Positions 1 to 64,000 of a DNA stretch of 64,000 nucleotides are shown here, piece by piece. The DNA comes from Candidatus Uhrbacteria bacterium (GTDB lineage: Bacteria; Patescibacteriota; Patescibacteriia; UBA9934; GWF2-40-263). Numbering within the stretch: position 1 is the stretch's first letter; each line of letters starts with the position of its first letter. The position numbers and the translations under genes are program-made. The DNA is taken from NCBI GenBank assembly GCA_016219925.1, contig JACRJU010000015.1:4672-68671 (forward strand), given 5' to 3'. The notes beneath the pieces were generated by a model. It was not told where the DNA came from, made no database searches, and saw nothing but the letters and a program-made list of their open reading frames with translations.

Positions 1-1
1 T

Positions 2-1111
2 ATGTTTGCGAGCCGTTTGCAGGGGGCCGTTTATCGGCATTGCTTTAAACCTATTGCTTTTCGTTTTGATGCGGAGTCTGTTCATGATTGCCTGACGAAA
101 ATGGGGGCGTGGATGGGTCGGCACCCTTCGCTTCGTAAGACTGCCGGTCAGTTATGGCATTATGAACACCCCGCTTTGCGCCAACAGGTTTGCGGGATTT
201 CGTTTGAGAATCCCGTTGGCCTCACGGCGGGGTTTGATAAAGACGGCCTGCTCACGGATATTTTGCCAGAGGTGGGCTTCGGTTTTGCGGAGATTGGTTC
301 AGTGACGGGGCGACCCTGTTCGGGAAATCCGCGCCCGCGACTTTGGCGCCTGCCGCACAGTCGGGCGCTGCTGGTTTATTATGGGTTAAAAAATGAAGGA
401 TGTGAGACCGTGGCGCACCGGCTCGCGCAGTCGCGGCGGCGCATCCCTCTCGGAGTCAGTATTGCCAGAACCAACGATCAGATAGCCTGCACGTTGGAGA
501 TGGGTGTTGAGGATTATCGACACTCCTTCAAAACGGTTGAACCGGTCTGTGACTATTTGACGGTCAATATCAGCTGTCCGAATGCGTTTGGCGGAGAACC
601 GTTTACCCATCCCGATCGGCTTGATTTTTTGCTTAGAGCTCTTGATGAAATCCAAACAATCAAACCGGTTTTTCTAAAAATGCCGGCGGATCTTTCCTTA
701 AGCGAAGCGGAAGAACTCGCGACGGTTGCGCTTACACATCGCGTTCACGGTTTTATTTTTTCCAACCTGACAAAGCGTCGCGATACTCCCGCGATTAGTC
801 CACGCGACTCTTTCGCGTCTGCGAAGGGCGGAATCAGCGGACGACCCGTGTTTGAACCGTCCAATCGGTTGTTAAAGCATTTTTATAGATCCTATGGCGC
901 GCGCTTCACGCTGATCGGATCCGGGGGAGTCTTTTCAGCGGACGATGCTTATGAGAAAATTTGTTCAGGAGCGACTCTTATTCAACTCGCCACCGGGATG
1001 ATCTTTGAAGGTCCACAGGTGATCGGACAGATCAATAAAGGCGTGGTGGAGCGGCTCGAACGCGACGGTTTCACCTCTGTTTCCCAAGCGGTCGGCGCTT
1101 ATCTTCGTTAA
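2..1111 (+). CDS. pyrD: Dihydroorotate dehydrogenase (quinone), class 2; 5' end truncated by the window edge
   Basis: The translation has the motifs GFGFAEIGSVT and NPRPRLWRL and a C-terminal FMN-binding GSGGV region typical of PyrD. The ORF is already open at base 2. Confidence 0.8.
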   Translation: MFASRLQGAVYRHCFKPIAFRFDAESVHDCLTKMGAWMGRHPSLRKTAGQLWHYEHPALRQQVCGISFENPVGLTAGFDKDGLLTDILPEVGFGFAEIGSVTGRPCSGNPRPRLWRLPHSRALLVYYGLKNEGCETVAHRLAQSRRRIPLGVSIARTNDQIACTLEMGVEDYRHSFKTVEPVCDYLTVNISCPNAFGGEPFTHPDRLDFLLRALDEIQTIKPVFLKMPADLSLSEAEELATVALTHRVHGFIFSNLTKRRDTPAISPRDSFASAKGGISGRPVFEPSNRLLKHFYRSYGARFTLIGSGGVFSADDAYEKICSGATLIQLATGMIFEGPQVIGQINKGVVERLERDGFTSVSQAVGAYLR

Positions 1112-1117
1112 GGGATT

Positions 1118-2017
1118 ATGGCAAAAGTAACGTTTATTGGACTTGGAGAGATTGGCGGAGCGATAGCTCATGTGATTGGGTTACGCGCGAAAATTTGTGC
1201 ATGGGATAAAGACCCGGCAAAAGTTCTTGGGGGAGTGCGCTCAATGGAGGAAGCGTTAAGCGGAGCCGATGTGGTTTTTTTGTGTATCCCCTCTTGGGTC
1301 ATACGAGATGTGGCGACACAAGCGGCTGGGTATCTGTCTCCCCAGACGATTGTGATTTCGTTGGCGAAGGGTTTGGAAGCCGACTCGCTCAAAACAATGG
1401 ACGTGGTTTTGCAGGAGGTGTTGCCGGAATATACCGTTGGGGTGATGGGCGGCCCCCTTCTTGCTGAAGAACTGATGGCTGACCTGCCGGGAGTGGGAGT
1501 GCTTGGCGCGAAGAAAGCTGACGCCTTTCAAGTTTTACAACCTCTTTTTGCAGATTCAAATTTACGTCTTGAATACACAAATGATTCAACCGCCGTTGCC
1601 CATGCGTCTGTTTTGAAAAACATCTATGCCGTGGCCTTGGGCATCGCCGAGGGTCTTGGCTGGGGGTGGAATGGCAAAGGTTGGCTTGCGGCGCGCGGAC
1701 TTAAAGAGATGAAAGAGATCATGGCTCATCTTAAATGCGATGTTTCGGTTGCTTCCGGCACGGCTGGAGCTGGTGACTTTCTCGCTACGGCCTTAAGCCC
1801 CGATTCGTTTAATCGCACAACCGGTCTTTCGATTGCTAAAACCGGAGAATGTACACAGCCCAGTGAAGGATGCCGAGCGGTAGCCTCTGTCATTTCACGG
1901 CTCGGCAAAAAAGACGCGGATCTCCCGATTCTCTTTTCTCTTGATCGCATTATCAACCAACATGAATCTCCAAAAACCGCTTTTCAAAATTTGTTCGCGT
2001 CCGAAGACGCGACGTAA
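1118..2017 (+). CDS. NAD(P)-dependent glycerol-3-phosphate dehydrogenase-like oxidoreductase
   Basis: There is an N-terminal Rossmann motif (FIGLGEIGGAIA). The C-terminal helical domain, with ARGLKEMKEI, resembles the GpsA motif TRGLAEM. The gene is adjacent to an FGGY kinase. Confidence 0.5.
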   Translation: MAKVTFIGLGEIGGAIAHVIGLRAKICAWDKDPAKVLGGVRSMEEALSGADVVFLCIPSWVIRDVATQAAGYLSPQTIVISLAKGLEADSLKTMDVVLQEVLPEYTVGVMGGPLLAEELMADLPGVGVLGAKKADAFQVLQPLFADSNLRLEYTNDSTAVAHASVLKNIYAVALGIAEGLGWGWNGKGWLAARGLKEMKEIMAHLKCDVSVASGTAGAGDFLATALSPDSFNRTTGLSIAKTGECTQPSEGCRAVASVISRLGKKDADLPILFSLDRIINQHESPKTAFQNLFASEDAT

Positions 2018-3176
2018 AGGCCATGTCCTTGTTCTAGACGCCGGGACGACCGGAGTCAAAGCTTTTGTTTTCAATGCGCAGGGAGATATTCTGGCCAAAG
2101 CCTATCGTCCACTCAAAAAATCTCGGCCAAAAAATGGCTGGGTTGAGCAGGATCCTCTTGAGATTTTGGGCTGCTGCCGCATGGTCATTCAAGAGGCGGT
2201 ACAATCTTCTGCGGTCGTCGTTTCAAGCATTCGAGGGATGGGAATAACCAATCAACGTGAGGCAACGGTCGTTTGGAATCGCCAGACAGGCAAGCCCGTC
2301 TATCCCATGATTGGTTGGGAAGATCAGCGCACACGCACCTTCTGCACGATCCTTAGGAAGGAGCACGGAAAAGCCATTCAGGAAAAAACCGGCCTGGAAG
2401 TCCTGCCATATTTTTCTGCTTCTAAATTGAAATGGATTTTGGAGCGTCATGACTTTTCGACCCTGTTGTTCGGGACGCTCGATACATGGCTTCTTTGGAA
2501 TCTTTGCGATGAGCATCCGCATTTGACGGATGAAACCAACGCGGCACGCACCCTTTTGTATGATATCGGCAAGCGCAAATGGGATGCTCAACTTTTTGAT
2601 TGGTTTGGGATTCGTCCTGACGTCCTGCCTCGAGTGATGCCTTCGCGTAGTTGCTTCGGTCACCTCGCAAAAGACATTATCGGTAAACCGATCTCCATCC
2701 TTGCCATGTGTGGGGACCAACAAGCAAGCACTTATGCCGCGTTGCGCATAAAAGGTGTTCAAAAGAATCATGTCACCAAAGTGACCTATGGAACAGGAGT
2801 TTTTTTGGTGCAAGTGATCGGACGAAAGATGCAGATTCACGCGCCATTTTTTACAACGCTGATGCCGGCTGTTGGTAAGGGAAGCGTGTTTGCGTTGGAA
2901 GCAAAGATTGAAGGAAGTGGGGAAACCGTGACACGACTTTTGAAGTACCCAAAATCATTAGAACGATATTTTAAAAATTTGACAAAAAAAGTTAATCATC
3001 TCGTTGTTCAGCTTCCTGTCAGGCCAAGGCAGATGGTGGTTGATGGAGGTGTGGCGCGTGATGGGATTGTTGTTGAAATTCAAGAGCGAGCAACGGGCAT
3101 TGAAACCTGTTTGCAGACGCCATTTGATGGGACGGCGCTTGGGTGTGCTCTGCTTGTTTGGGACGCTGTTCATTGA
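1941..3176 (+). CDS. FGGY-family carbohydrate kinase (glycerol kinase-like, shorter than canonical GlpK)
   Basis: The N-terminal motif VLVLDAGTTGVKAFVF matches FGGY kinases, and the sequence WVEQDPLEI is characteristic. The start is uncertain: the ORF overlaps the upstream gene, and the next in-frame Met is at 1962. Confidence 0.55.
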   Translation: MIALSTNMNLQKPLFKICSRPKTRRKGHVLVLDAGTTGVKAFVFNAQGDILAKAYRPLKKSRPKNGWVEQDPLEILGCCRMVIQEAVQSSAVVVSSIRGMGITNQREATVVWNRQTGKPVYPMIGWEDQRTRTFCTILRKEHGKAIQEKTGLEVLPYFSASKLKWILERHDFSTLLFGTLDTWLLWNLCDEHPHLTDETNAARTLLYDIGKRKWDAQLFDWFGIRPDVLPRVMPSRSCFGHLAKDIIGKPISILAMCGDQQASTYAALRIKGVQKNHVTKVTYGTGVFLVQVIGRKMQIHAPFFTTLMPAVGKGSVFALEAKIEGSGETVTRLLKYPKSLERYFKNLTKKVNHLVVQLPVRPRQMVVDGGVARDGIVVEIQERATGIETCLQTPFDGTALGCALLVWDAVH

Positions 3177-3234
3177 CGGCGACCCGATTTTGTGCTATAT
3201 TGTATGCGGCAATCACGCCTCTGAAGGGAACAAC

Positions 3235-3522
3235 ATGCACTCGGACCGGACTCTCATCGGTGCCCTCGTCCTCGTGACGGTCTTCGCCGTCAGCCTCCTC
3301 GGCTACGACATTTGGCAGCTCGCCACCGGAACGGTGGACCTCAACAAGCACATTCCGTTGATGGTGCCGCTCGCGCTCGGTTCGATCGTCGCCTGCGGGG
3401 TCGTGGTCATCCGTCACGATCGTCCCGCGCGCGCGGCCGTATTCGCGCATGTGCGCAAGGACTCGGCGTTCCACTCCGAGAATCTGCCTACCGAGCGAGC
3501 TGCTCCCGCCCACATCGAGTAG
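3235..3522 (+). CDS. Small hypothetical membrane protein in a GC-rich island
   Basis: An internal ATG at 3235 follows a GAAGGGAA RBS-like stretch. The product is 95 aa with two predicted TM helices. The region is visibly GC-rich relative to its flanks. A hairpin followed by a T-run sits downstream at 3551-3588. Confidence 0.4.
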   Translation: MHSDRTLIGALVLVTVFAVSLLGYDIWQLATGTVDLNKHIPLMVPLALGSIVACGVVVIRHDRPARAAVFAHVRKDSAFHSENLPTERAAPAHIE

Positions 3523-3598
3523 CGCCGGACATCCCGGCCACCTCCCCCTCTGATGATCACCCTTCCGGTGGTCATTTTCTTTTTTTACTCTTGCGCGT

Positions 3599-3961
3599 AT
3601 GATACGAGAGGTTATGCTGCGAAATGTACAGTTTTCACGCGTCATGGCGGCTCTCTTGATTGGGTTGATTTTTGTTCCTTCCGCGCATGTGTTTGCGGCT
3701 CACATGTCGATGCCGATGGACTGCGAGCGAGGCACGCCGTGTCCACTCGTTGCACCGACCGGTTGTATTGACTTATGTGTGCGCACATATGAAGCGCAAA
3801 AAGAAGTCGCTTTGGGAAAAACCTTGCCTTCCGGAATGTTCGGGCAAACGACGCCAGTTTCCCGCGTCTTTCCGATCGAGCCAACTCTACCGATTTTTTA
3901 TCAACGCCTTTTCTTTCCCCAAGGGACAGATCTCTCTTTATTGCGCCAGCGGCGTAATTGA
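3599..3961 (+). CDS. Small secreted Met/Cys-rich protein (possible copper-binding periplasmic protein)
   Basis: It has a signal-peptide-like N-terminus (MAALLIGLIFVPSAHVFAA) followed by HMSMPMDCERGTPCPL. It lies directly upstream of the HMA-domain protein and copA. Start choice between 3599, 3614 and 3644 is uncertain. Confidence 0.4.
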   Translation: MIREVMLRNVQFSRVMAALLIGLIFVPSAHVFAAHMSMPMDCERGTPCPLVAPTGCIDLCVRTYEAQKEVALGKTLPSGMFGQTTPVSRVFPIEPTLPIFYQRLFFPQGTDLSLLRQRRN

Positions 3962-4002
3962 TCAAAACCGGTTTTTGTAAGGAGATTCATTCTTAACCGG
4001 TT

Positions 4003-5358
4003 TTGTGTATGGCTCAAAAGTATGATTTTGAATTAAGGGGGACCACCTGCCAGAGTTGCGAGGTCGTCATTGAGCGCGATCTCTCTACTCTTGGTGGAGT
4101 TCAACATGTGAGTGCTTCTCACAACACAGGACGTCTAACGATTGAGACGTTTGAGGTTGCTAATGAGGAAAAATTGCTCAGACGCATCAACGAACGATTG
4201 GGTCCTCATGGGTATCAGGCATCGGAAGAATATTCCCGTCAAAAAATTCAAGCCCCATGGAATCTGTCGCGCATTGGCGGCGCTTTGGTTTTGATTCTTG
4301 CGGTGTATGTGATTTTTAAGTGGATGGGATTGTCGACGTTCTCGCCGCAGGCAGAGTCGGCAGGAGGATTGTTCGCGATTTTTGCCATTGGACTGGTCGC
4401 TTCGGTTTCGTCCTGTACCGCTGTTGTTATTGGTTTGCTCGCGGCGGTTTCGTCTGCAAAAGCTAAAGAACAAGCTCACGTCTCATCCAAAGATCGTTTA
4501 CGCCCACATTTTTTATTTAACATCGGCCGCATCGTTGGGTTTGCCGTTTTTGGCGCGCTGATTGGTCTAATCGGTTCGGCCTTTCAACTTTCAACGACGC
4601 TCAACGGTCTTTTCGTCATTGTCATCGCGCTGGTGATGATGAGTCTCGGATTGCATCTGCTTGATGTGGTGCCTTCCCATTTTGCTCGGCTCGCGCCACC
4701 AAAGTGGCTGTCGCATCGCATCCACGCCTTGCAAGATAGTAAGCATCCGGCCGTGCCGTTTGTGTTGGGAGCACTCACGTTTTTTCTTCCATGCGGATTC
4801 ACCCAGTCCATGCAGTTGTATGCACTTTCGCTCGGTAATCCCCTGCAGGCCGCTTTGGTGATGGCCGTATTTGCGCTTGGAACCGCGCCTGCGCTTTTAA
4901 GCGTTGGAATCTTAACTTCTGTTGCGAAAGGCAAAACCCTTCAACGAGTGATGCGCGTTGCCGGTGCCGTTGTGGTGGTGCTTGGTCTGACGAACATGCA
5001 AAACGGTGCGGCTTTGTTTGGAATGAATTTTTCGCCGAAGCATACATCCGCGGCGTCTCCTTCCGCAACGCTCTTGCAAGGAGGGCAGCAATATATCCAA
5101 ATGGAAGTGACATCGCGATCCACCTACGAACCTGATACGCTTGAGGTCATCGAGGGGGTGCCGGTTGAATGGCAGGTGTATGGGTCCAAATCTATGGGAT
5201 GCGCCAGCACGCTTGTTCAAAGGGATTTCGGCGTGCAAACGCGCCTACAGCCCGGCATTAACACCATTCGCTTCACCCCAAACAAAGTTGGAAACTTTTT
5301 ATTCAGCTGTTCGATGGGAATGGTGCGCGGAACGCTGATCGTTAAGCCGCGGGGATAA
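4003..5358 (+). CDS. Heavy-metal-associated (HMA) domain fused to a DsbD/CcdA-like transmembrane core and a C-terminal cupredoxin-like domain
   Basis: The N-terminus has a TCQSC metal-binding CxxC in an HMA-like fold. A polytopic membrane core carries paired Cys motifs (SSCTAV and FLPCGF) like the DsbD_2/CcdA family. The C-terminal ~90 aa form a beta-rich domain with a CSMGM motif. Confidence 0.55.
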   Translation: MCMAQKYDFELRGTTCQSCEVVIERDLSTLGGVQHVSASHNTGRLTIETFEVANEEKLLRRINERLGPHGYQASEEYSRQKIQAPWNLSRIGGALVLILAVYVIFKWMGLSTFSPQAESAGGLFAIFAIGLVASVSSCTAVVIGLLAAVSSAKAKEQAHVSSKDRLRPHFLFNIGRIVGFAVFGALIGLIGSAFQLSTTLNGLFVIVIALVMMSLGLHLLDVVPSHFARLAPPKWLSHRIHALQDSKHPAVPFVLGALTFFLPCGFTQSMQLYALSLGNPLQAALVMAVFALGTAPALLSVGILTSVAKGKTLQRVMRVAGAVVVVLGLTNMQNGAALFGMNFSPKHTSAASPSATLLQGGQQYIQMEVTSRSTYEPDTLEVIEGVPVEWQVYGSKSMGCASTLVQRDFGVQTRLQPGINTIRFTPNKVGNFLFSCSMGMVRGTLIVKPRG

Positions 5359-5456
5359 AGGCCTCGCTATCCAGTGATTATTTCTAAACCATCACCACGT
5401 GGCACCGGCCAAGAATAGGAGCCGTCTCTGTTCGTCACCATCTTCTCATTTATCCT

Positions 5457-7658
5457 ATGTCAAAAATTACATTCAATATTGAAGGCATGCACTGCGCGTC
5501 GTGTGCCATCAAAATCGAAGGGCAACTGAAAAAAGTTCCCGGCGTGCAAGAAGCGAACGTCAATTATGCTCTTGCAGAAGCCACCATAGATTTTGATGGA
5601 GATAAGACGAGTGTTCAAGCGCTTCATGATGTTGTTATCAAAGAAGGTTACAAAGTCGTCGAACCACCCCAAGTCAACCAGGACGGTCATCCGGGAAACC
5701 ATGAGCCCGGCGGCAAACACGCCCATCACGCGGGCGGGACAAAATCCGAAGTCGCTGTACGGGCAACCGTCGCGCTTGTGATTGCGGTGCCAGTGCTCGT
5801 GATCGCGATGGCGAAATTGAAGTTCGGCCCCATTTTGTTCGGTGAATTGTTTTCGGATTGGATCGAATCCATTGGTTCAACGATCGTCGTGCTTGGGCCT
5901 GGCATGGTGTTTCATAAGGCGGCTTGGCGCTCTCTGCTTCGCATGAGCGCGAATATGGATACGTTGATTTCACTGGGAACGCTCGTGGCGCTCGTGTTTA
6001 GCTGGTGGGCGTTCTCCGCTGGAAAGCCACGCTATTTTGAAACCGCTGCCATCATTACCGGCTTTATTTTGCTTGGCCGATATTTGGAAGCGCGTAGCAA
6101 AGGCCAAGCCAGCGCGGCTATTCAGAAACTGCTCGAACTGGGCGCGAAGATGGCCCATCAACTTTTGCCGGATGGATCCGTCCAAGATGTTTCGATTGAT
6201 CAGCTTAAAAAAGGCGACCTCGTTATTGTGAAGCCCGGGGAGAAAATTCCCTTGGACGGAATCGTGAAGAAAGGCGATTCGTCTGTTGATGAATCCATGC
6301 TTACAGGCGAGAGCATGCCGATCGAGAAACGAGACGGCGATCAAGTATTTGGAGCGACCTTAAATCAACAAGGAGCATTGACGGTCGAGATTTCGACAGA
6401 AAGCGAGGGGAGTGTCCTTTCGCAAATCATTCGACTCGTCAAAGAAGCCCAACAAAAGAAGGCCCCCATTCAAAAACTCGCTGACCGCATCTCGGGTATT
6501 TTTGTCCCCGTGGTTATTGGGGTGGCGATTGTGACTTTTCTTGTCTGGTTCGGTTTGAGTAAAGATGTTGCTCAATCGCTTATTTCAGCCGTGGCCGTTC
6601 TGGTTATCGCCTGTCCCTGTGCACTTGGATTAGCAACTCCGACGGCTATCCTCGTCGGGACCGGTCGGGGTGCCCGCATGGGGATTCTCATTAAAAACGG
6701 TGAAGCGCTCGAACGCGGTCGCAACCTCAATGTGATCATGTTTGATAAAACCGGGACGCTCACACAAGGCAAGCCCGTGGTGACGGATGTGATTGCTTCT
6801 GGAGCTTCAGATTTTTTGGCTATTGCTGGCGCAGCTGAATCACTCTCTGAACATCCGCTTGCACAGGCTGTGCTTCGAAAAGCCAAGGAGGTCGGTGGCG
6901 CTTTTCCCCAAGCCTCCGGTTTTCAATCTCATACCGGCAAAGGCATTGCCGCGCTGGTAAATGGGAAGACGGTACGCATCGGACAGGAGCGATGGATGGA
7001 ATCGCTTGGGATTCAGCTCTCCTCTGACACCCAAAAGTCTTTGGTTGAACTATCAGGTCAAGGGAAGACGGTCGTGGTAGTGGCGCAAGAACAGACCGTG
7101 CTTGGTTTGCTGGCTATTGCGGATCAGGCCAAACCGGACGCGAAACAAACCGTTGCGCAATTGCGCGCGCGTGGACTGGATGTGGTGATGATTACGGGCG
7201 ATCAGGAGCGCACCGCGCGTGCCATTGCGGCGGAACTCGGCATTGAAGAAGTTCGGGCGCAAGTGTTTCCGGATCAAAAATTGGAGATTGTGAAAGAGGC
7301 ACAACAGTCTGGCAAAAGAGTGGCGTTTGTTGGCGATGGCATCAACGACGCTCCAGCGCTCACGCAAGCTGATCTTGGTATTGCCGTTGGGACGGGCACC
7401 GATATTGCCATCGAAGCCGGCCAGATTGTTCTTGTCGGCGGGGGTCCCGAAAAAGTGATCCAAGCGATTCAGTTGTCTCGCAGGACTTATGCCAATATCA
7501 AACAGAATTTGTTCTGGGCTTTTATCTATAACATCGTGGGTATTCCTCTTGCGGCGATTGGACTGCTCAATCCGATTATCGCTGCGGCGGCCATGGCGTT
7601 TTCGTCCATTTCGGTCGTGCTCAACTCGCTACGTTTGCGCCACGTCAAACTGAAATAA
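5457..7658 (+). CDS. copA: Copper-translocating P1B-type ATPase
   Basis: Present are an N-terminal HMA domain ([13 protein letters not shown]), the CPC motif ([10 protein letters not shown]), DKTGTLT, and GDGINDAP. Confidence 0.9.
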
Positions 7659-7690
7659 AAAACCAGACGTCTGAGTCTGGCAGCAGCTCG

Positions 7691-8386
7691 TTAGGGGTGA
7701 GCCCGGCGGGCTGTTTTGATTACGTGGCGGTAGGTGCGGACGTAGTCGTAGTTCGACCAGGCTGTCGCGGCCATGATAAGAGCGGTGTCGATCCATCCCA
7801 GAAGCGGACTTCCGATCGGGTTCAGGATCAGGTGGAAAACGAGGATGCCCGGAAAGCAAATGCGTGTGCGCCATTTGCCCGAGCTTCCTGCACTGATCTT
7901 GACGCCGGGCGCTTCACGCAGGGCCCATGCGCGGTGGAACATGCTCGTCGCATCGCGTTCGAAGCTGATCCATGCGATCAGGATCACCTGAACGAAGAAG
8001 ATCGGAGAAGCGCCAGAGAGCACGATGAGCGCCGTGTCGATCGTGATGCCTCCGAGCTTTGTAAGGTACTGCACTTTGTCTGCGTGAGAATCGTACAACT
8101 CACCGAAAGGACTCACGATCCCGAGGCGACGTGCGATCCAGCCGTCCAGCCCATCGCAGATCGCTCCCAATGAAGAGAGCCCGATGCCGACCCAGCGTAG
8201 AACGAACAGGTCAAAGGTCAACTCGTGGCCGGCGAGGAACAGGCAGAAGGTGACGAGCAGGATGAGCAGGCCTAGACGCGAGAGCCACGCGCCGAGGATG
8301 GTGATGTAGTTGGCGGTGTTCTGCCGCGTGAACGAAAGCAATTCTTCGTCGTAGAAGAAATGAGCAAGAGTCGCGATAAAACGCAC
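7691..8386 (-). CDS. CDP-alcohol phosphatidyltransferase family protein (PgsA-like)
   Basis: The motif DGLDGWIARRLG...G...DSHADK matches the CDP-OH phosphotransferase signature D-G-x2-A-R-x8-G-x3-D-x3-D. It is a polytopic membrane protein on a GC-rich segment. Confidence 0.7.
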   Translation of the reverse strand: MRFIATLAHFFYDEELLSFTRQNTANYITILGAWLSRLGLLILLVTFCLFLAGHELTFDLFVLRWVGIGLSSLGAICDGLDGWIARRLGIVSPFGELYDSHADKVQYLTKLGGITIDTALIVLSGASPIFFVQVILIAWISFERDATSMFHRAWALREAPGVKISAGSSGKWRTRICFPGILVFHLILNPIGSPLLGWIDTALIMAATAWSNYDYVRTYRHVIKTARRAHP

Positions 8387-8395
8387 GAGACCTCC

Positions 8396-9361
8396 TTAGA
8401 CCATCAGTCCTTTGAACTCCTCGACCATGGGGACGAGTTCGCTTTCAAGGCCGTAAGCATCTGCGATCGTAATCGCCGTCCAGTCTGCTGTCAACAACGA
8501 ACGAAAAACTTTTTCGAAAGGCTCTTTTCCCACGATGGGTTGGCGCTCGACAGGAAGACCGCGCTTCGTATACAGCCGTTCAAGAATCGCAAAACGTTTT
8601 TGCACGCGCGGATGATCCTGTGCGTCTGTCAAAAAAATGAAATGGAACGGGGCGCAAAGTTTTTTCGTTGCGGCCGTTACATCAAACCCGTTCATTTCAT
8701 TGTGATTGAGTTCGGGGATGACATTAAAGAACGCCGGAATTTTTCCGGTTTCGTTGAATTTGATTTTCCAGTTGTAGGCGATGGCTTGATTGCGCGTGGA
8801 CGAGTAGATCACCGGAATTTTTCCGCGCAATCGTCCAGCCAAATGCTCACCAGTCTTTCGATACATGAGCGGCTTGAGTGTTTTGACCAGACGAGCACTG
8901 TCACGCAATCCTCGTTCATCGCCGAGTAGTTTGAGAAGGGCGCGCAAAGCGAATCCGAGAGCCATGCGTGGTTGGATGCCGGTGTTTGGAATTTCGATAT
9001 AGGGTGCATGATGTTTCTTTGCCAGATCGATGAGTTTTCCCCCCGAGGCAATCACCGCCACAGGCAGTTTATGTTTACGGGCTGTTTCATATCCATCGAG
9101 TGTTTCCTCCGTATTGCCCGAGTATGAGCCAGCGATCACAAGAGGTCGAGAGACACACTCGATGGGAGCGGACAGTCCATAATCGGATGAGATAGAGAGT
9201 GGGAGTTTAGGATGACACAGAAGCGCGAGGTCGGCCGCCAAGTGCGATCCGCCCATGCCGATATAAAAAGCCTGATCAAACGGCTTGAGATGTGAAGCGT
9301 TTTGAACCTTTGGAACGAAGGTGAATTGTTGAGGAAATTGTTTTACTGCGTTGGACATCAT
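8396..9361 (-). CDS. SIS-domain bifunctional phosphoglucose/phosphomannose isomerase (archaeal-type PGI/PMI)
   Basis: The motif IGMGGSHLAADLA is SIS-domain-like. Length and architecture resemble PGI/PMI. I placed the start at MMSNAVKQ (9361) rather than the ORF maximum. Confidence 0.55.
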   Translation of the reverse strand: MMSNAVKQFPQQFTFVPKVQNASHLKPFDQAFYIGMGGSHLAADLALLCHPKLPLSISSDYGLSAPIECVSRPLVIAGSYSGNTEETLDGYETARKHKLPVAVIASGGKLIDLAKKHHAPYIEIPNTGIQPRMALGFALRALLKLLGDERGLRDSARLVKTLKPLMYRKTGEHLAGRLRGKIPVIYSSTRNQAIAYNWKIKFNETGKIPAFFNVIPELNHNEMNGFDVTAATKKLCAPFHFIFLTDAQDHPRVQKRFAILERLYTKRGLPVERQPIVGKEPFEKVFRSLLTADWTAITIADAYGLESELVPMVEEFKGLMV

Positions 9362-9529
9362 AATGCATGTAGTGAGTTTTGATGTTTCATTGTATGTCTT
9401 TGTGTGGCAGGTCAGCAACAGGGATGACAACCGAAAGGGACGGTTTATTTCTGTCTGTGGATATGTTTTCGCATCCACCGAGCGTAAATGCTATACTTTT
9501 AATAATAAATCACGCTTAAGTTTTAACTT

Positions 9530-9748
9530 TTGTCTATGAAAGACGGAAAATGTGGCGTCCATTGCGTTGCTTGGTGGCTCCTTTGGGTGGGAGGCATCAA
9601 CTGGGGACTCGTTGGTCTCTTTGATTGGAACCTCGTTGAAGTCATTTTTGGCTCATGGGGTTGGCTCGTGCGTTTGATCTACATCCTCGTTGGTCTTTCC
9701 GCGCTTCTACTCCTGTTTGATAAGAAGTGCTCGAAGTGCCGTTCCTAA
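9530..9748 (+). CDS. DUF378-family small membrane protein
   Basis: The sequence GINWGLVGLFDWNLVEVIFG is typical of the DUF378/COG2155 family. It is about 70 aa with two TM helices. Confidence 0.55.
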   Translation: MSMKDGKCGVHCVAWWLLWVGGINWGLVGLFDWNLVEVIFGSWGWLVRLIYILVGLSALLLLFDKKCSKCRS

Positions 9749-9809
9749 TCACCTCACCCTCGTATCACAAACGGCCCACCCAGGCCGTTTTGTGGTAAGA
9801 TGGCTCATT

Positions 9810-10466
9810 ATGAGAGATGGTTTTCGCCCCACGGGGGAGGAATTGTGGAAAGCCTCAAAAGATCATGAGCCGGAAGCAACCGGTGAGCCGATCCCCCTTC
9901 CGGAAGATGTTCGTGAGTCGGTTGAGATGTATCGCACCACCATGGAGCACGAGTTGCTTCAAGATTTTGGTTTGCCAGAAGTCCCTCCTCAAATTTTGGC
10001 TGAAATGGAATCCGTTGTTCGCTCGATAGAAGCCGCGGTGCGTGAAAAAGGTTTTGTGGATGAATGTGATGAATCGGTGATGGATCAACTTCGCATTTTG
10101 GCGATCAAAACGAGCCACTTTCAAGAAGATCCGCAACACATCGTTTTGAAATCCATACCCGAAGAAGGTTTCCATGTTTCCTATCGAGAAAAATTTGGAG
10201 AAACGCACGAGCGGATGATGACCGAGGATGAACAAGACTTCCTGTTTCAGTTGGAGATGTGGGCAGATCAAATGAATGGGTTGAAGAATGTCGAATCATT
10301 CAAAGCGCTCGCGAAGGTCATGAAAACTCGAGCGAAGATGAAGCCGGAAAGTTCGCGTGAGGCATTTGTCATTGATGAAATGAAAAAAAAGTATGAGGCG
10401 CATGGATTTACGCCTGAGCAAGTGCGTGATCTCCTGCTTCTTTCCGAAACGGAGGACATTTCTTAG
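9810..10466 (+). CDS. Hypothetical acidic protein
   Basis: The ORF has coding-like composition and no recognisable motif. Start chosen at MRDGF. Confidence 0.4.
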   Translation: MRDGFRPTGEELWKASKDHEPEATGEPIPLPEDVRESVEMYRTTMEHELLQDFGLPEVPPQILAEMESVVRSIEAAVREKGFVDECDESVMDQLRILAIKTSHFQEDPQHIVLKSIPEEGFHVSYREKFGETHERMMTEDEQDFLFQLEMWADQMNGLKNVESFKALAKVMKTRAKMKPESSREAFVIDEMKKKYEAHGFTPEQVRDLLLLSETEDIS

Positions 10467-12242
10467 TTGATCCCAGAAGGACAAGAACCCGGTCTACAAA
10501 AGTTAAAGATCATGAAAGAAGTTTGGGAGGCTTATTTATCCGGTGAGGAAAAGACGCGTTATTTGAAACTTGCGGCTGGCTTGACGGTTGTGGGGGCGGC
10601 AGAGGGGATCGCTCCTTCATTGATCGGTCTTGCTATGGATAATCCAAGCGCAAAAATGGCCGCCATGCTTGCTCTCGGTTATCTTGGAACGCAAACCGTG
10701 ACCGGATGGGTTCAGAAAAAATTATCGGTTGACTTTGATCGTTTTCTCCATGACATCATGCAGAAACAGGAAGGATTGAATCAACGCTTGGCGCGCGATC
10801 TGGCCTTTCAACCCGGAGAACGCATGGCTAAAGGTGAAAGTCGTGGAAAAATCACCGCGACGCTTCGACGATCGCAAGATGCGTTTCAAGATATTCTTTA
10901 CTCGGTGGCAAAGACCCAAGCGCCTGCGATTGCGAGTACGGTCGTTGGTCTTGGAATGATGCTTGCAAATGATTGGCGACTTGGACTCGTGAGTTTGACG
11001 AGCGCTCCCATCGCGGTCGCGATTTCAAGACGCAATGAAAAGAAATCTGGACCGATTATTGAGGAGGCTTATCGAAATGAAGAAAAGATTGCTGAAGAGG
11101 TGGAGGATCAACTTCTTGCGCATCAGGATATTGTTTTAAGCGGGATGCGGGAACAAATGGCAGGACGTCTGGAAGGGCTTGCCAAGAAGAAAGGAGATCT
11201 CTCGCACGAACGTCGTTCTGCTCGACAAGGGATGCAGTTTCAATCGCAGACGCTTAACGGCGGAGTGTTTGCGGCTTTGACAGCGGGAGGGGTCGCGCTT
11301 CGGGAACTGGGAGTGCAACAAAGTGGGGCGATCGTGACCGCTCTTGTTTATAGCGGGATGTTTCGAAATAGTTGGGATCAAATCGTTTATGCAAATAATT
11401 CTCTTCTGGAAAGTCTCAAATCTATTGAGATGATGGAGGAGGTTTTTAACGGGTATGCAGATGCAGAGGTTGAGGCGGATGATCAACGGATCGGGGCTTC
11501 AGAAATTGAAGAATACTCCTTCGAGGTGGATCATGTTTCTCTTGGGCTTGAAGGAGAAGGAAAAATCATTGATGACGTATCTTTTCGCGTTCCAGCCGGA
11601 GGTGTCGTGCGTTTAGAAGGGAAGAGCGGTCAAGGAAAGACGACGCTCACGCGGCTTATGTCTGGATACTATCAACCGAGCCAAGGAGAAATTCGAATCG
11701 GAGGGCACGCGGTTTCGGAGATAAAAAAAGCTGGTCCCGATTCTCTTTATGCGCGTGTCGCGTATCTCTCACAACATCCCTACATTTTTGAAAGTGGGAG
11801 CATCAAAGATAATTTAGCGTTCGGGAATCCGGACGTCACGGATGATCAAATGCGGGCTGTGCTTCAGGAGTTGGAATTAGCCCCTCGTTTTACAATAAAA
11901 GGGGTCCTTCAGCTCGATGAGAAACCCCAAGGACTTTCTGGAGGAGAAAAAGCACGATTGGGTTTGGCGCGTGTTTTGTTGAAGATTCGGTCTCACGAAA
12001 ACGGTGGGGTGGTCTTTTTGGATCAGGCCACCGAAGAGCTTGATGAACAGACTGAAGCGCAGGTTGCCCATATTCTTCTTGAAGAAAAGAGACAACGTCC
12101 CAACACAACGTTTGTGATCATCAGCCATCGTGAGGAATTTGTTGAGGCGTTATCTCATCCAAAAGAGGGAGAGGGACTTTCGATACAACGCGTCCGTTTA
12201 AGTGGGGGGAAACTTGTGGAGGATTCATCTGTGGTAAACTAA
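10467..12242 (+). CDS. ABC transporter, fused N-terminal membrane/helical domain and C-terminal ATPase
   Basis: It has Walker A (GKSGQGKTT), the ABC signature LSGGEKARL, and Walker B (VVFLDQATEELD). The start is TTG at 10467 or ATG at 10512. Confidence 0.75.
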   Translation: MIPEGQEPGLQKLKIMKEVWEAYLSGEEKTRYLKLAAGLTVVGAAEGIAPSLIGLAMDNPSAKMAAMLALGYLGTQTVTGWVQKKLSVDFDRFLHDIMQKQEGLNQRLARDLAFQPGERMAKGESRGKITATLRRSQDAFQDILYSVAKTQAPAIASTVVGLGMMLANDWRLGLVSLTSAPIAVAISRRNEKKSGPIIEEAYRNEEKIAEEVEDQLLAHQDIVLSGMREQMAGRLEGLAKKKGDLSHERRSARQGMQFQSQTLNGGVFAALTAGGVALRELGVQQSGAIVTALVYSGMFRNSWDQIVYANNSLLESLKSIEMMEEVFNGYADAEVEADDQRIGASEIEEYSFEVDHVSLGLEGEGKIIDDVSFRVPAGGVVRLEGKSGQGKTTLTRLMSGYYQPSQGEIRIGGHAVSEIKKAGPDSLYARVAYLSQHPYIFESGSIKDNLAFGNPDVTDDQMRAVLQELELAPRFTIKGVLQLDEKPQGLSGGEKARLGLARVLLKIRSHENGGVVFLDQATEELDEQTEAQVAHILLEEKRQRPNTTFVIISHREEFVEALSHPKEGEGLSIQRVRLSGGKLVEDSSVVN

Positions 12243-12248
12243 ATTCTT

Positions 12249-12716
12249 ATGAAACTCGAATCAAGAAAAGCCGCGCCGGATTTTACCCTGCCGGATCAAC
12301 AGGGAAAGCCGCACACTCTAAGCGATAGCCGAGGGCAATGGGTCCTCCTGTATTTTTATCCGAAAGATGATACGCCGGGATGTACGCAGGAGGCCTGCGG
12401 CATTCGGGATCACTTCCTGCGTTTCAGGCGTGCCAAATTGAAGGTGTTAGGTGTTAGTGTGGATTCCGTCAGGAGCCATGAGAAGTTCGTCAAGAAATAT
12501 GATCTGCCGTTTGTTTTGCTTTCGGATACAGAAAAAATGGTGGTTAAGACTTACGGCGTTTGGGCTAAAAAGAAATTTATGGGCAAGGAGTACATGGGAA
12601 TCAATCGCACGTCATTCTTGATAGACCCCGACGGAATCATCGCGCGCGTGTATAAAGATGTGAAGCCTGCGATCCACGCCGAACAGGTCTTGGACGATCT
12701 GAAAGGTTTGTTATAA
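12249..12716 (+). CDS. bcp: Thiol peroxidase / peroxiredoxin Bcp
   Basis: The motif FYPKDDTPGCTQEA matches the Bcp/PrxQ active site. Confidence 0.85.
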   Translation: MKLESRKAAPDFTLPDQQGKPHTLSDSRGQWVLLYFYPKDDTPGCTQEACGIRDHFLRFRRAKLKVLGVSVDSVRSHEKFVKKYDLPFVLLSDTEKMVVKTYGVWAKKKFMGKEYMGINRTSFLIDPDGIIARVYKDVKPAIHAEQVLDDLKGLL

Positions 12717-12761
12717 TGCGAGCGACAATGAATGAAAAGGTAACTACCAACCATTGGGTGA

Positions 12762-12838
12762 AGACGGATTTGTGACCATGTCTCCGGGCCAACGGACTTA
12801 TCGCCGTTGTTCCTTCCGACATGGTCACAAATCCGTCT
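12762..12838 (+). repeat. Conserved-core hairpin element, copy 1: 20-bp perfect outer inverted repeat enclosing a core ending in an inner CAACGG/CCGTTG hairpin
   Basis: The outer arms are GACGGATTTGTGACCATGTC at 12763-12782 and GACATGGTCACAAATCCGTC at 12818-12837. The core is TCCGGGCCAACGGACTTATCGCCGTTGTTCCTTCC. It lies between bcp and rplI and ends about 18 nt before the rplI ATG. Confidence 0.8.
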
Positions 12839-12855
12839 CATGTCGTATCATAATT

Positions 12856-13302
12856 ATGAAAGTCATTCTTCTTGTAGACGTTAAAGCGCTGGGAAAGCAG
12901 GGAAGCATCGTTGAAGTGAGCGACGGGCATGCCCGTAATTTTCTTTTTCCACAGAATCTCGCTGTTGCTGCCACTCCCGAGGCGCTCGAGAAAAAACGAT
13001 TGCGAGAAGAAGCGCTAAAAAAAGAGTCTCACAAAGAGTTGAGTCTTTTTGGCGATCTGGCCGCGAAACTCGACGGGCATGAAGTCCTGATCGAGCAGAA
13101 AATGAATGACAACGGAACGCTCTATGGCGCTGTCGGTGCAACACAGATCGCCTCTGCGCTAAAAAAAGACGGCTTTAAGCAAATTGATTCATCCATGATT
13201 CATCTCGATGAACCCCTTAAGGAACCGGGAGAGTACGCCGCCAAAGTTGTGCTCCCACACGGTTTTGAGGCGGACATTCGAGTTATTATCGAAGGGAAAT
13301 AA
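12856..13302 (+). CDS. rplI: 50S ribosomal protein L9
   Basis: [37 protein letters not shown] is a canonical L9 N-terminus. Start at ATG 12856; the upstream in-frame extension runs through the hairpin repeat and is rejected. Confidence 0.9.
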
Positions 13303-13304
13303 GT

Positions 13305-14924
13305 ATGCGCCACAAATATGTCTTCGTGATCGGGGGAGTGATGTCGTCAGTCGGGAAAGGAGTCACATCCGCGTCCATCGCTAAACTGATGCAAGCGCGC
13401 GGGTACAAGGTCACCAACATCAAGTGTGACATGTACATCAACATTGATGCGGGGACGATTCGTCCGACGGAACACGGAGAAGTCTTTGTGGGAGAGGATG
13501 GAATTGAGGCGGATCAGGATTTGGGAAATTACGAACGCTACACAGGCAACGCCATGAAGGCAGAAAATTACATTACGACCGGTCAGGTTTATCAAGAAGT
13601 GATTCGCAAAGAGCGCAATTTGGAATACGCGGGAGAAGACGTCGAAGTCGTGCCAGACATCCCAAACGAGATTATTCGCCGCATCCAGGCCGCCGCAAAG
13701 AAAGATCAGGCGGAGATTACCGTTGTGGAGTTTGGGGGGACGGTTGGGGAATATCAGGTTCTGCTTTTTTTGGAAGCCGCGCGCATGATGAAGCGTGCCC
13801 ATCCCAAAGATATCGCTTTTGTGCTCGTGAGTTATCTGCCGGTTCCCAGCCATATTGGCGAGATGAAAACCAAGCCGACCCAGCATGCTTCTCGTACCCT
13901 AAATGAGGCGGGCATTCAGGCGGATTTTATCGTGGCGCGCGGGCCGCATATGCTCGATAAGCCGCGCTGTGATCGCTTGTCGGTTTTTTGCAATGTGGAC
14001 GAAGGGCATGCGTTGAGTGCCCCTGATGTCGAGACGATTTATGAAGTGCCGCTCGTATTGGAAAATCAGGAATTTTCAAAAAAGATGCTTCAACGGTTGA
14101 ACCTCAAACCGAAGAAGAAGGACTTAGAGGAGTGGGGGAAGTTCGTAAAAAAAATTAAGAGTCTGAGACGCGAGTTGAACATTGGGATCGTTGGGAAATA
14201 TTTTGGGACGGGAGATTTTACGCTTTCCGATTCCTATATTTCGGTGATTGAATCCATCAAACACGCATGCTGGTCGCAGGGGGTGAAACCGAAACTCACC
14301 TGGATCAACTCTGAGACTTTTGAAAAAAATCCCTCACAACTTAAGACGCTTTCTTCTTACGATGGCATTATTGTTCCGGGTGGCTTTGGGGAAAGAGGAG
14401 TCGAGGGGATCATCGCCGCCATTCAGTACGTTCGGGAAAACAAGATTCCGTATTTTGGGTTGTGTTATGGAATGCAGCTTGCGTGTATCGAATTCGCGCG
14501 GCATGTGGTCGGCCTCAAAGAGGCTCACACCACGGAGATCAATCCAAAAATAAAAGTTCCCATCATCTATCTCAATCCCCTGCAGGCCCGCAATGTGGTC
14601 GAAAAAAAGTACGGGGCGACGATGCGTCTTGGCGCGTATGCTTGTGAACTCGTTTCAGGAACCAAAGCGCGCAAGGCGTATGGCAAGCAGATGATTTCCG
14701 AACGCCATCGCCATCGATATGAGTTTAACAATGCGTATCTTGAAACGCTTCGAGATGCCGGGTTGGTAATTTCAGGAGTGAATCCACAACAACATTTGAT
14801 TGAAATTATTGAGCTAAAAAACCACCCGTTTTTTGTGGGGGTCCAGTTCCATCCGGAGTTTCAATCGCGGCCGCTTGATCCGCACCCGTTGTTTTTGGCT
14901 TTCGTCAAAGCCTCAATGAAATAG
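13305..14924 (+). CDS. pyrG: CTP synthase
   Basis: The N-terminus is YVFVIGGVMSSVGKG, and the C-terminal glutamine amidotransferase domain contains GLCYGMQ. Confidence 0.95.
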   Translation: MRHKYVFVIGGVMSSVGKGVTSASIAKLMQARGYKVTNIKCDMYINIDAGTIRPTEHGEVFVGEDGIEADQDLGNYERYTGNAMKAENYITTGQVYQEVIRKERNLEYAGEDVEVVPDIPNEIIRRIQAAAKKDQAEITVVEFGGTVGEYQVLLFLEAARMMKRAHPKDIAFVLVSYLPVPSHIGEMKTKPTQHASRTLNEAGIQADFIVARGPHMLDKPRCDRLSVFCNVDEGHALSAPDVETIYEVPLVLENQEFSKKMLQRLNLKPKKKDLEEWGKFVKKIKSLRRELNIGIVGKYFGTGDFTLSDSYISVIESIKHACWSQGVKPKLTWINSETFEKNPSQLKTLSSYDGIIVPGGFGERGVEGIIAAIQYVRENKIPYFGLCYGMQLACIEFARHVVGLKEAHTTEINPKIKVPIIYLNPLQARNVVEKKYGATMRLGAYACELVSGTKARKAYGKQMISERHRHRYEFNNAYLETLRDAGLVISGVNPQQHLIEIIELKNHPFFVGVQFHPEFQSRPLDPHPLFLAFVKASMK

Positions 14925-14934
14925 TCGTTTTAGC

Positions 14935-14970
14935 CCAAGCGGGGTTGACAAAACCCCGTTTTTTTGATAT
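14935..14970 (+). promoter_or_regulatory. Overlapping intrinsic terminator hairpin and sigma70-like promoter (TTGACA, 17 bp, TATATT)
   Basis: The hairpin GGGGTTGACAAAACCCC is followed by TTTTTTT. The same sequence supplies TTGACA at 14942-14947 and TATATT at 14965-14970, 17 bp apart. Confidence 0.5.
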
Positions 14971-15036
14971 ATTTTGTGGTTCCCAAGTTTCTTTTCTCAA
15001 CCCATCACACGCCGGCGAACCGGCCTTGGAGGATCC

Positions 15037-15531
15037 ATGATCGCTCTGATCGAGTTCTTCGTCCTTCTCTTCGCAACGGTGGGTCTGTTCACGCTTGCGT
15101 GGCGGATTCTCCGAAGCGGATGGGGGTACGTCGCCAAGGGCATCGGCTGTATCGCCGTCATCGTCCTGTGGTGGGCGATGATCAATCAGCCCTTCAGCGG
15201 TCGCTGGGGTGGTGACCATGGCGTCCTCACCGACATGATCGCGACCTTTGGAATCATGATCGGGGCCACTTGGGGACTGCGCCGTGTCGGCAACGATCGG
15301 CGCCGTCAAGCAGCGGTCGTGGGAGGGACGCTCGTTCTCCTCGCGCTCATGTGGATTCCGCGCGTGCTCTCTGGCACATTCACCCTCCCGCCTGTGCCCT
15401 CAGCTCCCGCGACGTCCGTCCCTTCACCTGCTCCAGCTCGCGATGCCGGCCCCCGCCACCATCACGCGGGCGGCTTGCTCGACTGTGACGCTCTCTCCTA
15501 CGAGGGCAAGCAGAAGGCTGGTTGCCCCTAG
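15037..15531 (+). CDS. Hypothetical membrane protein with Pro/Ser-rich C-terminus, GC-rich island
   Basis: ATG 15037 is preceded by GGAGGA. There are two or three TM helices and then a PPVPSAPATSVPSPAP tail. The segment is strongly GC-rich. A strong terminator hairpin lies at 15537-15591. Confidence 0.45.
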   Translation: MIALIEFFVLLFATVGLFTLAWRILRSGWGYVAKGIGCIAVIVLWWAMINQPFSGRWGGDHGVLTDMIATFGIMIGATWGLRRVGNDRRRQAAVVGGTLVLLALMWIPRVLSGTFTLPPVPSAPATSVPSPAPARDAGPRHHHAGGLLDCDALSYEGKQKAGCP

Positions 15532-15536
15532 TTCCT

Positions 15537-15591
15537 GCCCGGATCTCAATGATGACCCATCATCTGCGAGATCCGGGCGCTCTTTTTTTAT
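15537..15591 (+). terminator. Rho-independent terminator
   Basis: The 11-bp stem GCCCGGATCTC/GAGATCCGGGC is followed by CTCTTTTTTT. Confidence 0.6.
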
Positions 15592-15621
15592 CAATCTCTG
15601 TGGTGGTATAATCTCGCCGAT

Positions 15622-16158
15622 ATGTTTTCCCCTGGTCTTGTCGTCATCACAGGCCCGATGTTTTCGGGCAAAAGTACGGAGCTCATCCGACGTCTCACTA
15701 TTGCGAAGATTGCCAAGCTTCCCGTACAGGTGTTTAAGCCCGCGCGCGATACACGCACCGCATCGCAGATTTGTTCGCGAGATGGCTGTTGCATTTCAGC
15801 AATCAACGTTTCTGGCCCGGCAGATATTCTCGAGCTCGCCAAAGACGCTCGCGTGGTCGGCATTGACGAGGCTCATTTTTTTGAGGAGAGTCTTGGCACT
15901 ATTGCCATGACGCTTGCACGCAGTGGCAAACAAGTTATCATCGCCGGCCTTAACCTCGATTTTCAGGAACGGCCTTTTGCATGCATTCCCGAACTGCTGG
16001 CTCTCGCTGATGAGATTGTGCAGGTACACGCCTTGTGCACGGCTTGTAACGAGCGTCTTGCAACCCGTTCCCAGAGGCTGTTAGGCGGCCAGGAGCGCTA
16101 TCAGGTGGGCGACACGGAATATGCTCCTCGATGTTTGCACTGCTTCAAGCCTTCTTGA
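15622..16158 (+). CDS. tdk: Thymidine kinase
   Basis: The P-loop GPMFSGKSTELIRR, the sequence DEAHFF, and the C-terminal zinc ribbon CTACNE...C all fit Tdk. A TATAAT -10 lies upstream at 15607-15612. Confidence 0.9.
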   Translation: MFSPGLVVITGPMFSGKSTELIRRLTIAKIAKLPVQVFKPARDTRTASQICSRDGCCISAINVSGPADILELAKDARVVGIDEAHFFEESLGTIAMTLARSGKQVIIAGLNLDFQERPFACIPELLALADEIVQVHALCTACNERLATRSQRLLGGQERYQVGDTEYAPRCLHCFKPS

Positions 16159-16212
16159 CAGTTTTGTCCCATTCCAGCACACTTCTAACTTCTCACTTCT
16201 TACTTCTTCCCT

Positions 16213-16494
16213 ATGGCACACAAAAAAGCCGGTGGTTCCACAGACCTTGGCCGCGATTCGCAAAGTAAACGTCTTGGCGTCAAAGTCGCGGATGGACAGC
16301 CGATTGCAGCAGGACAGATCATTGTCCGTCAGCGCGGCACAAAAATTCATCCAGGCAAAAATGTCCGCAAAGGCGCGGATGATACCTTGTATGCGGCGAT
16401 TCAAGGCATCGTGAAATTTACAAGCAAAAAGGCCGAGAATTTTCACGGAGCGCTCAAAGTGCGTAAAACAGCGAACGTGGAATCCCAAAAATAA
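16213..16494 (+). CDS. rpmA: 50S ribosomal protein L27
   Basis: [10 protein letters not shown]...SKRLGVK...[14 protein letters not shown] is a canonical L27 N-terminus. Confidence 0.9.
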
Positions 16495-16496
16495 AT

Positions 16497-16523
16497 CAAA
16501 AACACCCGTTCGGGTGTTTTTGG
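16497..16523 (+). terminator. Rho-independent terminator after rpmA
   Basis: AACACCCG TTCG GGTGTTTTTGG forms a hairpin followed by a T-run. Confidence 0.6.
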
Positions 16524-16565
16524 TTTTGCCGAGGTCCCTATAAATTTGATACCATGAGAGCACCT

Positions 16566-16826
16566 ATGCAAACGATTGAACAACAGATTGAACAGGTTCT
16601 TGAACAGATCCGACCAGCTCTACGATTAGATGGGGGCGGCATCGAGCTTGTGCGTTTCGATGAGGCCACCGGAACCGTCTATGTTCGGATGCGCGGAGCC
16701 TGTGTGGGATGTCCAATGTCGGAGATCACTCTTAAGATGGGTGTGGAGGCGGCATTGCAGGATGTCCTCCCGCAGGTGATGCAAGTGATCGCCGAAGACC
16801 CAGACGCATGTGAGTCGAACCCGTAA
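16566..16826 (+). CDS. NifU-like Fe-S cluster scaffold domain protein (Nfu)
   Basis: It contains the CVGCPMSE CxxC motif and the overall Nfu C-terminal domain pattern. Start at MQTIEQ. Confidence 0.65.
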   Translation: MQTIEQQIEQVLEQIRPALRLDGGGIELVRFDEATGTVYVRMRGACVGCPMSEITLKMGVEAALQDVLPQVMQVIAEDPDACESNP

Positions 16827-17205
16827 GCGCGTAAAACAGTTCTTCAAAACTTTTCGCGAGCTCATCGTGGCCAGCCCACTTTCCCGCTGGACGCTCCTCG
16901 CAAGCTTTTTGATTTTTCTCGCGATGCTTGCCTTACCTATCTGGCGGGTGGTTCCTCTGGCGTCAACCAAGCCGTTTATCCCGCTCCATTACAATATCTA
17001 TTTTGGTGTGGATCGTTTTGGTCCGTGGGAGCAAGCTTTTGTGATTCCAGCGCTCGGTTTGCTCTTTTGGTTCATCAGCGCGATCATGCAAACGATTTTT
17101 TTTCGCAAAGAAAAACTGCTCGTGCGATTTTTTGCGATGAGTACTGTATTCATCGAGCTGATTTTTCTCGTCGCGATCATCTTGCTCATTTTGCTTAACA
17201 TCTGA
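16810..17205 (+). CDS. Hypothetical membrane protein
   Basis: There are three or four predicted TM helices. It is tightly packed directly upstream of mraY. Confidence 0.4.
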   Translation: MSRTRKRVKQFFKTFRELIVASPLSRWTLLASFLIFLAMLALPIWRVVPLASTKPFIPLHYNIYFGVDRFGPWEQAFVIPALGLLFWFISAIMQTIFFRKEKLLVRFFAMSTVFIELIFLVAIILLILLNI

Positions 17206-17206
17206 T

Positions 17207-18262
17207 ATGCCCCTTGAATCGTTTCAAATCGTTCGGGTTCTGCTCTTGAGTGCGCTCGCGTTTGCGACCGCCTTTGCCTGGGCGCCCCTCTTGATGCATG
17301 CCCTGCAAAAGTGGCGCATGGCCAAGACGATTCGACCCGCTTCGGATGCGCCGGTGTATGCAAAACTCCATGCAAAAAAAGTCGGAACGCCAACGATGGG
17401 TGGCATTTTGATCTGGGCGACGGTATTGTTATTGGCGCTGGTTTTTGATGCTCTGTACACGTCCTTTCCGCAAAACGCCATTTTTGCACAGTTCACTTTT
17501 CTTTCGCGCCAGCAGACTTTGCTTCCTTTGGGAGCTCTTGTGGCTTCAGCGATCGTGGGGTTTGTGGATGATTATTTCAACGCGCGCGGTATCGGACCCA
17601 AGGGCGGGGGATTGCGCATGCGTCACCGATTGTTTATCTACACCGCTATTGCGGTGGTGGGGGCATGGTGGTTCCGCGCGAAACTTGATTGGGATTTACT
17701 CCACGTGCCGTTCATTGGTGATTTCAACATTGGCTTGTGGTATGTCCCCTTTTTTATTTTTGTAATTGTGGCCACAGCGTTTTCGGTAAATGAAACTGAC
17801 GGACTGGATGGTTTGGCTGGCGGAACTTTGCTCACCTCGTTTGGCGCCTATGCGATAATCGCTTTCGCGCAGGGGAAATATGATCTGGCGGTTTTTTGCG
17901 GAGTGATTCTTGGAGCGCTTTTGGCTTTTCTGTGGTTCAACATTAATCCAGCCAGTTTTTTTATGGGCGATACGGGTGCGATGGCTTTGGGAGTGACGCT
18001 CGGCATCGTGGCCATGCTCACCAACGCCGCCTTGCTGTTGCCGATTGTCGGTTTTATTTTTTTGTTGGAATCGCTTTCGGTGTTGGTGCAAGTCGGTTGG
18101 CGTCTGACGTTTAAGAAAAAACTTCTTTTATCCGCGCCGTTCCATCACCATCTTGAAGCAACGGGTTGGACCGAACCGCAGATTGTGATGCGGCTATGGG
18201 TGATTTCGATGGTGTTTGCGGCCATTGGAGTCAGTTTGGCTTTGCTTGATGCTTTGATGTAG
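17207..18262 (+). CDS. mraY: Phospho-N-acetylmuramoyl-pentapeptide transferase
   Basis: It is a polytopic membrane protein with the MraY-type motifs GTPTMGG, NAVNLTDGLDGLA-like (NETDGLDGLAGG), and C-terminal HHH. Confidence 0.9.
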   Translation: MPLESFQIVRVLLLSALAFATAFAWAPLLMHALQKWRMAKTIRPASDAPVYAKLHAKKVGTPTMGGILIWATVLLLALVFDALYTSFPQNAIFAQFTFLSRQQTLLPLGALVASAIVGFVDDYFNARGIGPKGGGLRMRHRLFIYTAIAVVGAWWFRAKLDWDLLHVPFIGDFNIGLWYVPFFIFVIVATAFSVNETDGLDGLAGGTLLTSFGAYAIIAFAQGKYDLAVFCGVILGALLAFLWFNINPASFFMGDTGAMALGVTLGIVAMLTNAALLLPIVGFIFLLESLSVLVQVGWRLTFKKKLLLSAPFHHHLEATGWTEPQIVMRLWVISMVFAAIGVSLALLDALM

Positions 18263-18282
18263 AGACCTCTATAAACGCGTTC

Positions 18283-19386
18283 ATGAAACATTCTGCTCAC
18301 ACAATGGATGTCCCGCTCCTTCTGATCGTTTTCGCGATTGTTCTTTTTGGATTGATCATGCTCTGGTCCGCTTCGGCGCCCAGCGGCTATGAGCAGTTTT
18401 CAGACAGCTATTATTATTTGAAGCATCAACTCATTTTTGGATTCATTCCCGGGGTGGCCGCGATGTTTCTTCTTTCACGTGTTTCCTATACGTTTTGGCA
18501 CCGACATGCGTGGAATCTGCTCATCATTTCTCTTGCCTTGCTCGTTTTGGTTTTTATTCCGGGCGTTTCCGCAGGAATCGGGACAGCTCATAGCTGGATT
18601 TCGGTAGGTGGATTGTTTTCCGTTCAGCCCTCCGAGATCGTGAAGCTGACTTTTTTGTTTTATCTTGCGGCGTGGTTGGGCGCGCGCGATGAACACGGGA
18701 TGCGCGATGCGCATTCGGGTTTCTTGCCGTTTCTTCTCGTACTCGGAACAATTATGTTGTTGATGGTTCTTCAGCCGGATATCGGCACGATGTCCATCAT
18801 CGCCGCCATGGCGCTCGTGGTGTATTTCACGGCAGGTGCGCCGATCGTTTATGTGGGGGGACTCATTTTGGCGGGGGTGGGAGCGCTCACGATACTCATT
18901 AAGGCCGCCCCCTATCGCGCCGCGCGATTCACAACATTTCTGCATCCCGAGCTTGATCCAAAAGGAATCGGTTATCACATCAATCAAGCTCTTCTTGCGA
19001 TCGGTTCCGGCGGATTTTTTGGTCTTGGGTATGGCCACTCGCGACAAAAGTTTCAGTACCTGCCGGAAGTCGCTGGTGATTCTATTTTTGCCGTTGTGGG
19101 AGAAGAACTCGGATTTGTAGTTTCTTTGCTGGTGATCGGAATATTTTTGCTCTTGTTGTGGCGTTTGCTTCACATCGCGCAACATGCGCCGGACAAATTC
19201 GCCAAATATGTCGTCATCGGTATTGCGTCTTGGATTTGTATTCAGGCGTTTGTGAATATCGGTTCGATGGTTGCCTTGATGCCCATCACAGGTGTACCGT
19301 TGCCGTTCATCAGTTACGGTGGAACATCCCTTGCGGTGACAATGGCCGCAATCGGTGTTGTGCTCAACATTAGTAAACACGCATGA
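18283..19386 (+). CDS. ftsW: Peptidoglycan glycosyltransferase FtsW/RodA (SEDS family)
   Basis: It has SEDS-family topology and motifs (PSE.VKL; GGTSL near the C-terminus) and sits between mraY and murG. Confidence 0.85.
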   Translation: MKHSAHTMDVPLLLIVFAIVLFGLIMLWSASAPSGYEQFSDSYYYLKHQLIFGFIPGVAAMFLLSRVSYTFWHRHAWNLLIISLALLVLVFIPGVSAGIGTAHSWISVGGLFSVQPSEIVKLTFLFYLAAWLGARDEHGMRDAHSGFLPFLLVLGTIMLLMVLQPDIGTMSIIAAMALVVYFTAGAPIVYVGGLILAGVGALTILIKAAPYRAARFTTFLHPELDPKGIGYHINQALLAIGSGGFFGLGYGHSRQKFQYLPEVAGDSIFAVVGEELGFVVSLLVIGIFLLLLWRLLHIAQHAPDKFAKYVVIGIASWICIQAFVNIGSMVALMPITGVPLPFISYGGTSLAVTMAAIGVVLNISKHA

Positions 19387-20447
19387 AGATTTTGTTGGCC
19401 GGAGGAGGAACACTCGGCCCCGTCACCCCCCTGCTTGCTCTCGTTGAAGCCTGGCGCGCACGCGACCCGCAAGCGCAATTTGTGTTTGCCGGAACTCCAA
19501 CCGGGCCTGAACGTTCGATTGTTGAACGTCAGTATCACGTTGCGTTTCGGCCAATTCCGGCTGTGCGATTTGAACGGTTTTTCAGTTTGGAGTGGTTCGC
19601 TTTGCCGGTGTTTGTCCTTATCGCTCTGATCGCCGCTTTCAAAATGATCATTCAGGAAAAACCTGATGTGATTGTGGGGGCAGGAGGATATACCCAAGTC
19701 CCGATGATCATGGTTGGGTGGATTCTGCACGTACCTTCGTTTGTATTTCAGACGGATGTACGCCCCTTATTATCTACACGTCTCGCCGCGCCATTTGTGC
19801 ATCGCATTTATCTTGGATGGTCGCAGACAACATCGTTTTGGTTACACAAAAAAATGGAAGTCCTAGGTGTCCCCGTCCGTGCGTCTTTGCAGACAGGCTC
19901 ACGCGAGCGCGCCATAAAACGATTTGGTTTGGATGCCAGCAAGAAAACTCTGTTGGTGATTGGTGGCGGAACCGGTTCGCTCTGGTTCAATGAACAGTTG
20001 GTTCAGATCGTTCCTCAGCTTGCGCAAGCGTTTAATGTGATTCATTTGACGGGGCGCGGAAAAACGCCGCGCTCGCTTGAGCACCCACCGGGAGGATATT
20101 TCTGTGCGGAAATTTTAGATGAGGGGATGGAAGATGCCTATGCGGCGGCAGATCTCGTTCTGGCGCGCGCGGGGATGGGAACGATTAGTGAACTGTCGGC
20201 TCTTGGCAAATGCGCAATCCTGATTCCATTGCCTCATTCTGCCCAGCGCGAGAATGCTCAAGCGATGGAACAAGGAAGAGCCGCGCGTGTGCTTGATCAA
20301 GATCAGACAGATGCGTCAATGCTTCTTGATGAAATACGTTCACTGATGGAAGACCCGCAAAAACGGGAGGTGTATCAACAGCGCATAAGAGTTGTGTTGC
20401 GCACGGATGTCACAGACACTGTCATCAATCACATTTTGCAAAAATAA
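19383..20447 (+). CDS. murG: UDP-GlcNAc:undecaprenyl-PP-MurNAc-pentapeptide GlcNAc transferase
   Basis: The N-terminal G-loop (ILLAGGGTLGPVTP) and a GT28 C-terminal domain match MurG. It is translationally coupled to ftsW. Confidence 0.85.
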   Translation: MKILLAGGGTLGPVTPLLALVEAWRARDPQAQFVFAGTPTGPERSIVERQYHVAFRPIPAVRFERFFSLEWFALPVFVLIALIAAFKMIIQEKPDVIVGAGGYTQVPMIMVGWILHVPSFVFQTDVRPLLSTRLAAPFVHRIYLGWSQTTSFWLHKKMEVLGVPVRASLQTGSRERAIKRFGLDASKKTLLVIGGGTGSLWFNEQLVQIVPQLAQAFNVIHLTGRGKTPRSLEHPPGGYFCAEILDEGMEDAYAAADLVLARAGMGTISELSALGKCAILIPLPHSAQRENAQAMEQGRAARVLDQDQTDASMLLDEIRSLMEDPQKREVYQQRIRVVLRTDVTDTVINHILQK

Positions 20448-20483
20448 AGAGACACCTCATCGGGTGTCCCTTCATTTTGACGA

Positions 20484-20657
20484 TTAAGCGGCTGCTTCGT
20501 CGCCACCTTCCTCCGGGGCGTTTTCGCCCTCGGTTGGCGCTGCTGGTTCAGCAGCTGGCTGTGATTCCATAGAACCACCCGCACAGTCTGGGCACTTCTG
20601 CTCGGCATCGAGTTCTGCAGGTGCGCCGCACGCTGTGCAAACTCCGGATCCTTCCAT
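20484..20657 (-). CDS. Small zinc-ribbon protein with acidic Pro/Ala/Glu-rich tail
   Basis: The motif CTACGAP...CPDCAG provides four Cys. The start is either MEGSG or the upstream MLIHIN. Confidence 0.35.
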   Translation of the reverse strand: MEGSGVCTACGAPAELDAEQKCPDCAGGSMESQPAAEPAAPTEGENAPEEGGDEAAA

Positions 20658-20777
20658 AAGAGTATGGTTTATGTGAATTAGCATTGGAAGTTTACGTGTC
20701 TGGTTTTATTCTGTCAAACCTCATATTCCACTCTTTCATTTGAACAGAAATACCGTCCTAAAAACTAGGACGGTATT

Positions 20778-20853
20778 TGGTGCGCCGGGAGGGGGTCGAA
20801 CCCTCGACCACGAGCTTAAAAGGCTCTTGCTCTACCACTGAGCTACCGGCGCA
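20778..20853 (-). tRNA. tRNA-Lys (anticodon TTT), CCA encoded
   Basis: The reverse complement folds as a cloverleaf: acceptor GCGCCGG, D-arm GCTCAGTGGTAGAGC, anticodon loop CTTTTAA, T-arm GAGGGTTCGACCCCCTC, then CCA. Confidence 0.85.
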
Positions 20854-20887
20854 ATAAAATAAGCGACAAAAATGTATCACTCTTATA

Positions 20888-21016
20888 GAGTTTTGGCAAG
20901 ATGAATTGGGATAAAAAAATCCAGGCAGAAGGGCCTGGGGAAGAGGTGTGCCGTGTTAGGACGACTTGTCCAGGACGAGCGGGAGGCCGAGCTTGCGCAC
21001 GAGCGCGACGAGCTCA
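20888..21016 (-). repeat. 129-bp direct repeat, copy 1 (3' end of paralog gene plus its terminator)
   Basis: It is identical to 21826-21954. On the minus strand it includes the terminator hairpin CCAGGCCCTTCTGCCTGG plus TTTTTTT, and the last ~20 codons of the gene (…AELVALVRKLGLPLVLDKSS). Confidence 0.85.
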
Positions 21017-21708
21017 GCGAGCTTCGCCTCGTGAAGCGTGTTCGGACGTGTGTTGGGTGGTGGCGGCTGGGTGAACGCGTGGTCCCCGACTTTATACGTG
21101 ACCACGTTATTGCGTTCGTGACTCCAGTACGTATTCCATCTTCTGAGCGAGCACAGGGCTTCGATCGTTGTGGAGTCGATCGTCTGCCCGTCAAAGTGGA
21201 AGGCTACGTTGAACGTCAGGAGTTGATCGTTCTGGTGAAAGATGAACGTTGCGTAACCAGGAATGTCGCTGAGAGTGCCATCTATGGAGTACTGCCAGCC
21301 ATAGTTTCCAGATGGGACGAACCCGAACCACTCTGTGTCGCTATGTGCCAAGGGTTCGGGTACTGTTGGGACATCCCGCAGAAGGCCTTCGTAGAACCAT
21401 CGGAGCACGTTTGGTCCTGCAAGGGTGGAAGGGCAGGCGCGCTTGAACTCTTGCAGGAGAGTATGATCGTTCGGATGCATGATGGAGTCCACACTTCCGA
21501 CGATACCGGTTCCCGTGTCCAGCAGGTCCTCGCACTCCTGCAGAAGTTGCGCGAAGAGGTCGCGCGTCAGTCGAGCCTCTGGCGGAATGATCGTATTGTG
21601 TAGCCTCTGCAAGCGCGCTACCGAACGCGCACCAAGCACGAGAATGAGGTATGGCATCCACATACCATGTTCCGCGAGTCGGTCTCGTAGTGTCGACTGA
21701 TAGTTCAT
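20956..21708 (-). CDS. Hypothetical protein, GC-rich, tandem paralog A
   Basis: It is a 250-aa ORF with no recognised domain. It is homologous to the downstream-adjacent paralog B; for example, ILVLGARSVARLQRLHNTIIP aligns with ILMLGARSATHFQHLHDKVIP. Confidence 0.55.
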   Translation of the reverse strand: MNYQSTLRDRLAEHGMWMPYLILVLGARSVARLQRLHNTIIPPEARLTRDLFAQLLQECEDLLDTGTGIVGSVDSIMHPNDHTLLQEFKRACPSTLAGPNVLRWFYEGLLRDVPTVPEPLAHSDTEWFGFVPSGNYGWQYSIDGTLSDIPGYATFIFHQNDQLLTFNVAFHFDGQTIDSTTIEALCSLRRWNTYWSHERNNVVTYKVGDHAFTQPPPPNTRPNTLHEAKLAELVALVRKLGLPLVLDKSS

Positions 21709-21825
21709 TTCACACCTATTGCCTTGTGTTGCCTTCTGCGATTTCCTTTCTTCTGTTTTTGCGATTTCAAGACCAAGTTGAAATTAGTACGATTGTAATA
21801 AACTGTCAACAACCTCACATTCCAC

Positions 21826-21954
21826 GAGTTTTGGCAAGATGAATTGGGATAAAAAAATCCAGGCAGAAGGGCCTGGGGAAGAGGTGTGCCGTGTTAGGAC
21901 GACTTGTCCAGGACGAGCGGGAGGCCGAGCTTGCGCACGAGCGCGACGAGCTCA
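21826..21954 (-). repeat. 129-bp direct repeat, copy 2
   Basis: Identical to 20888-21016. Confidence 0.85.
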
Positions 21955-22714
21955 TTGAGCTTCGCTTGGTCGATCTCGCACTTGTCGGGCAGGTTGGTTT
22001 CCGGAAGCGTGAAGCTGTCATCGGGGAAGATGTAGAAGATCTCGTACCTCTCTCCGTGAACGCTGTAGGAGCAATCCCAGGGGGAGGAAGTTCGAGAAGC
22101 GCTGAAGTCGTCAGGTGCTCAAGCTGTGAGGCCTTGAGGTGCACATGGACGATCAGCATCCGTTCCGTCTTGGTGGCGATGTAGCCTTTGGGGAGTACGA
22201 CTCCTTCGGGCAGATCCGTCTTGCTGTTGTGAAGACGGAAGGTGAAGGTCACAGGGCAGGAGACCTCGCCCAGTATGCACTTGATCCACGTTCCCAGACC
22301 GTCTTCGTCGGACACGAGGATGTCGCGGTTCCAGAGGTCTCCGTCTGGGATGGGCGTCTGCTTGCTGTGTTCGCTCAGGAGGGTTTGGTAGTACCTCTGA
22401 AGCGTTGCCGGTTTTTGGGAATTTCCTCTGCGAGCGCGGTTGAACTCCCGCAGGAGCATCTCGTCGCTGGGACGCGCGAAGCGGCTCGAGCGTTTGGCGT
22501 CGCCTTCTCCCGTCTCCAGCATCCGTTCGCGTTCCTGCTTGAGCGCGATGAAGAGGTTACGAGGAAGCCGACACTCCAGAGGGATCACCTTGTCGTGTAG
22601 ATGCTGGAAGTGCGTTGCGGAACGCGCTCCCAGCATGAGAATGACGAAGGCCGTCCGCAGCCCGTACCTGTCCAGCAGGTCGAGCGTTGGAAACTCACTG
22701 TTCATGGGTATCAC
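21894..22714 (-). CDS. Hypothetical protein, tandem paralog B; apparent frameshift near a C5/G5 homopolymer at ~22088-22096
   Basis: The N-terminal ~205 aa are in one frame. The conserved C-terminus (…KLNELVALVRKLGLPLVLDKSS, stop at 21894-21896) is in another frame. The longest single ORF (21815-22714) instead reads through into a Ser/Arg-rich out-of-frame tail. Confidence 0.45.
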
Positions 22715-22949
22715 CGTGTTGGTCTTTGAACTTTTCCTAAACCGCCAAGCGGCTGCATGCGGGTGACCATTTCCGCACGCAAGGATTCTGCTCGTCCTAT
22801 GGACGCTTTCACTGCAGAGTGTCCATCGGGTCGCGTCAAAGACGTTTGCTCACCATGAGCTGACCCGTTTTTCCGTCCTATGGACGGCTTCCTTTGTGAT
22901 GGAAGGAAGAAGTATAAGTTAGCTCACCTGTGATAAACTGTCAACATCT

Positions 22950-25550
22950 ATGATTCCTTTCGCCTCGTGGCATACCGAGCCCTTTTCCGCTGTTCTTAAA
23001 GCATTTGAAACGACCACGCAGGGATTAGCCGATGCAGAAGTTCTTGCTCGACAAAAAAGTTTTGGTTTGAATGAACTCCCCAAAGAGAAATCGGTTTTCT
23101 GGTGGGTTATTTTTGGTCGTCAGTTTTTGAGTCCGCTCATGCTGATTCTGATCGTCGCTTCAATCCTTTCTGGATTGTTAGGAGATCCGATTGATGCCGC
23201 GGTTATTTTTGCCGCTGTCGTGCTTAATACCGTCATTGGCTTTGTTCAGGAATTCAAAGCAGACCGCGCTCTGACTCGGCTCCAATCGCTTGTGAAGCCT
23301 GTGGCTCTCGTGCGACGCGCAGGTCGTACTGTGAAAGTGAAGGCACGTGATTTGGTCCCCGGAGATATTTTGCTTTTACATCTAGGCGATCAGGTGAGCG
23401 CGGATGCGCGCTTGATCGAGTCTGTTGAACTTCAAGTCAACGAAGCGCCTCTGACTGGCGAATCTTTGCCCGTCCTTAAACACGTCGAGCCGCTTGGAAA
23501 AACGGTTGCGCTTGCCGAGCGCGCTGATATGGTTTTTGCGGGTACCAGCATTGTCGGCGGACACGGACAAGCCGTCGTGGTTGCAACGGGGTTGCAAACG
23601 CAGATCGGCAACATTGCCAACCTTATTGCCACCACCGATGAGACACAGACGCCGCTTCAACAACAGCTCGTTCATCTCGCGCATTGGATTTCTTTTCTTG
23701 TTGTTGGTTTGGTCGCGATTTTATTTGTGTTGGGCGTTGTCGTTGGTCGCGATACCTTGCAGATGTTTGAAGTCGCCGTCGCTCTTGCGGTCGCGGCGAT
23801 TCCCGAAGGTCTCGCGGTTTCGGTGACCATTATTTTAGCGATCGGGATGCAGCGGATTTTGAAGCGCCGAGCCCTCGTTCGCAAAATGATCGGAGCCGAA
23901 ACGCTTGGGAGTGTTTCGGTGATTTGTTTTGATAAAACCGGGACGCTCACGCAGGGAGAAATGCGTGTGACATTCGTCCTCTTGCCCGATCAAACTGTTG
24001 ACGCCGCGCGCGTCCATGAAAAATCAGATGGACCTATCAGAGAACTGCTTGAAGATTTGGTCCTTTGTAATGATGCCCAGCGGGCAGACGGACAAGACGG
24101 GAAGGAGATTTCGGGAAGCCCAACTGAGCGCGCGCTCTTGGCATTTGTCATGGAATCCGGGGTTGATGTGCAAAAGGCGCGCGACCATGCTCCCCGCGTG
24201 AGCGAAATTTCTTTTGACTCTTCGCGCAAGTTTCATCTCACTCAACATCAATACGGCGATGCGTTCCGAACGGTCATGACCGGCGCTCCAGCAAAAATTT
24301 TAGCGGCGTGCGATTTATCCGAACATAAGCGCGTTTCCATTGAGAAGCAGATTGAGGATTTTGCAAAAAAAGGTTTGCGATTGGTGGCGGTAGCTCGAAG
24401 AACGGATATCAAACCGTTCGAACATTCTTCTACAAAAGATTTGGAAGGATTCGATTATCTAGGTTTGGTGGTTCTCCAAGATCCTTTGCGCCTGAACATC
24501 CAGGAAGAGATCGCTGTGGCGCTCCGCGCGGGGATCCGTCCCGTCATGATCACAGGCGATCATCCAGAGACAGCGCGCTGGATTGCCCAGCAAGCCGGCA
24601 TCGAAGCGACGAGCACCTCTGTTCTCACGGGTTCGCAACTAGATGAGTGGGATGATGAGCGGCTCGCAAAGCATATTACGGAAATTGCCGTTTTTGCCCG
24701 CGTCGAACCGCGGCATAAAATGCGTATCGTTCAAGCTTGGCAAAAACACGGAGAGGTGGTGGCGATGACCGGTGACGGTGTGAACGATGCACCGGCGCTT
24801 AAAGCGGCGGATATCGGGATTGCGATGGGGTCGGGGACCGAAGTGGCCAAGCAGGCGAGCGATCTCGTTCTTTTGGACAACAATTTTGCCACGATCACTT
24901 CGGCTGTGGCGGAAGGCCGCGCGATGTTCGATAACATTCGAAAATCCTCCGCCTATCTTTTGGCGGATAGCTTTACCGAAATCATTTTAATCGCCGGGTC
25001 CTTGTTACTCGGACTTCCGACGCCGCTTCTTCCCATTCAAATTCTTTGGATCAATTTAATTTCTGACAGTCTGCCCAATATCGGTCTCACTCTTGAACCG
25101 GCTGAAAAAGATGTGATGACCCAACCACCTCGTCAGCGCACGGAAGCCGTTTTGAACAAAGAAGTAACCGTGATGATTTTCACCATCGGCATCGTGACGG
25201 ATCTCATTTTGTTCATCCTCTATTTTTTACTCCTGCGGTCACTTGGCTCCATTACGGAAGTGCGCACGATTCTGTTTATGGCGGTCGGGATTGATTCGTT
25301 GTTTTACATCTTCGCCCTGCGCAGTTTTCGCCGGACAATTTTTTCTCTCAACCCGTTTTCCAACCTCTGGCTTGTCGGCGGCGTGCTGATCGGTTTTGCC
25401 CTGATGCTCTTGCCTCTCGTTCATCCAGTTCTACGCGACGTGTTTAGCCTCTCCGTCCTGCGCTTGTCCGATTGGCTGGTCTTGCTTATGATGGGGCTGG
25501 TTAAGTTGATCATGATTGAAGCCGTTAAAGAACGCTATTTCTCCGTATGA
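22950..25550 (+). CDS. P-type ATPase, type IIA-like cation transporter (Ca2+/Mg2+-ATPase family)
   Basis: It has DKTGTLT, a PEGL motif in TM4 (IPEGLAVSV), TGDHPETA, GDGVNDAPALK, and ten TM-like segments. Confidence 0.85.
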   Translation: MIPFASWHTEPFSAVLKAFETTTQGLADAEVLARQKSFGLNELPKEKSVFWWVIFGRQFLSPLMLILIVASILSGLLGDPIDAAVIFAAVVLNTVIGFVQEFKADRALTRLQSLVKPVALVRRAGRTVKVKARDLVPGDILLLHLGDQVSADARLIESVELQVNEAPLTGESLPVLKHVEPLGKTVALAERADMVFAGTSIVGGHGQAVVVATGLQTQIGNIANLIATTDETQTPLQQQLVHLAHWISFLVVGLVAILFVLGVVVGRDTLQMFEVAVALAVAAIPEGLAVSVTIILAIGMQRILKRRALVRKMIGAETLGSVSVICFDKTGTLTQGEMRVTFVLLPDQTVDAARVHEKSDGPIRELLEDLVLCNDAQRADGQDGKEISGSPTERALLAFVMESGVDVQKARDHAPRVSEISFDSSRKFHLTQHQYGDAFRTVMTGAPAKILAACDLSEHKRVSIEKQIEDFAKKGLRLVAVARRTDIKPFEHSSTKDLEGFDYLGLVVLQDPLRLNIQEEIAVALRAGIRPVMITGDHPETARWIAQQAGIEATSTSVLTGSQLDEWDDERLAKHITEIAVFARVEPRHKMRIVQAWQKHGEVVAMTGDGVNDAPALKAADIGIAMGSGTEVAKQASDLVLLDNNFATITSAVAEGRAMFDNIRKSSAYLLADSFTEIILIAGSLLLGLPTPLLPIQILWINLISDSLPNIGLTLEPAEKDVMTQPPRQRTEAVLNKEVTVMIFTIGIVTDLILFILYFLLLRSLGSITEVRTILFMAVGIDSLFYIFALRSFRRTIFSLNPFSNLWLVGGVLIGFALMLLPLVHPVLRDVFSLSVLRLSDWLVLLMMGLVKLIMIEAVKERYFSV

Positions 25551-26146
25551 AGCCTTCAGCCTTTTTTGCAAAACTGCGCGTTTCACATCGCGCGCATGAA
25601 CAGCTTCGTCGCGAAGTGATCGCGCTGTCCAATCAGGCTCTTTCAACCAGCAAGCGCGCCATTTTTGCGATGCATCGCGATGATCGCGCAGGGGCGTCAA
25701 CTCTTCTGGCTCAAGCCGATGCATTGTTCAAGAAGGCTGAACGATTATTTAAGCGAGAAGCGGCGCTGGCCCACGAGGGGGCGTATCGCGCGGCGCTTGA
25801 GGAGTATGCGGAGGCTTTGTTGTTCTTACAGTATTTGGAAAAAGGGAAGCTCGGGCCGATTGATCCGCGCGCCATGGAATCGCTCGTGTATCTGGCGGGT
25901 CTGTGTGATACGACCGGCGAGATTGTCCGCTATACCTTAAGGCAAGTGACGCTTGGCAACATACGCCTCGTGACGCTCGCGCGTGACACCGTCGAGATGG
26001 TCATCGAATTTTTGCTCGATTTGGATGCCACGGGCTATCTGCGCACCAAAGCCGATCAAGCCAAAGGAAATCTCAAACGTTTGGAAGAAATTCTCTATGA
26101 CCTTTCTTTGCGACAATCCGTGGATCTTCCATCGCGACGAAGTTGA
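25547..26146 (+). CDS. Translin-family protein
   Basis: YLAGLCDTTGEIVRY matches the translin/TRAX motif YLxGvxDLTGELxR. The C-terminal LEEILYDLSLR matches translin VEEVVYDLSIR. Confidence 0.7.
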   Translation: MKPSAFFAKLRVSHRAHEQLRREVIALSNQALSTSKRAIFAMHRDDRAGASTLLAQADALFKKAERLFKREAALAHEGAYRAALEEYAEALLFLQYLEKGKLGPIDPRAMESLVYLAGLCDTTGEIVRYTLRQVTLGNIRLVTLARDTVEMVIEFLLDLDATGYLRTKADQAKGNLKRLEEILYDLSLRQSVDLPSRRS

Positions 26147-26162
26147 TCTGTTGGAAGAGGAG

Positions 26163-26726
26163 ATGGACGAGATTTTTCGTCGTCATCGCGCAGAACCGAA
26201 TCATAGCGGTTCGCAAATGGAAGATCGTGTGCTGAAGGAGCAAACCGATTTGGAAGAGATAGCCGAAGCCGAGTTGACGCTCCAGATCGGCCCCGAGTAC
26301 TTATTATCGCCGCACGATCAGGAGTTCGAGACGGATGATATCGTTGAGCGACCCATTTTGAATACCCTTAAAGAACAGGCCGCGCGCGATGGGTTGTATC
26401 AGCGTGTGTACCTGTGGGCCAAGGACGTCTTTCACTTCGCGCATCAGGCTTATCAAGTTTCCGGTCGTACAGACGAAGGGCTCTTTCGTACCTATCTTAC
26501 AGTGAAGATGATCCCGATCAAACTCATGGCGATATCTACAGAGAGTCGAATTGGAGATGCGATAAGCGATCAGATCGCCAAAAAAGAATTCGCCTTGTGC
26601 CTGACGTATTTTGAACGAGCACTTGACGGACTCAAACGCCGTTCTCTTTTGGCTGACGAAGAGGCGATTATGCTTTATAAGCAAGGCAAGATGCTTGTGC
26701 AAGCGATCAAAACACGAGGCCTATGA
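26163..26726 (+). CDS. Hypothetical protein, possible divergent translin/TRAX-like partner
   Basis: The motif YQVSGRTDEGLFRTYL weakly resembles the translin motif. It sits immediately downstream of the translin gene. Start is either 26163 or 26097. Confidence 0.35.
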   Translation: MDEIFRRHRAEPNHSGSQMEDRVLKEQTDLEEIAEAELTLQIGPEYLLSPHDQEFETDDIVERPILNTLKEQAARDGLYQRVYLWAKDVFHFAHQAYQVSGRTDEGLFRTYLTVKMIPIKLMAISTESRIGDAISDQIAKKEFALCLTYFERALDGLKRRSLLADEEAIMLYKQGKMLVQAIKTRGL

Positions 26727-27385
26727 ATCGACCTTCCGTCTGCGCCATCATTCCCGCTTTTAATGAAGAGACGACGATCGCCCAAGTCGTCCGTCCGCTT
26801 GTGACGTCTGAAGGGATTGATGAAGTCGTGGTCGTGTCGGATGGTTCAACCGATGAGACAGCACATCTGGCTCGTCGGGAAGGGGCGACGGTTTTGGAAC
26901 TGCCACGTCGCGGAGGAAAAGGCGAAGCGATGCATTTCGGCGTTGAACAGACGACGGCGCAGGTGCTCGCTTTTTTTGATGCGGATTTGCGCGGGCTCAC
27001 GCATGAGCATGTCGAGCGGTTGTTGCTTCCCGTGGTGAATGGAGGGCGATGGATGAATGTTGGTATTCGCGACCGCGGCCGTCTTTGGACATGGGTTTCC
27101 CACCACCTCCCTTTGATTAGCGGGGAGCGAGCTATGCGTCGCGAGGTTTTTGAAGGCATTCCAGCCGAGTATTTGCATGGGTTTATGGTTGAAACTTCTC
27201 TCAATTACTATTGCCGGACGCATCGTCTACGCTATGGGGCCGTGGATTTGCCCGGCTTGTCCATTCGGCGCAAGTACGAAAAAGTGTCCTGGCCCCGGGC
27301 TGTGGTACAATATACTCGTATGTTTTGGCAGGTTGGCGAAGCGATGCTCGTTGTACGCCTCGCTCGTTTATTAAAGAGATTTTAA
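26723..27385 (+). CDS. Glycosyltransferase family 2
   Basis: The N-terminus is CAIIPAFNEE.TI..V…VVVSDGSTDET, a GT2 DXD-type motif. Confidence 0.7.
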   Translation: MNRPSVCAIIPAFNEETTIAQVVRPLVTSEGIDEVVVVSDGSTDETAHLARREGATVLELPRRGGKGEAMHFGVEQTTAQVLAFFDADLRGLTHEHVERLLLPVVNGGRWMNVGIRDRGRLWTWVSHHLPLISGERAMRREVFEGIPAEYLHGFMVETSLNYYCRTHRLRYGAVDLPGLSIRRKYEKVSWPRAVVQYTRMFWQVGEAMLVVRLARLLKRF

Positions 27386-27388
27386 TTT

Positions 27389-28870
27389 ATGGCGCCCCTC
27401 GATCTCTCTTCCATAGAAAATTTCAAAGATGCGATGGTGACCGTGATGGGTCTGGGTCGTTTCAAGCAGGGGAGCGGCGTTGGCGCGGCCAAATGGCTCA
27501 TGCGCCACGGCGCACAGATCGTCATCACAGATCTCAAAACCGAAGCTGAACTGCAAGAGTCGGTTGATGAAATCACCAAGTGGTATACCCAGTATAAAAA
27601 GGAATACAAAGATCGGCCGATTTATGCGCCGGTATTTGTATTGGGTGAGCACCACGAGGATGATTTCACCAACGTAGATTTGGTGATGCAAAATCCCGGT
27701 GTGGTGCGCGAATCCGAGTTCGTTCAGCTCGCGAAGCAAAACGGCATTCATGTGGAAAGCGACGTTTCGCTGTTTTTTCGTTACTGCCCATTTCTGATTT
27801 ATAGCGTGACCGGCACGCGCGGCAAGTCCACCACAACCGCCCTGCTCGGCGAAATGTTGCGCAACCTTCACCCCAAAGCCGTCATCGCGGGAAACATCAC
27901 ACGCTCGCCGCTTGAGGACTTGGATTGGTTGCTTGAGGAAAAAGCGCCGGTGCCGATCGTTCTTGAATTGTCCTCCTGGCTTTTGGAAAGTTTGGAAGGG
28001 CTGGGCATCGGCCCGCAAATCGCTCTGCTCACCAATGCCTACAAAGATCATCTCGACCGATACAAATCTTTTGAACATTACCTGTGGGCGAAGGAACTTA
28101 TTTTCAAAGAACAAAAACCAGATCAATACGCCCTATTGAATGCCGATCAGGAGTTGATGGATGAGATCGCTTCGCGCATTGTCTCCAAGAATGTTTATTG
28201 GTTTTCTTCTAAACCGCTTCCATCGGGCAAGGAAGGCGTGTTTAGCGATGGCGACGAGCTGAAGCGCTCGATTGGCGGCGAGGTGAAAACCTTCGCTCAT
28301 GTCCATGACCTCACGACGCTTAAGGGGGAGCACAACGTGATGAATGCGCTTGGCGCTTCACTGGCCGCGCATCTAGGCGGGGTTTCTGATCAACAGATTC
28401 ATCAGGCTTTGAAAGCTTTTGTTGGCCTTCCGGGGCGTCAGCAGATTTTGGGTGAGCTTGAAGGCGTGGTTTATGTAAACGATACCACCGCGACATCGCC
28501 CGAAGGGGTGATAGCCGCGCTCAAGCGATTCGGCAACGGTGGGAACATCATTTTGATCGCCGGAGGATCTTCCAAAGGCTTGGGGTTTGATGAGATGGCG
28601 GCGCTGGTGCGAATGCAATGCAAATATGTTGTGCTTTTCGAAGGAACCGCGCTTGATGACCTTTCGCGCGCGATTGGCCCGGATGTTCCGATGGCGCGTG
28701 CGGGGTCCATGGCTGATGCCATGAAATCAGCAGGCGCTCAAGCCAAACTTGGCGATGTGATCTTGCTTTCGCCGGGCACGTCCAGTTTCGGCATCTTCAA
28801 AAACGAATTCGATCGCGGCGAACAATTTAATGCGGCGTTTGAGCAAATCAAAAAATCCGCACAATCGTAG
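27389..28870 (+). CDS. murD: UDP-N-acetylmuramoylalanine--D-glutamate ligase
   Basis: The sequence VMGLGRFKQGSGVGAAKWL, the P-loop VTGTRGKSTTTALLGEML, and a Mur ligase C-terminal domain fit MurD. Confidence 0.9.
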   Translation: MAPLDLSSIENFKDAMVTVMGLGRFKQGSGVGAAKWLMRHGAQIVITDLKTEAELQESVDEITKWYTQYKKEYKDRPIYAPVFVLGEHHEDDFTNVDLVMQNPGVVRESEFVQLAKQNGIHVESDVSLFFRYCPFLIYSVTGTRGKSTTTALLGEMLRNLHPKAVIAGNITRSPLEDLDWLLEEKAPVPIVLELSSWLLESLEGLGIGPQIALLTNAYKDHLDRYKSFEHYLWAKELIFKEQKPDQYALLNADQELMDEIASRIVSKNVYWFSSKPLPSGKEGVFSDGDELKRSIGGEVKTFAHVHDLTTLKGEHNVMNALGASLAAHLGGVSDQQIHQALKAFVGLPGRQQILGELEGVVYVNDTTATSPEGVIAALKRFGNGGNIILIAGGSSKGLGFDEMAALVRMQCKYVVLFEGTALDDLSRAIGPDVPMARAGSMADAMKSAGAQAKLGDVILLSPGTSSFGIFKNEFDRGEQFNAAFEQIKKSAQS

Positions 28871-30169
28871 GTGATGACTATGCCTATGGTGCTATCCCTT
28901 ATTCGCCGCTTCGTGCCAAAGCCCGTGTTCGGCGCCTACCACTTTGTCCTCGCGTTGATCGCTGCCGCCGTGTATCGACATCCTTCCGAGAAATTGATCG
29001 TTGTGGGGGTTACGGGTACAAATGGAAAATCTTCGACCGTGCAATTCATCGGCCGGATTCTTGAACATACGGGCAGACGTGTGGGGTGGACGACGACGGT
29101 CGGATTCAAAATCGCTGAGCGCGAATGGGTGAACGATAAAAAAATGACGATGCTCGGCCGGTTTCAAACCCAGCGTTTCTTGCGCCAGATGGTCGATGCT
29201 GGTTGCGCAGTGGCGATCATCGAGACGTCTTCGCAAGGAATTGCGCAATCGCGACACGTTGGCATTCATTACGATATAGCCGTTTTTACAAATTTGACTC
29301 CAGAACACATCGAAGCCCACGGTGGCTTCGAAGCTTATAAAGCGGCCAAGGGAAAATTGTTTGCGGCGTTGGCACGAGCGAAAGAGAAAACGATCCATGG
29401 AACACCGGTGAAAAAAGCGAGCGTGGTGAATGTTCTGGATGAGCATGCCGCGTATGTGCTTTCGTTTGGAGCCGGGCAGGCGTATCCCTTTGGCAAGCAG
29501 GCGACGGATGTGGTGATGAACAAAAACGGCACAACGTTTTCGATCGCAGATACCGCGTTTCATTTCAAACCAATCGGACGGTTTAATTTTGAAAATGTCC
29601 TTGCCGCGATCACCACCTGTCAGGCTCTTGGATTGACCCTTCGTGATATCGCTGATGGGGTTTCACGTTTAGAGCCCGTTCCGGGACGACTGGAGGTTAT
29701 TGACGAGGGTCAGTCTTTTACGGTCATTGTGGATTACGCGCCAGAACCCGCGGCGTTGAATGCCACCTATGAGGCGCTTGCGCTTATCGGAGGACGACGC
29801 TTAATCCATGTACTTGGTTCAACAGGAGGCGGGCGTGATGTGGCGCGACGCCGTGTGTTGGGCCAGATGGCCGCAGGGCACGCCGCGATTGTGATCGTCA
29901 CCAATGAAGATCCATATGATGATGACCCCAGCGCGATCATTGAAGATGTTGCGGCCGGCGCGCGTGAACATGGCAAGCGTGATGGGATCGATTTGTTTGC
30001 TCTTTTGGATCGTCAAGAAGCCGTGAACAAAGCCATGGCCATTGCGCAGGAAGGCGACATCGTGCTGATGACCGGAAAGGGAAGTGAACCGGTGATGGCC
30101 GTCGCCCACGGCCGAAAAATTCCTTGGGATGATCGAGCCGCCGCGCGGAAAGCCTTGCACCACTTATGA
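28871..30169 (+). CDS. murE: Mur ligase family protein, MurE-like (short N-terminal domain)
   Basis: It has VGVTGTNGKSST, then IIETSSQGIAQSRHVG and FTNLTPEHIEAHG, as in MurE. It is about 50 aa shorter at the N-terminus than typical MurE. Confidence 0.7.
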   Translation: MMTMPMVLSLIRRFVPKPVFGAYHFVLALIAAAVYRHPSEKLIVVGVTGTNGKSSTVQFIGRILEHTGRRVGWTTTVGFKIAEREWVNDKKMTMLGRFQTQRFLRQMVDAGCAVAIIETSSQGIAQSRHVGIHYDIAVFTNLTPEHIEAHGGFEAYKAAKGKLFAALARAKEKTIHGTPVKKASVVNVLDEHAAYVLSFGAGQAYPFGKQATDVVMNKNGTTFSIADTAFHFKPIGRFNFENVLAAITTCQALGLTLRDIADGVSRLEPVPGRLEVIDEGQSFTVIVDYAPEPAALNATYEALALIGGRRLIHVLGSTGGGRDVARRRVLGQMAAGHAAIVIVTNEDPYDDDPSAIIEDVAAGAREHGKRDGIDLFALLDRQEAVNKAMAIAQEGDIVLMTGKGSEPVMAVAHGRKIPWDDRAAARKALHHL

Positions 30170-30675
30170 AATCTTCACGATCTTTTGAACTTAAACCCCA
30201 CGAAGAAGCGCTTGCCACCGTTCGTCAGGCCATTCTTCCAAACAGCCCGAAGTTTATGATCTACATCGTGTGGCTTTTGATTCCGTTTTTCTTTTTGTTC
30301 CCTTTGTTTCGTCTGGGCATCGGCGGAGTTGCGGTTTTTTTCGGACTCGTGATTTCAGGCGGCCTCTTGCTTCTGCGACAATATATTCGTTGGTCGGGAA
30401 CGCATTTGATTTTGACGGACAAGCGCGTGGTGGACATTGAACAGCGTGGCTTCTTCGATCGTGTAGTGACCGAGGCGCCATATACGCAAATTGACGAAGC
30501 GAGCTACCGTATCAAAGGATTTTGGGCGACGGTGTTGCGCTATGGGAGTGTGCGTTTTGATCTTTCAGGCTCCGCGGCCGATATCCAATTTGATCACATC
30601 AATCGTCCGGCGCGAATTCATAATCTCGTTAATGATTTGCGTGAAGAACATCGCAAAGAAGATCTCGCGCTTTAA
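30166..30675 (+). CDS. Bacterial PH-domain (bPH_2/DUF304-like) membrane protein
   Basis: It has an N-terminal TM hairpin followed by ILTDKRVV…RF, typical of YdbS/YdbT-like PH domains. Confidence 0.45.
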   Translation: MKSSRSFELKPHEEALATVRQAILPNSPKFMIYIVWLLIPFFFLFPLFRLGIGGVAVFFGLVISGGLLLLRQYIRWSGTHLILTDKRVVDIEQRGFFDRVVTEAPYTQIDEASYRIKGFWATVLRYGSVRFDLSGSAADIQFDHINRPARIHNLVNDLREEHRKEDLAL

Positions 30676-30678
30676 TCC

Positions 30679-31146
30679 ATGCCTTCTGCCTCTACCCCAT
30701 TTGTTTCCCGACTTGTTCGGTGGCGATATCTGGTGTTCATCAATCTGATCTTGATTGGGTTTCTGGGATTTACGCTTGGACGGGAGTGGTGGCACGCGCG
30801 GGATATTCAAAGAGAAATCAATCATTTGCAAGCTCAAGCGGATACCTTGACCAAGAGAAATAGTGAATTAGCCGAGTTGCAAAGCGCCGTGCAGACCCAG
30901 TCGTTTATCGAGCGCGAGGCGCGGCTGAAACTCGGATTGAAAAAACCCGGAGAGGAAGTGGTCGTGATTCAACCCCGCGAAACTTCCGGGACGCCAAATG
31001 CGGAACAACAGGTTGATGGATCAGATCCTTTACATCTGGTTATCCCCAAAGAAACCTCGCGACCACAGGTTCCCAACGCGACCAAATGGTGGTATTACTT
31101 CTTTAATAAAAATGCGTTCACAGAACTTGCGCGATATGATGATTGA
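30679..31146 (+). CDS. Septum formation initiator FtsB/DivIC-like protein
   Basis: It has a single N-terminal TM segment and then a coiled-coil region (QREINHLQAQADTLTKRNSELAELQSAV…REARLKLGL). Confidence 0.5.
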   Translation: MPSASTPFVSRLVRWRYLVFINLILIGFLGFTLGREWWHARDIQREINHLQAQADTLTKRNSELAELQSAVQTQSFIEREARLKLGLKKPGEEVVVIQPRETSGTPNAEQQVDGSDPLHLVIPKETSRPQVPNATKWWYYFFNKNAFTELARYDD

Positions 31147-32068
31147 AAAACAAGAACCCATTCAAGAAGGATTGCCTGCATCACCTTCTTCAGAAACCAC
31201 GCGGCGCCAACGCCCGTTTTTTCTGTTTCTGGTCGTGCTTGGGTGCCTGGCCGTTTTGAGCATTGGGATGTATGGGTTGCCCCCGACGAGTCCTTTGGTC
31301 CGCGCGGTGAGTCGGGTTTTGCCTTATCCGGCTGTCGTCGTGAATACCTCTGTGATCACTCTGGGGGATTACGCAAATGAATACGATGCTCTGATAAAGT
31401 TTGTTGTTTCTGCAGATACGCAAAAACCACCGTCCGATGAGGTTGTGCGTCAAACGATTCTTGAAGCTCTGACCAACAAAGCGGCCATACGGGCACTGGC
31501 GCGTACCTCTGGTGTAAAGCTGGATCAGAAAAAAGTCGAAGCGTTTTATCAGGATGTGGTAAAGGGCGAGGAGAGCGAGCAGGCCTTGTCCAAGCAATTA
31601 AAAGAAACATTTGGTTGGAGCACCCAGCAATTTAAGAAGCGCATTATTGAGTCGATTGTTTTGGCGATGCAGATGAGCGATAGCGTCCTGCACGATGCGA
31701 AACAGCAAGAAGGACCGCGTGCGGATATTCAAGAAGCGTTGAAACGGTTGGATGCGGGAGAGGAGTTCACGACGGTCGCGGCGGATGTCCAGCAAAAACA
31801 AGGGGGCGCCCCGCAGGGGGATTTGGGGTATCAATCGGTTGGATCGCTTCCGACGGAATGGGCTCCAGCCGCTTCGCTCAAGATTGGCGAACGTACACCG
31901 ATTTTGGAATCGGATCAGGGGTTTGTGATTTTGAAGGTCGTCGATCGCATCGAGGCGGGTGAAGATTCGCAGGTGCATTTGCTTGCGGTTGCGGTTCCGA
32001 AGAAGACACTCGAGGACGCGGTGAAGGCGTACCTTGCCGAGGCTCGGGTGTGGACATTTATTCGTTGA
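31136..32068 (+). CDS. Membrane-anchored parvulin-type peptidyl-prolyl cis-trans isomerase (PrsA/SurA-like)
   Basis: The C-terminal rotamase domain contains GGAPQGDLGYQSVGSLPTEWAPAA…GFVILKV. It has an N-terminal TM anchor. Start at MMIEKQ. Confidence 0.6.
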   Translation: MMIEKQEPIQEGLPASPSSETTRRQRPFFLFLVVLGCLAVLSIGMYGLPPTSPLVRAVSRVLPYPAVVVNTSVITLGDYANEYDALIKFVVSADTQKPPSDEVVRQTILEALTNKAAIRALARTSGVKLDQKKVEAFYQDVVKGEESEQALSKQLKETFGWSTQQFKKRIIESIVLAMQMSDSVLHDAKQQEGPRADIQEALKRLDAGEEFTTVAADVQQKQGGAPQGDLGYQSVGSLPTEWAPAASLKIGERTPILESDQGFVILKVVDRIEAGEDSQVHLLAVAVPKKTLEDAVKAYLAEARVWTFIR

Positions 32069-32177
32069 CGGTTTCATTGACCATCGAGGACGTTTCTGGC
32101 AGAATGCGGGTCGTGCCGAGGCGATTCACTCGGCGTCTATCTTTATTGGATCGATAGAGAGCGTTGGGTAAAAACAG

Positions 32178-32253
32178 GCCGATGTAGCTCAGCTGGTAGA
32201 GCAATGCTTTCGTAAAGCAGAGGTCGCGGGTTCGATTCCCGCCATCGGCTCCA
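32178..32253 (+). tRNA. tRNA-Thr (anticodon CGT), CCA encoded
   Basis: The cloverleaf has acceptor GCCGATG/CATCGGC, D-arm GCTCAGCTGGTAGAGC, anticodon loop TTCGTAA, and T-arm GCGGGTTCGATTCCCGC. Confidence 0.85.
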
Positions 32254-32286
32254 CTCAAATAATATTAACGATCCCAAAATTTTTGT

Positions 32287-32360
32287 GCGGGATTCGTACA
32301 GTGGGAGTATGCAAGCTTCCCAAGCTTGAGACGCGGGTTCGATTCCCGTATCCCGCTCCA
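32287..32360 (+). tRNA. tRNA-Gly (anticodon CCC), CCA encoded
   Basis: It has acceptor GCGGGAT/ATCCCGC, anticodon stem CAAGC/GCTTG with loop TTCCCAA, and a T-arm containing TTCGATT. Confidence 0.8.
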
Positions 32361-32362
32361 AT

Positions 32363-32398
32363 AAAAAGACTCCAGTTCACCTGGAGTCTTTTTATTGG
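32363..32398 (+). terminator. Rho-independent terminator after the tRNA pair
   Basis: AAAAAGACTCCAG TTCAC CTGGAGTCTTTTTATT forms an 8-bp stem followed by a T-run. Confidence 0.7.
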
Positions 32399-32451
32399 AG
32401 TCTATTTACAAGTTTATCTGGCGCGTTTTTTTTGGTATCATATCTGTGCGT

Positions 32452-33213
32452 ATGAAAAAGGTTGTTTCGTTCGGCTTGTCTATGCTCTTCGTGGCCTTGT
32501 CCGCGTTTTCCGCGCAGGCTCAATCATTCGAAAGCGTTGTCTCGACATCCTTCGATGCCCAGACGATCGTCAAAGGCTACACGCTTTCCTCTGATGATAG
32601 CCTCATGCGTTTGGGAATTCGGCCCGGGACCCTCAACGTGGAGACACGTGTGGATATCAAAACGCTCGATTCTTCCCTCATGGCCGATGCGCTTCCGGAA
32701 GATCGAATGCTCGTCGGAAATATCTATTTGTTCGATATTCTCAATAAGACCAGCTACGATGGAAAGGACTTTTTCTTTCTGGAGATCGCTTATCCGCAAG
32801 ACACGCGTGTGCATGGGAAACGGCGGATCAGCTTCTACAATAAAGTAAAATTGCGATGGGAAGAGTTGCCCTCACAAGACCATCCTAAAACATCCTCGGT
32901 GCGCGCGCTCATTCATCTTCCTTATGCGCGTCTCGCCATCTTTGAAGAGACGATCCCCGAGGTTGGGCAGGCGAGTTGGTACGGGTATCGCGGATGCGAC
33001 TGTGCGGCCTCGCCGGATTACCCCAAAGGGAGCTCTCTCGTTGTCGAACGCGTAGATGATCCAACCAAAACCGTAACGGTAAAGGTGAACGATTATGGAC
33101 CGGATCGCGAAGGGCATCCCGAGCGCGTGATTGATCTGGATAAAGTGGCGTTTAAAAAACTCGCGCCACTTGGCGCAGGGGTCATCGACGTTAGAGTTCG
33201 TCTGCTTCAATAA
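32452..33213 (+). CDS. RlpA-like double-psi beta-barrel (DPBB) domain protein with signal peptide
   Basis: The signal peptide is MKKVVSFGLSMLFVALSAFSAQA. The C-terminus, QASWYGYRGCDCAA…VKVNDYGP…IDL, matches the RlpA/DPBB family. Confidence 0.7.
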   Translation: MKKVVSFGLSMLFVALSAFSAQAQSFESVVSTSFDAQTIVKGYTLSSDDSLMRLGIRPGTLNVETRVDIKTLDSSLMADALPEDRMLVGNIYLFDILNKTSYDGKDFFFLEIAYPQDTRVHGKRRISFYNKVKLRWEELPSQDHPKTSSVRALIHLPYARLAIFEETIPEVGQASWYGYRGCDCAASPDYPKGSSLVVERVDDPTKTVTVKVNDYGPDREGHPERVIDLDKVAFKKLAPLGAGVIDVRVRLLQ

Positions 33214-33221
33214 TTTTCCAC

Positions 33222-33902
33222 ATGATTTCCCTCAAACACGTCTCCAAAATCTATCCTCCCAATGTGGTCGGCGTTGAGGCGATCAGTTTGCATATCAAGC
33301 CGGGCGAATTTGTGTCCATTGTCGGGCAGAGCGGAACAGGGAAGTCCACGCTGGCGAAATTATTATTTGCAGAAGAGCGTCCCACGCGCGGGACGATTGA
33401 AATTGGCGGTTGGGACATCACCAACATTCGCGATCACGAAGTGCCGCTTCTACGTCGTCAGATCGGAGTGGTCTTTCAAGATTTTAAGTTGCTCCAAAAG
33501 AAAACGGTTTATGAAAACATTGCTTTTGCGCTTCAAGTTTCAGGCACGCCGGCCAAGCGCATCCGCGACGTAGTGCCCCTCGTGCTCAACATTGTGAACC
33601 TGTCGGATAAAACTGACCGGTATCCCGGCCAGCTCTCTGGTGGGGAAGCCCAGCGTGTGGCTATCGCGCGCTCGCTTGTCCATCAACCCAAAGTGCTTGT
33701 GGCGGACGAGCCGACCGGCAATCTGGATACATTGAATGCGGGAGAGATTCTCGATCTGCTCAAAAAAATTAATGAATTTGGCACGACGGTGGTGCTCGTG
33801 ACGCACGACCGCGATATCGTAAACCGTTTGAAACGACGGGTGATTACTCTGGACGGAGGAAAAATTGTTTCGGATGTCGAAGAAGGGCGGTATCGCCTCT
33901 AA
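33222..33902 (+). CDS. ftsE: Cell division ATP-binding protein FtsE
   Basis: It has Walker A GQSGTGKST, the signature [13 protein letters not shown], and Walker B VLVADEPTGNLD. It is about 226 aa and adjacent to ftsX. Confidence 0.9.
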   Translation: MISLKHVSKIYPPNVVGVEAISLHIKPGEFVSIVGQSGTGKSTLAKLLFAEERPTRGTIEIGGWDITNIRDHEVPLLRRQIGVVFQDFKLLQKKTVYENIAFALQVSGTPAKRIRDVVPLVLNIVNLSDKTDRYPGQLSGGEAQRVAIARSLVHQPKVLVADEPTGNLDTLNAGEILDLLKKINEFGTTVVLVTHDRDIVNRLKRRVITLDGGKIVSDVEEGRYRL

Positions 33903-33907
33903 GAGAT

Positions 33908-34825
33908 ATGTTCTTGATTTCTTCTTATCGAGTTGGAAAGTTCGCCCTGCAAAATTTTTGGAGGAATTTTTGGTTATCGGTTATTACGATCACCATGCTC
34001 ATGTTGACGTTACTTACGGTCAACATCATTGTCGTGCTCAACTACGTGACGGATCGAGCGATCCAAGCGGTTGAGGATCGTGTTGAAGTCTCAGTCTATT
34101 TTTACGCGACTTCGCCGCAAACCGCTGTGGACAATGCCGTCGCCTATCTGCGCTCAATCAGTCAAGTGCGTAACGTGCAGGTCATCACGGCCGATGAGGC
34201 GCTGACGCAATTCAAAGATCGCCATGCCGGGGATGAAGTCATCACTAAGTCGCTCGAGGAAATCGGCAATAACCCCTTTGGGCCGTCGCTCGTGGTTAAG
34301 GCCAAGCAGGTTTCTGACTTCGATCTTATTTTAGAGGCTCTTGAGAATCCGCAGTTCCGCGACCAGATTCGCGAGAAAGATTTCTCCAACTATCAAGATA
34401 TTGTCGCGCGCATCAAAGACACCACTCAACGTATTCGGATGTTTGGTTTGGCATTGAGTGGAGTCTTTCTCTTTATTGCCATTCTGATTGTTTTTAACAC
34501 GGTGCGTATGAGTCTCTTCATTCATCGCGAGGAGATCGGCATTATGAAACTCGTTGGCGCCTCCAATGGATTCGTGCGTTCGCCATTTTTGCTTGAGATG
34601 ATTTTATTGAGTTTGGTTGCCTTGGTGGCGACCTTAGCGATTGTGTATCCATCGCTGGCCGCGCTTGAGCCGAAGTTCGGTTATTATTTTGGCGGGGAGA
34701 CCATTGGGTTGATTGATTATTTTGAAAAGAACGGTTGGGAAATTTTTGGCTTGCAGTTTGTTGGGCTCGCGGCGTTGACGCTGATTTCGACCGGATTGGC
34801 AATGCGCAAGTATTTGAAGGTATAA
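33908..34825 (+). CDS. ftsX: Cell division protein FtsX (permease-like)
   Basis: Topology has an N-terminal TM, a large extracellular domain and three C-terminal TMs, with the MKLVGAS motif. It lies immediately downstream of ftsE. Confidence 0.8.
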   Translation: MFLISSYRVGKFALQNFWRNFWLSVITITMLMLTLLTVNIIVVLNYVTDRAIQAVEDRVEVSVYFYATSPQTAVDNAVAYLRSISQVRNVQVITADEALTQFKDRHAGDEVITKSLEEIGNNPFGPSLVVKAKQVSDFDLILEALENPQFRDQIREKDFSNYQDIVARIKDTTQRIRMFGLALSGVFLFIAILIVFNTVRMSLFIHREEIGIMKLVGASNGFVRSPFLLEMILLSLVALVATLAIVYPSLAALEPKFGYYFGGETIGLIDYFEKNGWEIFGLQFVGLAALTLISTGLAMRKYLKV

Positions 34826-34832
34826 GGGTTTT

Positions 34833-35192
34833 ATGAATCCTGACCTTCTGCGGGGACTGATCATATGGGCGCTGTTGTCTGTTGGTGCTTTTTTATTTTG
34901 GGTATTTATCCCGGAGTTCCAGATCGTTCCCGTGTGGGGATGGGGAGCGATTTCCTCGAATGCGGCGACGTGCGCGCTTGTTTTTTTGGATAAAGTTTTT
35001 GCCCGTGTAGGTTTCAGGCGCATTCCAGAGATGGCTTTTTATCTTGCGACCTTTTTAGGAGGATCCTTTGGCATGCTGGTTGGGATGTACGCTTTTTCTC
35101 ATAAGACACGCAAGACCTCGTTTCAAATTGTTGTCGGCGCGCTTGTGCTCGCACAAGCGGCGATGGTTGTTTGGATGGGGATAAGACTTTAG
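34833..35192 (+). CDS. DUF1294-family small membrane protein
   Basis: It carries the AFSHKTRK motif characteristic of DUF1294. Confidence 0.45.
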   Translation: MNPDLLRGLIIWALLSVGAFLFWVFIPEFQIVPVWGWGAISSNAATCALVFLDKVFARVGFRRIPEMAFYLATFLGGSFGMLVGMYAFSHKTRKTSFQIVVGALVLAQAAMVVWMGIRL

Positions 35193-35248
35193 TGGCGTCT
35201 GGGACGGCGTGTCCCCCAACCCTCTTGCGTAAAAATCCCTGTTGAAAA

Positions 35249-35285
35249 AAGTAAGACGTGCACCAAAAAGGTGAACGTCTTACTT
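35249..35285 (+). terminator. Hairpin terminator (bidirectional)
   Basis: GTAAGACGT…ACGTCTTAC forms a stem flanked by A/T runs. Confidence 0.45.
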
Positions 35286-35359
35286 TGGTTCCCGGGCAGG
35301 GACTCGAACCCCGATACTCAGGACCAAAACCTGATGTCCTGCCGTTAGACGACCCGGGA
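35286..35359 (-). tRNA. tRNA-Gln (anticodon TTG), CCA encoded
   Basis: The reverse complement has acceptor TCCCGGG/CCCGGGA, anticodon stem TCAGG/CCTGA with loop TTTTGGT, a T-arm containing TTCGAGT, then ACCA. Confidence 0.8.
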
Positions 35360-35436
35360 ATAACGCCGACATCATATGCTAGACACAATTTTTTTTCAAT
35401 GTTACGATCGCTCAAGTTCTTTTTGGAGGGATATTG

Positions 35437-36312
35437 ATGTCTGCGCCTGTCTGTCATCGTTCGCGTTCTGCGGCAAGGACTCCAAGCCCGCAGGTTCATC
35501 CTTCGCGATCTGTCTCGACGCGTCGGTTGCCCGAGGGCGACTACACGCTCATCATCGGCGGGACGTCAGGCCTTGGCCGGGAGATTGCGCTCCAATGCTT
35601 GGAGCGCAATGTGACGCCTATCGTGCTCGGTCGGAGCGCTCAACGCGCCGTGGCTGATCAAGACCTCAAGAAGGCCGTGCCCTTCACTCTGGATCTGTTC
35701 GATCTGGGCCGCCTTGCCTCTTCAATCCATCGCCTTCTGCGGTTCATCGATCAGGCCAACATCACGCACCTCTTCTGGGTGGCTGGGATCGCCCAGTCCA
35801 GGCCTTTCCTCGATTTGACGCGCATCGAGATCGCCCATCTGCTCGGCGTCCATCTGGAAGGATCGCTTCTGCTTTTGCACAGTCTCCTCAACCAACGCAA
35901 GGAACGTGGCCAGCCTGTGCACCTTGTCGTCGTCTCTTCCACAAGCGTCTACGGGGACTGCAACGGCAACGAGCTCCTTAACGCAGTTCAGGCGGCCAAG
36001 GCGAGCGTCGCACGCGGTCTCGCCAGTTCGCTCTTGCGCGATGTTCCCGGTTCGCTCGTGTCGCTGTTCATGCTTGCGGCCATGGATACGGCGTTCCACA
36101 CGGATCGCTCCGTCGATTCTACGTCGCTCCTCCAGCCCGAACAAGTGGCCACCATCATGGCCGTGCAGACCGGTGTCGGCCACGGTCCGACCCACCGTCC
36201 TTCGCAGATGTCTACGGTCACGACGCCGTTCGCGCGCTTCCTCGTGGAGCGCGAGCTCGACGGTTCACCGCGTGTGAACCTCTACACCGCGTTTCCCGAT
36301 CAACCCTTCTAG
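35437..36312 (+). CDS. Short-chain dehydrogenase/reductase (SDR) with unusual ~40-aa Ser/Arg/Pro-rich N-terminal extension; GC-rich island
   Basis: The NAD(P)-binding motif IIGGTSGLGREIA is present. The N-terminus, SAPVCHRSRSAARTPSPQVHPSRSVSTRR, precedes the Rossmann fold. A GGAGGG RBS lies upstream. Confidence 0.65.
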   Translation: MSAPVCHRSRSAARTPSPQVHPSRSVSTRRLPEGDYTLIIGGTSGLGREIALQCLERNVTPIVLGRSAQRAVADQDLKKAVPFTLDLFDLGRLASSIHRLLRFIDQANITHLFWVAGIAQSRPFLDLTRIEIAHLLGVHLEGSLLLLHSLLNQRKERGQPVHLVVVSSTSVYGDCNGNELLNAVQAAKASVARGLASSLLRDVPGSLVSLFMLAAMDTAFHTDRSVDSTSLLQPEQVATIMAVQTGVGHGPTHRPSQMSTVTTPFARFLVERELDGSPRVNLYTAFPDQPF

Positions 36313-36381
36313 CCCACCCCGGGCTTTTTTGTTACACTTTCTTTACCCTCTTTACGTTCTGAATGATAAGTCATTGTCGAA

Positions 36382-36444
36382 GTGATCCTTTACCGGAGGG
36401 AACAACGGCGACGAGTCTGTTGGCCCGGAGGCAGAGGATCACTC
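36382..36444 (-). repeat. Conserved-core hairpin element, copy 4 (reverse orientation)
   Basis: The reverse complement of 36395-36428 is CCGGGCCAACAGACTCGTCGCCGTTGTTCCCTCC, the same core as copies 1-3. It is flanked by the complementary arms GTGATCCT/AGGATCAC. Confidence 0.7.
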
Positions 36445-36460
36445 CGAATATTCAATCATT

Positions 36461-36943
36461 ATGAAACCCACCTGCCTTTTTATCGGTCGTTTCCAACCGT
36501 TTCACATCGGCCATCTTATGGTCGTTCAGGGGATGACAAAAGTTTGTGGACGCATTGTCATCGGCATCGGGAGTGCTGATAAAAAGGGATCGGACGAGAA
36601 TCCTTTCAGCGTCGAAGAGCGCAAAGAGATGATCCAACGCGCTCTTCAAGCGGAAGATATCATTCCGATGTTTGATGTGGAATTTGTGGAGCTTCCCGAT
36701 CAGCCCCAAGACGAAGCTTGGACGCAGCTTGTTTTGGAAAAAGTGGGACGCATCGACAAAATTTGGACGGGCAATGAAGACACCAAGAATTGCTTTGAAG
36801 GAAAAACTGAAATTCAGTGGATCAAAGAAGTGCCGGGTTTCAACGGCACAGAGATTCGCGCGATGATGAAGAAAGGCGGGTACTGGGAAGAAAAAGTTCC
36901 GGATGATGTCGCCAGTTTTATCAAGCAGACGGGTCGTTATTAG
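36461..36943 (+). CDS. Nicotinamide-nucleotide adenylyltransferase, archaeal/NadM-type
   Basis: The sequence CLFIGRFQPFHIGHL contains the (H/T)xGH nucleotidyltransferase motif. The protein is ~160 aa, and ISGTEIR-like (FNGTEIR) is present. Confidence 0.7.
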   Translation: MKPTCLFIGRFQPFHIGHLMVVQGMTKVCGRIVIGIGSADKKGSDENPFSVEERKEMIQRALQAEDIIPMFDVEFVELPDQPQDEAWTQLVLEKVGRIDKIWTGNEDTKNCFEGKTEIQWIKEVPGFNGTEIRAMMKKGGYWEEKVPDDVASFIKQTGRY

Positions 36944-37035
36944 TGTTCGACATTTGTTCGTAAACCTGTTAGCATAAAAGCACAACAAAAATGATCCCAC
37001 CCCTAGGGTTAGACCAACCCGAGGGGCATTTCTGT

Positions 37036-39021
37036 ATGAACTTCAAACTCCATTCCTCTTATCAACCAGCTGGTGATCAACCAAAAGCGATTGAACAGCT
37101 TGTGGATGGCCTTGACGCAGGTGAACGTTCTCAAACTTTGCTCGGGGTTACCGGTTCAGGAAAAACTTTCACCATCGCCAATGTGATCGAACGCGTTCAG
37201 CGACCAACATTGGTGATTGCGCACAACAAAACTCTCGCGGCCCAGCTCTGCAATGAATTTCGCGAGTTTTTTCCGGAGAACGCTGTGGAATATTTTGTAA
37301 GCTACTACGATTATTATCAACCGGAGGCGTACATGCCACGCACCGATACGTACATCGAAAAGGAAGCCATGATCAACGAAGAAATCGATCGCCTCCGCCA
37401 TGCGGCCACGCAAGCTTTATTGAGTCGGCGCGATGTGATCGTTGTCGCTTCGGTGTCTTGTATTTATAACTTGGGAAGTCCAAAGGCGTACGAACGTGAA
37501 ATGTTGCATGTGGCCGAAGGACAAAGAGAACCCCGTGAAAACATCATCCGTCGACTCATCGAAATGCAATTTGAACGAACGAATGCGGATTTGACGCGCG
37601 GACATTTTCGTATGCATGGCGATGTGCTCGAACTGATGCCGATGAATCAAGAAGTGTTGTATCGCCTGTTGATGGAAGACGAGGAGATCATCACGATTCA
37701 GGAACTTGATCCGATCACGCGAAAAATCAAACAAGCCGTGCACGATATCTGGGTCTTTCCAGCTAAGCACTATGTCGTTTCAACCTCCGCCCAGAAAGAC
37801 GCGATTCATGCTATCCGACACGAACTTGCGGGACGGTTGAAAGAACTCGAAGCGGCCGGATTGGTGCTTGAAGCCGAACGGTTGAGTCGTCGCACACGCT
37901 ACGATCTTGAATTGATCGAACAGATCGGTTATTGCAACGGCATCGAAAATTATTCGCGCTACTTTGACGGGCGAGCGCCTGGGGAATCTCCTCAAACACT
38001 CATGGATTATTTCCCAGAAGATTTTTTAATGGTGGTTGATGAATCGCATGTGACGATTCCGCAGGTTTCGGGAATGTACAACGGCGATCAGGCGCGCAAG
38101 AAAACTCTGATCGAACATGGGTTTCGTCTTCCGTCCGCTTTAGACAATCGTCCGCTGCAGTTTAAAGAATTTGAAGGCAAATTTTCTCAAGTGATCTTCA
38201 CGACCGCCACTCCCGGCCCGTACGAAAAAAATGTTTCTTCGCGTGTAGTCGAACAGATCATTCGGCCGACGGGCTTGGTGGATCCAAAAATTTTTGTGCG
38301 GCCGGTATCGGGTGAGGTGGGGCAGGTTGAAGATCTGATCAAGGAAATCGAGAAGCGCGCGGCGAAGAAAGAGCGCGCGCTGGTGACGACGCTGACCAAG
38401 AAAATGGCGGAAGACCTTACGGAATTTTTGCAAGAGAAGGGGATCAAAGTTCAGTATCTCCATTCGGATGTCGAAACGCTGGATCGCATTACCGTGCTCA
38501 CGGATTTGCGTCGCGGCGCGCACGATGTGGTCGTCGGGGTGAACTTGCTTCGCGAGGGGCTGGATCTTCCGGAAGTGACGCTTGTGGCGATTTTGGATGC
38601 GGATAAAGAGGGATTCCTGCGTTCAGAGACGTCTATTATCCAAACGATCGGGCGCGCGGCGCGTAATGTGAACGGAGAAGTCATTTTGTATGCCGATGAA
38701 TTGACCGGTTCGCTCAAACGCGCGATTAAAGAAACCGATCGTCGTCGCAAACTCCAAGTGGCGTATAACGAAGCGCATGGTATTACTCCTGAAACGGTGC
38801 ACAAAGCGATTGGCGATATTCGCGCGATGCTTGGAGGTGAGGAGGAAAAACAAACGAACGATGTGCTCGCGCTTGAGTTGACTGCCGAGCCGCATGAAAT
38901 TGAAGAGGTTATCAAAGAAAAAGGTCACGAGATGCGGGAGGCCGCGCGTAAACTGGATTTTGAAACCGCGGCGCTCTTGCGGGACGAAATTACTCTGCTC
39001 AAGAAAGAATTGAAAAAGTAA
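37036..39021 (+). CDS. uvrB: Excinuclease ABC subunit B
   Basis: It has [10 protein letters not shown], helicase motifs, and the C-terminal UVR domain (…[19 protein letters not shown]). Confidence 0.95.
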
Positions 39022-39026
39022 TCAGT

Positions 39027-41564
39027 ATGCAAGACAAAATCATCATTAAAGGGGCGCGGGAGCATAATCTCAAAAATATTTCGCTTGAACTTCCGCGCAA
39101 CAAATTGGTGTGCATGACGGGGGTTTCAGGTTCGGGCAAGTCGAGTTTGGCGTTTGATACGATTTTTGCAGAAGGCCAGCGTCGTTATGTGGAATCGCTT
39201 TCCGCGTACGCGCGGCAATTTTTGGGTCAGATGGAAAAGCCGGACGTGGATGACATTGAAGGATTGTCGCCGGCGATTTCCATTGATCAAAAAGCGCATT
39301 CGAACAATCCTCGATCCACCGTCGCCACCATCACGGAAGTCTACGATTATTTGCGCGTTCTGTTTGCGCGCGTCGGGCGGCCGCATTGCGTGACGTGCGG
39401 GCAAGAGATTCAAAAGCTTACGAACGAGGAAATGGTGGATGTGGTATTGGAAAGGCTTAAAGGGCAAAAAGGAACGAAAGGGATGATCAAAATTCTGGCA
39501 CCGGTCGTTCTTGGCCGCAAAGGGGAGTATTACCAGCTGTTATACGATTTATATAATTCTGGATTTGCGCGCGTGCGCATTGATGGCAAAGAGTATCGGC
39601 TCGATCAACAGATTAAACTCGCCCGTTATCAACAACACACGATTGAAGTCGTGGTGGATACGATCCCCGTCGTCGATCTCTCTGATGGCGTCGATCAGAC
39701 GAAGACTGGTCGTCAGCGTCTTGCCGAAGCGCTTGAAACCGCCATTAGTCGCGGCAATGATGTGGCGACGATCGTCTATCCTGACGGAAAAGAGCAGATG
39801 CTTTCGGCAAAATTCAGTTGTCCAAAAGATGGTTTTTCTTTTCCAGAAATTGAACCGCGCTTGTTTTCATTTAACTCGCCCTATGGGGCCTGTCAGGCCT
39901 GTACCGGGCTTGGGACGGCTGAATTATTTAGCGAGGAGTTGTGTCCGGTGTGTATGGGCGCGCGTTTGCGAAAAGAATCCTTGTACGTGTGGCTGCCTGG
40001 CAGGGAGGAGAAGGGGGTTTCGATTGTGGATGTCACACGTATGTCCATTGACGAAGCGGTCGGCTATTTTTCTTCCATCTCCCTGACAGAAAAACAACAA
40101 GAAATATCGGGGTCGATTTTGAAAGAAATCCAGGGACGGTTGCAGTTTATGTTGGATGTCGGCTTGCATTATCTGACACTCAACCGCATGGCCGGCTCGC
40201 TCTCCGGCGGCGAAGCTCAGTGTATTCGTCTCGCTTCGCAAGTCGGCACGCGATTGGTCGGAGCGATGTATGTGCTTGATGAGCCCACGATCGGGCTTCA
40301 TCAACGCGACAACGATCGTCTCATTCGTACGCTCGAGCATCTGCGCGATTTGGGCAACACTGTGATCGTTGTCGAGCATGATGAGGACACGATTCTCGCA
40401 TCTGACTATATGGTGGAAATCGGGCCGGGGGCTGGACGTCATGGTGGCGAGGTGGTAGCGGCTGGAGCGACGCCGAAGATTTTTGAAGATAAAAAATCGT
40501 TGACCGCGGCGTATTTGCGTGGCGACCAGAAGATTGAAATTCCCAAAGAGCGTCGCACCATTGGCAAGGATGCCATTAAAATCAAAGGCGCTTCACAGAA
40601 TAATCTCAAAAATATTGATGTGGAGATTCCTCTGCGCCGTTTTGTGTGCGTCACGGGTGTTTCGGGTTCAGGCAAATCAACCCTCGCGTATGAGACCATG
40701 TATAAAACCATCGCGAAACGTCTCTATGGCAGTAAACACACCCCCGGTGCGCACAAATCTTTGTTGGGCATCGAGTATATCGACAAGGCGATTTTGATTG
40801 ATCAGTCGGCGATCGGTCGCACCTCGCGCTCCAATCCCGCTACTTATACTGGTGCCTGGGGACCGATTCGAGAGCTGTTTGCTCTGACGGCTGAAGCGCG
40901 CTATCGCGGCTACAAAGTCGGTCGGTTCAGTTTCAATCGGCCTGGTGGTCGATGCGAGCATTGCGAAGGTCATGGCATGATTGCGATCGAAATGCACTTT
41001 TTGCCGACGGTGTATGTGAAGTGTGACGTGTGCAAAGGGCGGCGGTTCGATCGTGAGACGTTGGAGATCGCATACAAGGATAAAAATATTTTTCAAGTGC
41101 TCGAGATGACCGTGGAAGAGGCGCGAGAGTTTTTCAAAGACATTCCAGCCATTGAAGATAAGCTTTCTACACTCAATGACGTTGGATTGTCGTATGTAAA
41201 GCTCGGTCAACCAGCGCCGACATTATCTGGGGGTGAAGCCCAGCGCGTGAAGCTCTCTACAGAACTTTCCAAGCGTCAGACCGGCCGCACGCTTTACTTG
41301 CTTGATGAGCCGACAACCGGTTTGCATTTCGCGGATGTGAAAAAATTGCTCGAAGTGCTTCACATGCTTGTTGACAAGGGAAATTCCGTGATTGTAATCG
41401 AACACAATTTGGACGTGATCAAGACCGCTGATTGGATTATTGATCTGGGACCGGAAGGGGGAGATTTGGGCGGCGAGGTGGTGTTCGCGGGAACTCCGGA
41501 GGAGATCGTCCGTCATGCAAAAAGTTACACCGGGCAGTATCTGAAGCGGGTGTTAAAGAGGTGA
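39027..41564 (+). CDS. uvrA: Excinuclease ABC subunit A (845 aa, shorter than typical ~940 aa)
   Basis: Two ABC modules are present: [14 protein letters not shown] with [12 protein letters not shown], and [14 protein letters not shown] with [12 protein letters not shown]. Zinc-finger Cys pairs are present. Confidence 0.95.
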
Positions 41565-41592
41565 TGTGTGAGACGGAATGGCTTCCCCTTGG

Positions 41593-41665
41593 GGTACGAT
41601 GATATGAACACAGGTGAATCACGGGAGGAACCCTATGGATTCCCCTGTGTTCATATCATCGTACC
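41593..41665 (+). repeat. 22-bp perfect inverted repeat (hairpin) just downstream of uvrA
   Basis: GGTACGATGATATGAACACAGG at 41593-41614 pairs with CCTGTGTTCATATCATCGTACC at 41644-41665. The loop is 29 nt. Confidence 0.8.
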
Positions 41666-41784
41666 AACGGATTGTTTGCCGGTCATCTTCACGTTGTCCA
41701 TGTTGATGAAAAGAGATCAGGGCATGTCACAAATCCGTCTCATGAATGGTGATGATGTAAGAGCGGGATCTGTCCGTGTACGCC

Positions 41785-41935
41785 GGCCAGTGGGGGCCCG
41801 GCTGGCCATTTCCCCATCCGTGCTCGCAAGCTGCGCGCGGATGGGAGCCCCATGGCCGCCTGCCCACTAGCCGTGACGGCTTATTCATTCGCAATGCGAC
41901 TTGATTGCCCGAGCTTGTCGAGGGCTGCTCTTGCA
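41785..41935 (+). repeat. GC-rich ~150-bp element A (long imperfect hairpin); inverted copy of 47821-47961
   Basis: The reverse complement of 47821-47961 matches this segment with only a few mismatches. Internally it contains CCAGTGGGG…CCCACT and CCATCCG…CGGATGG stems. Confidence 0.8.
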
Positions 41936-42095
41936 ATGCGGCGTAGTCCATGCCTCCTCGATATAATCAATCATTCCTCACCGAACGAGCGGGGGGCGTC
42001 GGTCAGGTCTGTACTGATCTGTAATTTGTATCTACCGCAAGCGCAAATAAAAACAGGCGAGAGTGTACCCACCTGTTTCTTCACCTGGTTCTTTG

Positions 42096-42650
42096 TTACT
42101 TTACTATCAGAACTCCCTCCATGCCGTTGGCCCGATGAGAGCCGACGTCGCAGTAGAACGCGTAGGTTCCTGGCTTCGTTGGCGCATTGAATGTCACGGC
42201 TTCGCCTTGCTTAATGGCATACTTCAGACCAATTTCGTCAATGACGAACGTGTGAAAGCCGTTGTTCTTTGTGAAGGTGATTTGCATTTTCTCGCCCGGC
42301 TTGGCTGTGAGCGACTTTGGCACAAACGAAAAGTTGGCCGCCTCCATATTGACTTTTTGAGTGGCGCCACCGAGCGAAATGTCGGTTACAGGTACGCCGT
42401 CTTCTGAAGTCGGCTGAGTCGCTTCGTCGTTTTGTGGAGTGATCGTTGCCGAGATATTGCCGGACTGGACAACGGTTTCGCCCTGCTCGTTTTCTTGGAC
42501 TTTTTCTTGTGCGCTTTCGGAGGCTTCTTCGCCGGCCTGATCGAGCGTATTTGGTTGAGAATCGGCAAGAGGAGCTTTTACGGAAGCCGCGGGGGCACAG
42601 CCAGCACCAATGAGCGCAAGGGCTGGCAACAAAAGGAGGTACTTGAGCAT
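42096..42650 (-). CDS. Lipoprotein with type-1 copper (cupredoxin/plastocyanin-like) domain
   Basis: The lipobox is LIGAGC. At the C-terminus, NNGFHTFV…YAFYCDVGSHRANGMEGVLIV supplies the His, Cys, His and Met ligand pattern of blue copper proteins. Confidence 0.7.
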   Translation of the reverse strand: MLKYLLLLPALALIGAGCAPAASVKAPLADSQPNTLDQAGEEASESAQEKVQENEQGETVVQSGNISATITPQNDEATQPTSEDGVPVTDISLGGATQKVNMEAANFSFVPKSLTAKPGEKMQITFTKNNGFHTFVIDEIGLKYAIKQGEAVTFNAPTKPGTYAFYCDVGSHRANGMEGVLIVK

Positions 42651-42678
42651 AAGAGAGATAATGAGTTAATGGTGCCGT

Positions 42679-42860
42679 TATAGTCATCACATTATGAAAC
42701 GGGACTCGATAAACGGTAAAAATTTCACAGGACTTGTTTTTCACTGATAAAAATACTCTCGGTATCTACGGATACCGTTCGCATTTTTATCAGCTCCAAA
42801 ACGGCGTTCTGTAAAATTTTTCCTCGTTTCTAAGTCCCGTTTCATAATGTGATGACTATA
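42679..42860 (+). repeat. 182-bp near-perfect palindromic element (28-bp terminal inverted repeats plus nested 11-bp and 7-bp inverted repeats); MITE-like
   Basis: The terminal repeats TATAGTCATCACATTATGAAACGGGACT at 42679-42706 and AGTCCCGTTTCATAATGTGATGACTATA at 42833-42860 are perfect. Nested inside are CTGATAAAAAT/ATTTTTATCAG and CGGTATC-TAC-GGATACCG. The arms between the repeats are also largely complementary. Confidence 0.8.
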
Positions 42861-42908
42861 GGTTAACATCGTTGTGCGGGGCCCGCAACAAGAAAACGTC
42901 AATGAATT

Positions 42909-44237
42909 ATGATCCCAGGATATATCGCAATAAGGAACAAAACGTTGCCGGATGAACCCGGAGTCTATTTTTATTATGACGTCGCGGGCAAGCTCCTCTA
43001 TGTAGGGAAAGCCACTTCTTTGCGCTCACGCGTCGGTTCCTATTTCACCAAAGCGCATGAAAATCGTATTGCCGATATGGTGGCACAGATCCAGCGGATC
43101 GATTATATTGTCACGCCGACCGTGATTGAAGCTTTGGTACTCGAGGCCAATCAAATCAAAGCCAAGAAACCCAAATACAATATTCTCCAACGCGACGACA
43201 AGAGTTTTTTGTATTTGGTGATCACGAACGAGCCGTATCCAAAACCCGTTTTGATGCGTGGGCATGAGCTCGAGCGATTGGGAATTGATCCCTTTAGAAC
43301 CGCCCTGACGGCGCAAGCCAAGAGAAAATTTTTGCGCGTATTTGGCCCGTATCCCTCTGGGGCTTCGCTTAAAAAAGCCCTCGATCTCATCCGTCGAGCC
43401 ATCCCGTGGAGCGATTGCAATCCACCATCAGTGACCGGCCGCCACCGCCCATGCTTCAACGTTCATCTCGAAAAATGTCCGGGCGTCTGTACGGGAGCCA
43501 TCACCCAAAAAGCGTATCGTGCCATCATTCGCCAGCTCGTTCTTTTTTTTGATGGAAAGAAAAAGGTTTTGATGCGCGCGATGGAGCGTAATATGAAGCG
43601 TGCAGCTGATGCGTTGAAATTCGAAGAGGCGGCCGCGATACGCCGACACGTATATGCTCTTCAACATATTCAAGACGTGGCGCTGATTTCGCGTGAGGAT
43701 ATTGAGTTGCCGTATGCGACATCAGTGTCGGACGAGGCTGTTGATCTTGATGGACGAATTGAAGCTTACGACATCAGCCATATCTCCGGGACATCCGCCG
43801 TTGGCTCAATGATTGTTTTTGAAGAGGGGAAGCCAACCAAGTCGCTCTATCGTAAGTTCAAAATTAAAACAGTGATCGGTCCAGACGATGTGGGGATGCT
43901 TGAAGAAATGATGCGTCGTCGATTGGCGCGAACAAAAATCGCGCCGAAGGCCTGGCCCTTGCCGCAGATCATGGTGATTGATGGCGGGGAGGGGCAGGTG
44001 CGGCGCGTGCAGGATGTCATGAATGAATTGGGAATCCAGGTTCCTCTCATGGGGATCGCAAAAGGATTTGATCGTAAACAGGATCGTTTGGTGTTTGATC
44101 ATTCAAATCTCGAGCTTCTGCGAGTGGCGAAGCGTGGCAAAGAGTTGTTTCAGTGGGCGCGCGACGAGGCGCATCGGTTTGCGGTTTCGTATCACCGATC
44201 TTTGCGTTTAAAGCGTTTTTTTGGCGCGAAGCGTTGA
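42909..44237 (+). CDS. uvrC: UvrC-like excinuclease (GIY-YIG N-terminal domain; 442 aa, lacks the usual C-terminal extension)
   Basis: PGVYFYYDVAGKLLYVGKATSLRSRVGSYF is the canonical GIY-YIG start of UvrC. The Cys-containing region (CPGVC) and the RNase H-like UvrC region follow. Confidence 0.75.
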   Translation: MIPGYIAIRNKTLPDEPGVYFYYDVAGKLLYVGKATSLRSRVGSYFTKAHENRIADMVAQIQRIDYIVTPTVIEALVLEANQIKAKKPKYNILQRDDKSFLYLVITNEPYPKPVLMRGHELERLGIDPFRTALTAQAKRKFLRVFGPYPSGASLKKALDLIRRAIPWSDCNPPSVTGRHRPCFNVHLEKCPGVCTGAITQKAYRAIIRQLVLFFDGKKKVLMRAMERNMKRAADALKFEEAAAIRRHVYALQHIQDVALISREDIELPYATSVSDEAVDLDGRIEAYDISHISGTSAVGSMIVFEEGKPTKSLYRKFKIKTVIGPDDVGMLEEMMRRRLARTKIAPKAWPLPQIMVIDGGEGQVRRVQDVMNELGIQVPLMGIAKGFDRKQDRLVFDHSNLELLRVAKRGKELFQWARDEAHRFAVSYHRSLRLKRFFGAKR

Positions 44238-44732
44238 AAGCTGGCTGACTTGGAAACCAATCATGTCGGAAGGGAGATCGTTGAGAGGGTGAAACATCCC
44301 CTCGACGGGTTCAAACAGGAGACTGACTTCCATCACATGGAACAGATGCAGAGTGCGGCCACAGGGATGATCGTCATCGAACTGCATAGCGAGATATCGC
44401 GGTTGTGCCGGAAGCGGGCTTACACCGAGTTCCTGTTCCCATCGCGTGGTGATGCGTTCTATAGTGTCGGTAATGCGCGCGATCGTTCCGGGGAAATGCC
44501 ATAAGTGTGGCCATGCCGGATCATTCGGCTCGCGGCGTGTGAGCAAAATTTCTTTGCCGGAAGGCGTTTGGCGAATAATGAGCAGTTCAAAAGCGGCGTA
44601 CGGCACCACATGGGTCAGTTCGCGAAAGGCGTAAAGGGGAAGCTGACCTTCTCGTTTTGCGAAGGTTGCGAGATAATGCAGTTGTCGCTTGCACAACGGC
44701 TCAAGGAGTTTTAGAAAAATCCATTCCATCAT
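44208..44732 (-). CDS. NUDIX-fold protein with degenerate Nudix box
   Basis: The pattern ILLTRRE…W.FPGT…IERITTRWEQELGV resembles the NUDIX fold (W.lPGG…RE..EE.G) but has substitutions at the catalytic positions. Confidence 0.35.
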   Translation of the reverse strand: MMEWIFLKLLEPLCKRQLHYLATFAKREGQLPLYAFRELTHVVPYAAFELLIIRQTPSGKEILLTRREPNDPAWPHLWHFPGTIARITDTIERITTRWEQELGVSPLPAQPRYLAMQFDDDHPCGRTLHLFHVMEVSLLFEPVEGMFHPLNDLPSDMIGFQVSQLSTLRAKKTL

Positions 44733-44984
44733 ATGAAAAGACAAGGGTACCATCGTCTCGCTGAAATTTTGGGTTGGTATGGCGTGGCGGCCGTGTTAGT
44801 GGCCTATGCCGCGATCAGCCTCGGTTGGCTTTCCCGTGAGCATACATTCTATCATATCCTCAATGCCACAGGTGGAGCGGGAATTTTAATCGATGCGTGG
44901 TTCGATCGCAATTATCAACCCGTGGTGTTGAATGCGATTTGGGTGATTGTGGCGTTGATCGCGCTTGCTCAAATTGTTTTGTAA
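44733..44984 (+). CDS. Small hypothetical membrane protein (two TM helices)
   Basis: It is an 83-aa ORF with two hydrophobic helices, followed by a terminator at 45005-45025. Confidence 0.4.
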   Translation: MKRQGYHRLAEILGWYGVAAVLVAYAAISLGWLSREHTFYHILNATGGAGILIDAWFDRNYQPVVLNAIWVIVALIALAQIVL

Positions 44985-45004
44985 CATGATGAAGTTTTTA
45001 TCCA

Positions 45005-45025
45005 CAGGCCGCAAGGCCTGTTTTT
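45005..45025 (+). terminator. Rho-independent terminator
   Basis: CAGGCC GCAA GGCCTG is followed by TTTTT. Confidence 0.65.
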
Positions 45026-45077
45026 ATTTTAAGCTAAAATAAGCGAAATAAAAGTGATAGAAAAATGGAAAAAAGTG

Positions 45078-45140
45078 TTGACGGGTGTTTAAGGGTGGAA
45101 TAAAATGGATGCAGGTGGAACAAAGTGGGGATTGGAACAG
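45078..45140 (+). promoter_or_regulatory. mraZ promoter (TTGACG, 17 bp, TAAAAT) with downstream GTGGAA/GTGGGG direct repeats (candidate MraZ operator)
   Basis: TTGACG is at 45078-45083 and TAAAAT at 45101-45106. GTGG(A/G)(A/G) repeats start at 45095, 45115, 45125 and 45133, spaced about 10 or 20 bp apart. Confidence 0.5.
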
Positions 45141-45200
45141 TCGTTCCGATGCTCACTTTATTTTCTAAAAAGTGACCTTCCACCTCCCACTCCGCGCCGT

Positions 45201-45632
45201 ATGTTTATTGGCGAGTACAAGCACACGCTGGACGACAAGGGCCGCATCGCGGTTCCGAAGAAGTTCCGCAAACAGCTTTCGCGCGGGGCGGTGGTGACCA
45301 GAGGTCTCGACACGTCCCTCTTCCTGTTCCCCAAGGAGGAGTGGGACAAGCTTGCGGAGCGTTTAGCAAGTTTGCCCCTGGGGCAGTCCAACAGCCGTGC
45401 CTTCGCCCGACTCATGCTTGCGGGTGCTATGGACATTGCATTGGACAAACAGGGGAGGGTCGTGTTGCCGGAATACCTCCGAGAGTACGCCGGGATGAGC
45501 AAGAACATCATTCTGGCTGGTCTGTACAATCGTCTCGAGTTGTGGGATGAGGCGAAATGGGAAACATACAAGAAACGTGTGGAGAGCGATGCTGATAGCG
45601 TCGCGGAGAAATTGGGGGAGTTGGGATTTTAG
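45201..45632 (+). CDS. mraZ: Transcriptional regulator MraZ
   Basis: MFIGEYKHTLDDKGRIAVPKKFR…LDKQGRVVLP shows the duplicated MraZ/SpoVT-AbrB-like motifs. The gene is visibly GC-rich. Confidence 0.85.
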   Translation: MFIGEYKHTLDDKGRIAVPKKFRKQLSRGAVVTRGLDTSLFLFPKEEWDKLAERLASLPLGQSNSRAFARLMLAGAMDIALDKQGRVVLPEYLREYAGMSKNIILAGLYNRLELWDEAKWETYKKRVESDADSVAEKLGELGF

Positions 45633-45718
45633 CTAAAGGGGTAGCGGGCTTTGGGGCGACTTCTATCGCCATAAGGCCGGCTACCCAACCTTCGGCAGTC
45701 GCCGAAGCATAAGGGGGA

Positions 45719-46618
45719 GTGGGACCCAATATGTCAACAACACATATTCCAGTCCTCCTTCAAGAGGTGCTTACGTACCTCCAACCGGAGCCGAACCAAT
45801 CTTTCATTGACGGTACCGTGGGGCAGGGGGGACACGCTGAGGCTTTGCTTGAGCGCGTTCTCCCTGAGGTCCGTCAGACCGTTAGATATCTTGCGATCGA
45901 TCGCGATGCAAGCAATCTTGCGGTCGCGAAAGATCGGCTTTCTCGTTTCGGCGCGTCAGTCGTGTCTGTGCATGACCGTTACGCCAACGTTAAAGCGTGC
46001 GCGTATGCTCATCACTTTACGGCCGTCGATGGAATCCTTCTGGATCTTGGGTTCAGCTCTATTCATGTAGATGATCCAAGTCGCGGTTTCTCCTTTCGGT
46101 CTGATGGACCGTTAGATATGCGTTATGACGTGTCTGGTGGCCTGACGGCTGCGGACATCGTCAATACGTGGAGTGAAGATGAGCTGGCACGCGCGTTTCG
46201 ACAATACGGGGAAGAGACCAAGGCGCGAGACGTCGCAAAAGCGATTATCGCGCGACGCAAAAAGCGTCCATTTGAACGGACGCTTGAGCTTTCCGAGTGT
46301 GTGCAGAAAGTGGTCCCGAAGCGAGGACAGATTCATCCGGCGACGCGCGTGTTTCAAGCCTTGCGCATTGCCGTCAACGATGAGTTGGGCGAGCTCACAC
46401 GAGCCTTGCCGGATCTCGTCGATCTGCTTCGCCCCGGCGGCCGGCTGGCGATCATCACCTTCCATTCGTTGGAAGACCGCATCGTCAAGACGTTTATGAA
46501 AGAGCGTCTTGATCTGCGGGTGCTGACGCGCCATGCGATCAAGCCATCGATCATGGAAGTGCGGGAAAATCCCCGCGCCCGCAGCGCCAAATTGCGCGTT
46601 GCGGAAAAAATTTCTTAA
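45719..46618 (+). CDS. rsmH: 16S rRNA (cytosine1402-N4)-methyltransferase RsmH (MraW)
   Basis: It has HIPVLLQEVL, DGTVGQGGHAEALL, and DLGFSS. Confidence 0.9.
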   Translation: MGPNMSTTHIPVLLQEVLTYLQPEPNQSFIDGTVGQGGHAEALLERVLPEVRQTVRYLAIDRDASNLAVAKDRLSRFGASVVSVHDRYANVKACAYAHHFTAVDGILLDLGFSSIHVDDPSRGFSFRSDGPLDMRYDVSGGLTAADIVNTWSEDELARAFRQYGEETKARDVAKAIIARRKKRPFERTLELSECVQKVVPKRGQIHPATRVFQALRIAVNDELGELTRALPDLVDLLRPGGRLAIITFHSLEDRIVKTFMKERLDLRVLTRHAIKPSIMEVRENPRARSAKLRVAEKIS

Positions 46619-46644
46619 TTCTCGATCACATACGTCCCCACCGT

Positions 46645-46995
46645 ATGGCTCTGTCTCAAACTTTTTCTCCTTCGTTTGTTTTGCATCGTCAACACTCGGG
46701 TTGGCGAATGCCCTCGCGCGCCTGGTTCAATGTCGCTTCGTTGATCGTTTTGATTTCGTTGTGTATCGGTTATGTGGTGCAAGTGAATCGCACCGTATCG
46801 CAGGGTTATCAAATGCGTGAGCTGGAAACGCGCATTAACGATTTAACGATTACAAATCAAAAAATGGAAGTGGCCACCCAGCAGGCCCAGTCGCTCGATA
46901 ATATCGCGCGCGCGACAAAGATGATCGGACTGGTCAAGGCCGAGCGACCGGTGTATGTGCAAGCCGGTGCGCCTTCGTACGCCATGGCAAAATAG
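46645..46995 (+). CDS. FtsL-like cell division protein (single TM plus coiled coil)
   Basis: It follows rsmH in the canonical position, with one TM helix and then a heptad-like region (RELETRINDLTITNQKMEVATQQAQSL). Confidence 0.45.
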   Translation: MALSQTFSPSFVLHRQHSGWRMPSRAWFNVASLIVLISLCIGYVVQVNRTVSQGYQMRELETRINDLTITNQKMEVATQQAQSLDNIARATKMIGLVKAERPVYVQAGAPSYAMAK

Positions 46996-47118
46996 ATAAA
47001 ACGAAAAAGGAGAGCGCCGAGCGCTCTTTTTTGGTTTATGAAGAGTGTCATCCTGAAGGAGTTTCAAGCGACTGAAGGATCTCGAGGTAAATGACCGTAA
47101 GTTACGATTGCGATCACG

Positions 47119-47193
47119 ATTTATCCTGCCTTCGGGCCAACGGACTCATCGCCGTTGTTCCCTCCGGCAGGATAGATCGTGATCGGTTCGTGC
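47119..47193 (+). repeat. Conserved-core hairpin element, copy 2
   Basis: The outer arms CGATCACGATTTATCCTGCC and GGCAGGATAGATCGTGATCG are complementary with one U·G. The core is TTCGGGCCAACGGACTCATCGCCGTTGTTCCCTCCG. Confidence 0.8.
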
Positions 47194-47267
47194 CTGCAGA
47201 CACGGGCCTGGTTGTAGTGTTCTCAAAACGGACGTGTTATACTTTTATCATCGAGATTCAAGGAGGT

Positions 47268-47819
47268 ATGCTTTCAACGGTTTTTATTGACGCTGGTCAA
47301 GCGACGCGCGTATTCGCACAGATCAACTGGCTTCAGCCCAGTTGGGATTTGTTTATCGTGCTCTTTTTTATTATCGCGTCGTTGCTCTACGGTATTTCAC
47401 TCGGTCGCGATCGCATCATTGTCATTCTGGTTTCGATCTACATGGCGTTGGCGATCGTCAATTATATTCCGTTCATCAGCGCTTTCACGGCTGACATTTC
47501 CGTCAACGACGCCTTTGCGTTGCGTATTTCCGTCTTCCTTGGCATCTTCATTCTCCTTTTCTTTTTTCTTTCGCACTCCGCGCTTCTGCGCACTCTTGGT
47601 CATGCCGCGGCTCAAGGCCCACTCTGGCAGGTGATGATTTTTTCGTTTCTTCATGTGGGACTTCTCATCAGTGTAACCTTGTCTTTTTTTCCGGCCAGTC
47701 TTTCAAGTGTGCTTTCACCACTTACACAAGCGTTTTTTACGAGCGATATTGCGCGCGCGGCATGGGTCTCATTGCCGGTGTTAGCGATGGTGGTGATCGG
47801 TCGCGGGTACGACGATTAA
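47268..47819 (+). CDS. Hypothetical polytopic membrane protein
   Basis: ATG 47268 is preceded by AGGAGG. There are about five TM helices and no recognised family. Confidence 0.4.
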   Translation: MLSTVFIDAGQATRVFAQINWLQPSWDLFIVLFFIIASLLYGISLGRDRIIVILVSIYMALAIVNYIPFISAFTADISVNDAFALRISVFLGIFILLFFFLSHSALLRTLGHAAAQGPLWQVMIFSFLHVGLLISVTLSFFPASLSSVLSPLTQAFFTSDIARAAWVSLPVLAMVVIGRGYDD

Positions 47820-47820
47820 A

Positions 47821-47961
47821 GCCCTCGACAAGCTCGGGCAATAAAGTCGCATTGCGAATGGATAAGTAGTCACGGCCAGTGGGGAGGCGGCCATGGGGCC
47901 CCCATCCGCGCGCAGCTTGCGAGCACGGATGGGGAAATGGCCAGCCGGGCCCCCACTGGCC
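47821..47961 (-). repeat. GC-rich ~150-bp element B (inverted copy of 41785-41935)
   Basis: It is the reverse complement of element A. It is followed by TCTGTACTGATCTGAAATCTGTATCT, a direct copy of the motif at 42008-42033. Confidence 0.8.
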
Positions 47962-48066
47962 GTATATCCATCATCTGTCTATCTGTACTGATCTGAAATC
48001 TGTATCTTCTGTAATCTGTACTTCCGAGCTTGTCTCGGTCTCTTTTTTTGTTATACTTACCTGCGT

Positions 48067-49710
48067 ATGCTTCAGCTTTACAATACGCTCACGCACAAAA
48101 AAGAACCGTTTGAACCTCTCAAAAAAGGGCGGGTCGGGATTTATGCCTGCGGTCCAACGGTTTACTGGTTTGCCCACCTTGGAAACATGCGGGCGTTTTT
48201 GTTTGCAGACCTTTTGCGCCGCGTGCTGAGTGCGAACGATCTGGCGGTAAAGTTCGTCATGAATATTACGGATGTCGGCCACCTTACGGACGATGCCGAC
48301 GAAGGGGAAGATAAGATGCTTGTTTCGCAACGTGCAGCGTTTATTTGTCCTAAGTGCAAGAAGTTCCACATTAGTGGATTGATATTGAAAAAAAATCAAA
48401 CAGAGGATAATCGAATTTTTAAAAATACGACTTTAGAAAGCCAATATGTGATATGTCAGAACAAGAAATGTAATGAAAAGATTTTTTTCAATTCCGAAAA
48501 CCTAGCTTTACATCCGATGCTTAGTGAATTGGCTCGTTTTTATGAAAAACAGTTTAAGATGGATATTAAACAGTTCAACATTATACCCGCCACAGAATAT
48601 CCGCGTGCCACAGATAATATTAAGGTACAGATTCAAATGATTAAAGATATAGAAAAGAATGGTTTTACATATAAGACGACAGATGGGATCTATTTTAATA
48701 CTTCAAAGCTTCATGATTATGGAATTCTTTCAGGTCAAAAAAGTAATGAAAAAGAAGGTGGCATCCGCGTGGCAATGAAAGAAAAAAAAAATGCAACAGA
48801 TTTTGCATTATGGAAGTTTAGTTATCCAAATGGTATTAGCAGAGAAGATTACATTTCAAACATGAAGAGTGGGTTAACCTTAGTAAATACCAACTGGAAA
48901 GGAAAGAAATTAATTTTGCGAGATCCTGAAATGGAATGGGATGCGCCGTGGGGGACGGGGTTTCCCGGTTGGCATATCGAATGTTCGGCCATGTCGAAAA
49001 AATATCTCGGGTTCCCGTTTGATATTCACACCGGCGGCGTGGATCACATCGCCGTTCACCATGAAAACGAACTTGCGCAATCCATCGGATGTTGCGGCAT
49101 TTATGAGGCGCGGTTTTGGATGCACAGTGAATTTTTGACGGTTGATGGGGGCAAGATGAGCAAGTCGCTTGGCAATTTGTTCACGCTTCAGGATCTTATC
49201 AACAGAGGCTATGATCCACTCGCGTTTCGTTATCTCACCCTTAGTGCACACTATCGCACCAAGCTCAACTTCACCTGGAAGGCACTTACCGCATCGCAAA
49301 ATGCGCTTCATCGCCTGTACGATACCGTGCGCGATTGGGACACACCGAAGATTGGGTGCTCGGAGTATGAACAGCGATTTGACGCGGCGTTTGAAGATGA
49401 TTTGAATGCTCCGCAAGCGCTCGCGGTGATGTGGGAGATGATTGAAGACGGGGCATTGCCGACTTCGGGTAAAGCTCAGTCTATGTTGAAGTTTGATCGC
49501 GTGCTCGGTCTTGGACTTGAAGCGTATATCGCAACCCCCCTTTTTATCCCAGAAGAGGTACGTGCGCTGATCGCCGAGCGCGAAATCGCGCGTGACGCAA
49601 AAGATTGGTCAGCGTCTGATCGACTGCGCGAACAGATCGAACAGCTCGGGTTCACTATTGAAGATACCCCTAAGGAAACAAAAGTTCGTCAAAAAAGATT
49701 ATCGCTATGA
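48067..49710 (+). CDS. cysS: Cysteinyl-tRNA synthetase with an inserted AT-rich zinc-ribbon segment
   Basis: CGPTVYWFAHLGN is the HIGH-type motif. Also present are GFPGWHIECSAM, the Zn site, and KMSKSLGN. An extra ~60 aa inserted after DKMLVSQRAAF contains CPKCKK…CQNKKCNEK. Confidence 0.9.
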   Translation: MLQLYNTLTHKKEPFEPLKKGRVGIYACGPTVYWFAHLGNMRAFLFADLLRRVLSANDLAVKFVMNITDVGHLTDDADEGEDKMLVSQRAAFICPKCKKFHISGLILKKNQTEDNRIFKNTTLESQYVICQNKKCNEKIFFNSENLALHPMLSELARFYEKQFKMDIKQFNIIPATEYPRATDNIKVQIQMIKDIEKNGFTYKTTDGIYFNTSKLHDYGILSGQKSNEKEGGIRVAMKEKKNATDFALWKFSYPNGISREDYISNMKSGLTLVNTNWKGKKLILRDPEMEWDAPWGTGFPGWHIECSAMSKKYLGFPFDIHTGGVDHIAVHHENELAQSIGCCGIYEARFWMHSEFLTVDGGKMSKSLGNLFTLQDLINRGYDPLAFRYLTLSAHYRTKLNFTWKALTASQNALHRLYDTVRDWDTPKIGCSEYEQRFDAAFEDDLNAPQALAVMWEMIEDGALPTSGKAQSMLKFDRVLGLGLEAYIATPLFIPEEVRALIAEREIARDAKDWSASDRLREQIEQLGFTIEDTPKETKVRQKRLSL

Positions 49711-50891
49711 AGAAGGTCACCGCTTTTCTTGTTTTGATCATGCTAGTTGGCGCGGGATGTTCTCGTCAAACCGCTATTTCAAATCAAATCGGCACATCAC
49801 ATTTTGGCCGATTGGTTGGCGGACCAGTGACCGAAAGTTTCATCGCAGGTGGGTGGGTGCGGCCGCATCCCGGCCCGTTTTGGTGGGATCAGATTGAAAC
49901 CAGCCAGGACGTTTACGAGTGGTCGCAGGCCGACCAAACTGTTCAGTATTGGCAAGCGCGCCATCAAGCGATTCTCGCGACTCTCTGGCCGTTTGCCCAG
50001 TGGGATCAAGAGCGTTGTCGCGCCAAAGAGCCGAAGGTAAAAAATCCATTCGGTTCCGGCTTGGCGCATCTGGGCGACGTCTGTCACAACGATTCGTTTC
50101 AAGAGTGGGTCCAGAAGGTTGTTGAGCGCTATGACGGCGATGGGTTTGATGACATGCCCGGCTTGAAATATCCAATAACGCACTGGGAAGTCGGCAACGA
50201 GCCGGATCTTCAAACGAAGGACATCACCTTTTTCCAATCCGGCCCCAATGGCTATGTGGATGTGTTGCGCTTGGCGCGCGAGGTCATTTTGAAAGCGGAC
50301 TCAAACGCCGTGATTGTCCCTGCGGGGATGTCTGGGATGCAGAACCAGGCGCAAACGTATTGGCGTACGGTGTTACAAAGCGGTCATGATTTGATGACCA
50401 TGGGGAATGTTCATTCGATTGGAGCGTCCGAAGATTTTTTCGCCAGAGACTATCGTTTGTTTTTGAACAGCGCGAATTTGAAAGATATTCCGTTTTGGAT
50501 GACAGAAGCTTTGGTTGGTTCGCAAGAGCAGGAGTGGTCTGATGAACAGAAGGCCCCGCAGACGTTGATCGGGTATGCGAGCGCGTTTGCGAGTGGTGCG
50601 CAGGTGATTTTTGATGTGGGAAAAAATGATCCTACCGGCGGCCCAGGCGAACCCGCCGAGCAAACGTTCCAGCGCGTGGTTCAACAGCTCGATCATTTTG
50701 AGAAAGCCGACTGGCTCGATAAAAGCGTGGTGCGGTTTACCATCGGTCGTCGAACGGTTTATGTGCTCTGGGCGGGAGCGGAACTTCCTGAAGATGTTAA
50801 AGGTCGAGTGACCGTATGGACGTATGACGGAAAGGAAAGTTTGGTTGATGCGCGATCTGTGAAAGCGGAGGTGCCGATGTTTGCGTATTAA
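49707..50891 (+). CDS. Secreted lipoprotein, clan GH-A-like glycoside hydrolase
   Basis: It has a signal peptide and lipobox (LVGAGC). The sequence HWEVGNEPD is the NEP catalytic acid/base motif of (beta/alpha)8 clan GH-A enzymes. Confidence 0.5.
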   Translation: MKKVTAFLVLIMLVGAGCSRQTAISNQIGTSHFGRLVGGPVTESFIAGGWVRPHPGPFWWDQIETSQDVYEWSQADQTVQYWQARHQAILATLWPFAQWDQERCRAKEPKVKNPFGSGLAHLGDVCHNDSFQEWVQKVVERYDGDGFDDMPGLKYPITHWEVGNEPDLQTKDITFFQSGPNGYVDVLRLAREVILKADSNAVIVPAGMSGMQNQAQTYWRTVLQSGHDLMTMGNVHSIGASEDFFARDYRLFLNSANLKDIPFWMTEALVGSQEQEWSDEQKAPQTLIGYASAFASGAQVIFDVGKNDPTGGPGEPAEQTFQRVVQQLDHFEKADWLDKSVVRFTIGRRTVYVLWAGAELPEDVKGRVTVWTYDGKESLVDARSVKAEVPMFAY

Positions 50892-50896
50892 GCGCT

Positions 50897-51892
50897 ATGG
50901 AAAAAAAATTCGTTGCCAATAAAGCGTTTTTGATCAACCCCCAAGGAAAAATTTTGCTTATTCGTTATGCGGGCGAGGGCGATCATGCCAACTCCGCCGG
51001 CCGATTGGATATTCCCGGCGGGCGGATGGAAGCACACGAGCATCCCCGTGAAGGTTTGGCGCGTGAAGTGAAAGAAGAGGTAGGGATTTCGATTGACCCC
51101 GCGCTCGCGCGTCCGTTTTATATTGATCTTTGGGGCGTGCGTGGCGATGTCGAACACGAACCCATCGTCGGGGTTTTTTATGCGGTGCCGGTTCGGGACG
51201 AGGCCATCACCTTGTCGGATGAGCATAAAGAATCTGTGTGGTATGACCCACGAGGGCCGTTGCCTGAAGGACTGACCGATGCGGTGCGCGGAGCGATTGA
51301 GGCGTATCGAAATAACGAAGGCATCGTGACCGCCGCGGACGATGCGATCAAAGGACGCGAAGGGTTTGGATTGATTCAGGTTTTTACCGGCAACGGGAAA
51401 GGGAAGACCACAGCCGCCCTTGGGGAGGCCATGCGCGCACACGCGATCGGTAAGCGCGTTGTCATTATCTATTTTGACAAAGGAGGAACGACGCATTATT
51501 CGGAGCGCAAGATTTTAGAGAAGCTTGGGATACCGTTCGTTGCGACCGGACGCGACCGTATTGACCCCGTCACCGGTCGGTTTGATTTTTCGATTCTCGA
51601 AGAAGATAAACAAGAAGCCGCGCGCGGTTTAGCAGAAGCAGAAAAAGCCCTGGCGCAAGGGATTGATCTTATCGTCCTCGATGAGATCAACTCAACCGTT
51701 TCTTTGGGAATGCTGGATGAATCTTCTGTTCTTCATCTGCTTAAGAAAAAACCTGAGCGGACTGAACTTGTGTTGACGGGTCGCAATGTGCCAGATTCAT
51801 TTATCCAAAAAGCGCACCTTGTGAGCGAGATGCGCCTGCGTAAGCATTATTTTTACTCGGGCGTTCCGGCGCGCGAGGGATTGGATTTTTAG
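50897..51892 (+). CDS. Fusion protein: N-terminal NUDIX hydrolase plus C-terminal CobA/CobO/BtuR-type ATP:corrinoid adenosyltransferase-like P-loop domain
   Basis: The Nudix box is GRMEAHEHPREGLAREVKEEVGI. The CobO-like domain has IQVFTGNGKGKTTAALGEAMRA, DLIVLDEI, and LVLTGR. Confidence 0.7.
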   Translation: MEKKFVANKAFLINPQGKILLIRYAGEGDHANSAGRLDIPGGRMEAHEHPREGLAREVKEEVGISIDPALARPFYIDLWGVRGDVEHEPIVGVFYAVPVRDEAITLSDEHKESVWYDPRGPLPEGLTDAVRGAIEAYRNNEGIVTAADDAIKGREGFGLIQVFTGNGKGKTTAALGEAMRAHAIGKRVVIIYFDKGGTTHYSERKILEKLGIPFVATGRDRIDPVTGRFDFSILEEDKQEAARGLAEAEKALAQGIDLIVLDEINSTVSLGMLDESSVLHLLKKKPERTELVLTGRNVPDSFIQKAHLVSEMRLRKHYFYSGVPAREGLDF

Positions 51893-53241
51893 CGAAGCAA
51901 AATCGTGGCCAAACCGAGGAACGTCAGGAATCCCAGGACGTCTGTCGCGGTGGTGATGAACACCGTGGCTGAAGAGGCTGGATCTTTTCCGAGACGTTTC
52001 ATAATGAGCGGGACGAGTGTTCCAAAAAATCCGGCGACAAGAAGATTTGTCATCATGGCGATGCTTAAGACGAGGGCTAAACGCAGATCATGATTAAACA
52101 AGATGACAATGGCCGCTACAATCAGACCGTTGATCACCCCGTTGATGAGACCGGCTAAAAGTTCACGAGAAATCGTCGGCCACGCCGTTTTCAAATCGAT
52201 TTGATTGAGCGTGATGCCGCGCACCAAAACGGCGAGCGTTTGCGTTCCGGCGTTGCCGCCCATGCCTGCAACGATTGGCATATAGACGGCCAGCAAAACA
52301 TATTTTGAAATGGTTTCATCAAACAAGCTCACCGTGAACGAAGCGAGAAACGCCGTGGCAAGGTTGATGATGAGCCATTTGTAACGCGAGGATACCTTCG
52401 CCCATGTGGAATCTGCGACCGTTTCCTCCTGACGCACGCCGGCCAAATGGTAAAGCGAAGCGGATTCGTGTTTAGAGATGCGACTGAGCAAGTCATCGGA
52501 ATAAATAACCCCGATCACGTTTCCGGTTTTACCTCGTACGACCACGCGCGCGTGCGGATGCTGGCGGAAGACTTCCAGGACTTCTGCATGGTTGGCGTCA
52601 TGGGCGATGGAGGGGACGTGTCGGATGAGTCGTTCGATCGGCTCGCTTGGACGAGCGATGGCCAAGGCGTGGCCGGGAATGTAGCCGATGATTTTGTTCG
52701 CGCGCATCGCGATGACGGTTGGGATGCGGCCCGTGCGCGATTCATGCTCTTTGATTTTGCGCGCTACGGCTTGAACCGTTTCACCCGTTTCGATTTGGAT
52801 ATAGTCCGCACTCATGAGTCCCGCGGCCGTTTGCGGATCAAACGACGACAAGAGCTCGACGCTATTTTTCAGCTCGCGCGTGAGGCGCGAGATCAAACGG
52901 TGTCGTCGGAGTTTTGGGAATTGTCTTAAGAGGTCCGTTGTTTGATCGGGATCCAACTCATTGAGCGCTTCAATGATGACTTCATCTTTGATTTTTCTTG
53001 CGATGTCATTGAGGGTTTGTTTACCGAGGTTGCACAAGAGCACCGCTCGAATTTCCGGCGCAAGCGAAAGGAAGCGTTTGACACGCTCCTTTTTGTTGAA
53101 TTGCATTTGGTGCACGAGTTCACGCACGTCGCGCGCGGAAAATTTTTTTGTTGCCATACCTCCGTTGGCTTCTATTGTACACCGAGCTTTCGCTTCAAAC
53201 AAAAAAGACCTCCCATTGGATGAAGACCGATTTGTGACCAT
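51889..53241 (-). CDS. mgtE: Magnesium transporter MgtE
   Basis: It has the N-terminal MgtE_N domain, tandem CBS domains, and a C-terminal five-TM MgtE domain (GNAGTQ, PLIMKRLGKDPA). Confidence 0.85.
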   Translation of the reverse strand: MVTNRSSSNGRSFLFEAKARCTIEANGGMATKKFSARDVRELVHQMQFNKKERVKRFLSLAPEIRAVLLCNLGKQTLNDIARKIKDEVIIEALNELDPDQTTDLLRQFPKLRRHRLISRLTRELKNSVELLSSFDPQTAAGLMSADYIQIETGETVQAVARKIKEHESRTGRIPTVIAMRANKIIGYIPGHALAIARPSEPIERLIRHVPSIAHDANHAEVLEVFRQHPHARVVVRGKTGNVIGVIYSDDLLSRISKHESASLYHLAGVRQEETVADSTWAKVSSRYKWLIINLATAFLASFTVSLFDETISKYVLLAVYMPIVAGMGGNAGTQTLAVLVRGITLNQIDLKTAWPTISRELLAGLINGVINGLIVAAIVILFNHDLRLALVLSIAMMTNLLVAGFFGTLVPLIMKRLGKDPASSATVFITTATDVLGFLTFLGLATILLR

Positions 53242-53300
53242 ATCTCCAGGCCAACGGACTCATCGTCGTTGTTCCCTCCGATAGGGTCACAAATCTGTCT
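53224..53300 (+). repeat. Conserved-core hairpin element, copy 3 (overlaps the mgtE start codon)
   Basis: The arms AGACCGATTTGTGACCATATC and GATAGGGTCACAAATCTGTCT have two mismatches. The core is TCCAGGCCAACGGACTCATCGTCGTTGTTCCCTCCG. The mgtE ATG (complement of 53239-53241) lies inside the 5' arm. Confidence 0.75.
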
Positions 53301-53334
53301 CCTGTGCCTTGAACGGTCTTGTGATACGAATGAT

Positions 53335-53409
53335 TGGTCGGGCTGGCGGGACTTGAACCCGCGGCCTCTTCGTCCCGAACGAAGCGCGCTACCACTGCGC
53401 CACAGCCCG
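53335..53409 (-). tRNA. tRNA-Pro (anticodon CGG), CCA encoded
   Basis: The reverse complement has acceptor CGGGCTG/CAGCCCG, D-arm GCGCAGTGGTAGCGC, anticodon loop TTCGGGA, and a T-arm containing TTCAAGT. Confidence 0.8.
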
Positions 53410-53442
53410 ACGAATCATTCCTATTTTTTCTTAAACAATGAG

Positions 53443-53515
53443 TCGGGCCAGCGGGGCTCGAACCCACGGCCTCCAGACCCCCAGCCTGGCGCTCTACCTA
53501 CTGAGCTATGGCCCG
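53443..53515 (-). tRNA. tRNA-Pro (anticodon GGG)
   Basis: The reverse complement has acceptor CGGGCCA/TGGCCCG, D-arm GCTCAGTAGGTAGAGC, anticodon loop CTGGGGG, and a T-arm containing TTCGAGC. CCA is not encoded. Confidence 0.8.
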
Positions 53516-53580
53516 TCTCGTCGTTCAAGCATGTACAACAGGGAGGATCATAGCGTTCCTGTTTATGAAAATCAAGGGAC

Positions 53581-54126
53581 ATGGTAACCTTTTCAATTAT
53601 GATTTGGCCGATCCTTTCTCTTCTCGCATTTTTTTTGCTTGCCTCGCTCGCCTATGCCGCGTGGCGCGGCGCGCCATGGGTGCCAACCTGGAAACGCGAT
53701 CTCAAACGCATCGAGCGGTTGGCGCAACTTCAAGAAACGGATCGCTTCGTCGAGCTGGGATGTGGAACAGGGCGCGTGTGCCGACACCTCGCGAGAACCT
53801 CCGGGGCCGTATCGCACGGAGTCGAGTTGTCGGTTCTTCAGTGGGCTTATGCGCGTTTGCTTGGTCTGCTTGCTTTTTCCGGCAAGGCCTGCGCCCAGCA
53901 TCACATTTTTTTAGCCGATGCGTTTTATTTTGATCTATCGCCTTATAATGTTGTGTATTTATTTTTGATGCCCGAAACGTATAAAAAAATACGTCGGAAG
54001 CTCACGAGCGAACTGGCTTCCGGCGCGCGGGTGATCACGTATGTGTGGCCTATTCCCGGCTGGACGCCTTCGTATGTGGATCGTGTTGAAGGTAGTCCGG
54101 ATTTATACGTGTATGTGAAGAAGTAG
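53581..54126 (+). CDS. Class I SAM-dependent methyltransferase with N-terminal TM anchor
   Basis: FVELGCGTGRVCRHLA is SAM-binding motif I. The protein is small, about 180 aa. Confidence 0.6.
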   Translation: MVTFSIMIWPILSLLAFFLLASLAYAAWRGAPWVPTWKRDLKRIERLAQLQETDRFVELGCGTGRVCRHLARTSGAVSHGVELSVLQWAYARLLGLLAFSGKACAQHHIFLADAFYFDLSPYNVVYLFLMPETYKKIRRKLTSELASGARVITYVWPIPGWTPSYVDRVEGSPDLYVYVKK

Positions 54127-54129
54127 GTC

Positions 54130-55749
54130 TTATTGTCCGCTCGCTTTTTTTCGTTTGAGCGATCCGATGATTCCCATTGGGATGGTTCGCTTAACCGTCG
54201 CCATCACCTCGTCGAGGCTTTGTGCAGTGGGTTCCACGTCTCCTGGGCTGACGCCACCGTTTTGAATCGTGTTTGCGGCATCGTCGTAATACCACATTGG
54301 CACCTCTTTCATGTGTCCGGTGGCCTGCAGTTTTTGATGATCCACTGGCAGTTCAAGATGTTTTTTCAGGGCCTCGCCCAGTCGCAGAGCTTCAATCACC
54401 GGCCGCAGATCAATACTGCGCTCCTGTCGTGTGATGATATTGGTGTGTCCGGTTGATCGGCGTTGGACGATGAGATCCATCCGTTTTGCCGCGCGCAAAA
54501 ATCCCGGTAGGGCGATATTGTCGCTTTGCACAACAGCCGCTTTCAAATCGGCCGAACCCTGCTTGAGCTTGAGCACTTCTCCTTTGCCAGACGCTTGCAG
54601 GTCCTCCCATTCCTTGGGAAGCTCTTCTGCGCGTTTTTGCTCTTCGACGATATGGTAGTGCAATAAAGGGAGGATAAAATCCAGAACCTTCATCGGGTTA
54701 TCAGAAAAGGCGCGGTTAAGATTCATCATCAACCCAGACAACCCGAACGCGCGGTCGAGCGGATCGTCGCTGATTGTGCCTTTGCCTTCCAGATCGTCGC
54801 GTTTGGCCCAGGCCAGAATTTTTTGAAACGCTTTTTGATTTGCGAGCCCGAGATATTCCGCAACGAGGCTCGAAGCCGTCGCATCGCGCCGGCCGTTTGC
54901 TTTGTTGACGAGATGGTGATCGAACATTCCGCCGAGGTCAACGGTGAGTGTGCCTTTTTTTAACAGATTCTCCGCGGTCTCGCCTTCAGGCAGGGCCGGC
55001 CAAAAGATCACTTGAGCCTTGTCGATACCCGGAAATTTTTTTGTTCCAAAACGCGCGAGCAAGTACGCGGCGGTTGCGGTATCAGCTTGGATTTTTGGAA
55101 ATAACACCATCGTGTGTACAGGGATGCCCGCATCGTCAACAAATTTTTCCTGCGCGTCATCCCAGAAGTATCGTTTGAAATCGTTGTCCGACTTGCCGAC
55201 GAGCACCAGTTTGCCATCGAGAACAAGCGGAGGATCGAGCGGGGATTGTTTTGGCTTTTCATCAATAAACGGATCGTCGCCGCCGATCGAAACGTGAAAA
55301 TCTTTGTTTTCTTTGAGAAGACCGGAAGACAAAAGTTGTTGCCTGATGGTGACAAGCGGATTTCCCGAGTTCGCGTCTTTATCCCCCGAGCTTGCGACAG
55401 TTCCGTCGAATGACGGGGTCGAGGGGGCACGCACCGTTTTATCCCCCGAGCTTGTCGAGGGGGCAGAGGCGGACTGTGGGGTGAGATAGGTGTAAGAGCC
55501 CATTTGGCCGTAACCGTCGAATGTAAGAGTCGCGCGCGAAAGCGGCAGGTTTACGGTTTGCGAAAGAGTTTTCAGTTGAGCGGTCAGGGCTTCAACATCA
55601 ACGGAATCAAAATAACCGACCGTCAGATGATGTTCAGGTCGCTTTATGCGTTTTTCAATGCCATTTTTTCTCCAGGAGACGACCTGCGGATGCTGTTCGA
55701 TCTGTTCAAACGGCAGGTCGTATCCAATCCACGCGGATAAAAGGATCAT
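54130..55749 (-). CDS. Two-domain protein: N-terminal 2H-phosphoesterase-like (LigT-like) domain with an inserted Ser/Pro-rich 20-aa tandem repeat, plus an uncharacterised ~350-aa C-terminal domain
   Basis: Two H-x-T/S-x motifs are present (HHLTVGYF and FHVSIGG). The DNA has a 60-bp tandem duplication: TTTATCCCCCGAGCTTG at 55378 and again at 55438. The C-terminal domain has an FDHH motif but not the canonical DHH spacing. Start at MILLSAW. Confidence 0.5.
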   Translation of the reverse strand: MILLSAWIGYDLPFEQIEQHPQVVSWRKNGIEKRIKRPEHHLTVGYFDSVDVEALTAQLKTLSQTVNLPLSRATLTFDGYGQMGSYTYLTPQSASAPSTSSGDKTVRAPSTPSFDGTVASSGDKDANSGNPLVTIRQQLLSSGLLKENKDFHVSIGGDDPFIDEKPKQSPLDPPLVLDGKLVLVGKSDNDFKRYFWDDAQEKFVDDAGIPVHTMVLFPKIQADTATAAYLLARFGTKKFPGIDKAQVIFWPALPEGETAENLLKKGTLTVDLGGMFDHHLVNKANGRRDATASSLVAEYLGLANQKAFQKILAWAKRDDLEGKGTISDDPLDRAFGLSGLMMNLNRAFSDNPMKVLDFILPLLHYHIVEEQKRAEELPKEWEDLQASGKGEVLKLKQGSADLKAAVVQSDNIALPGFLRAAKRMDLIVQRRSTGHTNIITRQERSIDLRPVIEALRLGEALKKHLELPVDHQKLQATGHMKEVPMWYYDDAANTIQNGGVSPGDVEPTAQSLDEVMATVKRTIPMGIIGSLKRKKASGQ

Positions 55750-55843
55750 AGTACTTCTCATTATACAAAAAGAAGAGCCCCGCGCGAAGTCGAGTTCAGC
55801 CGTGATATGCACGGGACTCTTCTTCTCACGGGGCGAGATGGGT

Positions 55844-56293
55844 CTACAGGGTGGTCACCGTGACCACCCCGCCGTTGGTGTCCGGGCCGTAGATGCGCCA
55901 GGCACTCGTCGTCAGACCGAACTCGACGCGACAGCCCGGGGTGCTGTACGTGGGCTTGACGTTGACGGAGAGGAAGTACTGCACTTCCCCGTCGCGCCAC
56001 GACGGGGTCACGCGCCGGAGGTTGATCTCCACCGTGCCCTTCGCGACGCCGTCCACGACCTCGACGCCGTCGAAGAGGTGAACGAACACGCCCGCGATCT
56101 TGCCGCGGCGGTGGGTGGGCACGTTGCCCTCGGCCGTGATGTCCTCGAGCTGGCACTGGCCGATGACGACGAACGCCGTCTCCAGTTCGTCGATGTGGAA
56201 CTTCGCGATCGCGAGCGTTCCGCCCTTGGGGCCGGGCTTGCTACTGGTGGCGTACGGCCTTGCACACGCGATCAGGGTCTCGAGCTTCATCAT
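55844..56293 (-). CDS. Hypothetical beta-rich protein in a strongly GC-rich island
   Basis: It is a 149-aa ORF with codon third positions dominated by G/C, unlike its neighbours. No confident family assignment. Confidence 0.4.
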   Translation of the reverse strand: MMKLETLIACARPYATSSKPGPKGGTLAIAKFHIDELETAFVVIGQCQLEDITAEGNVPTHRRGKIAGVFVHLFDGVEVVDGVAKGTVEINLRRVTPSWRDGEVQYFLSVNVKPTYSTPGCRVEFGLTTSAWRIYGPDTNGGVVTVTTL

Positions 56294-56547
56294 CTTCTCC
56301 TTGCTGTCAGAATCCTCGAGAGGACGAAATCACCATGATCCCGCCCCCAGCTTCTCCCCATTTCCTTCGATCTGGGTAGAATGAGAGGCGCGATTGACGC
56401 TAGAACATATCACGTTTTAGGGCTTTTGTCAAGATGAGGCGTCCATATTTTCGCTTATTTTCAATCAAAAATAGCCACTTTACAGAAAATCCAAGATCGT
56501 ATACTTATATACACATCATTTAATTCGACATTTTCGAGAGGAGGCCT

Positions 56548-56988
56548 ATGACCATTGACGATCTTTTAACCATTCAGCCGGGCGCCCGCGTAAGCATCGC
56601 GAACCGGCCGTTTTCCTATGTGGGGCGCAGTGGGCTTAAGCTTGATGACGACTCGATCGTCTACTGGCTTTACGGTGATGATGATGAGCTGTTGAGCGTC
56701 ACGCCCGATGACGAAGAGCTGGTGCTTTTTGAGAGCCTTGAGGATGAGTTGGAGCCGGATGACAGTGTTTTTTTTCGGGGCAAAGAATACGAGTTTAGTT
56801 ACGAGAGCGCTGGGAAGATTACGCAAGTGGAAGGTGAGGCCGATACGGAAATGGATGATCGGTACCTGTTTTCTGAATATCAGTCGCCAGAAGGCGAGCG
56901 CTTGCGCATCGTGACAAATGAAAATACCGGCGAAGTGTGCGCCTATCTCGGTCACACCATTTCAGAAGACGACTTGAACGAGATTTGA
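56548..56988 (+). CDS. Hypothetical highly acidic protein
   Basis: It is a 146-aa Asp/Glu-rich ORF. AGGAGG lies 5 nt upstream of the ATG. Confidence 0.4.
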   Translation: MTIDDLLTIQPGARVSIANRPFSYVGRSGLKLDDDSIVYWLYGDDDELLSVTPDDEELVLFESLEDELEPDDSVFFRGKEYEFSYESAGKITQVEGEADTEMDDRYLFSEYQSPEGERLRIVTNENTGEVCAYLGHTISEDDLNEI

Positions 56989-57004
56989 TAAGATAAGGAG
57001 CGTC

Positions 57005-58198
57005 ATGCACCGCTCCCTTTCGATTATCGTCGTTGGTGTGCTCGTTGTGTTGTCGCTGACCGGAGCGTCGTATTTGGTGCTCACAAAATTTAGTCCTCAA
57101 CGCGAGATCCGCCTTATGCTTGTTGCCATGTCGGCTCAAGGGGCGTTTTCGCAAAATAGCGGCTGGAGCTGGACGCACACAGTAAATCAGAAACAGATCA
57201 CAACCACGCTCTATACTTCTGGTCAGATTGACTGGAGCGATCCCGCACGCATCAATCACCGCAGTGCGTTTCATCTTGTGCGTGTTGGGGACGAGAACGC
57301 CTATGCAAATCTTTCAGGCGAGTGGCGTCGGGTCAACGGCGTAGACTATCTGACGTATCATCCTCCCGGTCCCGTCGTTCCCGGCGTGGATTTTTCACAA
57401 GACGGCACATGGGTTTCTTTTGAGCAAAAAGAATTGGCCTCGTGGGGACCGATTTTGTTGGGGGTTGATGTCCCGCTTGATCTGACGCTCACCAAAACCG
57501 TATGGACACCCGAGGGATTGGAGCGTCTTCATGAGCTGTTGTCTGTGGCAGACGTTTTTCTCGTTTCTTACAACGGTCTGACTGAATTGATCGATGGCGC
57601 GCAAACGCGCATTCTGGACGCTCGGTTTGATAGCGATGCCTTACACGCATTCACCAATGCGCTCGTGCGCGCAAAAGAAGGCGACGAACCGACTGATGCC
57701 CAGCGCATCCGTGCCACAATGCTCGCCGATCAATTGCGACAACTCTCGCTCCGCTTCTGGATCGGCACAAAAGATCATCGTCTGTATCGTCTGCAAACGG
57801 CGGGTCCGATTTCGCAGGACAACGGGCAAGATCCAGTTCAAGCCGACATCCGCATCGATTTTCATTTTCCAAAACCCGCAGAGCTTATTGAGCCGCCATC
57901 GCGCGCGCTCACTTTCGCCACCCTGCTTCACGCCACGCTCACACCCTCCGCAAACGGCTCTCGCACCCTTGGCTCGCAACAGACTTTTGTGAATGATGCC
58001 ACCGTGCGTCTTCCGATTCAGCAAATAATTGACACGGAAGACATTGACAACGACGGCTTGCCCAGTTTATTGGAAGCCTTTTATGGAACAGATCCGACGC
58101 GTGCGGATTCGGATGGTGATGGTGTGAACGACGGTGATGAGGTGTCTCAAGGCAGAAATCCAAGCGGGAAGGGATCACTGTTTGGATTTGGTTTATGA
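57005..58198 (+). CDS. Membrane-anchored protein with C-terminal thrombospondin-type-3-like Ca-binding Asp-rich repeats; translationally coupled to ftsI
   Basis: It has an N-terminal TM helix. The C-terminus is DIDNDGLPSLLEAFYGTDPTRADSDGDGVNDGDEV. Its stop overlaps the ftsI start (ATGA at 58195). Confidence 0.45.
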   Translation: MHRSLSIIVVGVLVVLSLTGASYLVLTKFSPQREIRLMLVAMSAQGAFSQNSGWSWTHTVNQKQITTTLYTSGQIDWSDPARINHRSAFHLVRVGDENAYANLSGEWRRVNGVDYLTYHPPGPVVPGVDFSQDGTWVSFEQKELASWGPILLGVDVPLDLTLTKTVWTPEGLERLHELLSVADVFLVSYNGLTELIDGAQTRILDARFDSDALHAFTNALVRAKEGDEPTDAQRIRATMLADQLRQLSLRFWIGTKDHRLYRLQTAGPISQDNGQDPVQADIRIDFHFPKPAELIEPPSRALTFATLLHATLTPSANGSRTLGSQQTFVNDATVRLPIQQIIDTEDIDNDGLPSLLEAFYGTDPTRADSDGDGVNDGDEVSQGRNPSGKGSLFGFGL

Positions 58199-59973
58199 GT
58201 GCCCTGCGAAAATCTCGATGGTCAGATCGTTCGACGCCAAAGCGCGACACGCGTCTGCAGACCTTGCGGTTATTTATGTTGCTGTTTGCTTGCGTGATCG
58301 GGGTGAAACTGTTTGTCTTGCAAATTATTGATCATGGTTTTTATCAAGCTCTCGCCAGCGGCCAGCACGAGATTTTGCGCAACCTCATCCCAAATCGGGG
58401 CACCGTTTTTGTTCATGATTATAAAGATGAAAAATTGATTCCGGTAGCAACGAATCAGCTGCTCGCGCAGGTATACGCCGATCCACGCAAAGTCACGGAT
58501 CCCGAATCAACCGCTCAAGCGCTTGCAAAAATTTTTGGCTACGACGAAAAAAAAACTGCCGCTTTGCAAAAGCGTCTCGACCAACCGCAGGATCCGTATG
58601 AACCCATCGAACGCGAAGTGCCTGACGATCAACTTGATCGCCTGACCGCTTTAAATCTTCCCGGCATTGAGTTCACCCGCGAGGCATCGCGGTTGTACCC
58701 CGAGGCGTCCATGAGCGGGCATGTGATCGGATTTATGGGTTCAGATCAAGATGGAAATCGGTCGGGCAAATATGGGATTGAAGGATTTTTTAACGAGCTC
58801 CTTTCTGGGATTCCCGGAACTCTGCGTTCTGAAAAAGATATTTCCGGGCGACTGATTGCCGTGGGCGAACACGCGCTTGTTCCCGCTGTTGACGGAGCGG
58901 ATGTGGTTTTGACACTTGATCGCACCATCGAATTCAAAGCGTGTACGCTGTTGAAAGCCGCCGTGGAAAAACATGGCGCGGACGGCGGGAGTATCCTTGT
59001 GGTTGATCCTTCGACCGGGAAAATCTTGGCTATGTGCGGTGCGCCGGATTTTGATCCCAATCATTATTCATCGGTGAAATCCATCAATCAATTTAACAAT
59101 CCAACCATTTTTGATGCCTACGAACCCGGCTCGGTTTTCAAACCGATCACCATGGCCGCGGCCCTCGACGTTGGAGCCGTCACGCCTTCCACACATTTTG
59201 TGGACACTGGTTCGGTGAAAGTCGAGGGGTGGCCCAAACCGATCGGTAATGCGGAGGGGAAGTCTTACGGCGATTCCGACATGACAAAAGTGCTTGAAGA
59301 TTCGATCAATACCGGCATGGTTTTTGCCATGCGACAGATGGGGCAGGATGTGTTTGTGGATTATGTGAAGCGATTTGGTTTGGGAAAATTTACAGGGATC
59401 GAGCTTGAAACTGAAGCGTCGGGAAACATTTCAGCGCTCGAAAAAAAACCTGAACTGTATAAAGCCACCGCGACGTTTGGACAGGGGATCACCGCAACAC
59501 CACTCCAACTCCTCATGGCTTATGCGGCCATGGCGAACGGCGGGATGTTGAAGAAGCCGCTGATTGTGGATGAGGTGCGATATGCCGATGGGCGCGTGGA
59601 AAAACGCGAGCCACAGGATGTGGGGCGGGTGATGGATGAAAAAACATCGCGCACGATTGGGGCGATGTTGGTTTCGGTGATTGAACACGGTCATGGAAAA
59701 AAGGCCGGAGTGCCTGGATATTACATTGCGGGCAAAACCGGTACGGCGCAGGTTGCACGTCGTGATGGCAATGGCTATTCGGAAGACTCAACGATTGGTT
59801 CATTCGCGGGGTTTGGACCGGTTGAAGCGCCGAAATTCGCGATGATCGTGCGTGTGGATCATCCGCGCGATGTGGTGTGGGCGGAGTCTACGGCCGCGCC
59901 GCTATTTGGGGAAATGGCCCAGTTTCTGTTACAGTATTTCGAAGTACCACCCGTAAGAAAAGTTGAATTATGA
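58195..59973 (+). CDS. ftsI: Peptidoglycan D,D-transpeptidase FtsI / class B penicillin-binding protein
   Basis: It has an N-terminal TM helix and the transpeptidase motifs SVFK (GSVFKPITMAAAL), SIN and KTGTA. Confidence 0.9.
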   Translation: MSALRKSRWSDRSTPKRDTRLQTLRLFMLLFACVIGVKLFVLQIIDHGFYQALASGQHEILRNLIPNRGTVFVHDYKDEKLIPVATNQLLAQVYADPRKVTDPESTAQALAKIFGYDEKKTAALQKRLDQPQDPYEPIEREVPDDQLDRLTALNLPGIEFTREASRLYPEASMSGHVIGFMGSDQDGNRSGKYGIEGFFNELLSGIPGTLRSEKDISGRLIAVGEHALVPAVDGADVVLTLDRTIEFKACTLLKAAVEKHGADGGSILVVDPSTGKILAMCGAPDFDPNHYSSVKSINQFNNPTIFDAYEPGSVFKPITMAAALDVGAVTPSTHFVDTGSVKVEGWPKPIGNAEGKSYGDSDMTKVLEDSINTGMVFAMRQMGQDVFVDYVKRFGLGKFTGIELETEASGNISALEKKPELYKATATFGQGITATPLQLLMAYAAMANGGMLKKPLIVDEVRYADGRVEKREPQDVGRVMDEKTSRTIGAMLVSVIEHGHGKKAGVPGYYIAGKTGTAQVARRDGNGYSEDSTIGSFAGFGPVEAPKFAMIVRVDHPRDVVWAESTAAPLFGEMAQFLLQYFEVPPVRKVEL

Positions 59974-61253
59974 AGTCATTTATCCAAAAGTGTCTCGTTC
60001 AAAAAGTTCACGGCTTGATTGCGAAGCATCAACCGATCATTATCGGTGTCACGGGTTCTGTGGGAAAAACATCAACGCGCGATGCCATTGCCGCTTTGTT
60101 GTCTTCCACTCATGATGTTGCCCCCAACATCAAAAATTACAACAACGAATTCGGACTGCCTCTGACAATTTTGGGGAAAGTTTCTCCCGGTCGCTCGGTG
60201 TTCGGCTGGCTGTCGTTGTTGCTGTCCTCGCCCAAGCGGCTCCATCAGGTTTATGTGTTGGAGTATGCCATTGATCACCCCGGCGATATGGATCACTTGT
60301 GTGAAATCGTGATGCCTACCGTAGCGGTCATGACACGCATCTCTCCGGTGCACGCTGAATTTTTTCGTTCCATCGAAGAGCTCGCCGAAGAAAAAGCCAA
60401 ATTGATTGCGTGCGTGCCGGAAGATGGTTTGGTGGTGCTCAATGCGGATGATCCGCGTGTCATAGGTTTGTCTGGACACGCGCAAGCGCCACATGTCACG
60501 TATGGATTTTCTTCTTCCGCGGATGTTCATGTGGTGGATTATGGCGTATGGACGCGCGATGATTTTTCGTTCAAGCCGGGCGAGCTGTTTTCAAAAATGT
60601 CGTTCGGGATTGTTCAGAACGAGGGCCGACTTGATATGGAAATCAAAAATGTGCTCGGACGCAACGTGGCCGGTTCGATGGCGGCGGCTGTGGCTGTGGC
60701 TCGTCATTTGGGCGTGAGTGATGCCGATGTGTTTGCGTCGATTCCAAAAGTCGTGTTCGAACCAGGACGGCTCAATCCGATTGCGGGCATCAAAGGCTCG
60801 CTCATTTTGGACGGCAGTTATAATGCGGCGCCAGCATCCATGCAGGCGGCGCTCGAAACACTCGCAGAATTTCACCCCGCACAAAACGCGCGTCGCATCG
60901 CCGTGCTTGGACACATGGCCGAGCTGGGTGCTTACACCGGGGAAGAGCACAGGCAAATCGGGTTTAAGGCCGCCGAGGTCGGAGTGGATGTGCTCGTCGT
61001 TGTTGGGGAAGTGGCCGATGGGATTCGCCACGGCGCCATCGAAGCCGGAATGTCGGAATCGACGGTTGAGTTTTTTTCAGACCCGGTGAGTGCCGGCCAC
61101 TGGCTTGACGCGCACGTGCATACAGGCGATATTGTTTTGGTGAAAGGATCGCAGAGCGCGCGCATGGAGAAGGTGGTGAAGGATCTGATGGCTGAACCTC
61201 TGCGTGCTCCTGATCTGCTTGTGCGGCAAGAATCTTATTGGTTAGAAACTTAA
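59970..61253 (+). CDS. murF: UDP-N-acetylmuramoyl-tripeptide--D-alanyl-D-alanine ligase
   Basis: IIIGVTGSVGKTSTRD is the P-loop, and the middle and C-terminal Mur ligase domains are present. It follows ftsI. Confidence 0.85.
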   Translation: MKSFIQKCLVQKVHGLIAKHQPIIIGVTGSVGKTSTRDAIAALLSSTHDVAPNIKNYNNEFGLPLTILGKVSPGRSVFGWLSLLLSSPKRLHQVYVLEYAIDHPGDMDHLCEIVMPTVAVMTRISPVHAEFFRSIEELAEEKAKLIACVPEDGLVVLNADDPRVIGLSGHAQAPHVTYGFSSSADVHVVDYGVWTRDDFSFKPGELFSKMSFGIVQNEGRLDMEIKNVLGRNVAGSMAAAVAVARHLGVSDADVFASIPKVVFEPGRLNPIAGIKGSLILDGSYNAAPASMQAALETLAEFHPAQNARRIAVLGHMAELGAYTGEEHRQIGFKAAEVGVDVLVVVGEVADGIRHGAIEAGMSESTVEFFSDPVSAGHWLDAHVHTGDIVLVKGSQSARMEKVVKDLMAEPLRAPDLLVRQESYWLET

Positions 61254-61261
61254 TCTCATCT

Positions 61262-61849
61262 ATGGCGACACCAAAAAAGAAAGACGGCGCGGGAGGATTC
61301 AGTGTGACGATCATTTTTGTTTTAAGTATTGTCGTGCTGATTTTGATCTTTGTTCTGTTCTCACGCGATCAAGGCGCCAAGACGGTCGAGAAGACGCTCG
61401 CGAATCTCGCCACGACGAATCAAGAGCTTCAGAAGTCTCAACAAAAGGAGGCAATCAAACCACTTGCCGATCGGCTCAAAGATGCCAGTGTTGATCCCAA
61501 TAATGTGTGGATGATGGCGGATGGATGTAAAGAGCCCTATTGTTTGTTCATCAAGATTGCAACGGATGGCAAGGAGCCGGCCGTGGCAACCACGCGTGGA
61601 TTGGCGCGTTGGAAAGGGCGTTACGAGGATTATAAGGATAAGGGAGGCGCGGCGTGCGATGCGTTTATTCTCGAGGACAATACGGTGCACGCGATTGATA
61701 TGAGTTTGCTTGCGAGCCTCGAGCAGAAGTTGCTCAAGCAGTCGACGAATCAAGATCCGACACAGGTGAGCGTGTATGTGCGCGAGAATGATAAACCGGA
61801 AGATCCGTGTCATAATCCAGCCGTCGTGATGAACGTGCATTTCGAGTGA
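61262..61849 (+). CDS. Hypothetical membrane-anchored protein
   Basis: It has one N-terminal TM helix (FSVTIIFVLSIVVLILIFVLF) and a soluble domain with conserved Cys residues. Confidence 0.4.
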   Translation: MATPKKKDGAGGFSVTIIFVLSIVVLILIFVLFSRDQGAKTVEKTLANLATTNQELQKSQQKEAIKPLADRLKDASVDPNNVWMMADGCKEPYCLFIKIATDGKEPAVATTRGLARWKGRYEDYKDKGGAACDAFILEDNTVHAIDMSLLASLEQKLLKQSTNQDPTQVSVYVRENDKPEDPCHNPAVVMNVHFE

Positions 61850-61893
61850 TCTCTTGAATCAAGCGGTGGGATGTGTTATTCTGCCGCCGTCCC

Positions 61894-61968
61894 GGCCCCA
61901 TCGTCTAACGGTTAGGACGGCAGGTTCTCATCCTGCAAATCGGGGTTCGATTCCCCGTGGGGTCACCA
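61894..61968 (+). tRNA. tRNA-Glu (anticodon CTC), CCA encoded
   Basis: It has acceptor GGCCCCA/TGGGGTC, D-arm GTCTAACGGTTAGGAC, anticodon loop TTCTCAT, and a T-arm containing TTCGATT. Confidence 0.85.
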
Positions 61969-62002
61969 CAAAAACCGGCTGGCTTTTGCCAGGCGGTTTT
62001 TG
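61969..62002 (+). terminator. Rho-independent terminator after tRNA-Glu
   Basis: AAAACCGGCTGGC TTTT GCCAGGCGGTTTTTG forms a hairpin followed by a T-run. Confidence 0.6.
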
Positions 62003-62088
62003 TGACCTATGGGAATCGAACGCGAAAGGATTCGTGGACGCGTCGTTTTCCACAAAAAACCGAATTTGTTATATTGTTCAGGTTGTTT

Positions 62089-63045
62089 ATGAATCGTATT
62101 CTAGAAACCACCAAGTTTGTCGTTGACCATGCCGATCATGTTCGCATCAACCACGATCGTTTGATTGAATTTGCCGGCACGTTTGATCATGGATCGGCAA
62201 CACATTGGTTGCAAGCCGCTCCGTTTGATTTCTCCCATTTTTCAGATGAAGAAAAGCTCCATTTCCTCTTTCTCTTTAATGTATTGAGTTTTTGCTATTG
62301 GGGAGAACCCAAGTGGACCGTTCACTATCAGAACAAAAAATATGATGGAGCTTGGGGAATGATTTTGGCGCTAGGACGTGCCATCGAAGAAGAAGGAGAT
62401 CTCCTTAATTTCGATACATGCTCACGGTTGCCCAAGGAGACTTTTGCGTCCGTTTTGCGCGGCGATGGAGAGATCCCTTTGTTTGAAGAACGATGGAGCA
62501 TCGTGCAAGAAGTCGGAAAAATCATGGTTGAACAATTCGATGGAAAAGTTTCTATCCTTTTGGCTCGAGCAGACGGAGACGCTCATATTCTATTGGATCT
62601 GATCGACAAGGCATTTCCTTCTTTTTTTGACGCGTCCATTTATAAGAATCAAACGATCTTTTTTCAAAAGCGCGCGCAGTTGTTTGTGGCGGACGTTTAT
62701 CAAATTTTTGATGGAAAAAGTTTTGGAGCACTTCAAAAGGTTGATCAAATTACTGCTTGTGCAGATTACAAACTTCCACAAATTCTCCGCAAGTTTGATA
62801 TTCTTCAATACACAAAAGCTCTTTCACAAAAAATAGACTCCCAACAGGAACTCCCGCACGGATCAGTAGAGGAAATCGAAATTAGAGCCCACACGATTTG
62901 GGCCGTAGAGCAACTAACAAATGAAATCAAAAAACGCCTGCCGCACATTCAGGCGTTTCAAGTGAACGATCATTTATGGCTCGCCACACAGGAAAAATTC
63001 TCTATTGATAAGCCATACCATCGCACACGAACGACAGCATATTAG
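62089..63045 (+). CDS. Hypothetical protein (possibly DUF2419-type queuosine-salvage-like; weak)
   Basis: It is a 318-aa ORF that starts after the tRNA terminator. The family call is from vague recollection only. Confidence 0.35.
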   Translation: MNRILETTKFVVDHADHVRINHDRLIEFAGTFDHGSATHWLQAAPFDFSHFSDEEKLHFLFLFNVLSFCYWGEPKWTVHYQNKKYDGAWGMILALGRAIEEEGDLLNFDTCSRLPKETFASVLRGDGEIPLFEERWSIVQEVGKIMVEQFDGKVSILLARADGDAHILLDLIDKAFPSFFDASIYKNQTIFFQKRAQLFVADVYQIFDGKSFGALQKVDQITACADYKLPQILRKFDILQYTKALSQKIDSQQELPHGSVEEIEIRAHTIWAVEQLTNEIKKRLPHIQAFQVNDHLWLATQEKFSIDKPYHRTRTTAY

Positions 63046-63071
63046 CCTCATAGTTGTGTTATACTATTTTT

Positions 63072-64000
63072 ATGCCCGTGGAGGAACTGTTTTTTGAAAT
63101 CGGAACCATCCTCGTTTTGGCGGCGTTTTTCTCGCTCGTGGTTTTTCGTTTTCGCCAGCCGCTCATTTTGGGATACATCATAACCGGCATCGTTGCCGGT
63201 CCGGGCGTACTCGCGCTGACGCATAACACGGAAGTGTTTGAAGTGATGTCGCAAATCGGTGTGGCGTTTTTGTTGTTCACGGTCGGGCTCGGTCTTAACT
63301 GGCGATCGCTCAAAGAAGTCGGCGGCATTTCGCTTGCAACGGGCGTTGGTCAAGTCCTTTTTACAACCGTGATCGGCATGGTGATCGGTCTGGGGCTTGG
63401 GTTTAATCTGGTTTCGAGCGTCTATCTGGCCGTCGCGTTTTCTTTTTCCTCTACGATCATCATCGTGAAGCTCCTTATGGATAAAGAAGAAATCGACACG
63501 CTCTATGGCCGCATCAGCGTAGGTTTTCTTCTCGTACAAGATTTCATCGCCATGTTGCTTTTGTTGGGCATTGCTTCGCTTACCGGCGGGGCGACTCCGG
63601 AGCAGGCGTTTGCTTCCGTTGTTCTCAAGGCTTTGATTCTTGTGCCGATTCTCTGGCTCGTTTCTGCCAAGCTGATTCCGCGTTTGCTTTCGTATGTTGC
63701 GCGATCGCAGGAGATGCTGTTTATTTTTTCCGTTGCGTGGTGTTTTTTGGTCGCTGGGATTTTGGTGATGTTCGGTTTTGGAATGGAGATCGGGGCGCTC
63801 ATCGCCGGCATTGCTCTTTCCAGTTCAGTCTATCAGCGCGAAATCAGCGCGCGCGTCCGGCCGCTACGCGATTTTTTCTTGATCATCTTCTTTATCGTTC
63901 TCGGTACTCGTCTTGGCTTTGAACACGCCAGCGTGCTTCTGATTCCAACGATCATTTTCAGCTTATCTATCCTGATTGGTCATCCGCTCATCGTCCTTTT
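63072..64000 (+). CDS. Monovalent cation:proton antiporter (CPA2/KefB-like), 3' end outside the window
   Basis: It is polytopic, with GIVAGPGVL, FLLF.VGL and SSTIIIVKLL motifs typical of Na+/H+ and K+/H+ exchangers. Confidence 0.75.
   Translation, partial: MPVEELFFEIGTILVLAAFFSLVVFRFRQPLILGYIITGIVAGPGVLALTHNTEVFEVMSQIGVAFLLFTVGLGLNWRSLKEVGGISLATGVGQVLFTTVIGMVIGLGLGFNLVSSVYLAVAFSFSSTIIIVKLLMDKEEIDTLYGRISVGFLLVQDFIAMLLLLGIASLTGGATPEQAFASVVLKALILVPILWLVSAKLIPRLLSYVARSQEMLFIFSVAWCFLVAGILVMFGFGMEIGALIAGIALSSSVYQREISARVRPLRDFFLIIFFIVLGTRLGFEHASVLLIPTIIFSLSILIGHPLIVL

Follow-up and report, generated by a model that had tools for sequence, protein, structure and literature searches.

Phage morons, as reportedly set out by Hendrix and Juhala in 2000, are single genes that carry their own promoter and terminator, have a deviant base composition and lie between conserved genes. 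For codon-usage bias that arises by selection, Sharp et al. in 2005 are said to have provided a scale of strength; selection of this kind would not normally be expected in an ultra-small, presumably slow-growing bacterium of the CPR. In E. coli and Mollicutes, MraZ regulates its own expression by way of GTGG(G)-type boxes that are repeated in the mra promoter, and the mraW RNA motif of Rfam is a structured cis-regulatory RNA located upstream of mraW/rsmH in Actinobacteria. Eight genes of Candidatus Uhrbacteria with unusual third codon positions were compared with these systems.

The DNA came from Candidatus Uhrbacteria, an ultra-small groundwater bacterium, and was analyzed as a window of 64,000 nt, the whole stretch of DNA considered here, with a GC content of 0.514. 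A curated list of 59 window genes was used as reference set, consisting of the eight genes that a preliminary description had listed as GC-rich islands and 51 non-island genes. GC content at third codon positions (GC3) was 0.538 ± 0.052 in the non-island genes (range 0.41–0.60) and 0.68–0.93 in the eight listed genes, which were all above the whole background range and separated from it by a gap in the distribution. After conditioning on amino-acid composition, the excess corresponded to z = 4.2–9.9 in the islands (background sd 1.8, maximum 3.0). Total GC, in 150-nt windows, gave clear outliers only at 3191–3597, 14995–15596, 35421–36342 and 55754–56369, whereas mraZ and the paralog pair fell among the many fluctuations of the background, which confines their signal to third positions. 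The observation was thus confirmed, at GC3, for all eight genes. Pooled, the islands had a dinucleotide signature distance of 164 (×1000) from the remaining window, against 32 ± 10 in length-matched controls, and none of 500 such controls attained the island value; the relative abundance of AA/TT fell from 1.36 to 1.00 in the islands.

The gene coordinates and descriptions given previously were right, with Pfam assigning CDP-OH_P_transf, SDR and MraZ domains, the pair being paralogs and the 149-aa protein being modelled as all-beta. An artefact, whether a chimeric assembly or genes called on the wrong strand, such that high GC3 would really be the G-rich first positions of antisense genes, is effectively refuted. 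A periodicity-based gene caller did choose antisense ORFs in six islands, and a high C3 mechanically produces long, G1-rich antisense ORFs. Nevertheless, the strands agreed among Pfam domains, homologs, paralog alignments, the AlphaFold model (pLDDT 91.5) and NCBI gene calls, and the strands of promoters, Shine-Dalgarno sequences and terminators matched those of the genes. Logan contigs (run SRR12113407, which may or may not represent the reads of this MAG) were 100% identical over the junctions of two islands, and assembly chimerism, which had been raised as a check, is unlikely.

Island 1 (3235–3522, + strand; GC3 0.83) encodes a 95-aa membrane protein (MBI5370315.1) with no match in Pfam, NCBIfam or PHROG. 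Its start codon lies 33–34 nt downstream of a promoter-like site with an extended -10 (TTGACG-17-TATATT with TG; 3173–3201, +), and a terminator-like hairpin with a T-run follows the gene (3552–3576, +). Island 2 (7691–8386, - strand; GC3 0.74) encodes a divergent, PgsA-like CDP-alcohol phosphatidyltransferase, with a promoter-like site (TTGACA-17-TACGAT; 8466–8494, -) within the 3′ end of pgi and a terminator-like hairpin at 7662–7681 (-). Island 3 (15037–15531, +; GC3 0.74) encodes a 164-aa membrane protein with a Pro/Ser tail. Its promoter matches the consensus at 11/12 positions (TTGACA-17-TATATT with TG; 14945–14973, +), its -35 falling within the loop of the hairpin that terminates pyrG (14937–14961), an architecture shared by the relative L042. 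Island 4a (20956–21708, -; GC3 0.68) encodes a 250-aa protein of unknown family, has a promoter-like consensus match (TTGACA-17-TAATTT, -) 72 nt upstream and is followed by a terminator at 20921–20938 (-). Island 4b (21897–22714, -; GC3 0.69 when taken as the ORF 21815–22714) is a paralog of 4a interrupted by a frameshift, with an N-terminal part at 22705–22370 and a C-terminal part at 22079–21897 in another frame. Its C-terminal tail has 22 of the last 23 aa identical to those of 4a, its terminator (21859–21876) is identical to that of 4a, and it is a decaying tandem duplicate. The block 20956–22714 had thus been correctly recognized as a paralog pair, with the correction that the copy at 21815–22714 carries a frameshift and really has its 3′ end at ∼21897.

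Island 5 (35437–36312, +; GC3 0.72) encodes a divergent SDR oxidoreductase with a disordered-looking N-terminal extension. Its promoter-like site (TAGACA-17-TACGAT with TG; 35380–35408, +) is divergent from the promoter of tRNA-Gln, and a short GC hairpin with T6 lies 3′ of the gene; the proteins of islands 2 and 5 both scored far below NCBIfam cut-offs. Island 6 (45201–45632, +; GC3 0.73) is mraZ, encoding 143 aa with two MraZ domains (PF02381, E = 9e-39, two stretches). It opens the dcw cluster, upstream of rsmH (45719–46618) and an FtsL-like gene. Island 7 (55844–56293, -; GC3 0.93) encodes a near-orphan protein of 149 aa (MBI5370369.1), modelled as all-beta by AlphaFold. Its promoter (TTGACA-17-TATGTT with TG; 56404–56432, -) has a -35 and extended -10 that were invariant in 4/4 orthologous loci, and is followed by a leader of ∼110 nt with an AAGGAG Shine-Dalgarno; the compound terminator, read from sequence as a hairpin with a T-run (55767–55823, -), was conserved in the relative L052.

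Promoters were scanned by sigma-70 consensus match only. Of the seven matches in the window that reached at least 10/12, five lay directly upstream of islands (binomial P ∼8e-4), and the best-promoter score was 10.1 for islands and 8.2 for other genes (p = 8e-5). Terminators were present directly 3′ of islands 1, 2, 4a, 4b and 7, good Shine-Dalgarno sequences were found on several islands, and the island promoters were kept in the orthologs. These features bear out the remark that several islands are bounded by strong promoters or terminators, and indicate that the islands are separate transcription units, each under a near-consensus promoter and in most cases closed by a terminator of its own. 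A strong promoter alone could be discarded as predictor of high GC3, as a small zinc-ribbon ORF at 20484–20684 (-) was strongly promoted and had an ordinary GC3 of 0.45. Promoter-like motifs were frequent by chance in AT-rich relatives. A gene caller favoring GC3, applied to ∼67 related loci, recovered three of the eight known islands along with many spurious outliers.

The composition of the islands was dependent on codon class. The C fraction of 2-fold pyrimidine-ending codons was 0.76 in the islands against 0.35 ± 0.08 in the background, with corresponding values of 0.74 and 0.42 for 2-fold R codons, 0.75 and 0.43 for Ile codons, and 0.81 and 0.63 for mixed 4-fold boxes; the Ala/Pro/Gly/Arg4 boxes were nearly unshifted (0.66 and 0.60). 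The shift amounted to 0.3–0.4 in weak boxes, i.e., codons with weak first two bases. Seven of the eight genes showed no shift in the Ala/Pro/Gly/Arg boxes, and island 7 alone was shifted in all classes. Expressed as log-odds, the shift in pyrimidine-ending codons was 1.8 for the pooled islands and 2.5 for island 7, with an overall magnitude of 1.3–2.6. The following codon also had an effect, a G/C third position before a codon starting with W being found at 0.82 compared to 0.70 in the islands (z = 3.9), with no effect in the background. Generic avoidance of AT-runs was rejected as explanation, since within-gene synonymous shuffles gave only z = -1.3, despite the significant effect of the next codon. 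One codon dialect was common to all eight genes, including the native mraZ, and all eight had near-consensus promoters of their own, which agrees with the suggestion made in the preliminary description that they form a distinct class. A shift that depends on codon class is not the signature of a high-GC donor's mutational bias. GC-biased gene conversion, in which the islands would be recombination hot spots (fast-evolving and exchanged between strains) where mismatch repair favors G/C, should raise G/C in every box, and appears very improbable given that the Ala/Pro/Gly/Arg boxes were unshifted. Islands 3 and 7 did evolve faster than their neighbors (33–48% vs. 66–77% identity) and the near-identical tails of 4a and 4b suggest conversion, but mraZ was among the slowest-evolving genes, not the fastest, and the borders of the islands coincided with promoters and terminators.

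A C bias in 2- and 3-fold pyrimidine-ending codons generally marks genes that are highly expressed or ancestral, and a U bias in 4-fold boxes has been reported for highly expressed genes (PMC7374057). The islands showed the former strongly, preferring NNC over NNU for Phe, Tyr, His, Asn, Asp and Ile independent of strand. As with the bias of highly expressed genes, that of the islands went with the strongest promoters of the window, was conserved among orthologs and had a magnitude resembling the strongest known cases. Classical translational selection would make the eight genes the most highly expressed of the window, with tRNA-adapted codons like the ribosomal protein genes of fast-growing bacteria, and the strong promoters together with several good Shine-Dalgarno sequences are in its favor. 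Yet the only two ribosomal protein genes available, encoding L9 and L27, had a GC3 of 0.48 and 0.47, and neither had a GC3 excess in 16–18 relatives, so the islands are a poor fit to ordinary expression-linked codon adaptation. The 4-fold U bias was not found in the islands, where the T-ending share was unchanged or lower in every 4-fold box except Pro; G-ending Lys, Gln and Glu codons were also favored, and the dependence on the first base of the next codon is not predicted by tRNA adaptation. Moreover, the fixed codons of mraZ mapped to RNA stems (see below), and the membership was odd for highly expressed genes, with a transcription factor (MraZ), lineage-specific small proteins, including orphans, and a frameshifted paralog. 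Translational selection of this kind is accordingly considered unlikely.

Tracing the genes in relatives argues for inheritance within the lineage in three cases. The nearest homologs of mraZ comprised >120 clusters at 77–90% identity, and those that were named belonged to Candidatus Uhrbacteria, Parcubacteria or Patescibacteria, such that the nearest homologs tracked the host lineage. In 56 of 62 related loci, mraZ had a higher GC3 than the median of its locus (mean difference +0.098, p = 2e-10), and across ten orthologous gene families compared among relatives the mraZ excess was +0.116, the other nine ranging from -0.019 to +0.016. The mraZ gene is thus vertically inherited. Island 7 had syntenic orthologs in three other genomes, in which the synteny with DUF4178, FtsI and hyp560 was kept. 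GC3 of these orthologs was 0.935, 0.83 and 0.705, compared to 0.51, 0.545 and 0.38–0.49 in their neighbors, i.e., each 0.28–0.42 higher, despite saturated silent sites. The island 3 ortholog in L042 was likewise syntenic after pyrG and had a GC3 of 0.67 against 0.49 for pyrG. Same-codon identity at conserved residues of islands 3 and 7 relative to more distant orthologs was at the saturated expectation, and the GC3 level therefore represents an equilibrium. Homologs within the lineage or syntenic orthologs with the same GC3 excess contradict the earlier proposal of import from a high-GC donor for mraZ and for the 149-aa and 164-aa genes. The GC3 richness of these three traced genes thus appears to be a conserved, selected property of native genes.

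The other islands had a different distribution, and no orthologs of islands 1, 2, 4a/4b and 5 were found in ∼130 related loci. In the relative L034, the Cu-ATPase/pgi slot was occupied by a different GC3-rich gene, an FtsH paralog; this gene and the missing orthologs imply that islands 1, 2, 4a/4b and 5 may be mobile or recently gained. Gene content beyond tRNA-Lys also differed in relatives, L034 and L036 each having a different GC3-rich gene. A GC-rich gene of 205 aa in L036 was considered as island 4a homolog and rejected as not homologous. Among 45 pyrG loci, 22 of 729 ORFs were GC3 outliers, concentrated in L003, L036 and L034, and such outliers are no general feature of Patescibacteria. 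Some of the outlier ORFs at the pyrG loci probably represent shadow ORFs or, conceivably, RNA genes.

Islands 1, 2, 4a/4b and 5, or some of them, could be moron-like cassettes, single genes that each brought a promoter and a terminator of their own, came horizontally from elsewhere in the Patescibacteria or from a donor of higher GC, were inserted between core genes and retain the composition of their source. Many transferred genes and islands have been reported in Patescibacteria (PMC12455944), which fits such an origin, as do the missing orthologs, the different GC3-rich genes in the L034 and L036 slots, the dinucleotide signature distance, the divergent PgsA-like and SDR proteins, and the enrichment of islands on the minority strand (4/8, Fisher p = 0.014). 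Like phage morons, the islands combine a sigma-70-type promoter, a single gene and a factor-independent terminator with distinct GC, occur in either orientation, have variable slot occupancy among relatives and include a tandem duplication, with one of the copies frameshifted. Unlike morons, they sit in the chromosome among housekeeping genes (pyrG, pgi, uvrABC, fts/mur) with no prophage, and three of the eight were syntenic across diverged genomes with their composition maintained. Several observations weigh against imported cassettes. Their codon-class pattern was not that of a donor genome and was the same dialect as in the native mraZ and islands 3 and 7, including the unshifted Ala/Pro/Gly/Arg boxes, which a high-GC donor would have shifted. 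The signature is no indicator of foreignness here, because the native mraZ was also deviant (133). No integrase or transposase was present among the annotated genes (Pfam annotation), and integration at tRNA genes was rejected, as tRNA-Lys and tRNA-Gln adjoin the islands at their 5′ sides and not at the usual 3′ integration end. Scans of viral contigs with islands 2, 4a and 5 revealed no relatives, and PHROG gave no matches for the islands apart from a generic SDR one. The clearly foreign-looking DNA of the window, by contrast, was the AT-rich cysS segment (GC 0.29–0.36). Overall, import of these islands seems rather unlikely.

The mraZ gene provided the most detailed view of a single island. 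Its control region (45078–45166, +) contained a TTGACG-17-TAAAAT promoter, repeats, and then a hairpin with a T-rich tract, and was conserved in most of the upstream regions that were read from 27 relatives. The repeats GTGGAAT, GTGGAAC and GTGGGGA, at 45095, 45115 and 45125, are putative operators of mraZ. As in MraZ autoregulation elsewhere, these candidate boxes are GTGGnnn direct repeats, three in number and spaced by 20 and 10 nt, which overlap and follow the -10 of a strong mraZ promoter. Unlike in E. coli and Mollicutes, the repeats are followed by the conserved, attenuator-like hairpin and T-tract, and mraZ is without its own Shine-Dalgarno.

Within the gene, a structure of six helices and 42 pairs was predicted at nt 118–257 (codons 40–86; 45318–45457, +). 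This element of ∼140 nt is built of nucleotide-invariant blocks, leaves AAGGAGGAG unpaired and occurred in ∼65 related loci. A search of Rfam 15 over 44950–45800 gave no family match at the gathering score, nor at E ≤ 5. In the alignment, 96.8% of cells were paired, compared to 35–51% in slid controls, and ten pairs had compensatory changes, mostly at wobble-to-wobble positions (0/500 shuffles reached this), in counts made on the same alignment from which the structure was predicted, with sequences related to one another. Ten degenerate codons with conserved amino acids were invariant across 27 genomes with a locus GC of 0.41–0.67, and nine of them end in G/C. Same-codon identity was in excess by +0.11 in mraZ and by +0.03 to +0.05 in neighboring genes. 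The GC3 of the structured part exceeded background by +0.25 where the covariance model scored at least 120 bits and by +0.05 at <90 bits. The element accounts for much of the GC3 excess of mraZ in relatives, and the idea that mraZ is compositionally foreign to its dcw neighbors was consequently dropped, the anomaly lying mostly in the RNA structure that the gene contains. Folding of the mRNA gave z-scores of -3.2 for island 7, -1.9 for island 3 and -1.7 for mraZ, with +0.4 and +0.9 for two control genes; the mRNA of island 1 was not unusually structured (z = -0.3). Like the mraW RNA motif, the mraZ element is a conserved covarying RNA on the mraZ-rsmH transcript. Unlike that motif, it lies wholly inside a reading frame, has stems that pair wobble to wobble positions and exposes AAGGAGGAG. 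It would represent a previously undescribed conserved, covarying RNA structure within a coding sequence.

Taken together, the GC-rich blocks are probably native genes of Uhrbacteria that are separately transcribed and whose silent sites are kept G/C-rich by selection on the nucleic acid, and not relics of a foreign donor. Two layers would be involved. In mraZ, the embedded RNA would fix G/C-ending codons in its stems, and with the unpaired AAGGAGGAG it presumably regulates the mraZ-rsmH transcript. In all eight genes, third positions are driven to C/G where the first two codon bases are weak, with loss of the AA/TT excess. The most likely purpose of this second layer would be mRNA performance in strongly transcribed units, which could concern how NNC/NNG codons are decoded, how well the mRNA resists decay or how stably it folds. 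The GC3 excess is presumably caused by selection and not by a mutational process acting locally, and the promoter anatomy suggests that the eight genes are highly expressed.

By GC3, codon usage and dinucleotide signature, the islands look like the DNA of another phylum, yet at least three of these foreign-looking genes are vertically inherited, which calls for caution wherever horizontal transfer in CPR/Patescibacteria is detected from composition. In a published survey, the genes of Patescibacteria counted as "horizontally acquired" included those for ribosomal proteins, tuf and chaperonin (PMC12455944), and these assignments may reflect the same composition effect. The islands also offer a testable example of silent-site selection in an organism that has hardly any non-coding DNA, with the striking contrast that an orphan gene is extremely biased and the two available ribosomal protein genes are not biased at all. 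A more far-reaching reading, put forward tentatively, is that unusually strong selection at the nucleic-acid level acts on a few separately transcribed genes (MraZ and lineage-specific small proteins) as a gene-specific strategy of "GC-armoured, structured mRNA"; its clearest case might be a new cis-regulatory RNA in mraZ that exposes the Shine-Dalgarno-like AAGGAGGAG and controls the division and cell-wall operon. The role of mraZ is still debated, and this bacterial group has not yet been grown alone. The structure embedded in mraZ, the gene that opens a cell-division operon, may be a new regulatory RNA and, being defined by an alignment, a covariance model and coordinates, can be searched for and probed directly.

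The GC content of the window was 0.514. All eight genes singled out in the preliminary description as GC-rich islands were compositionally distinct, with third-position GC (GC3) of 0.68–0.93 compared to 0.538 ± 0.052 in the 51 background genes of a curated list of 59, none of which exceeded 0.603. After conditioning on amino-acid content the excess was z = 4.2–9.9 (background sd 1.8), and the pooled dinucleotide signature of the islands lay at a distance of 164 (×1000) from the remaining window, whereas matched controls lay at 32 ± 10. Just four blocks were conspicuous in plain GC, with mraZ (island 6; 45201–45632, +) and the paralog pair 4a/4b (20956–21708 and 21815–22714, −) being outliers at third positions only. 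An antisense reading of six of the islands, chosen by a periodicity-based gene caller, was contradicted by domains, homologs, NCBI calls and signals; the sense strands agreed across Pfam domains, homologs, NCBI gene calls and an AlphaFold model (pLDDT 91.5), and matched the strand of every promoter, Shine-Dalgarno sequence and terminator. Assembly was checked for chimerism, and two island junctions were found at 100% identity in Logan contigs.

The 64-kb window belongs to a 77,317-bp contig from the metagenome-assembled genome of a Candidatus Uhrbacteria bacterium (Patescibacteria/CPR), with proteins accessioned as MBI53703xx and locus-tagged HZA85_*. Relatives based on pyrG were all Patescibacteria-type MAGs. 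Genes were tightly packed, predominantly on the + strand, and included pyrD, gpsA, a Cu-ATPase gene, pgi, pyrG, tdk, mraY-ftsW-murG, mur ligases, ftsEX, uvrABC, mraZ-rsmH, cysS, mgtE and ftsI-murE, along with seven tRNAs. The division/cell-wall cluster occurred in four separate pieces across 44 kb: mraY-ftsW-murG (17207–20447), murD with a mur ligase (27389–30169), mraZ-rsmH-ftsL-like (45201–46995) and ftsI-murE/F (58195–61253). Low GC3 is the commoner compositional mark of recent acquisition, and two genes, 61957–63045 (+) and 10467–12242 (+), were low outliers (GC3 0.41 and 0.43; z about −4 to −6, conditioned on amino-acid content). Codons 91–270 of cysS (48337–48876) formed a 540 bp segment with a GC of 0.29–0.36, compared to ~0.50 for the remainder of the gene; the CysRS was 547 aa long, against ~470 in relatives, with a zinc-ribbon-like insert (CPKC...CQNKKC). 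The AT-rich segment looks like an intragenic mosaic or a domain inserted from a low-GC source. Outside the curated list, an ORF between murG and tRNA-Lys (20484–20684, −) encoded a zinc ribbon of 57–66 aa (CxxC...CxxC) with an acidic Ala/Pro/Glu tail, and had its own promoter (TTGACA-17-TAAACT, 20717–20689) and a terminator; with a GC3 of 0.45, it was GC-rich solely through its amino-acid content.

Among 2-fold codons ending in a pyrimidine, the C fraction was 0.76 in the islands and 0.35 ± 0.08 in the background, and the G fraction of Lys/Gln/Glu codons was 0.74 and 0.42. Values for Ile codons were 0.75 and 0.43, for the Thr/Ser4/Val/Leu4 boxes 0.81 and 0.63, and for the Ala/Pro/Gly/Arg4 boxes 0.66 and 0.60; as log-odds, the shifts were 1.8, 1.4, 0.9 and 0.24. 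A donor at 65–70% GC would shift all boxes, yet only island 7 (55844–56293, −) was shifted in every one, so the pattern was unlike a donor's. The same dialect, a C/G-ending preference in codons with weak first two bases, was common to the native mraZ, the remaining islands, orthologs, and the GC3-rich genes of two related metagenome loci (L034 and L036). Island C-richness was independent of strand, while background genes tracked strand skew. In the islands, third-position G/C was 0.82 before a codon starting with A/T and 0.70 otherwise (z = 3.9), an effect absent in the background, and the AA/TT excess was 1.36 in the background and 1.00 in the islands. Such dependence on the next codon suggests that selection acts on the nucleic-acid sequence itself. 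Highly expressed genes have a general C bias and a U bias in 4-fold boxes (PMC7374057); the islands were alike in the C bias but lacked the U bias. Of the earlier proposal of a distinct class of highly expressed genes, the distinct class stood, given the shared dialect and separate units, but "highly expressed" in the classical sense was not established because L9 and L27 lacked the island bias.

As had been proposed, several islands were bounded by strong promoters or terminators. Seven sites in the window matched TTGACA-N16-18-TATAAT at ≥10 of 12 positions, with ≥5 of 6 in the −35, and five of them, three with an extended −10 TG, sat 34–111 nt upstream of islands 1, 2, 3, 6 and 7 (P about 8e-4); the other two belonged to tRNA-Gln and the small zinc-ribbon ORF. 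The best upstream promoter score was 10.1 for islands and 8.2 for other genes (p = 8e-5; p = 4e-4 against other genes with an intergenic gap). Terminator-like hairpins stood directly 3′ of islands 1, 2, 4a, 4b and 7, and the one such feature after island 5 (35437–36312, +) was a weak GC hairpin of 4 bp with T6, under the terminator-scan threshold. Four of the eight islands lay on the minority strand (p = 0.014). Every island is predicted to be a separate transcription unit. The island 7 promoter, cTTGACAAAAGC ... TGnTAT, showed no variation in 4/4 orthologous loci. An 11-mer, ATC(A/G)CGCCTCT, was shared by the leaders of islands 1 (3212–3222, +) and 7 (56384–56394, −), 10–11 nt downstream of the −10, and by the island 7 ortholog of locus L052, with an estimated ~0.06 exact chance matches expected in the window. 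It could represent a common initial-transcribed or 5′-end motif. The ~110 nt leader of island 7 (56294–56403, −; L052 370–531), in which the blocks CGCCTCTCATT and GGGGGCGGGATC.TG.TGATTTC were kept in a 48%-identical ortholog, had no match in Rfam and could be structured.

Orthologs were traced for mraZ and islands 3 and 7. More than 120 mraZ homolog clusters were found at 77–90% identity, the named ones being Uhrbacteria, Parcubacteria or Patescibacteria. The GC3 of mraZ was above the locus median in 56 of 62 metagenome loci with a relative (mean +0.098, p = 2e-10), and its excess (+0.116) was by far the largest among the ten orthologous families examined in the relatives, L9, L27, PyrG, RsmH, FtsL-like, UvrA, UvrC, CysRS and FtsE lying between −0.019 and +0.016. 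Island 7, encoding a 149-aa protein, was a near-orphan with 7 matches in 1.84 billion representatives; its confident all-beta model gave no significant match in PDB and BFVD searches. All three homologs with retrieved contigs were at the same position, divergent from a DUF4178 gene, and that of locus L054 also adjoined ftsI and a hyp560 homolog. Homolog GC3 was 0.935, 0.83 and 0.705, compared to 0.51, 0.545 and 0.38–0.49 in the respective neighbours. Directly upstream of the GC3-rich copy in L054 was a 136-aa paralog (3140–3550, +; GC3 0.39 vs. 0.705), and this pair offers a natural within-family contrast bearing on what purpose the bias serves. The ortholog of island 3 (15037–15531, +; 164 aa) in locus L042 lay directly after pyrG (GC3 0.67 vs. 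0.49) and shared its promoter-in-terminator-loop architecture. Same-codon identity at conserved residues in ortholog pairs of islands 3 and 7 was 0.52, 0.33 and 0.28, compared to 0.53, 0.34 and 0.31 under full silent randomisation. Silent sites were therefore saturated, indicating that high GC3 is an equilibrium kept in each lineage, as opposed to the waning trace of a donor. A high-GC donor was not supported as the source: it was refuted for mraZ and islands 3 and 7, by their lineage orthologs and maintained excess, and disfavoured by codon anatomy for the other five genes.

Within mraZ, an alignment of 27 genes (locus GC 0.41 to 0.67, several loci near-duplicates) contained blocks invariant at all positions, including silent ones (CCCAAGGAGGAGTGGG, TTGCCCCTGGG and CTCATGCTTGCGGG), and ten amino-acid-conserved degenerate codons were invariant, 9/10 of them G/C-ending. 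RNAalifold paired these blocks mutually in six helices with 42 pairs at mraZ nt 118–257 (window 45318–45457). Paired cells amounted to 96.8%, compared to 35–51% with partners slid 1–3 columns. Two-sided changes, counted on the structure predicted from the same alignment of mutually related sequences, were found in ten pairs (slid controls 2–6; shuffles 5.1 ± 1.1, ten reached in 0/500). By column arithmetic, the best covarying pairs (120-255, 129-183, 153-168, 186-246 and 189-243) joined third to third codon positions. Covariance-model scores were 141–177 bits for 63 loci and 122 bits for two others, falling to 44–87 bits for 14 loci whose mraZ was more distant. Where the element was present, GC3 of the structured third exceeded the locus background by +0.25 and that of the flanks by +0.09 and +0.11; where absent, the corresponding values were +0.05, +0.07 and +0.005. 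The same-codon identity excess was +0.11 on average in mraZ (+0.14 to +0.23 in closer relatives) and +0.03 to +0.05 in neighbouring genes of these loci. The element matched no Rfam 15 family, and no description of it was found in the literature. On this comparative evidence, the GC3 anomaly of mraZ is largely explained by a predicted new conserved intragenic RNA structure. The flanks were also high in the window genome and its closest relative, L056 (0.82 and 0.67 vs. 0.55), so a gene-wide dialect acts on top of the element.

The mraZ gene had no Shine-Dalgarno sequence in the window, and visual inspection of the DNA upstream of the relatives' genes showed none either, which makes it notable that the element leaves AAGGAGGAG unpaired; the element would influence how the mraZ-rsmH transcript is translated or how stable it is. 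The mraZ leader (45078–45166), conserved in the majority of the upstream regions read from 27 relatives, comprised a promoter, three MraZ-box-like GTGGnnn repeats 20 and 10 nt apart, a variable hairpin and a conserved TGCTCACTTTTATTT; the hairpin and TGCTCACTTTTATTT resemble a transcription attenuator.

Islands 1 (3235–3522, +), 2 (7691–8386, −), 4a/4b and 5 had no detectable homolog in ~130 related loci. It is possible that they are accessory moron-like cassettes exchanged among related genomes, a reading consistent with this lack of homologs, with gene turnover in relatives at the island 2 and tRNA-Lys slots (L034, L036), and with island 4b being a tandem copy with a frameshift. Against a high-GC donor for these genes stand the dialect shared with the other islands, the unshifted strong boxes, host-type promoters, the lack of mobility genes among annotated genes, and the AT-richness of the recombined-looking DNA in the window (the cysS segment). 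In L034, whose pyrG was the closest among the relatives (91% identity over the portion covered), the Cu-ATPase/pgi slot of the PgsA-like island 2 gene held a 591-aa FtsH-family paralog (3149–4924, +; GC3 0.69 vs. 0.50) in the same dialect. L036 (background GC3 ~0.26) had patches at GC 0.53–0.62 (50–5245, 13141–13632 and 20177–20794) that included a 1029-aa Cys/Asp-rich secreted-looking protein and, just past tRNA-Lys, a 205-aa gene (GC3 0.78) unrelated to island 4a; some patches with garbled ORFs only may be RNA genes, but an Rfam gathering scan found only the tRNA. Paralogs 4a and 4b were near-identical in the C-terminal tail (22/23 last aa; 4b tail 21897–22079) and ~39–49% identical elsewhere, with identical terminators (CCAGGCCCTTCTGCCTGG + T7; 20921–20938 and 21859–21876, −), a pattern suggestive of 3′-end duplication or gene conversion.

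Measured against dinucleotide shuffles, folding energies had z of −3.2 for island 7, −1.9 for island 3, −1.7 for mraZ and −0.3 for island 1, with +0.9 and +0.4 for two control genes, which is suggestive, though not conclusive, of structured mRNA as a common thread. Overall, the results support the view that the islands are native units of promoter, gene and terminator on which selection acts at the level of the nucleic acid.

Follow-up and report, generated by a model that had tools for sequence, protein, structure and literature searches.

We have identified, in Uhrbacteria-like (CPR) bacteria, a palindromic repeat that occurs in many copies and has not been described before, and its hairpins are best explained, with a probability that we put at roughly 60%, as a lineage-specific, non-autonomous, selfish-type interspersed palindromic repeat of Uhrbacteria-like Patescibacteria that works like the Rickettsia palindromic elements (RPEs) and REPINs. 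Our confidence is held at this moderate level because no enzyme, target duplication or target motif was found and because the resident copies appear to be constrained. The genomes of CPR/Patescibacteria are tiny and streamlined and are thought to be poor in repetitive DNA; no description of such an element was found in the literature on palindromic or MITE repeats of CPR.

In the window, namely the whole 64-kb stretch of DNA that was analysed, the core pattern GGCCAACRGACTYRTCGYCGTTGTTCC has exactly four matches, and dinucleotide-preserving shuffles of the window gave none (0/100). A covariance-model scan of the whole window with the filters off returned the same four full copies and nothing further. 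The features, with the limits of the elements set from the sequence, are as follows.

12787-12813, plus strand: core match of copy 1 (pattern search)
47135-47161, plus strand: core match of copy 2 (pattern search)
53249-53275, plus strand: core match of copy 3 (pattern search)
36399-36425, minus strand: core match of copy 4 (pattern search)
12762-12838, plus strand (that of the motif as first read): full hairpin of copy 1
12776-12824, plus strand: conserved centre of copy 1, the block kept family-wide
12746-12761, plus strand: 5' flank of copy 1, ACCAACCATTGGGTGA, found in copy 3 too, at 53208-53223
47111-47185, plus strand: full element of copy 2
53225-53299, plus strand: full element of copy 3
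36377-36447, minus strand: full element of copy 4, with short arms GGAGTGATCCT
41726-41744, plus strand: solo arm GTCACAAATCCGTCTCATG, a truncated copy with neither core nor partner arm

A single long hairpin is predicted for each of the four copies, with energies of -33 to -54 kcal/mol and z values of -3.8 to -7.5. Copy 1, the 21-nt arms of which are 100% complementary (-53.9 kcal/mol, z -7.5; covariance-model score of 91 bits), lies between the stop codon of a bcp-like peroxiredoxin gene (12716) and the ATG of rplI, which is placed at 12856 also by an independent gene call; the opposite strand gives the more stable hairpin. The centre of this copy is ordered as CCATGTC / UCC x UCC internal loop / GGG-CCY / CAACGG-N8-CCGTTG / GACATGG. 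Copy 3 is of the same subfamily, 12746-12843 and 53208-53305 being 87% identical over 98 nt; it has two arm mismatches, and its neighbours, each encoded on the minus strand, are the start region of mgtE on one side and a tRNA gene on the other. The flank ACCAACCATTGGGTGA, part of which is repeated as the reverse complement beside the solo arm, is a subfamily-specific extension of the repeat. The arms of copy 2 (CGATCACGATTTATCCTGCC, 20 bp; folding at -51.5 kcal/mol) are unrelated to those of the other copies, and this copy occupies the spacer of an ftsL-like gene and a membrane-protein gene. Copy 4 is flanked by two plus-strand genes, one SDR-type and the other NMN adenylyltransferase-like, and the solo arm, part of which (GTCACAAATCCGTC) recurs alone at 41726-41739, stands in a repeat-rich spacer downstream of uvrA.

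The sequence-only reading from which this work started had recognised the four copies and the orphan arm, both of which are borne out here, and had regarded all of the copies as intergenic, which holds with realistic start codons. An overlap of copy 3 with the mgtE start is true of the longest ORF only; the start is most likely the GGAGG-ATG near 53157, which leaves copy 3 intergenic. The limits given for copy 1 were retained, those of copies 3 and 4 had to be corrected to the ones listed above, and copy 2 had been placed eight positions off, at 47119-47193; the end of copy 1 is 17 and not 18 nt from the rplI ATG. An inner CAACGG/CCGTTG stem had been assigned to every core, but it is intact in copies 1 and 2 only: TCGTTG in copy 3 makes a G·U pair, and CAACAG in copy 4 leaves an A·C mismatch. 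The arms of copies 1 and 3, described as alike, do belong to one subfamily but are diverged versions of the commonest arm of the family, GAGCGGTTTGYRCC. We also noticed that the element creates spurious ORFs or N-terminal extensions, namely a 182-aa "rplI" ORF and a long "mgtE" ORF.

Copies were then sought in sequence collections. Scanning of species-representative genomes, one genome per species, gave 23 loci, the hosts of which are nearly all Candidatus Uhrbacteria MAGs (JACPHT01 and JACQXU01), a groundwater MAG (JAGVFR01) and a Parcubacteria MAG, and scanning of metagenomes gave 92 more stretches; no match was found among the viral contigs scanned. Two contigs labelled Gammaproteobacteria also bear copies of the hairpin. 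A covariance model of the kind proposed in the sequence-only reading (R1, here built from 24 copies) then picked up divergent copies in the same loci. Once duplicates were removed, the unique core matches numbered about 124, and about 120 of these are genuine copies; almost all stem from Uhrbacteria/Parcubacteria MAGs and metagenomes of the groundwater type. The data set SRR12113407 carries the rplI locus of the window. As many as 3-4 copies share one locus of 8-14 kb, and the genes between them are ordinary housekeeping genes. In several metagenome loci, the element is one module of a larger mosaic made up of intergenic hairpin repeats.

With a length of about 75-90 nt, the element consists of an asymmetric conserved centre of about 47 nt and arms of 12-20 bp. 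Its conserved block, CCATGTC-TCC-GGG-C-CAnCGG-(7-8 nt loop)-CCGyTG-TT-CCC-TCC-GACATGG (in sequence form, CCATGTCTCCGGGCCAnCGGACT..TCGCCGyTGTTCCCTCCGACATGG), replaces the core of about 33 nt that had been proposed before some 100 relatives were aligned. Outside the block, the arms are widely different in sequence and nonetheless retain their pairing. The inner stem exists in three variants: CAACGG/CCGTTG (A), CAGCGG/CCGCTG (B), which is a compensated pair, and CATCGG/CCGCTG (C), which comes with a 7-nt loop. As to known RNA families, Rfam at the gathering score found tRNAs alone in the window and 11 related loci, and in 12700-12900, scanned by E-value, the only matches were to miRNA hairpins of a generic kind (12-28 bits against cut-offs of 98-140), in line with the earlier statement that no known riboswitch or ribozyme is matched.

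That the outer stems vary and yet pair, as had been claimed from four copies, is highly significant in the whole family. Among 103 unique copies, 90.1% of the paired cells hold standard pairs as compared to 72.6% in column shuffles, and sliding-partner controls reach 36-53%. Cells with changes on both sides number 529 against 155 in the shuffles, with a covariation score of 0.45 against 0.14, and such changes are seen in 21 of the 28 pairs and in all of the outer ones (19/19). The near-mismatches are strongly asymmetric: on the strand of the motif as first read, A·C outnumbers G·U by 157 to 36 (p = 3e-19), and the same excess is seen in the register-safe inner 12 pairs (123 to 19), after the arms are collapsed into 59 clusters (88 to 30) and in alignment A3 (158 to 49). 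An excess of A·C on this strand means that the wobble pairs lie on the complementary one. Indeed, of the 103 copies, 97 (RNA parameters) or 100 (DNA parameters) have their more stable hairpin on the complementary strand, where the UCC x UCC loop reads GGA x GGA and variant C has G·A in place of U·C. These results point to a strand-specific single-stranded form, either ssDNA or RNA, on the complementary strand, which is the opposite of the strand first proposed. In tgt genes that carry a copy (see below), the sign of the asymmetry is unchanged whichever strand corresponds to the mRNA, so that the asymmetry is intrinsic to the element and not imposed by transcription of the host.

Such covariation had been taken as a sign of structured RNA as opposed to mobile DNA. 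Compensatory changes are, however, common also in the hairpins of REPINs; these elements consist of DNA and are believed to act in single-stranded form (PMC3116915), and covariation therefore does not separate RNA from mobile DNA. An ssDNA hairpin also agrees just as well with G·U being tolerated on one strand. A structured-RNA family, in which the hairpin of the complementary strand would be the product itself (whether as an sRNA, as an RNA that binds a protein or as the RNA intermediate through which a retro-mobile element moves), is in our judgement unlikely, even though the double-sided changes, the concentration of wobbles on one strand as in RNA helices, the purine-rich GGA x GGA loops with G·A in place of U·C, pairs compensated in situ at orthologous loci and a core kept beyond its coding flanks would all suit it. 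The asymmetry is as strong with DNA energy parameters, no Rfam family matches, and an RNA would imply dozens or hundreds of copies per genome of about 1 Mb. The genomic placement of the copies, described next, also argues against it.

With crude ORF calls, motifs between co-directional genes are on the same strand as the genes in 31 cases and on the opposite strand in 27, and the four window copies are split two and two; the orientation is thus random with respect to transcription units. At a single site, too, either orientation can be found, as in one site within tgt and in the site syntenic with copy 2 in locus L020, where the element is the opposite way round and has other arms. Neither a promoter nor a conserved flank was found around the copies, and no short motif abuts the stem in the flank profile; the terminator is not conserved, either. 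Together with the copies inside ORFs and the presence or absence of the element between close relatives, this random orientation and the unconserved flanks speak against the sRNA or cis-regulatory role that was suggested earlier, whereas the "REP-like palindrome" offered as an alternative in the same reading fits best among its proposals.

Another explanation that we considered is that the hairpins serve to terminate transcription or, as REPs do, to protect the 3' ends of mRNAs, with a loop sequence shared by chance. Convergent spacers are indeed favoured over divergent ones (12 vs 4, crude ORF calls), the hairpins are very stable, and T-runs after or A-runs before some copies would agree with such a role. 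A T-run follows only 13 of about 118 copies (about 12%), however, with no association with the side of the gene end, and intrinsic terminators were rejected on this U-tract criterion. Copy 1 precedes the rplI ATG by 17 nt, other copies are within ORFs, and a conserved centre of 47 nt is superfluous for termination; we thus regard this explanation as very improbable.

Orthologous sites with and without the element were compared in five pairs of loci (L064 vs L092, L101 vs L097, L093 vs L009, L103 vs L088 and L083 vs L012). With flanks 85-93% identical, the empty sites are devoid of the arms as well as the centre, and L103 has the element twice relative to L088. No target-site duplication was found at these five comparisons. 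A pre-existing target palindrome as the source of the arms was rejected at L064/L092 and L101/L097, the empty sites of which have no arms, although a two-step history is possible. The presence/absence pattern could reflect deletion instead of insertion because the window contains no recent, identical copies, with copies 1 and 3 being 87% identical. The genes enclosed by closely spaced inverted copies are of the housekeeping type, with no IS or autonomous partner among them, and tblastn with approximate sequences of IS608 TnpA and E. coli RAYT as queries gave no match in 0.9 Mb of loci.

The element is also found inside genes. In tgt (Pfam TGT, E = 2.8e-141), five orthologs read in-frame through an 87-nt copy, the 29 codons of which replace a loop of about 10 aa in the insertion-free relatives. 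We then compared 120 close TGT homologs in the loop between RWAxRC/SK and LFGIVQGG: 12 of them read MSPGHRTVAAVPSD / ..SPGHRTVAAVPSD.., seven have the reverse-complement reading MSEGTAATVRWPGDM / ..SEGTAATVRWPGD.., and others show the element in a different frame, in a nested form or with part of it deleted, or have peptides from palindromic repeats unrelated to it. In the AlphaFold model of the TGT from locus L008 (mean pLDDT of 87.9), the sole long segment of low confidence is residues 178-192 (TMSPGHRTVAAVPSD), a coil preceded by a helix (151-177) and followed by a strand (197-202); the insert is thus predicted to sit in a disordered loop. In addition, an HD-domain gene in L064 has a 99-nt in-frame copy where its L092 ortholog reads WWKQKQSRKAVHEDY uninterrupted, and the ORF of a Wzy_C (Wzy-like) protein in L033 runs through one copy.

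A small conserved ORF was rejected as the basis of the element, given that any frame in either orientation is used and that the window arms have no SD; 59% of the copies are open in all six frames, which is weak evidence in that it rests on one conserved sequence. Also rejected was an archaeal-type bulge-helix-bulge mini-intron: the two 3-nt loops are directly opposite, with no 4-bp offset between them, and the host ORFs stay open and in-frame across the element.

Within some copies, a second hairpin is nested. This GC-rich hairpin of 36 nt (CCTACGCCGGCCATAGCCGGCTTCGGCCGGCGACGG) stands between two CCGG and occurs 16 times, always within the element and at the same CCGG position and orientation; it is 100% identical despite the differing arms around it, and each of the three centre variants can carry it. 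L036 has this hairpin; the orthologous copies of L012 and L099 do not. The C(UUCG)G loop of this insert would favour RNA, albeit on the strand other than the complementary one. Extra hairpins in the apical region were found as well (L031:6074, L013:161 and the protein P0003), and so were half or truncated copies (41726 in the window, L008:6805-6892 and L019) and remnants of deletions.

Resident copies nonetheless are not simply decaying. Arms have changed step by step and been re-paired in situ, from GGTAGC/GCTACC to GACAGC/GCTGTC between L002 and L057 and from GGTAG/CTACC to GATAG/CTATC between L069 and L049. Among tgt orthologs with flanks 60-80% identical, the arms are wholly replaced and still paired, with the centre 86-93% identical. 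At orthologous loci in general, the core is 86-100% identical where the flanks are 60-95%, and it is still 86-93% identical where the flanks are just 60-75%. This pattern indicates that the resident copies are under constraint or continual conversion; a purely decaying selfish element would not give conserved cores together with re-paired arms.

Such conservation relative to the flanks, the inner inverted repeat with its fixed spacer and the persistence at the same site across species would also be expected of a DNA element domesticated by the host, in which CAACGG-N8-CCGTTG serves as the binding site of a dimeric or nucleoid-associated protein, or as an ssDNA signal for replication or repair, and is selected locus by locus. 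Binding to dsDNA, however, accounts neither for the pairing of the variable arms nor for the asymmetry between the strands, the element is missing from many orthologous sites, and the commonest variant, CATCGG/CCGCTG, breaks the inner repeat. Furthermore, orientation is unlinked to GC skew, a proxy for replication (52:44, not significant). Domestication is accordingly quite unlikely in our view.

We return to the selfish-type repeat as the preferred explanation. Its biologically relevant form would be the single-stranded hairpin of the strand complementary to the motif as first read, most likely as ssDNA and possibly as RNA; of the two, ssDNA requires fewer assumptions, given the analogy with REPIN/RAYT, IS200/IS605 and attC. 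A putative trans-acting protein would recognise the conserved purine-rich centre, namely the GGA x GGA loop, the G·A or A-U pair and the CGA..AGU apical loop, and would copy, move or maintain the element. The arms would need only to pair and so could drift through G·T(U) intermediates and compensating changes. A lagging-strand-coupled process like that of IS200 would predict a coupling with GC skew, and the uncoupled orientation speaks against it.

More tentatively, the element may be a CPR-specific persistent hairpin replicator, in which the asymmetric centre is the handle for a putative enzyme acting on one strand (on ssDNA, or on RNA via a reverse transcriptase) and the resident copies are actively maintained. 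Arms would then be re-paired and cores homogenised, the element would flip in place even inside essential genes such as tgt, and the 36-nt hairpin would parasitise the element at its CCGG site. If this is true, the repeat would be a REPIN-like long-term genome symbiont of inverted architecture in hosts with minimal genomes. In practical terms, covariation-based screens for ncRNA will be confused by repeats of this kind, and metagenome assemblies may break at them.

Among the known systems, attC sites of integrons and the end hairpins of IS200/IS605 have strand-specific folded ssDNA as the active substrate, in which structure outweighs the sequence of the arms. The present element would be similar in having a strand-specific single-stranded hairpin with structure over arm sequence, but it has neither the R''/R' core sites nor the cassette arrays of attC, no integrase or TnpA is adjacent, and no conserved cleavage tetranucleotide stands beside the hairpin as in IS200/IS605. 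An integron attC was in fact rejected, as the core GCCAACG...CCGTTGTTCC misfits the R' consensus (RYYYAAC / GTTRRRY) and the copies are dispersed among housekeeping genes. MITEs such as ERIC and Correia/NEMIS are likewise small, non-coding, interspersed inverted repeats that are sometimes intragenic or co-transcribed, and ERIC has a conserved central inverted repeat. The terminal inverted repeats of MITEs, however, are conserved, match those of a parent IS and are bordered by target-site duplications, whereas here the arms differ between copies and no duplication is seen at the five comparisons. Intragenic copies are mentioned also for ERIC (PMC10969869).

Closer in behaviour are the REPINs, which are high-copy palindromes with long hairpins, compensatory changes and long-term vertical persistence, and which are presumed to act in an ssDNA form that is recognised strand-specifically by a single-copy HUH/Y1 enzyme (RAYT, TnpA_REP) (PMC3116915). 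The architecture is nonetheless reversed: in REPINs the ends (REP 16-mers) are conserved and the spacer is variable, whereas here the centre is conserved and the ends are variable. Most copies here are also without a conserved 5' tetranucleotide of the GTAG type, and some of them are intragenic.

Similarity to RPEs is found in the short interspersed palindromes with long hairpins, located in spacers and in-frame in unrelated housekeeping ORFs, in an added peptide compatible with the protein fold, in the lack of a known transposase and in a host of reduced genome (PMC10969869). In-frame insertion into ORFs has indeed been reported for RPEs (PMC10969869). They differ in the host phylum (Rickettsiales vs CPR/Patescibacteria here) and in length (about 100-150 nt vs about 75-90 nt), and in the present element the centre is conserved with variable arms and one protein loop bears both orientations and several frames. 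We thus claim only that the element appears to work like an RPE; the likeness is one of behaviour and not of membership. The reversed architecture, the wobble signature on one strand and the nested 36-nt hairpin give handles for finding the enzyme and for deciding between the ssDNA and RNA forms, and the repeat would stand as a new system beside the rickettsial RPEs and the proteobacterial REPIN-RAYT pairs, one that is encountered every few kilobases and also remodels surface loops of conserved enzymes.

The hairpin family, an interspersed palindromic repeat of ~75-90 nt, was found to host a second, smaller palindrome: namely, a GC hairpin of 36 nt with a C(UUCG)G loop, which is positioned at CCGG inside the element. 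This nested hairpin occurs 16 times with 100% identity among all occurrences (related loci L029, L031, L032, L036, L044, L062, L063, L075, L093, L094, L102, L103, L105, and L114), and none was seen outside the element. It has the look of a sequence that parasitizes the repeat or, alternatively, of a short tract of gene conversion.

More repeated intergenic modules surround the element, furthermore, in its flanks at L012, L021, L036, L039, L044, L068, L075, L099, and L103 (e.g., gatcgttcggatcctctgttcttgaccgccgcc... and ttacaatcttataaacctttctcttcagcc, as well as GC hairpins such as ggcggggtcccttgaccccgc), and some of them build a larger palindrome of ~250 nt enclosing the element; none of these modules matched Rfam. 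Copies of the element were also noticed in contigs of CAYJVQ01, a metagenome-assembled genome labeled Gammaproteobacteria, as two in tandem at the contig end (L015, 1-140) and as a full and a half copy adjoining a GroES-like gene (L019, 4900-5080). Both contigs are CPR-like (i.e., Patescibacteria-like) in appearance, and the taxonomic label or the binning may therefore be wrong.

In the window itself, we noticed the following repeats and genes.

Repeats and genes in the window
20888-21032 and 21826-21970: 145-nt direct repeat, 97% identity
20956..21708 and 21815..22714, minus strand: two tandem paralogues of unknown function
41593-41665: separate hairpin directly downstream of uvrA, 28-nt arms, 96% complementary, 17-nt loop
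41784-41926 and 47820-47962: 143-nt GC-rich repeat, two mutually inverted copies, 95% identity
42679-42733 / 42806-42860: large palindrome, imperfect, two 55-nt arms separated by 72 nt, arm complementarity 82%
48067-49710: cysteinyl-tRNA synthetase ORF, 547 aa, long

The spacer at 41565-41950 is a mosaic of palindromes, in which the separate hairpin is accompanied by a truncated copy of the hairpin family (the solo arm) and, 40 nt from that arm, by one copy of the 143-nt repeat. Both 143-nt copies fold as a long hairpin (about -68 kcal/mol each), and no match to this repeat was found in any related locus examined. The other copy lies in the spacer before cysS, and the same position in the relative L115 holds a copy of the hairpin family. 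In the cysteinyl-tRNA synthetase ORF, two CxxC motifs (CPKCKK...CQNKKC) lie within a segment that looks like an inserted zinc-finger module. The large imperfect palindrome is AT-rich and adjoins a cupredoxin-like gene. As for the 145-nt repeat, it constitutes the common 3' end and downstream sequence of the tandem paralogues, suggesting gene conversion.

In other CPR lineages, a different palindromic-repeat peptide (..RHCEEG..IASV..PRNDE..) is present in the loop of TGT, the tgt product, that elsewhere holds the hairpin element (homologs P0015, P0042, P0049, P0086, and P0087). The TGT loop is therefore a place where hairpin repeats of several families have recurrently landed or been tolerated.

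Follow-up and report, generated by a model that had tools for sequence, protein, structure and literature searches.

A large structured leader RNA coupled to a rare family of uncharacterised proteins in a Candidatus Uhrbacteria contig

New complex leader RNAs of about 205 nt are uncommon, and in the past each has led to a ligand, a regulatory protein or an RNP that had gone unrecognised. Complex multi-junction RNAs with conserved unpaired purines are typically metabolite riboswitches or RNP scaffolds, more so than simple autoregulatory operators. The leader considered here lies in a 64,000-nucleotide stretch of Candidatus Uhrbacteria DNA (the window), upstream of paralog B, one of two adjacent minus-strand paralogs, A and B. 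It shares with the orphan riboswitch candidates of the Breaker/Weinberg type in Rfam a position in the 5′ UTR of one gene class, covariation in multiple stems, conserved junctions and pseudoknots, but it has no Rfam match, precedes an uncharacterised family and has four loops that evolve in concert. As in SAM-II, SAM-V and preQ1-II/III, its 3′ tail with the ribosome-binding site is drawn in by loop-tail pairing; it differs in being four- to fivefold larger, in having two pseudoknots and two three-way junctions, and in showing no similarity to them in sequence or model. Ribosomal-protein leaders and the phage coat-protein and RegA operators are comparable in being RNA carried on the mRNA of a putative binder, and the repeated hairpins H2 and H7 of the B leader are in keeping with this, but the latter is far more elaborate and its protein has no known RNA-binding domain. 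In type III toxin-antitoxin systems of the ToxIN kind a non-coding RNA also lies just upstream of a small protein gene, with one promoter serving both. That class was ruled out, as the leader has no tandem direct repeats, there is no terminator between it and the ORF, and PADLOC gave no ToxN/AbiQ-like match.

An earlier note on this DNA, made from the letters alone, did not notice that the 240-nt region upstream of B is a conserved, highly structured leader, from which more can be learned than from anything else at the locus. Alignment covariation and a covariance model place the RNA, of about 205 nt, at 22706-22909 on the minus strand, with 11 helices, two three-way junctions, a long-range GAAC/GUUC helix and two pseudoknots. 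In PK1 the H9 loop UGGUC (about 22762-22758) pairs with GACCA (22724-22720), just 5′ of the ribosome-binding site, and in PK2 the H1 loop AUCAC pairs with GUGAU (22714-22710), overlapping the Shine-Dalgarno sequence GGUGA (22715-22711). Only a few nucleotides separate H1 from the predicted start of transcription, the unpaired purines AGUGAAA are conserved, and the minimum free energy z-score is -3.08. No alternative ‘ON’ conformation of the leader was identified. With Rfam 15 (4227 families, cmscan E <= 1) the only match between 20400 and 23100 of the window is a tRNA, and the leaders of 10 other loci give nothing. A mini-ORF in the leader, beginning ATG GTG AGC, is not conserved (L009 does not have the ATG), and leader-peptide attenuation was rejected.

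Covariation is apparent even without supervision of the alignment, RNAalifold on a plain MAFFT alignment yielding 37 pairs of which 26 have compensatory changes. In alignment A11, which was fitted by hand to the structure and has few (14) and related sequences, compensatory changes occur in 48 of the 79 pairs, 96.5% of cells are paired as against 31-47% in slid controls, and the covariation score is 0.407 as against 0.05-0.09. The second L013 copy has a compensatory insertion in PK1, GGAUC::GAUCC, this pseudoknot being invariant in the other sequences. PK2 has compensatory variants in L001 (UCGU::GCGA) and L016 (GUCAC::GUGAC) and is absent in L017. A covariance model, R1, built from 8 sequences, gives 208.7 bits for the window copy, its single match in the window, where neither it nor nhmmer finds a second copy of the motif. 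Among held-out leaders R1 recovered L013 (4e-34), L016 (1e-31), the second L013 copy (2.5e-22) and L001-L006 (8e-08), all at full length and ending at the ORF start, with no match on about 75 chance-pattern loci. The loops of H2, H5, H7 and H10 change in concert between lineages and that of H4 does not (permutation p < 0.001 to 0.02, in a test that ignores phylogeny and has only about six independent lineages). The H2 and H7 hairpins are nearly identical within each RNA, and in L013 each of the two tandem modules has loop ‘themes’ of its own.

The leader precedes nearly every member of the protein family, in 14 distinct instances that each begin at a TTGACA promoter and reach the start codon, and its conservation extends over hosts that span 51-70% GC. 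Paralogs without a leader do exist, namely A and, in L017, the second gene. Given these instances, the 48 compensated pairs and the held-out recovery, it is a conserved structured element in the 5′ UTR of the downstream gene. A pattern scan for the RNA had 119 matches in genome contigs, from which HMM filtering left L041 as the one real case, and none in metagenome contigs. What has been found is a new, well-supported class of large structured RNA outside Rfam, strictly coupled to a family of unmatched proteins, and a literature search found no description of either the RNA or the protein.

The family is very rare. A word-indexed homologue search found almost nothing and an exhaustive HMM search was needed, which gave 21 cluster representatives among 1.84 billion. 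The earlier note had called for a search of relatives and of their neighbourhood; the gene neighbourhoods differ, with a P-type ATPase beside close relatives only. Family protein searches of the metagenome contigs and genome contigs collections had no match. Members are 222-286 aa long, apart from one 194-aa fragment and one outlier of 1251 aa, and the protein, typically of about 270 aa, combines an N-terminal six-helix domain, which is conserved, with a beta-rich C-terminal domain that varies. The absence of a recognisable domain, remarked on from the sequence at the outset, held up throughout: Pfam, NCBIfam, PADLOC and PHROGs had no match with A or B, Pfam had none with any of the 22 family members, the family profile had none to PDB sequences at E <= 10, and Foldseek of a model of repaired B against PDB and BFVD had none at E <= 1e-3, with all TM-scores below 0.4. 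The insignificant Foldseek matches are to beta-rich proteins, for instance tail-tube, SSB and AChBP. The family is therefore uncharacterised and without detectable relatives in sequence or fold.

The account that we consider probable is that B is the ancestral unit, with a riboswitch-like leader and a broken frame, and that A is an old paralog whose 3′ end was converted from that of B. The B unit would consist of promoter, leader of about 205 nt, coding sequence and terminator, the leader being part of the mRNA and ending at its start codon. When folded it would hide the ribosome-binding site, since the loops UGGUC and AUCAC pair beside it and with it, PK1 lying alongside and PK2 on GGUGAU itself, and the modelled structure suggests that the site is occluded. 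As the pseudoknots tie up the Shine-Dalgarno region, the leader is most likely a riboswitch-like element of translational control. The effector would be either the encoded protein, acting in feedback, or a small molecule. We lean slightly to the protein because the H2, H5, H7 and H10 loops covary as would repeated sites for one co-evolving partner; against it, the complex junctions and unpaired AGUGAAA are less typical of simple operators, and any RNA binding by the protein is putative.

The small-molecule possibility has its own merits. A position in the 5′ UTR, two multi-helix junctions, invariant unpaired nucleotides, strong covariation, conservation over hosts of such varied GC and pseudoknots that capture the Shine-Dalgarno sequence, as in SAM-II, SAM-V and preQ1-II, would all suit a riboswitch sensing a metabolite or ion, with the family being an enzyme or binding protein tied to the ligand. 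Yet the RNA is tied to one gene family with no metabolic neighbours, the gene context yields no clue to a ligand, and the concerted change of four terminal loops would not be expected of a ligand pocket, so that this alternative is a tentative one. Less likely again is that the RNA is a functional RNP partner of the protein, released from the 5′ UTR or acting within it, and not primarily a regulator. RNA and protein co-occur strictly, even among members that have diverged most, an operator would be expected to be smaller and simpler, and the tandem modules of L013 have different loop themes, which would suit a separate RNA for each protein; the layout would then be comparable to that of omega-RNA and IscB. 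But the RNA stops at the start codon and takes in the ribosome-binding site, it has no variable guide-like segment, H1 starting near the predicted transcription start, leaderless paralogs exist, and no nuclease or other catalytic domain is matched. Correspondingly improbable is the further proposal of a dedicated RNP, a new kind of RNA-dependent system made up of the RNA and a protein of novel fold, with lineage-specific hairpin loops assigning every protein to its cognate RNA. Were it so, the 5′ UTR position would be a mere means of co-expression and the tandem modules (B/A and the L013 and L017 pairs) would be diversified, mutually insulated copies of the system.

Paralog A (20956-21708, minus strand) encodes 250 aa. 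Its NCBI record, MBI5370335.1, locus tag HZA85_04065, a hypothetical protein of Candidatus Uhrbacteria with 233 aa, is annotated from Met17, and the true start probably lies 17 codons further upstream. A is divergent: C45, P48, N88 and R91, conserved in the family, are A, T, K and C, respectively, and its beta-rich domain lacks about 21 residues. Its own leader is short (about 70 nt), purine-rich and without the RNA motif. A would accordingly be an old divergent paralog that has a promoter copy of its own and no structured leader. The two adjacent minus-strand ORFs had been judged homologous by eye, and with B repaired they are, at 33% identity (E = 2e-35).

The most striking similarity between them is at the DNA level. 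As had been pointed out, their 3′ ends and terminators are identical over 129 bp, 20888-21016 being an exact direct repeat of 21826-21954, within 145 nt at 97% identity; a 37-nt piece of it has 2 matches where 0 are expected by chance. Each copy, on the minus strand, takes in the final 20 codons with the stop, then an intrinsic terminator (CCAGGC-ccttct-GCCTGG and a run of T; stem at 20921-20938 in the copy of A and 21859-21876 in that of B) and a further stretch of about 33 nt, in which there is a TTGCCA. The TTGCCA of the first copy (20899-20894) is also the -35 element of a promoter-like site for the tRNA-Lys(UUU) gene (20778-20852), which is downstream of A on the same strand. Recent duplication or gene conversion had been offered as the origin of the repeat. 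That a recent event took place stands, as does gene conversion of the 3′ end, but the duplication is not recent: since the proteins are only 33% identical while the 129-bp end is identical, the whole-gene duplication appears to be old and the 3′ end alone recent, by gene conversion. The direction would be from B to A, because the C-terminus and terminator of B are similar to their counterparts in the L009 and L010 orthologues, so that the final 60 coding bases and terminator of A would have been overwritten recently by those of B. B also appears to be the ancestral copy, placed beside a P-type ATPase as in two related contigs. The tandem family pairs in L013 and L017 do not have identical 3′ ends, and the conversion here is thus local and recent.

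Paralog B (21894-22705, minus strand; start ATG 22705-22703, stop TAA 21896-21894) does not have a single reading frame. The change of frame had been ascribed to a homopolymer, and it does fall at one, no other run of C or G within 21801-22750 reaching a length of five; the position is not about 22088-22096, as first proposed, but a C5 run on the coding strand at 22080-22084, in CTT CCT CCC CCT GGG. B reads through if this run gains one C or loses two, for a product of 270 aa (or 269). The first gives ...LELPPPWDCSYS... and the second ...LELPPWD..., as in orthologues. Two intact orthologues, P0002 and P0003 (276-277 aa, 49-52% identity), align with B end to end, and at the site orthologues read LELP(P/E)W, encoded as CCT CCA TGG in L009 and CCA GAG TGG in L010. 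All full-length family members are single-frame across it. AlphaFold2 gave repaired B a pLDDT of 92.3 and a pTM of 0.85, with pLDDT 94 across the junction; an earlier run on a 2-sequence input was uninformative (pLDDT 48).

With its frame broken by an indel in C5, B is probably a recent pseudogene, and an error in the assembly is less likely. The latter, whether a consensus error or a minority variant, would leave B intact and functional in the organism and is a serious, if lesser, possibility. The shift is exactly inside a homopolymer, the frame downstream is perfectly kept with no more stops or decay, the repaired protein folds with confidence at the junction and upstream the leader RNA is wholly preserved. 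A real mutation, if very recent, would look the same, C5 is short for a systematic error, and exact look-up among 15 billion proteins turned up no independent assembly of either repaired or shifted B to corroborate an intact gene. The source assembly is presumably Illumina-based, in which case an indel error in C5 would be uncommon but possible. The earlier note had also allowed for a slippery site. Slippage by -1 of tRNA-Pro from CCU to CCC on C CCC CCU would yield exactly the repaired protein, and programmed ribosomal frameshifting would so restore full-length B; it is nevertheless highly improbable, and, as the orthologues stay in frame there and have no slippery run, conservation of such a site is unlikely. 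A phase-variable contingency locus was rejected, the run being merely C5 and orthologues having no such run at the site. Whichever change is responsible, the annotation should have B as a disrupted gene and not as intergenic space.

The suggestion that each paralog has its own promoter-like site is borne out by two copies of TGTTGACAGTTTAT, which occurs exactly twice in the window (21798-21811 and 22933-22946) with 0.32 expected, and both copies give TTGACA-N17-TAA(T/C)TT on the minus strand. The site of A (21781-21809) has TTGACA at 21809-21804 and, after a 17-nt spacer, TAATTT at 21786-21781; that of B (22916-22944) has TTGACA at 22944-22939, inside the motif, and, after the same spacing, TAACTT at 22921-22916. 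Both -10 boxes are weak and under the threshold of the promoter-scanning tool. The site of B is a putative promoter, a match to the consensus, and its motif also precedes the orthologous genes of L009, L010 and L012.

Divergent to B, on the plus strand, is a gene for a P-type cation ATPase (22950-25550; Pfam E1-E2_ATPase, with the Cation_ATPase_N match from residue 7), whose ATG is 3 nt from the motif holding the -35 box of B. ATPase N-termini are readable upstream of the family genes in L009 and L010 as well, showing synteny with the window. The remark that a P-type ATPase is next door is hence apt for B and its close relatives and not for the wider family, and because the synteny is confined to close relatives a functional link to the ATPase was rejected. 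The paralogs had further been described as strongly GC-rich. Their GC, 56.8% for A and about 59% for B, is above the 51.4% of the window, but the excess is moderate and ‘strongly’ overstates it; it is mainly at third codon positions (GC3 68-75% versus 43-60% in neighbouring genes). Raised GC3, a minus-strand block within a plus-strand region, an adjoining tRNA and the patchy occurrence of the family, over hosts of very different base composition with differing neighbourhoods and one contig labelled Gammaproteobacteria, could indicate that the A/B pair is a mobile or defence island recently acquired beside tRNA-Lys. This is quite unlikely, as there is no PADLOC or PHROG match, the family is absent from the viral contigs collection and the location does not vary among three related contigs. 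A tRNA-targeted integrative island in particular was rejected: the genes are on the 5′ side of the tRNA, the wrong one, and a search for repeats showed no att-like copy of the tRNA 3′ end.

Taken alone, the paralog pair would represent ordinary genome dynamics, an old duplication with a recent 129-bp conversion and a homopolymer frameshift. The leader is a different matter. It comes with a ready model, consisting of helices, two pseudoknots and a covariance model, and with a proposed occlusion of the ribosome-binding site that is testable. Its four loops changing in concert are an unusual signature, one that could reveal co-evolution of an RNA with its partner.

The start codon of B, a minus-strand gene (21894-22705) that adjoins its paralog A (20956-21708) and has a broken frame, lies about 205 nt downstream of the predicted transcription start. 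The interval between them (22706-22909, minus strand) has nucleotide-level alignments to the regions preceding the B-type genes of two related contigs, L009 and L010, and to those preceding far more divergent, GC-rich family members. This leader precedes the genes for P0002, P0003, P0005, P0010, P0011, P0012, P0013, P0014, P0017, P0021 and P0022 as well as B, and both tandem genes of contig L013. It is missing only at A and at the second gene of the L017 tandem pair, both of which are downstream copies, so that L017, as the window, has it on the first copy only.

RNAalifold, applied to an unsupervised MAFFT alignment, gave 37 pairs, 26 of them compensatory. Curation by hand of 14 leaders gave 11 helices and two pseudoknots, with 96.5% of 939 cells paired and compensatory changes in 48 of 79 pairs, figures that lean toward the structure to which the alignment was fitted. 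Its covariation is 0.407 compared with 0.166 in column shuffles, none of 500 of which reached that value, and sliding the partner by 1-3 columns leaves covariation of 0.05-0.09 with 31-47% paired. The unsupervised result guards against the bias of fitting, as does a covariance model built from only eight sequences with the structure from RNAalifold itself. The model found the held-out leaders of L013 (E 4e-34), L016 (1e-31), the second L013 copy (2.5e-22) and L001-L006 (8e-08), all at full length with the 3′ end at the start of the family ORF. Its single match in the window is at 22703-22909 (minus), and it had none on about 75 chance-pattern loci of GTDB genomes. Most helices also appear in the minimum free energy fold of a single sequence (z = -3.08). 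Neither the leader of the window nor those of ten other loci match any family in Rfam 15, and the literature searched contains no description of this RNA.

From its 5′ end the leader comprises hairpins H1 and H2, a three-way junction (H3/H4/H5), a long-range GAAC/GUUC helix, which encloses H6/H7 with a conserved AGUGAAA bulge and a second three-way junction (H8/H9/H10), and a 3′ tail. The first pseudoknot pairs UGGUC of the H9 loop with GACCA of the tail and is invariant outside the second L013 module, where a compensatory insertion gives GGAUC in the loop and GAUCC in the tail. The second joins (A/G)UCAC of the H1 loop to GUGA(U/C) in the ribosome-binding site, GGUGA, itself unusually conserved; the variants are UCGU::GCGA in L001 and GUCAC::GUGAC in L016, and the L017 leader does not have this pairing. 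The called start of the first L013 gene, 469, falls inside its leader, and the ATG at 491, which overlaps the second pseudoknot, is probably its true start. Given that a search for a terminator in the leader found none and that the RNA runs right up to the start codon, control at the level of translation is the simplest interpretation: the folded leader would occlude the ribosome-binding site.

The terminal loops of H2, H5, H7 and H10 are alike in any one RNA, and from lineage to lineage they change as a set. In that order they are AUA/UUU/AUA/UUG for window B, ACC/UCC/ACC/ACA for the P0009 leader of L013, UGU/UGU/UGU/GCGA for the second L013 module, AGC/AGC/GUC/UGC for L020 and ACGA/ACGC/ACGC/ACGA for L001; the H4 loop is constantly UGG. 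Permutation gives p from <0.001 to 0.02 for the concerted loop pairs and 0.4-0.8 for pairs with H4, with phylogeny ignored and about six independent lineages. H2 (22873-22887, CCGUCCAUAGGACGG) and H7 (22795-22809, GCGUCCAUAGGACGA) of the window are nearly identical, likewise their counterparts within the L013, L020 and L001 leaders, and the two L013 modules have differing loop ‘themes’, ACC and UGU. Such co-varying repeated hairpins suggest a single co-evolving partner that contacts the RNA repeatedly, for which the encoded protein is the obvious candidate, with either feedback regulation or a true ribonucleoprotein as the possible outcome. A metabolite riboswitch is a serious alternative, favored by the complex junctions and by invariant unpaired bases. 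Protein-mediated feedback is placed slightly ahead of it, with a dedicated ribonucleoprotein third.

That A and B have no recognizable domain, as the earlier note had it, is borne out by the lack of a match in Pfam, NCBIfam or PADLOC, and of a meaningful one in PHROGs; Pfam has none for any of the 22 family members, nor has the family profile among PDB sequences. A word-indexed search of 5.8 billion clusters returned solely A itself, entered under Candidatus Uhrbacteria as a hypothetical protein of 233 aa; the relatives, a family of 21 proteins, came from an exhaustive HMM search over 1.84 billion representatives. They are 222-286 aa long, bar a 194-aa fragment and one protein of 1251 aa, and the 11 clusters looked up have one or two members each, named only in the case of A. 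The N-terminal ~110 residues are conserved (YPTLDLL..GLR.AY.ILMLGARS..FQ.LHD..IP..CRLPR...ALK.E ... PSD..LL.EFNRAR), the middle is variable and a C-terminal helix ends in ...G(I/L). An AlphaFold2 model of B with its frame repaired (22-sequence alignment; pLDDT 92.3, pTM 0.85) predicts an N-domain of six helices and a C-domain rich in beta structure, with pLDDT 94 where the two frames were joined, and Foldseek found nothing for it in PDB or BFVD at E <= 1e-3. The leader constitutes a strongly supported class of structured RNA that is undescribed, and the protein fold with which it goes is undescribed too.

Paralogy, gene conversion and a frameshift at the locus are ordinary, and the earlier note, though incomplete in missing the leader, was essentially correct in its observation and reading of them. 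A (250 aa) and repaired B are indeed homologous (33% identity, E = 2e-35). Their GC excess is real, if moderate rather than strong (57-59% versus 51.4%; GC3 68-75% versus 43-60% in neighbors). Each has its own promoter-like site, TTGACA-N17-TAA(T/C)TT with a weak -10 box, at the motif TGTTGACAGTTTAT, which has exactly two occurrences in the window where 0.32 would be expected. A has replacements of family-conserved residues (C45A, P48T, N88K, R91C) and a beta domain shorter by about 21 residues. Its deposited annotation starts at Met17 (233 aa); the family alignment places the codons of the first helix (residues 6-13) before this, and the ATG at 21708 with AGGTG ahead (window 21658-21708), giving 250 aa, is the likelier start.

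The direct repeat, identical over 129 bp (20888-21016 and 21826-21954), was found independently and verified base by base; a 37-nt core of it is present twice where 0 copies are expected. On the minus strand each copy takes in the final 20 codons (...ELVALVRKLGLPLVLDKSS) and the stop, then an intrinsic terminator of canonical form (CCAGGC-ccttct-GCCTGG and a T run) and about 33 further bases. Since the shared C-terminus and terminator resemble those of B orthologues (AKLGELIALVRSLGIPLEL in P0002; CCCCAGGCCCC..GCCTGGG in L009 and L010), B was probably the donor and A the recipient. In the tandem pairs of other organisms the 3′ ends are not identical (L017, 76-1050 and 1212-2006, with 72% identity; L013, 283-1326 and 1393-2454, with no 3′ end in common), so the conversion in the window is recent and local. 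Recent duplication had been offered as the other option, but the nearest relatives of A are B-type proteins, a sign that the duplication is old and took place within the lineage. The repeat includes TTGCCA (21832-21837 in copy 2), and in copy 1 this hexamer forms the -35 element of a putative promoter (TTGCCA-17-TACATT, 20871-20899) before tRNA-Lys; half of that promoter was thus also copied ahead of the promoter of A by conversion or duplication.

The N-terminal 200-odd residues of B and its conserved C-terminus differ in frame. The homopolymer suspected of this exists, about 8 nt from where it had been placed, the sole C/G run of at least five in the region being at 22080-22084; adding one C yields a 270-aa product (...LELPPPWDCSYS...) and removing two a 269-aa product (...LELPPWD...). 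B is frameshifted relative to the family, as P0002 and P0003, 49-52% identical to repaired B over full length, are in a single frame. Programmed frameshifting at a slippery site, one option raised earlier, is unlikely since the site is not conserved in the orthologues (CCT CCA TGG in L009, CCA GAG TGG in L010). For a contingency locus the run is short. With the downstream frame undecayed and the leader intact, the lesion is a very recent one or else an error of the assembly or consensus. Among 15 billion proteins, other assemblies have no copy of the shifted ORF or of repaired B, and a real mutation is modestly favored.

In the window, L009 and L010 the B-type gene adjoins the N-terminal end of a P-type cation ATPase gene, with which it is divergently oriented, and B is so the ancestral, syntenic copy. 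The adjacency noted earlier is only local, as other members have unrelated housekeeping surroundings: between groEL and prfA, beside rlmI and pyrG, or after genes for a radical-SAM protein and a deaminase. In the stretch 22916-22952 the ATPase ATG (22950) is 3 nt from the motif holding the -35 box of B. The plus-strand reading of that motif, TGATAAACT, resembles an extended -10 box and is some 18 nt ahead of the ATG, and the arrangement in L009 and L010 is the same; this suggests that the divergent promoters overlap and that the ATPase mRNA is nearly leaderless. Almost all long ORFs in window 1-50000 are on the plus strand, and A and B are in a minus-strand island (20484-22946), flanked by murG and the ATPase gene, with tRNA-Lys and a small ORF. 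The latter (66 aa, 20484-20684, minus), 3′ of tRNA-Lys, has two CxxC pairs, an acidic, Ala-/Pro-rich tail, a near-consensus promoter (TTGACA-17-TAAACT, 20717-20689) and no Pfam match. A perfect 13-bp hairpin at the tRNA-Lys 3′ end (20748-20778) has the arms of H2 (CCGTCCTA...TAGGACGG), probably by coincidence as the hairpin in the equivalent place of L009 is unrelated in sequence.

The window itself belongs to a Candidatus Uhrbacteria assembly. Viral contigs searched contain no family member, and GTDB representative genomes gave one genuine leader locus among 119 pattern matches, L041 (CAYRYG010000032.1, 4772-4977), identical to the L007/L008 locus and from a MAG labelled uncultured Gammaproteobacteria; the remaining family loci are short metagenomic contigs. 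If the binning of L041 is right, family and leader are not confined to Patescibacteria. Patchy hosts (51-70% GC), varied neighborhoods and raised GC3 fit occasional horizontal transfer of a self-contained promoter-leader-gene-terminator module, and it is the leader RNA class together with the protein fold that makes the locus merit follow-up.
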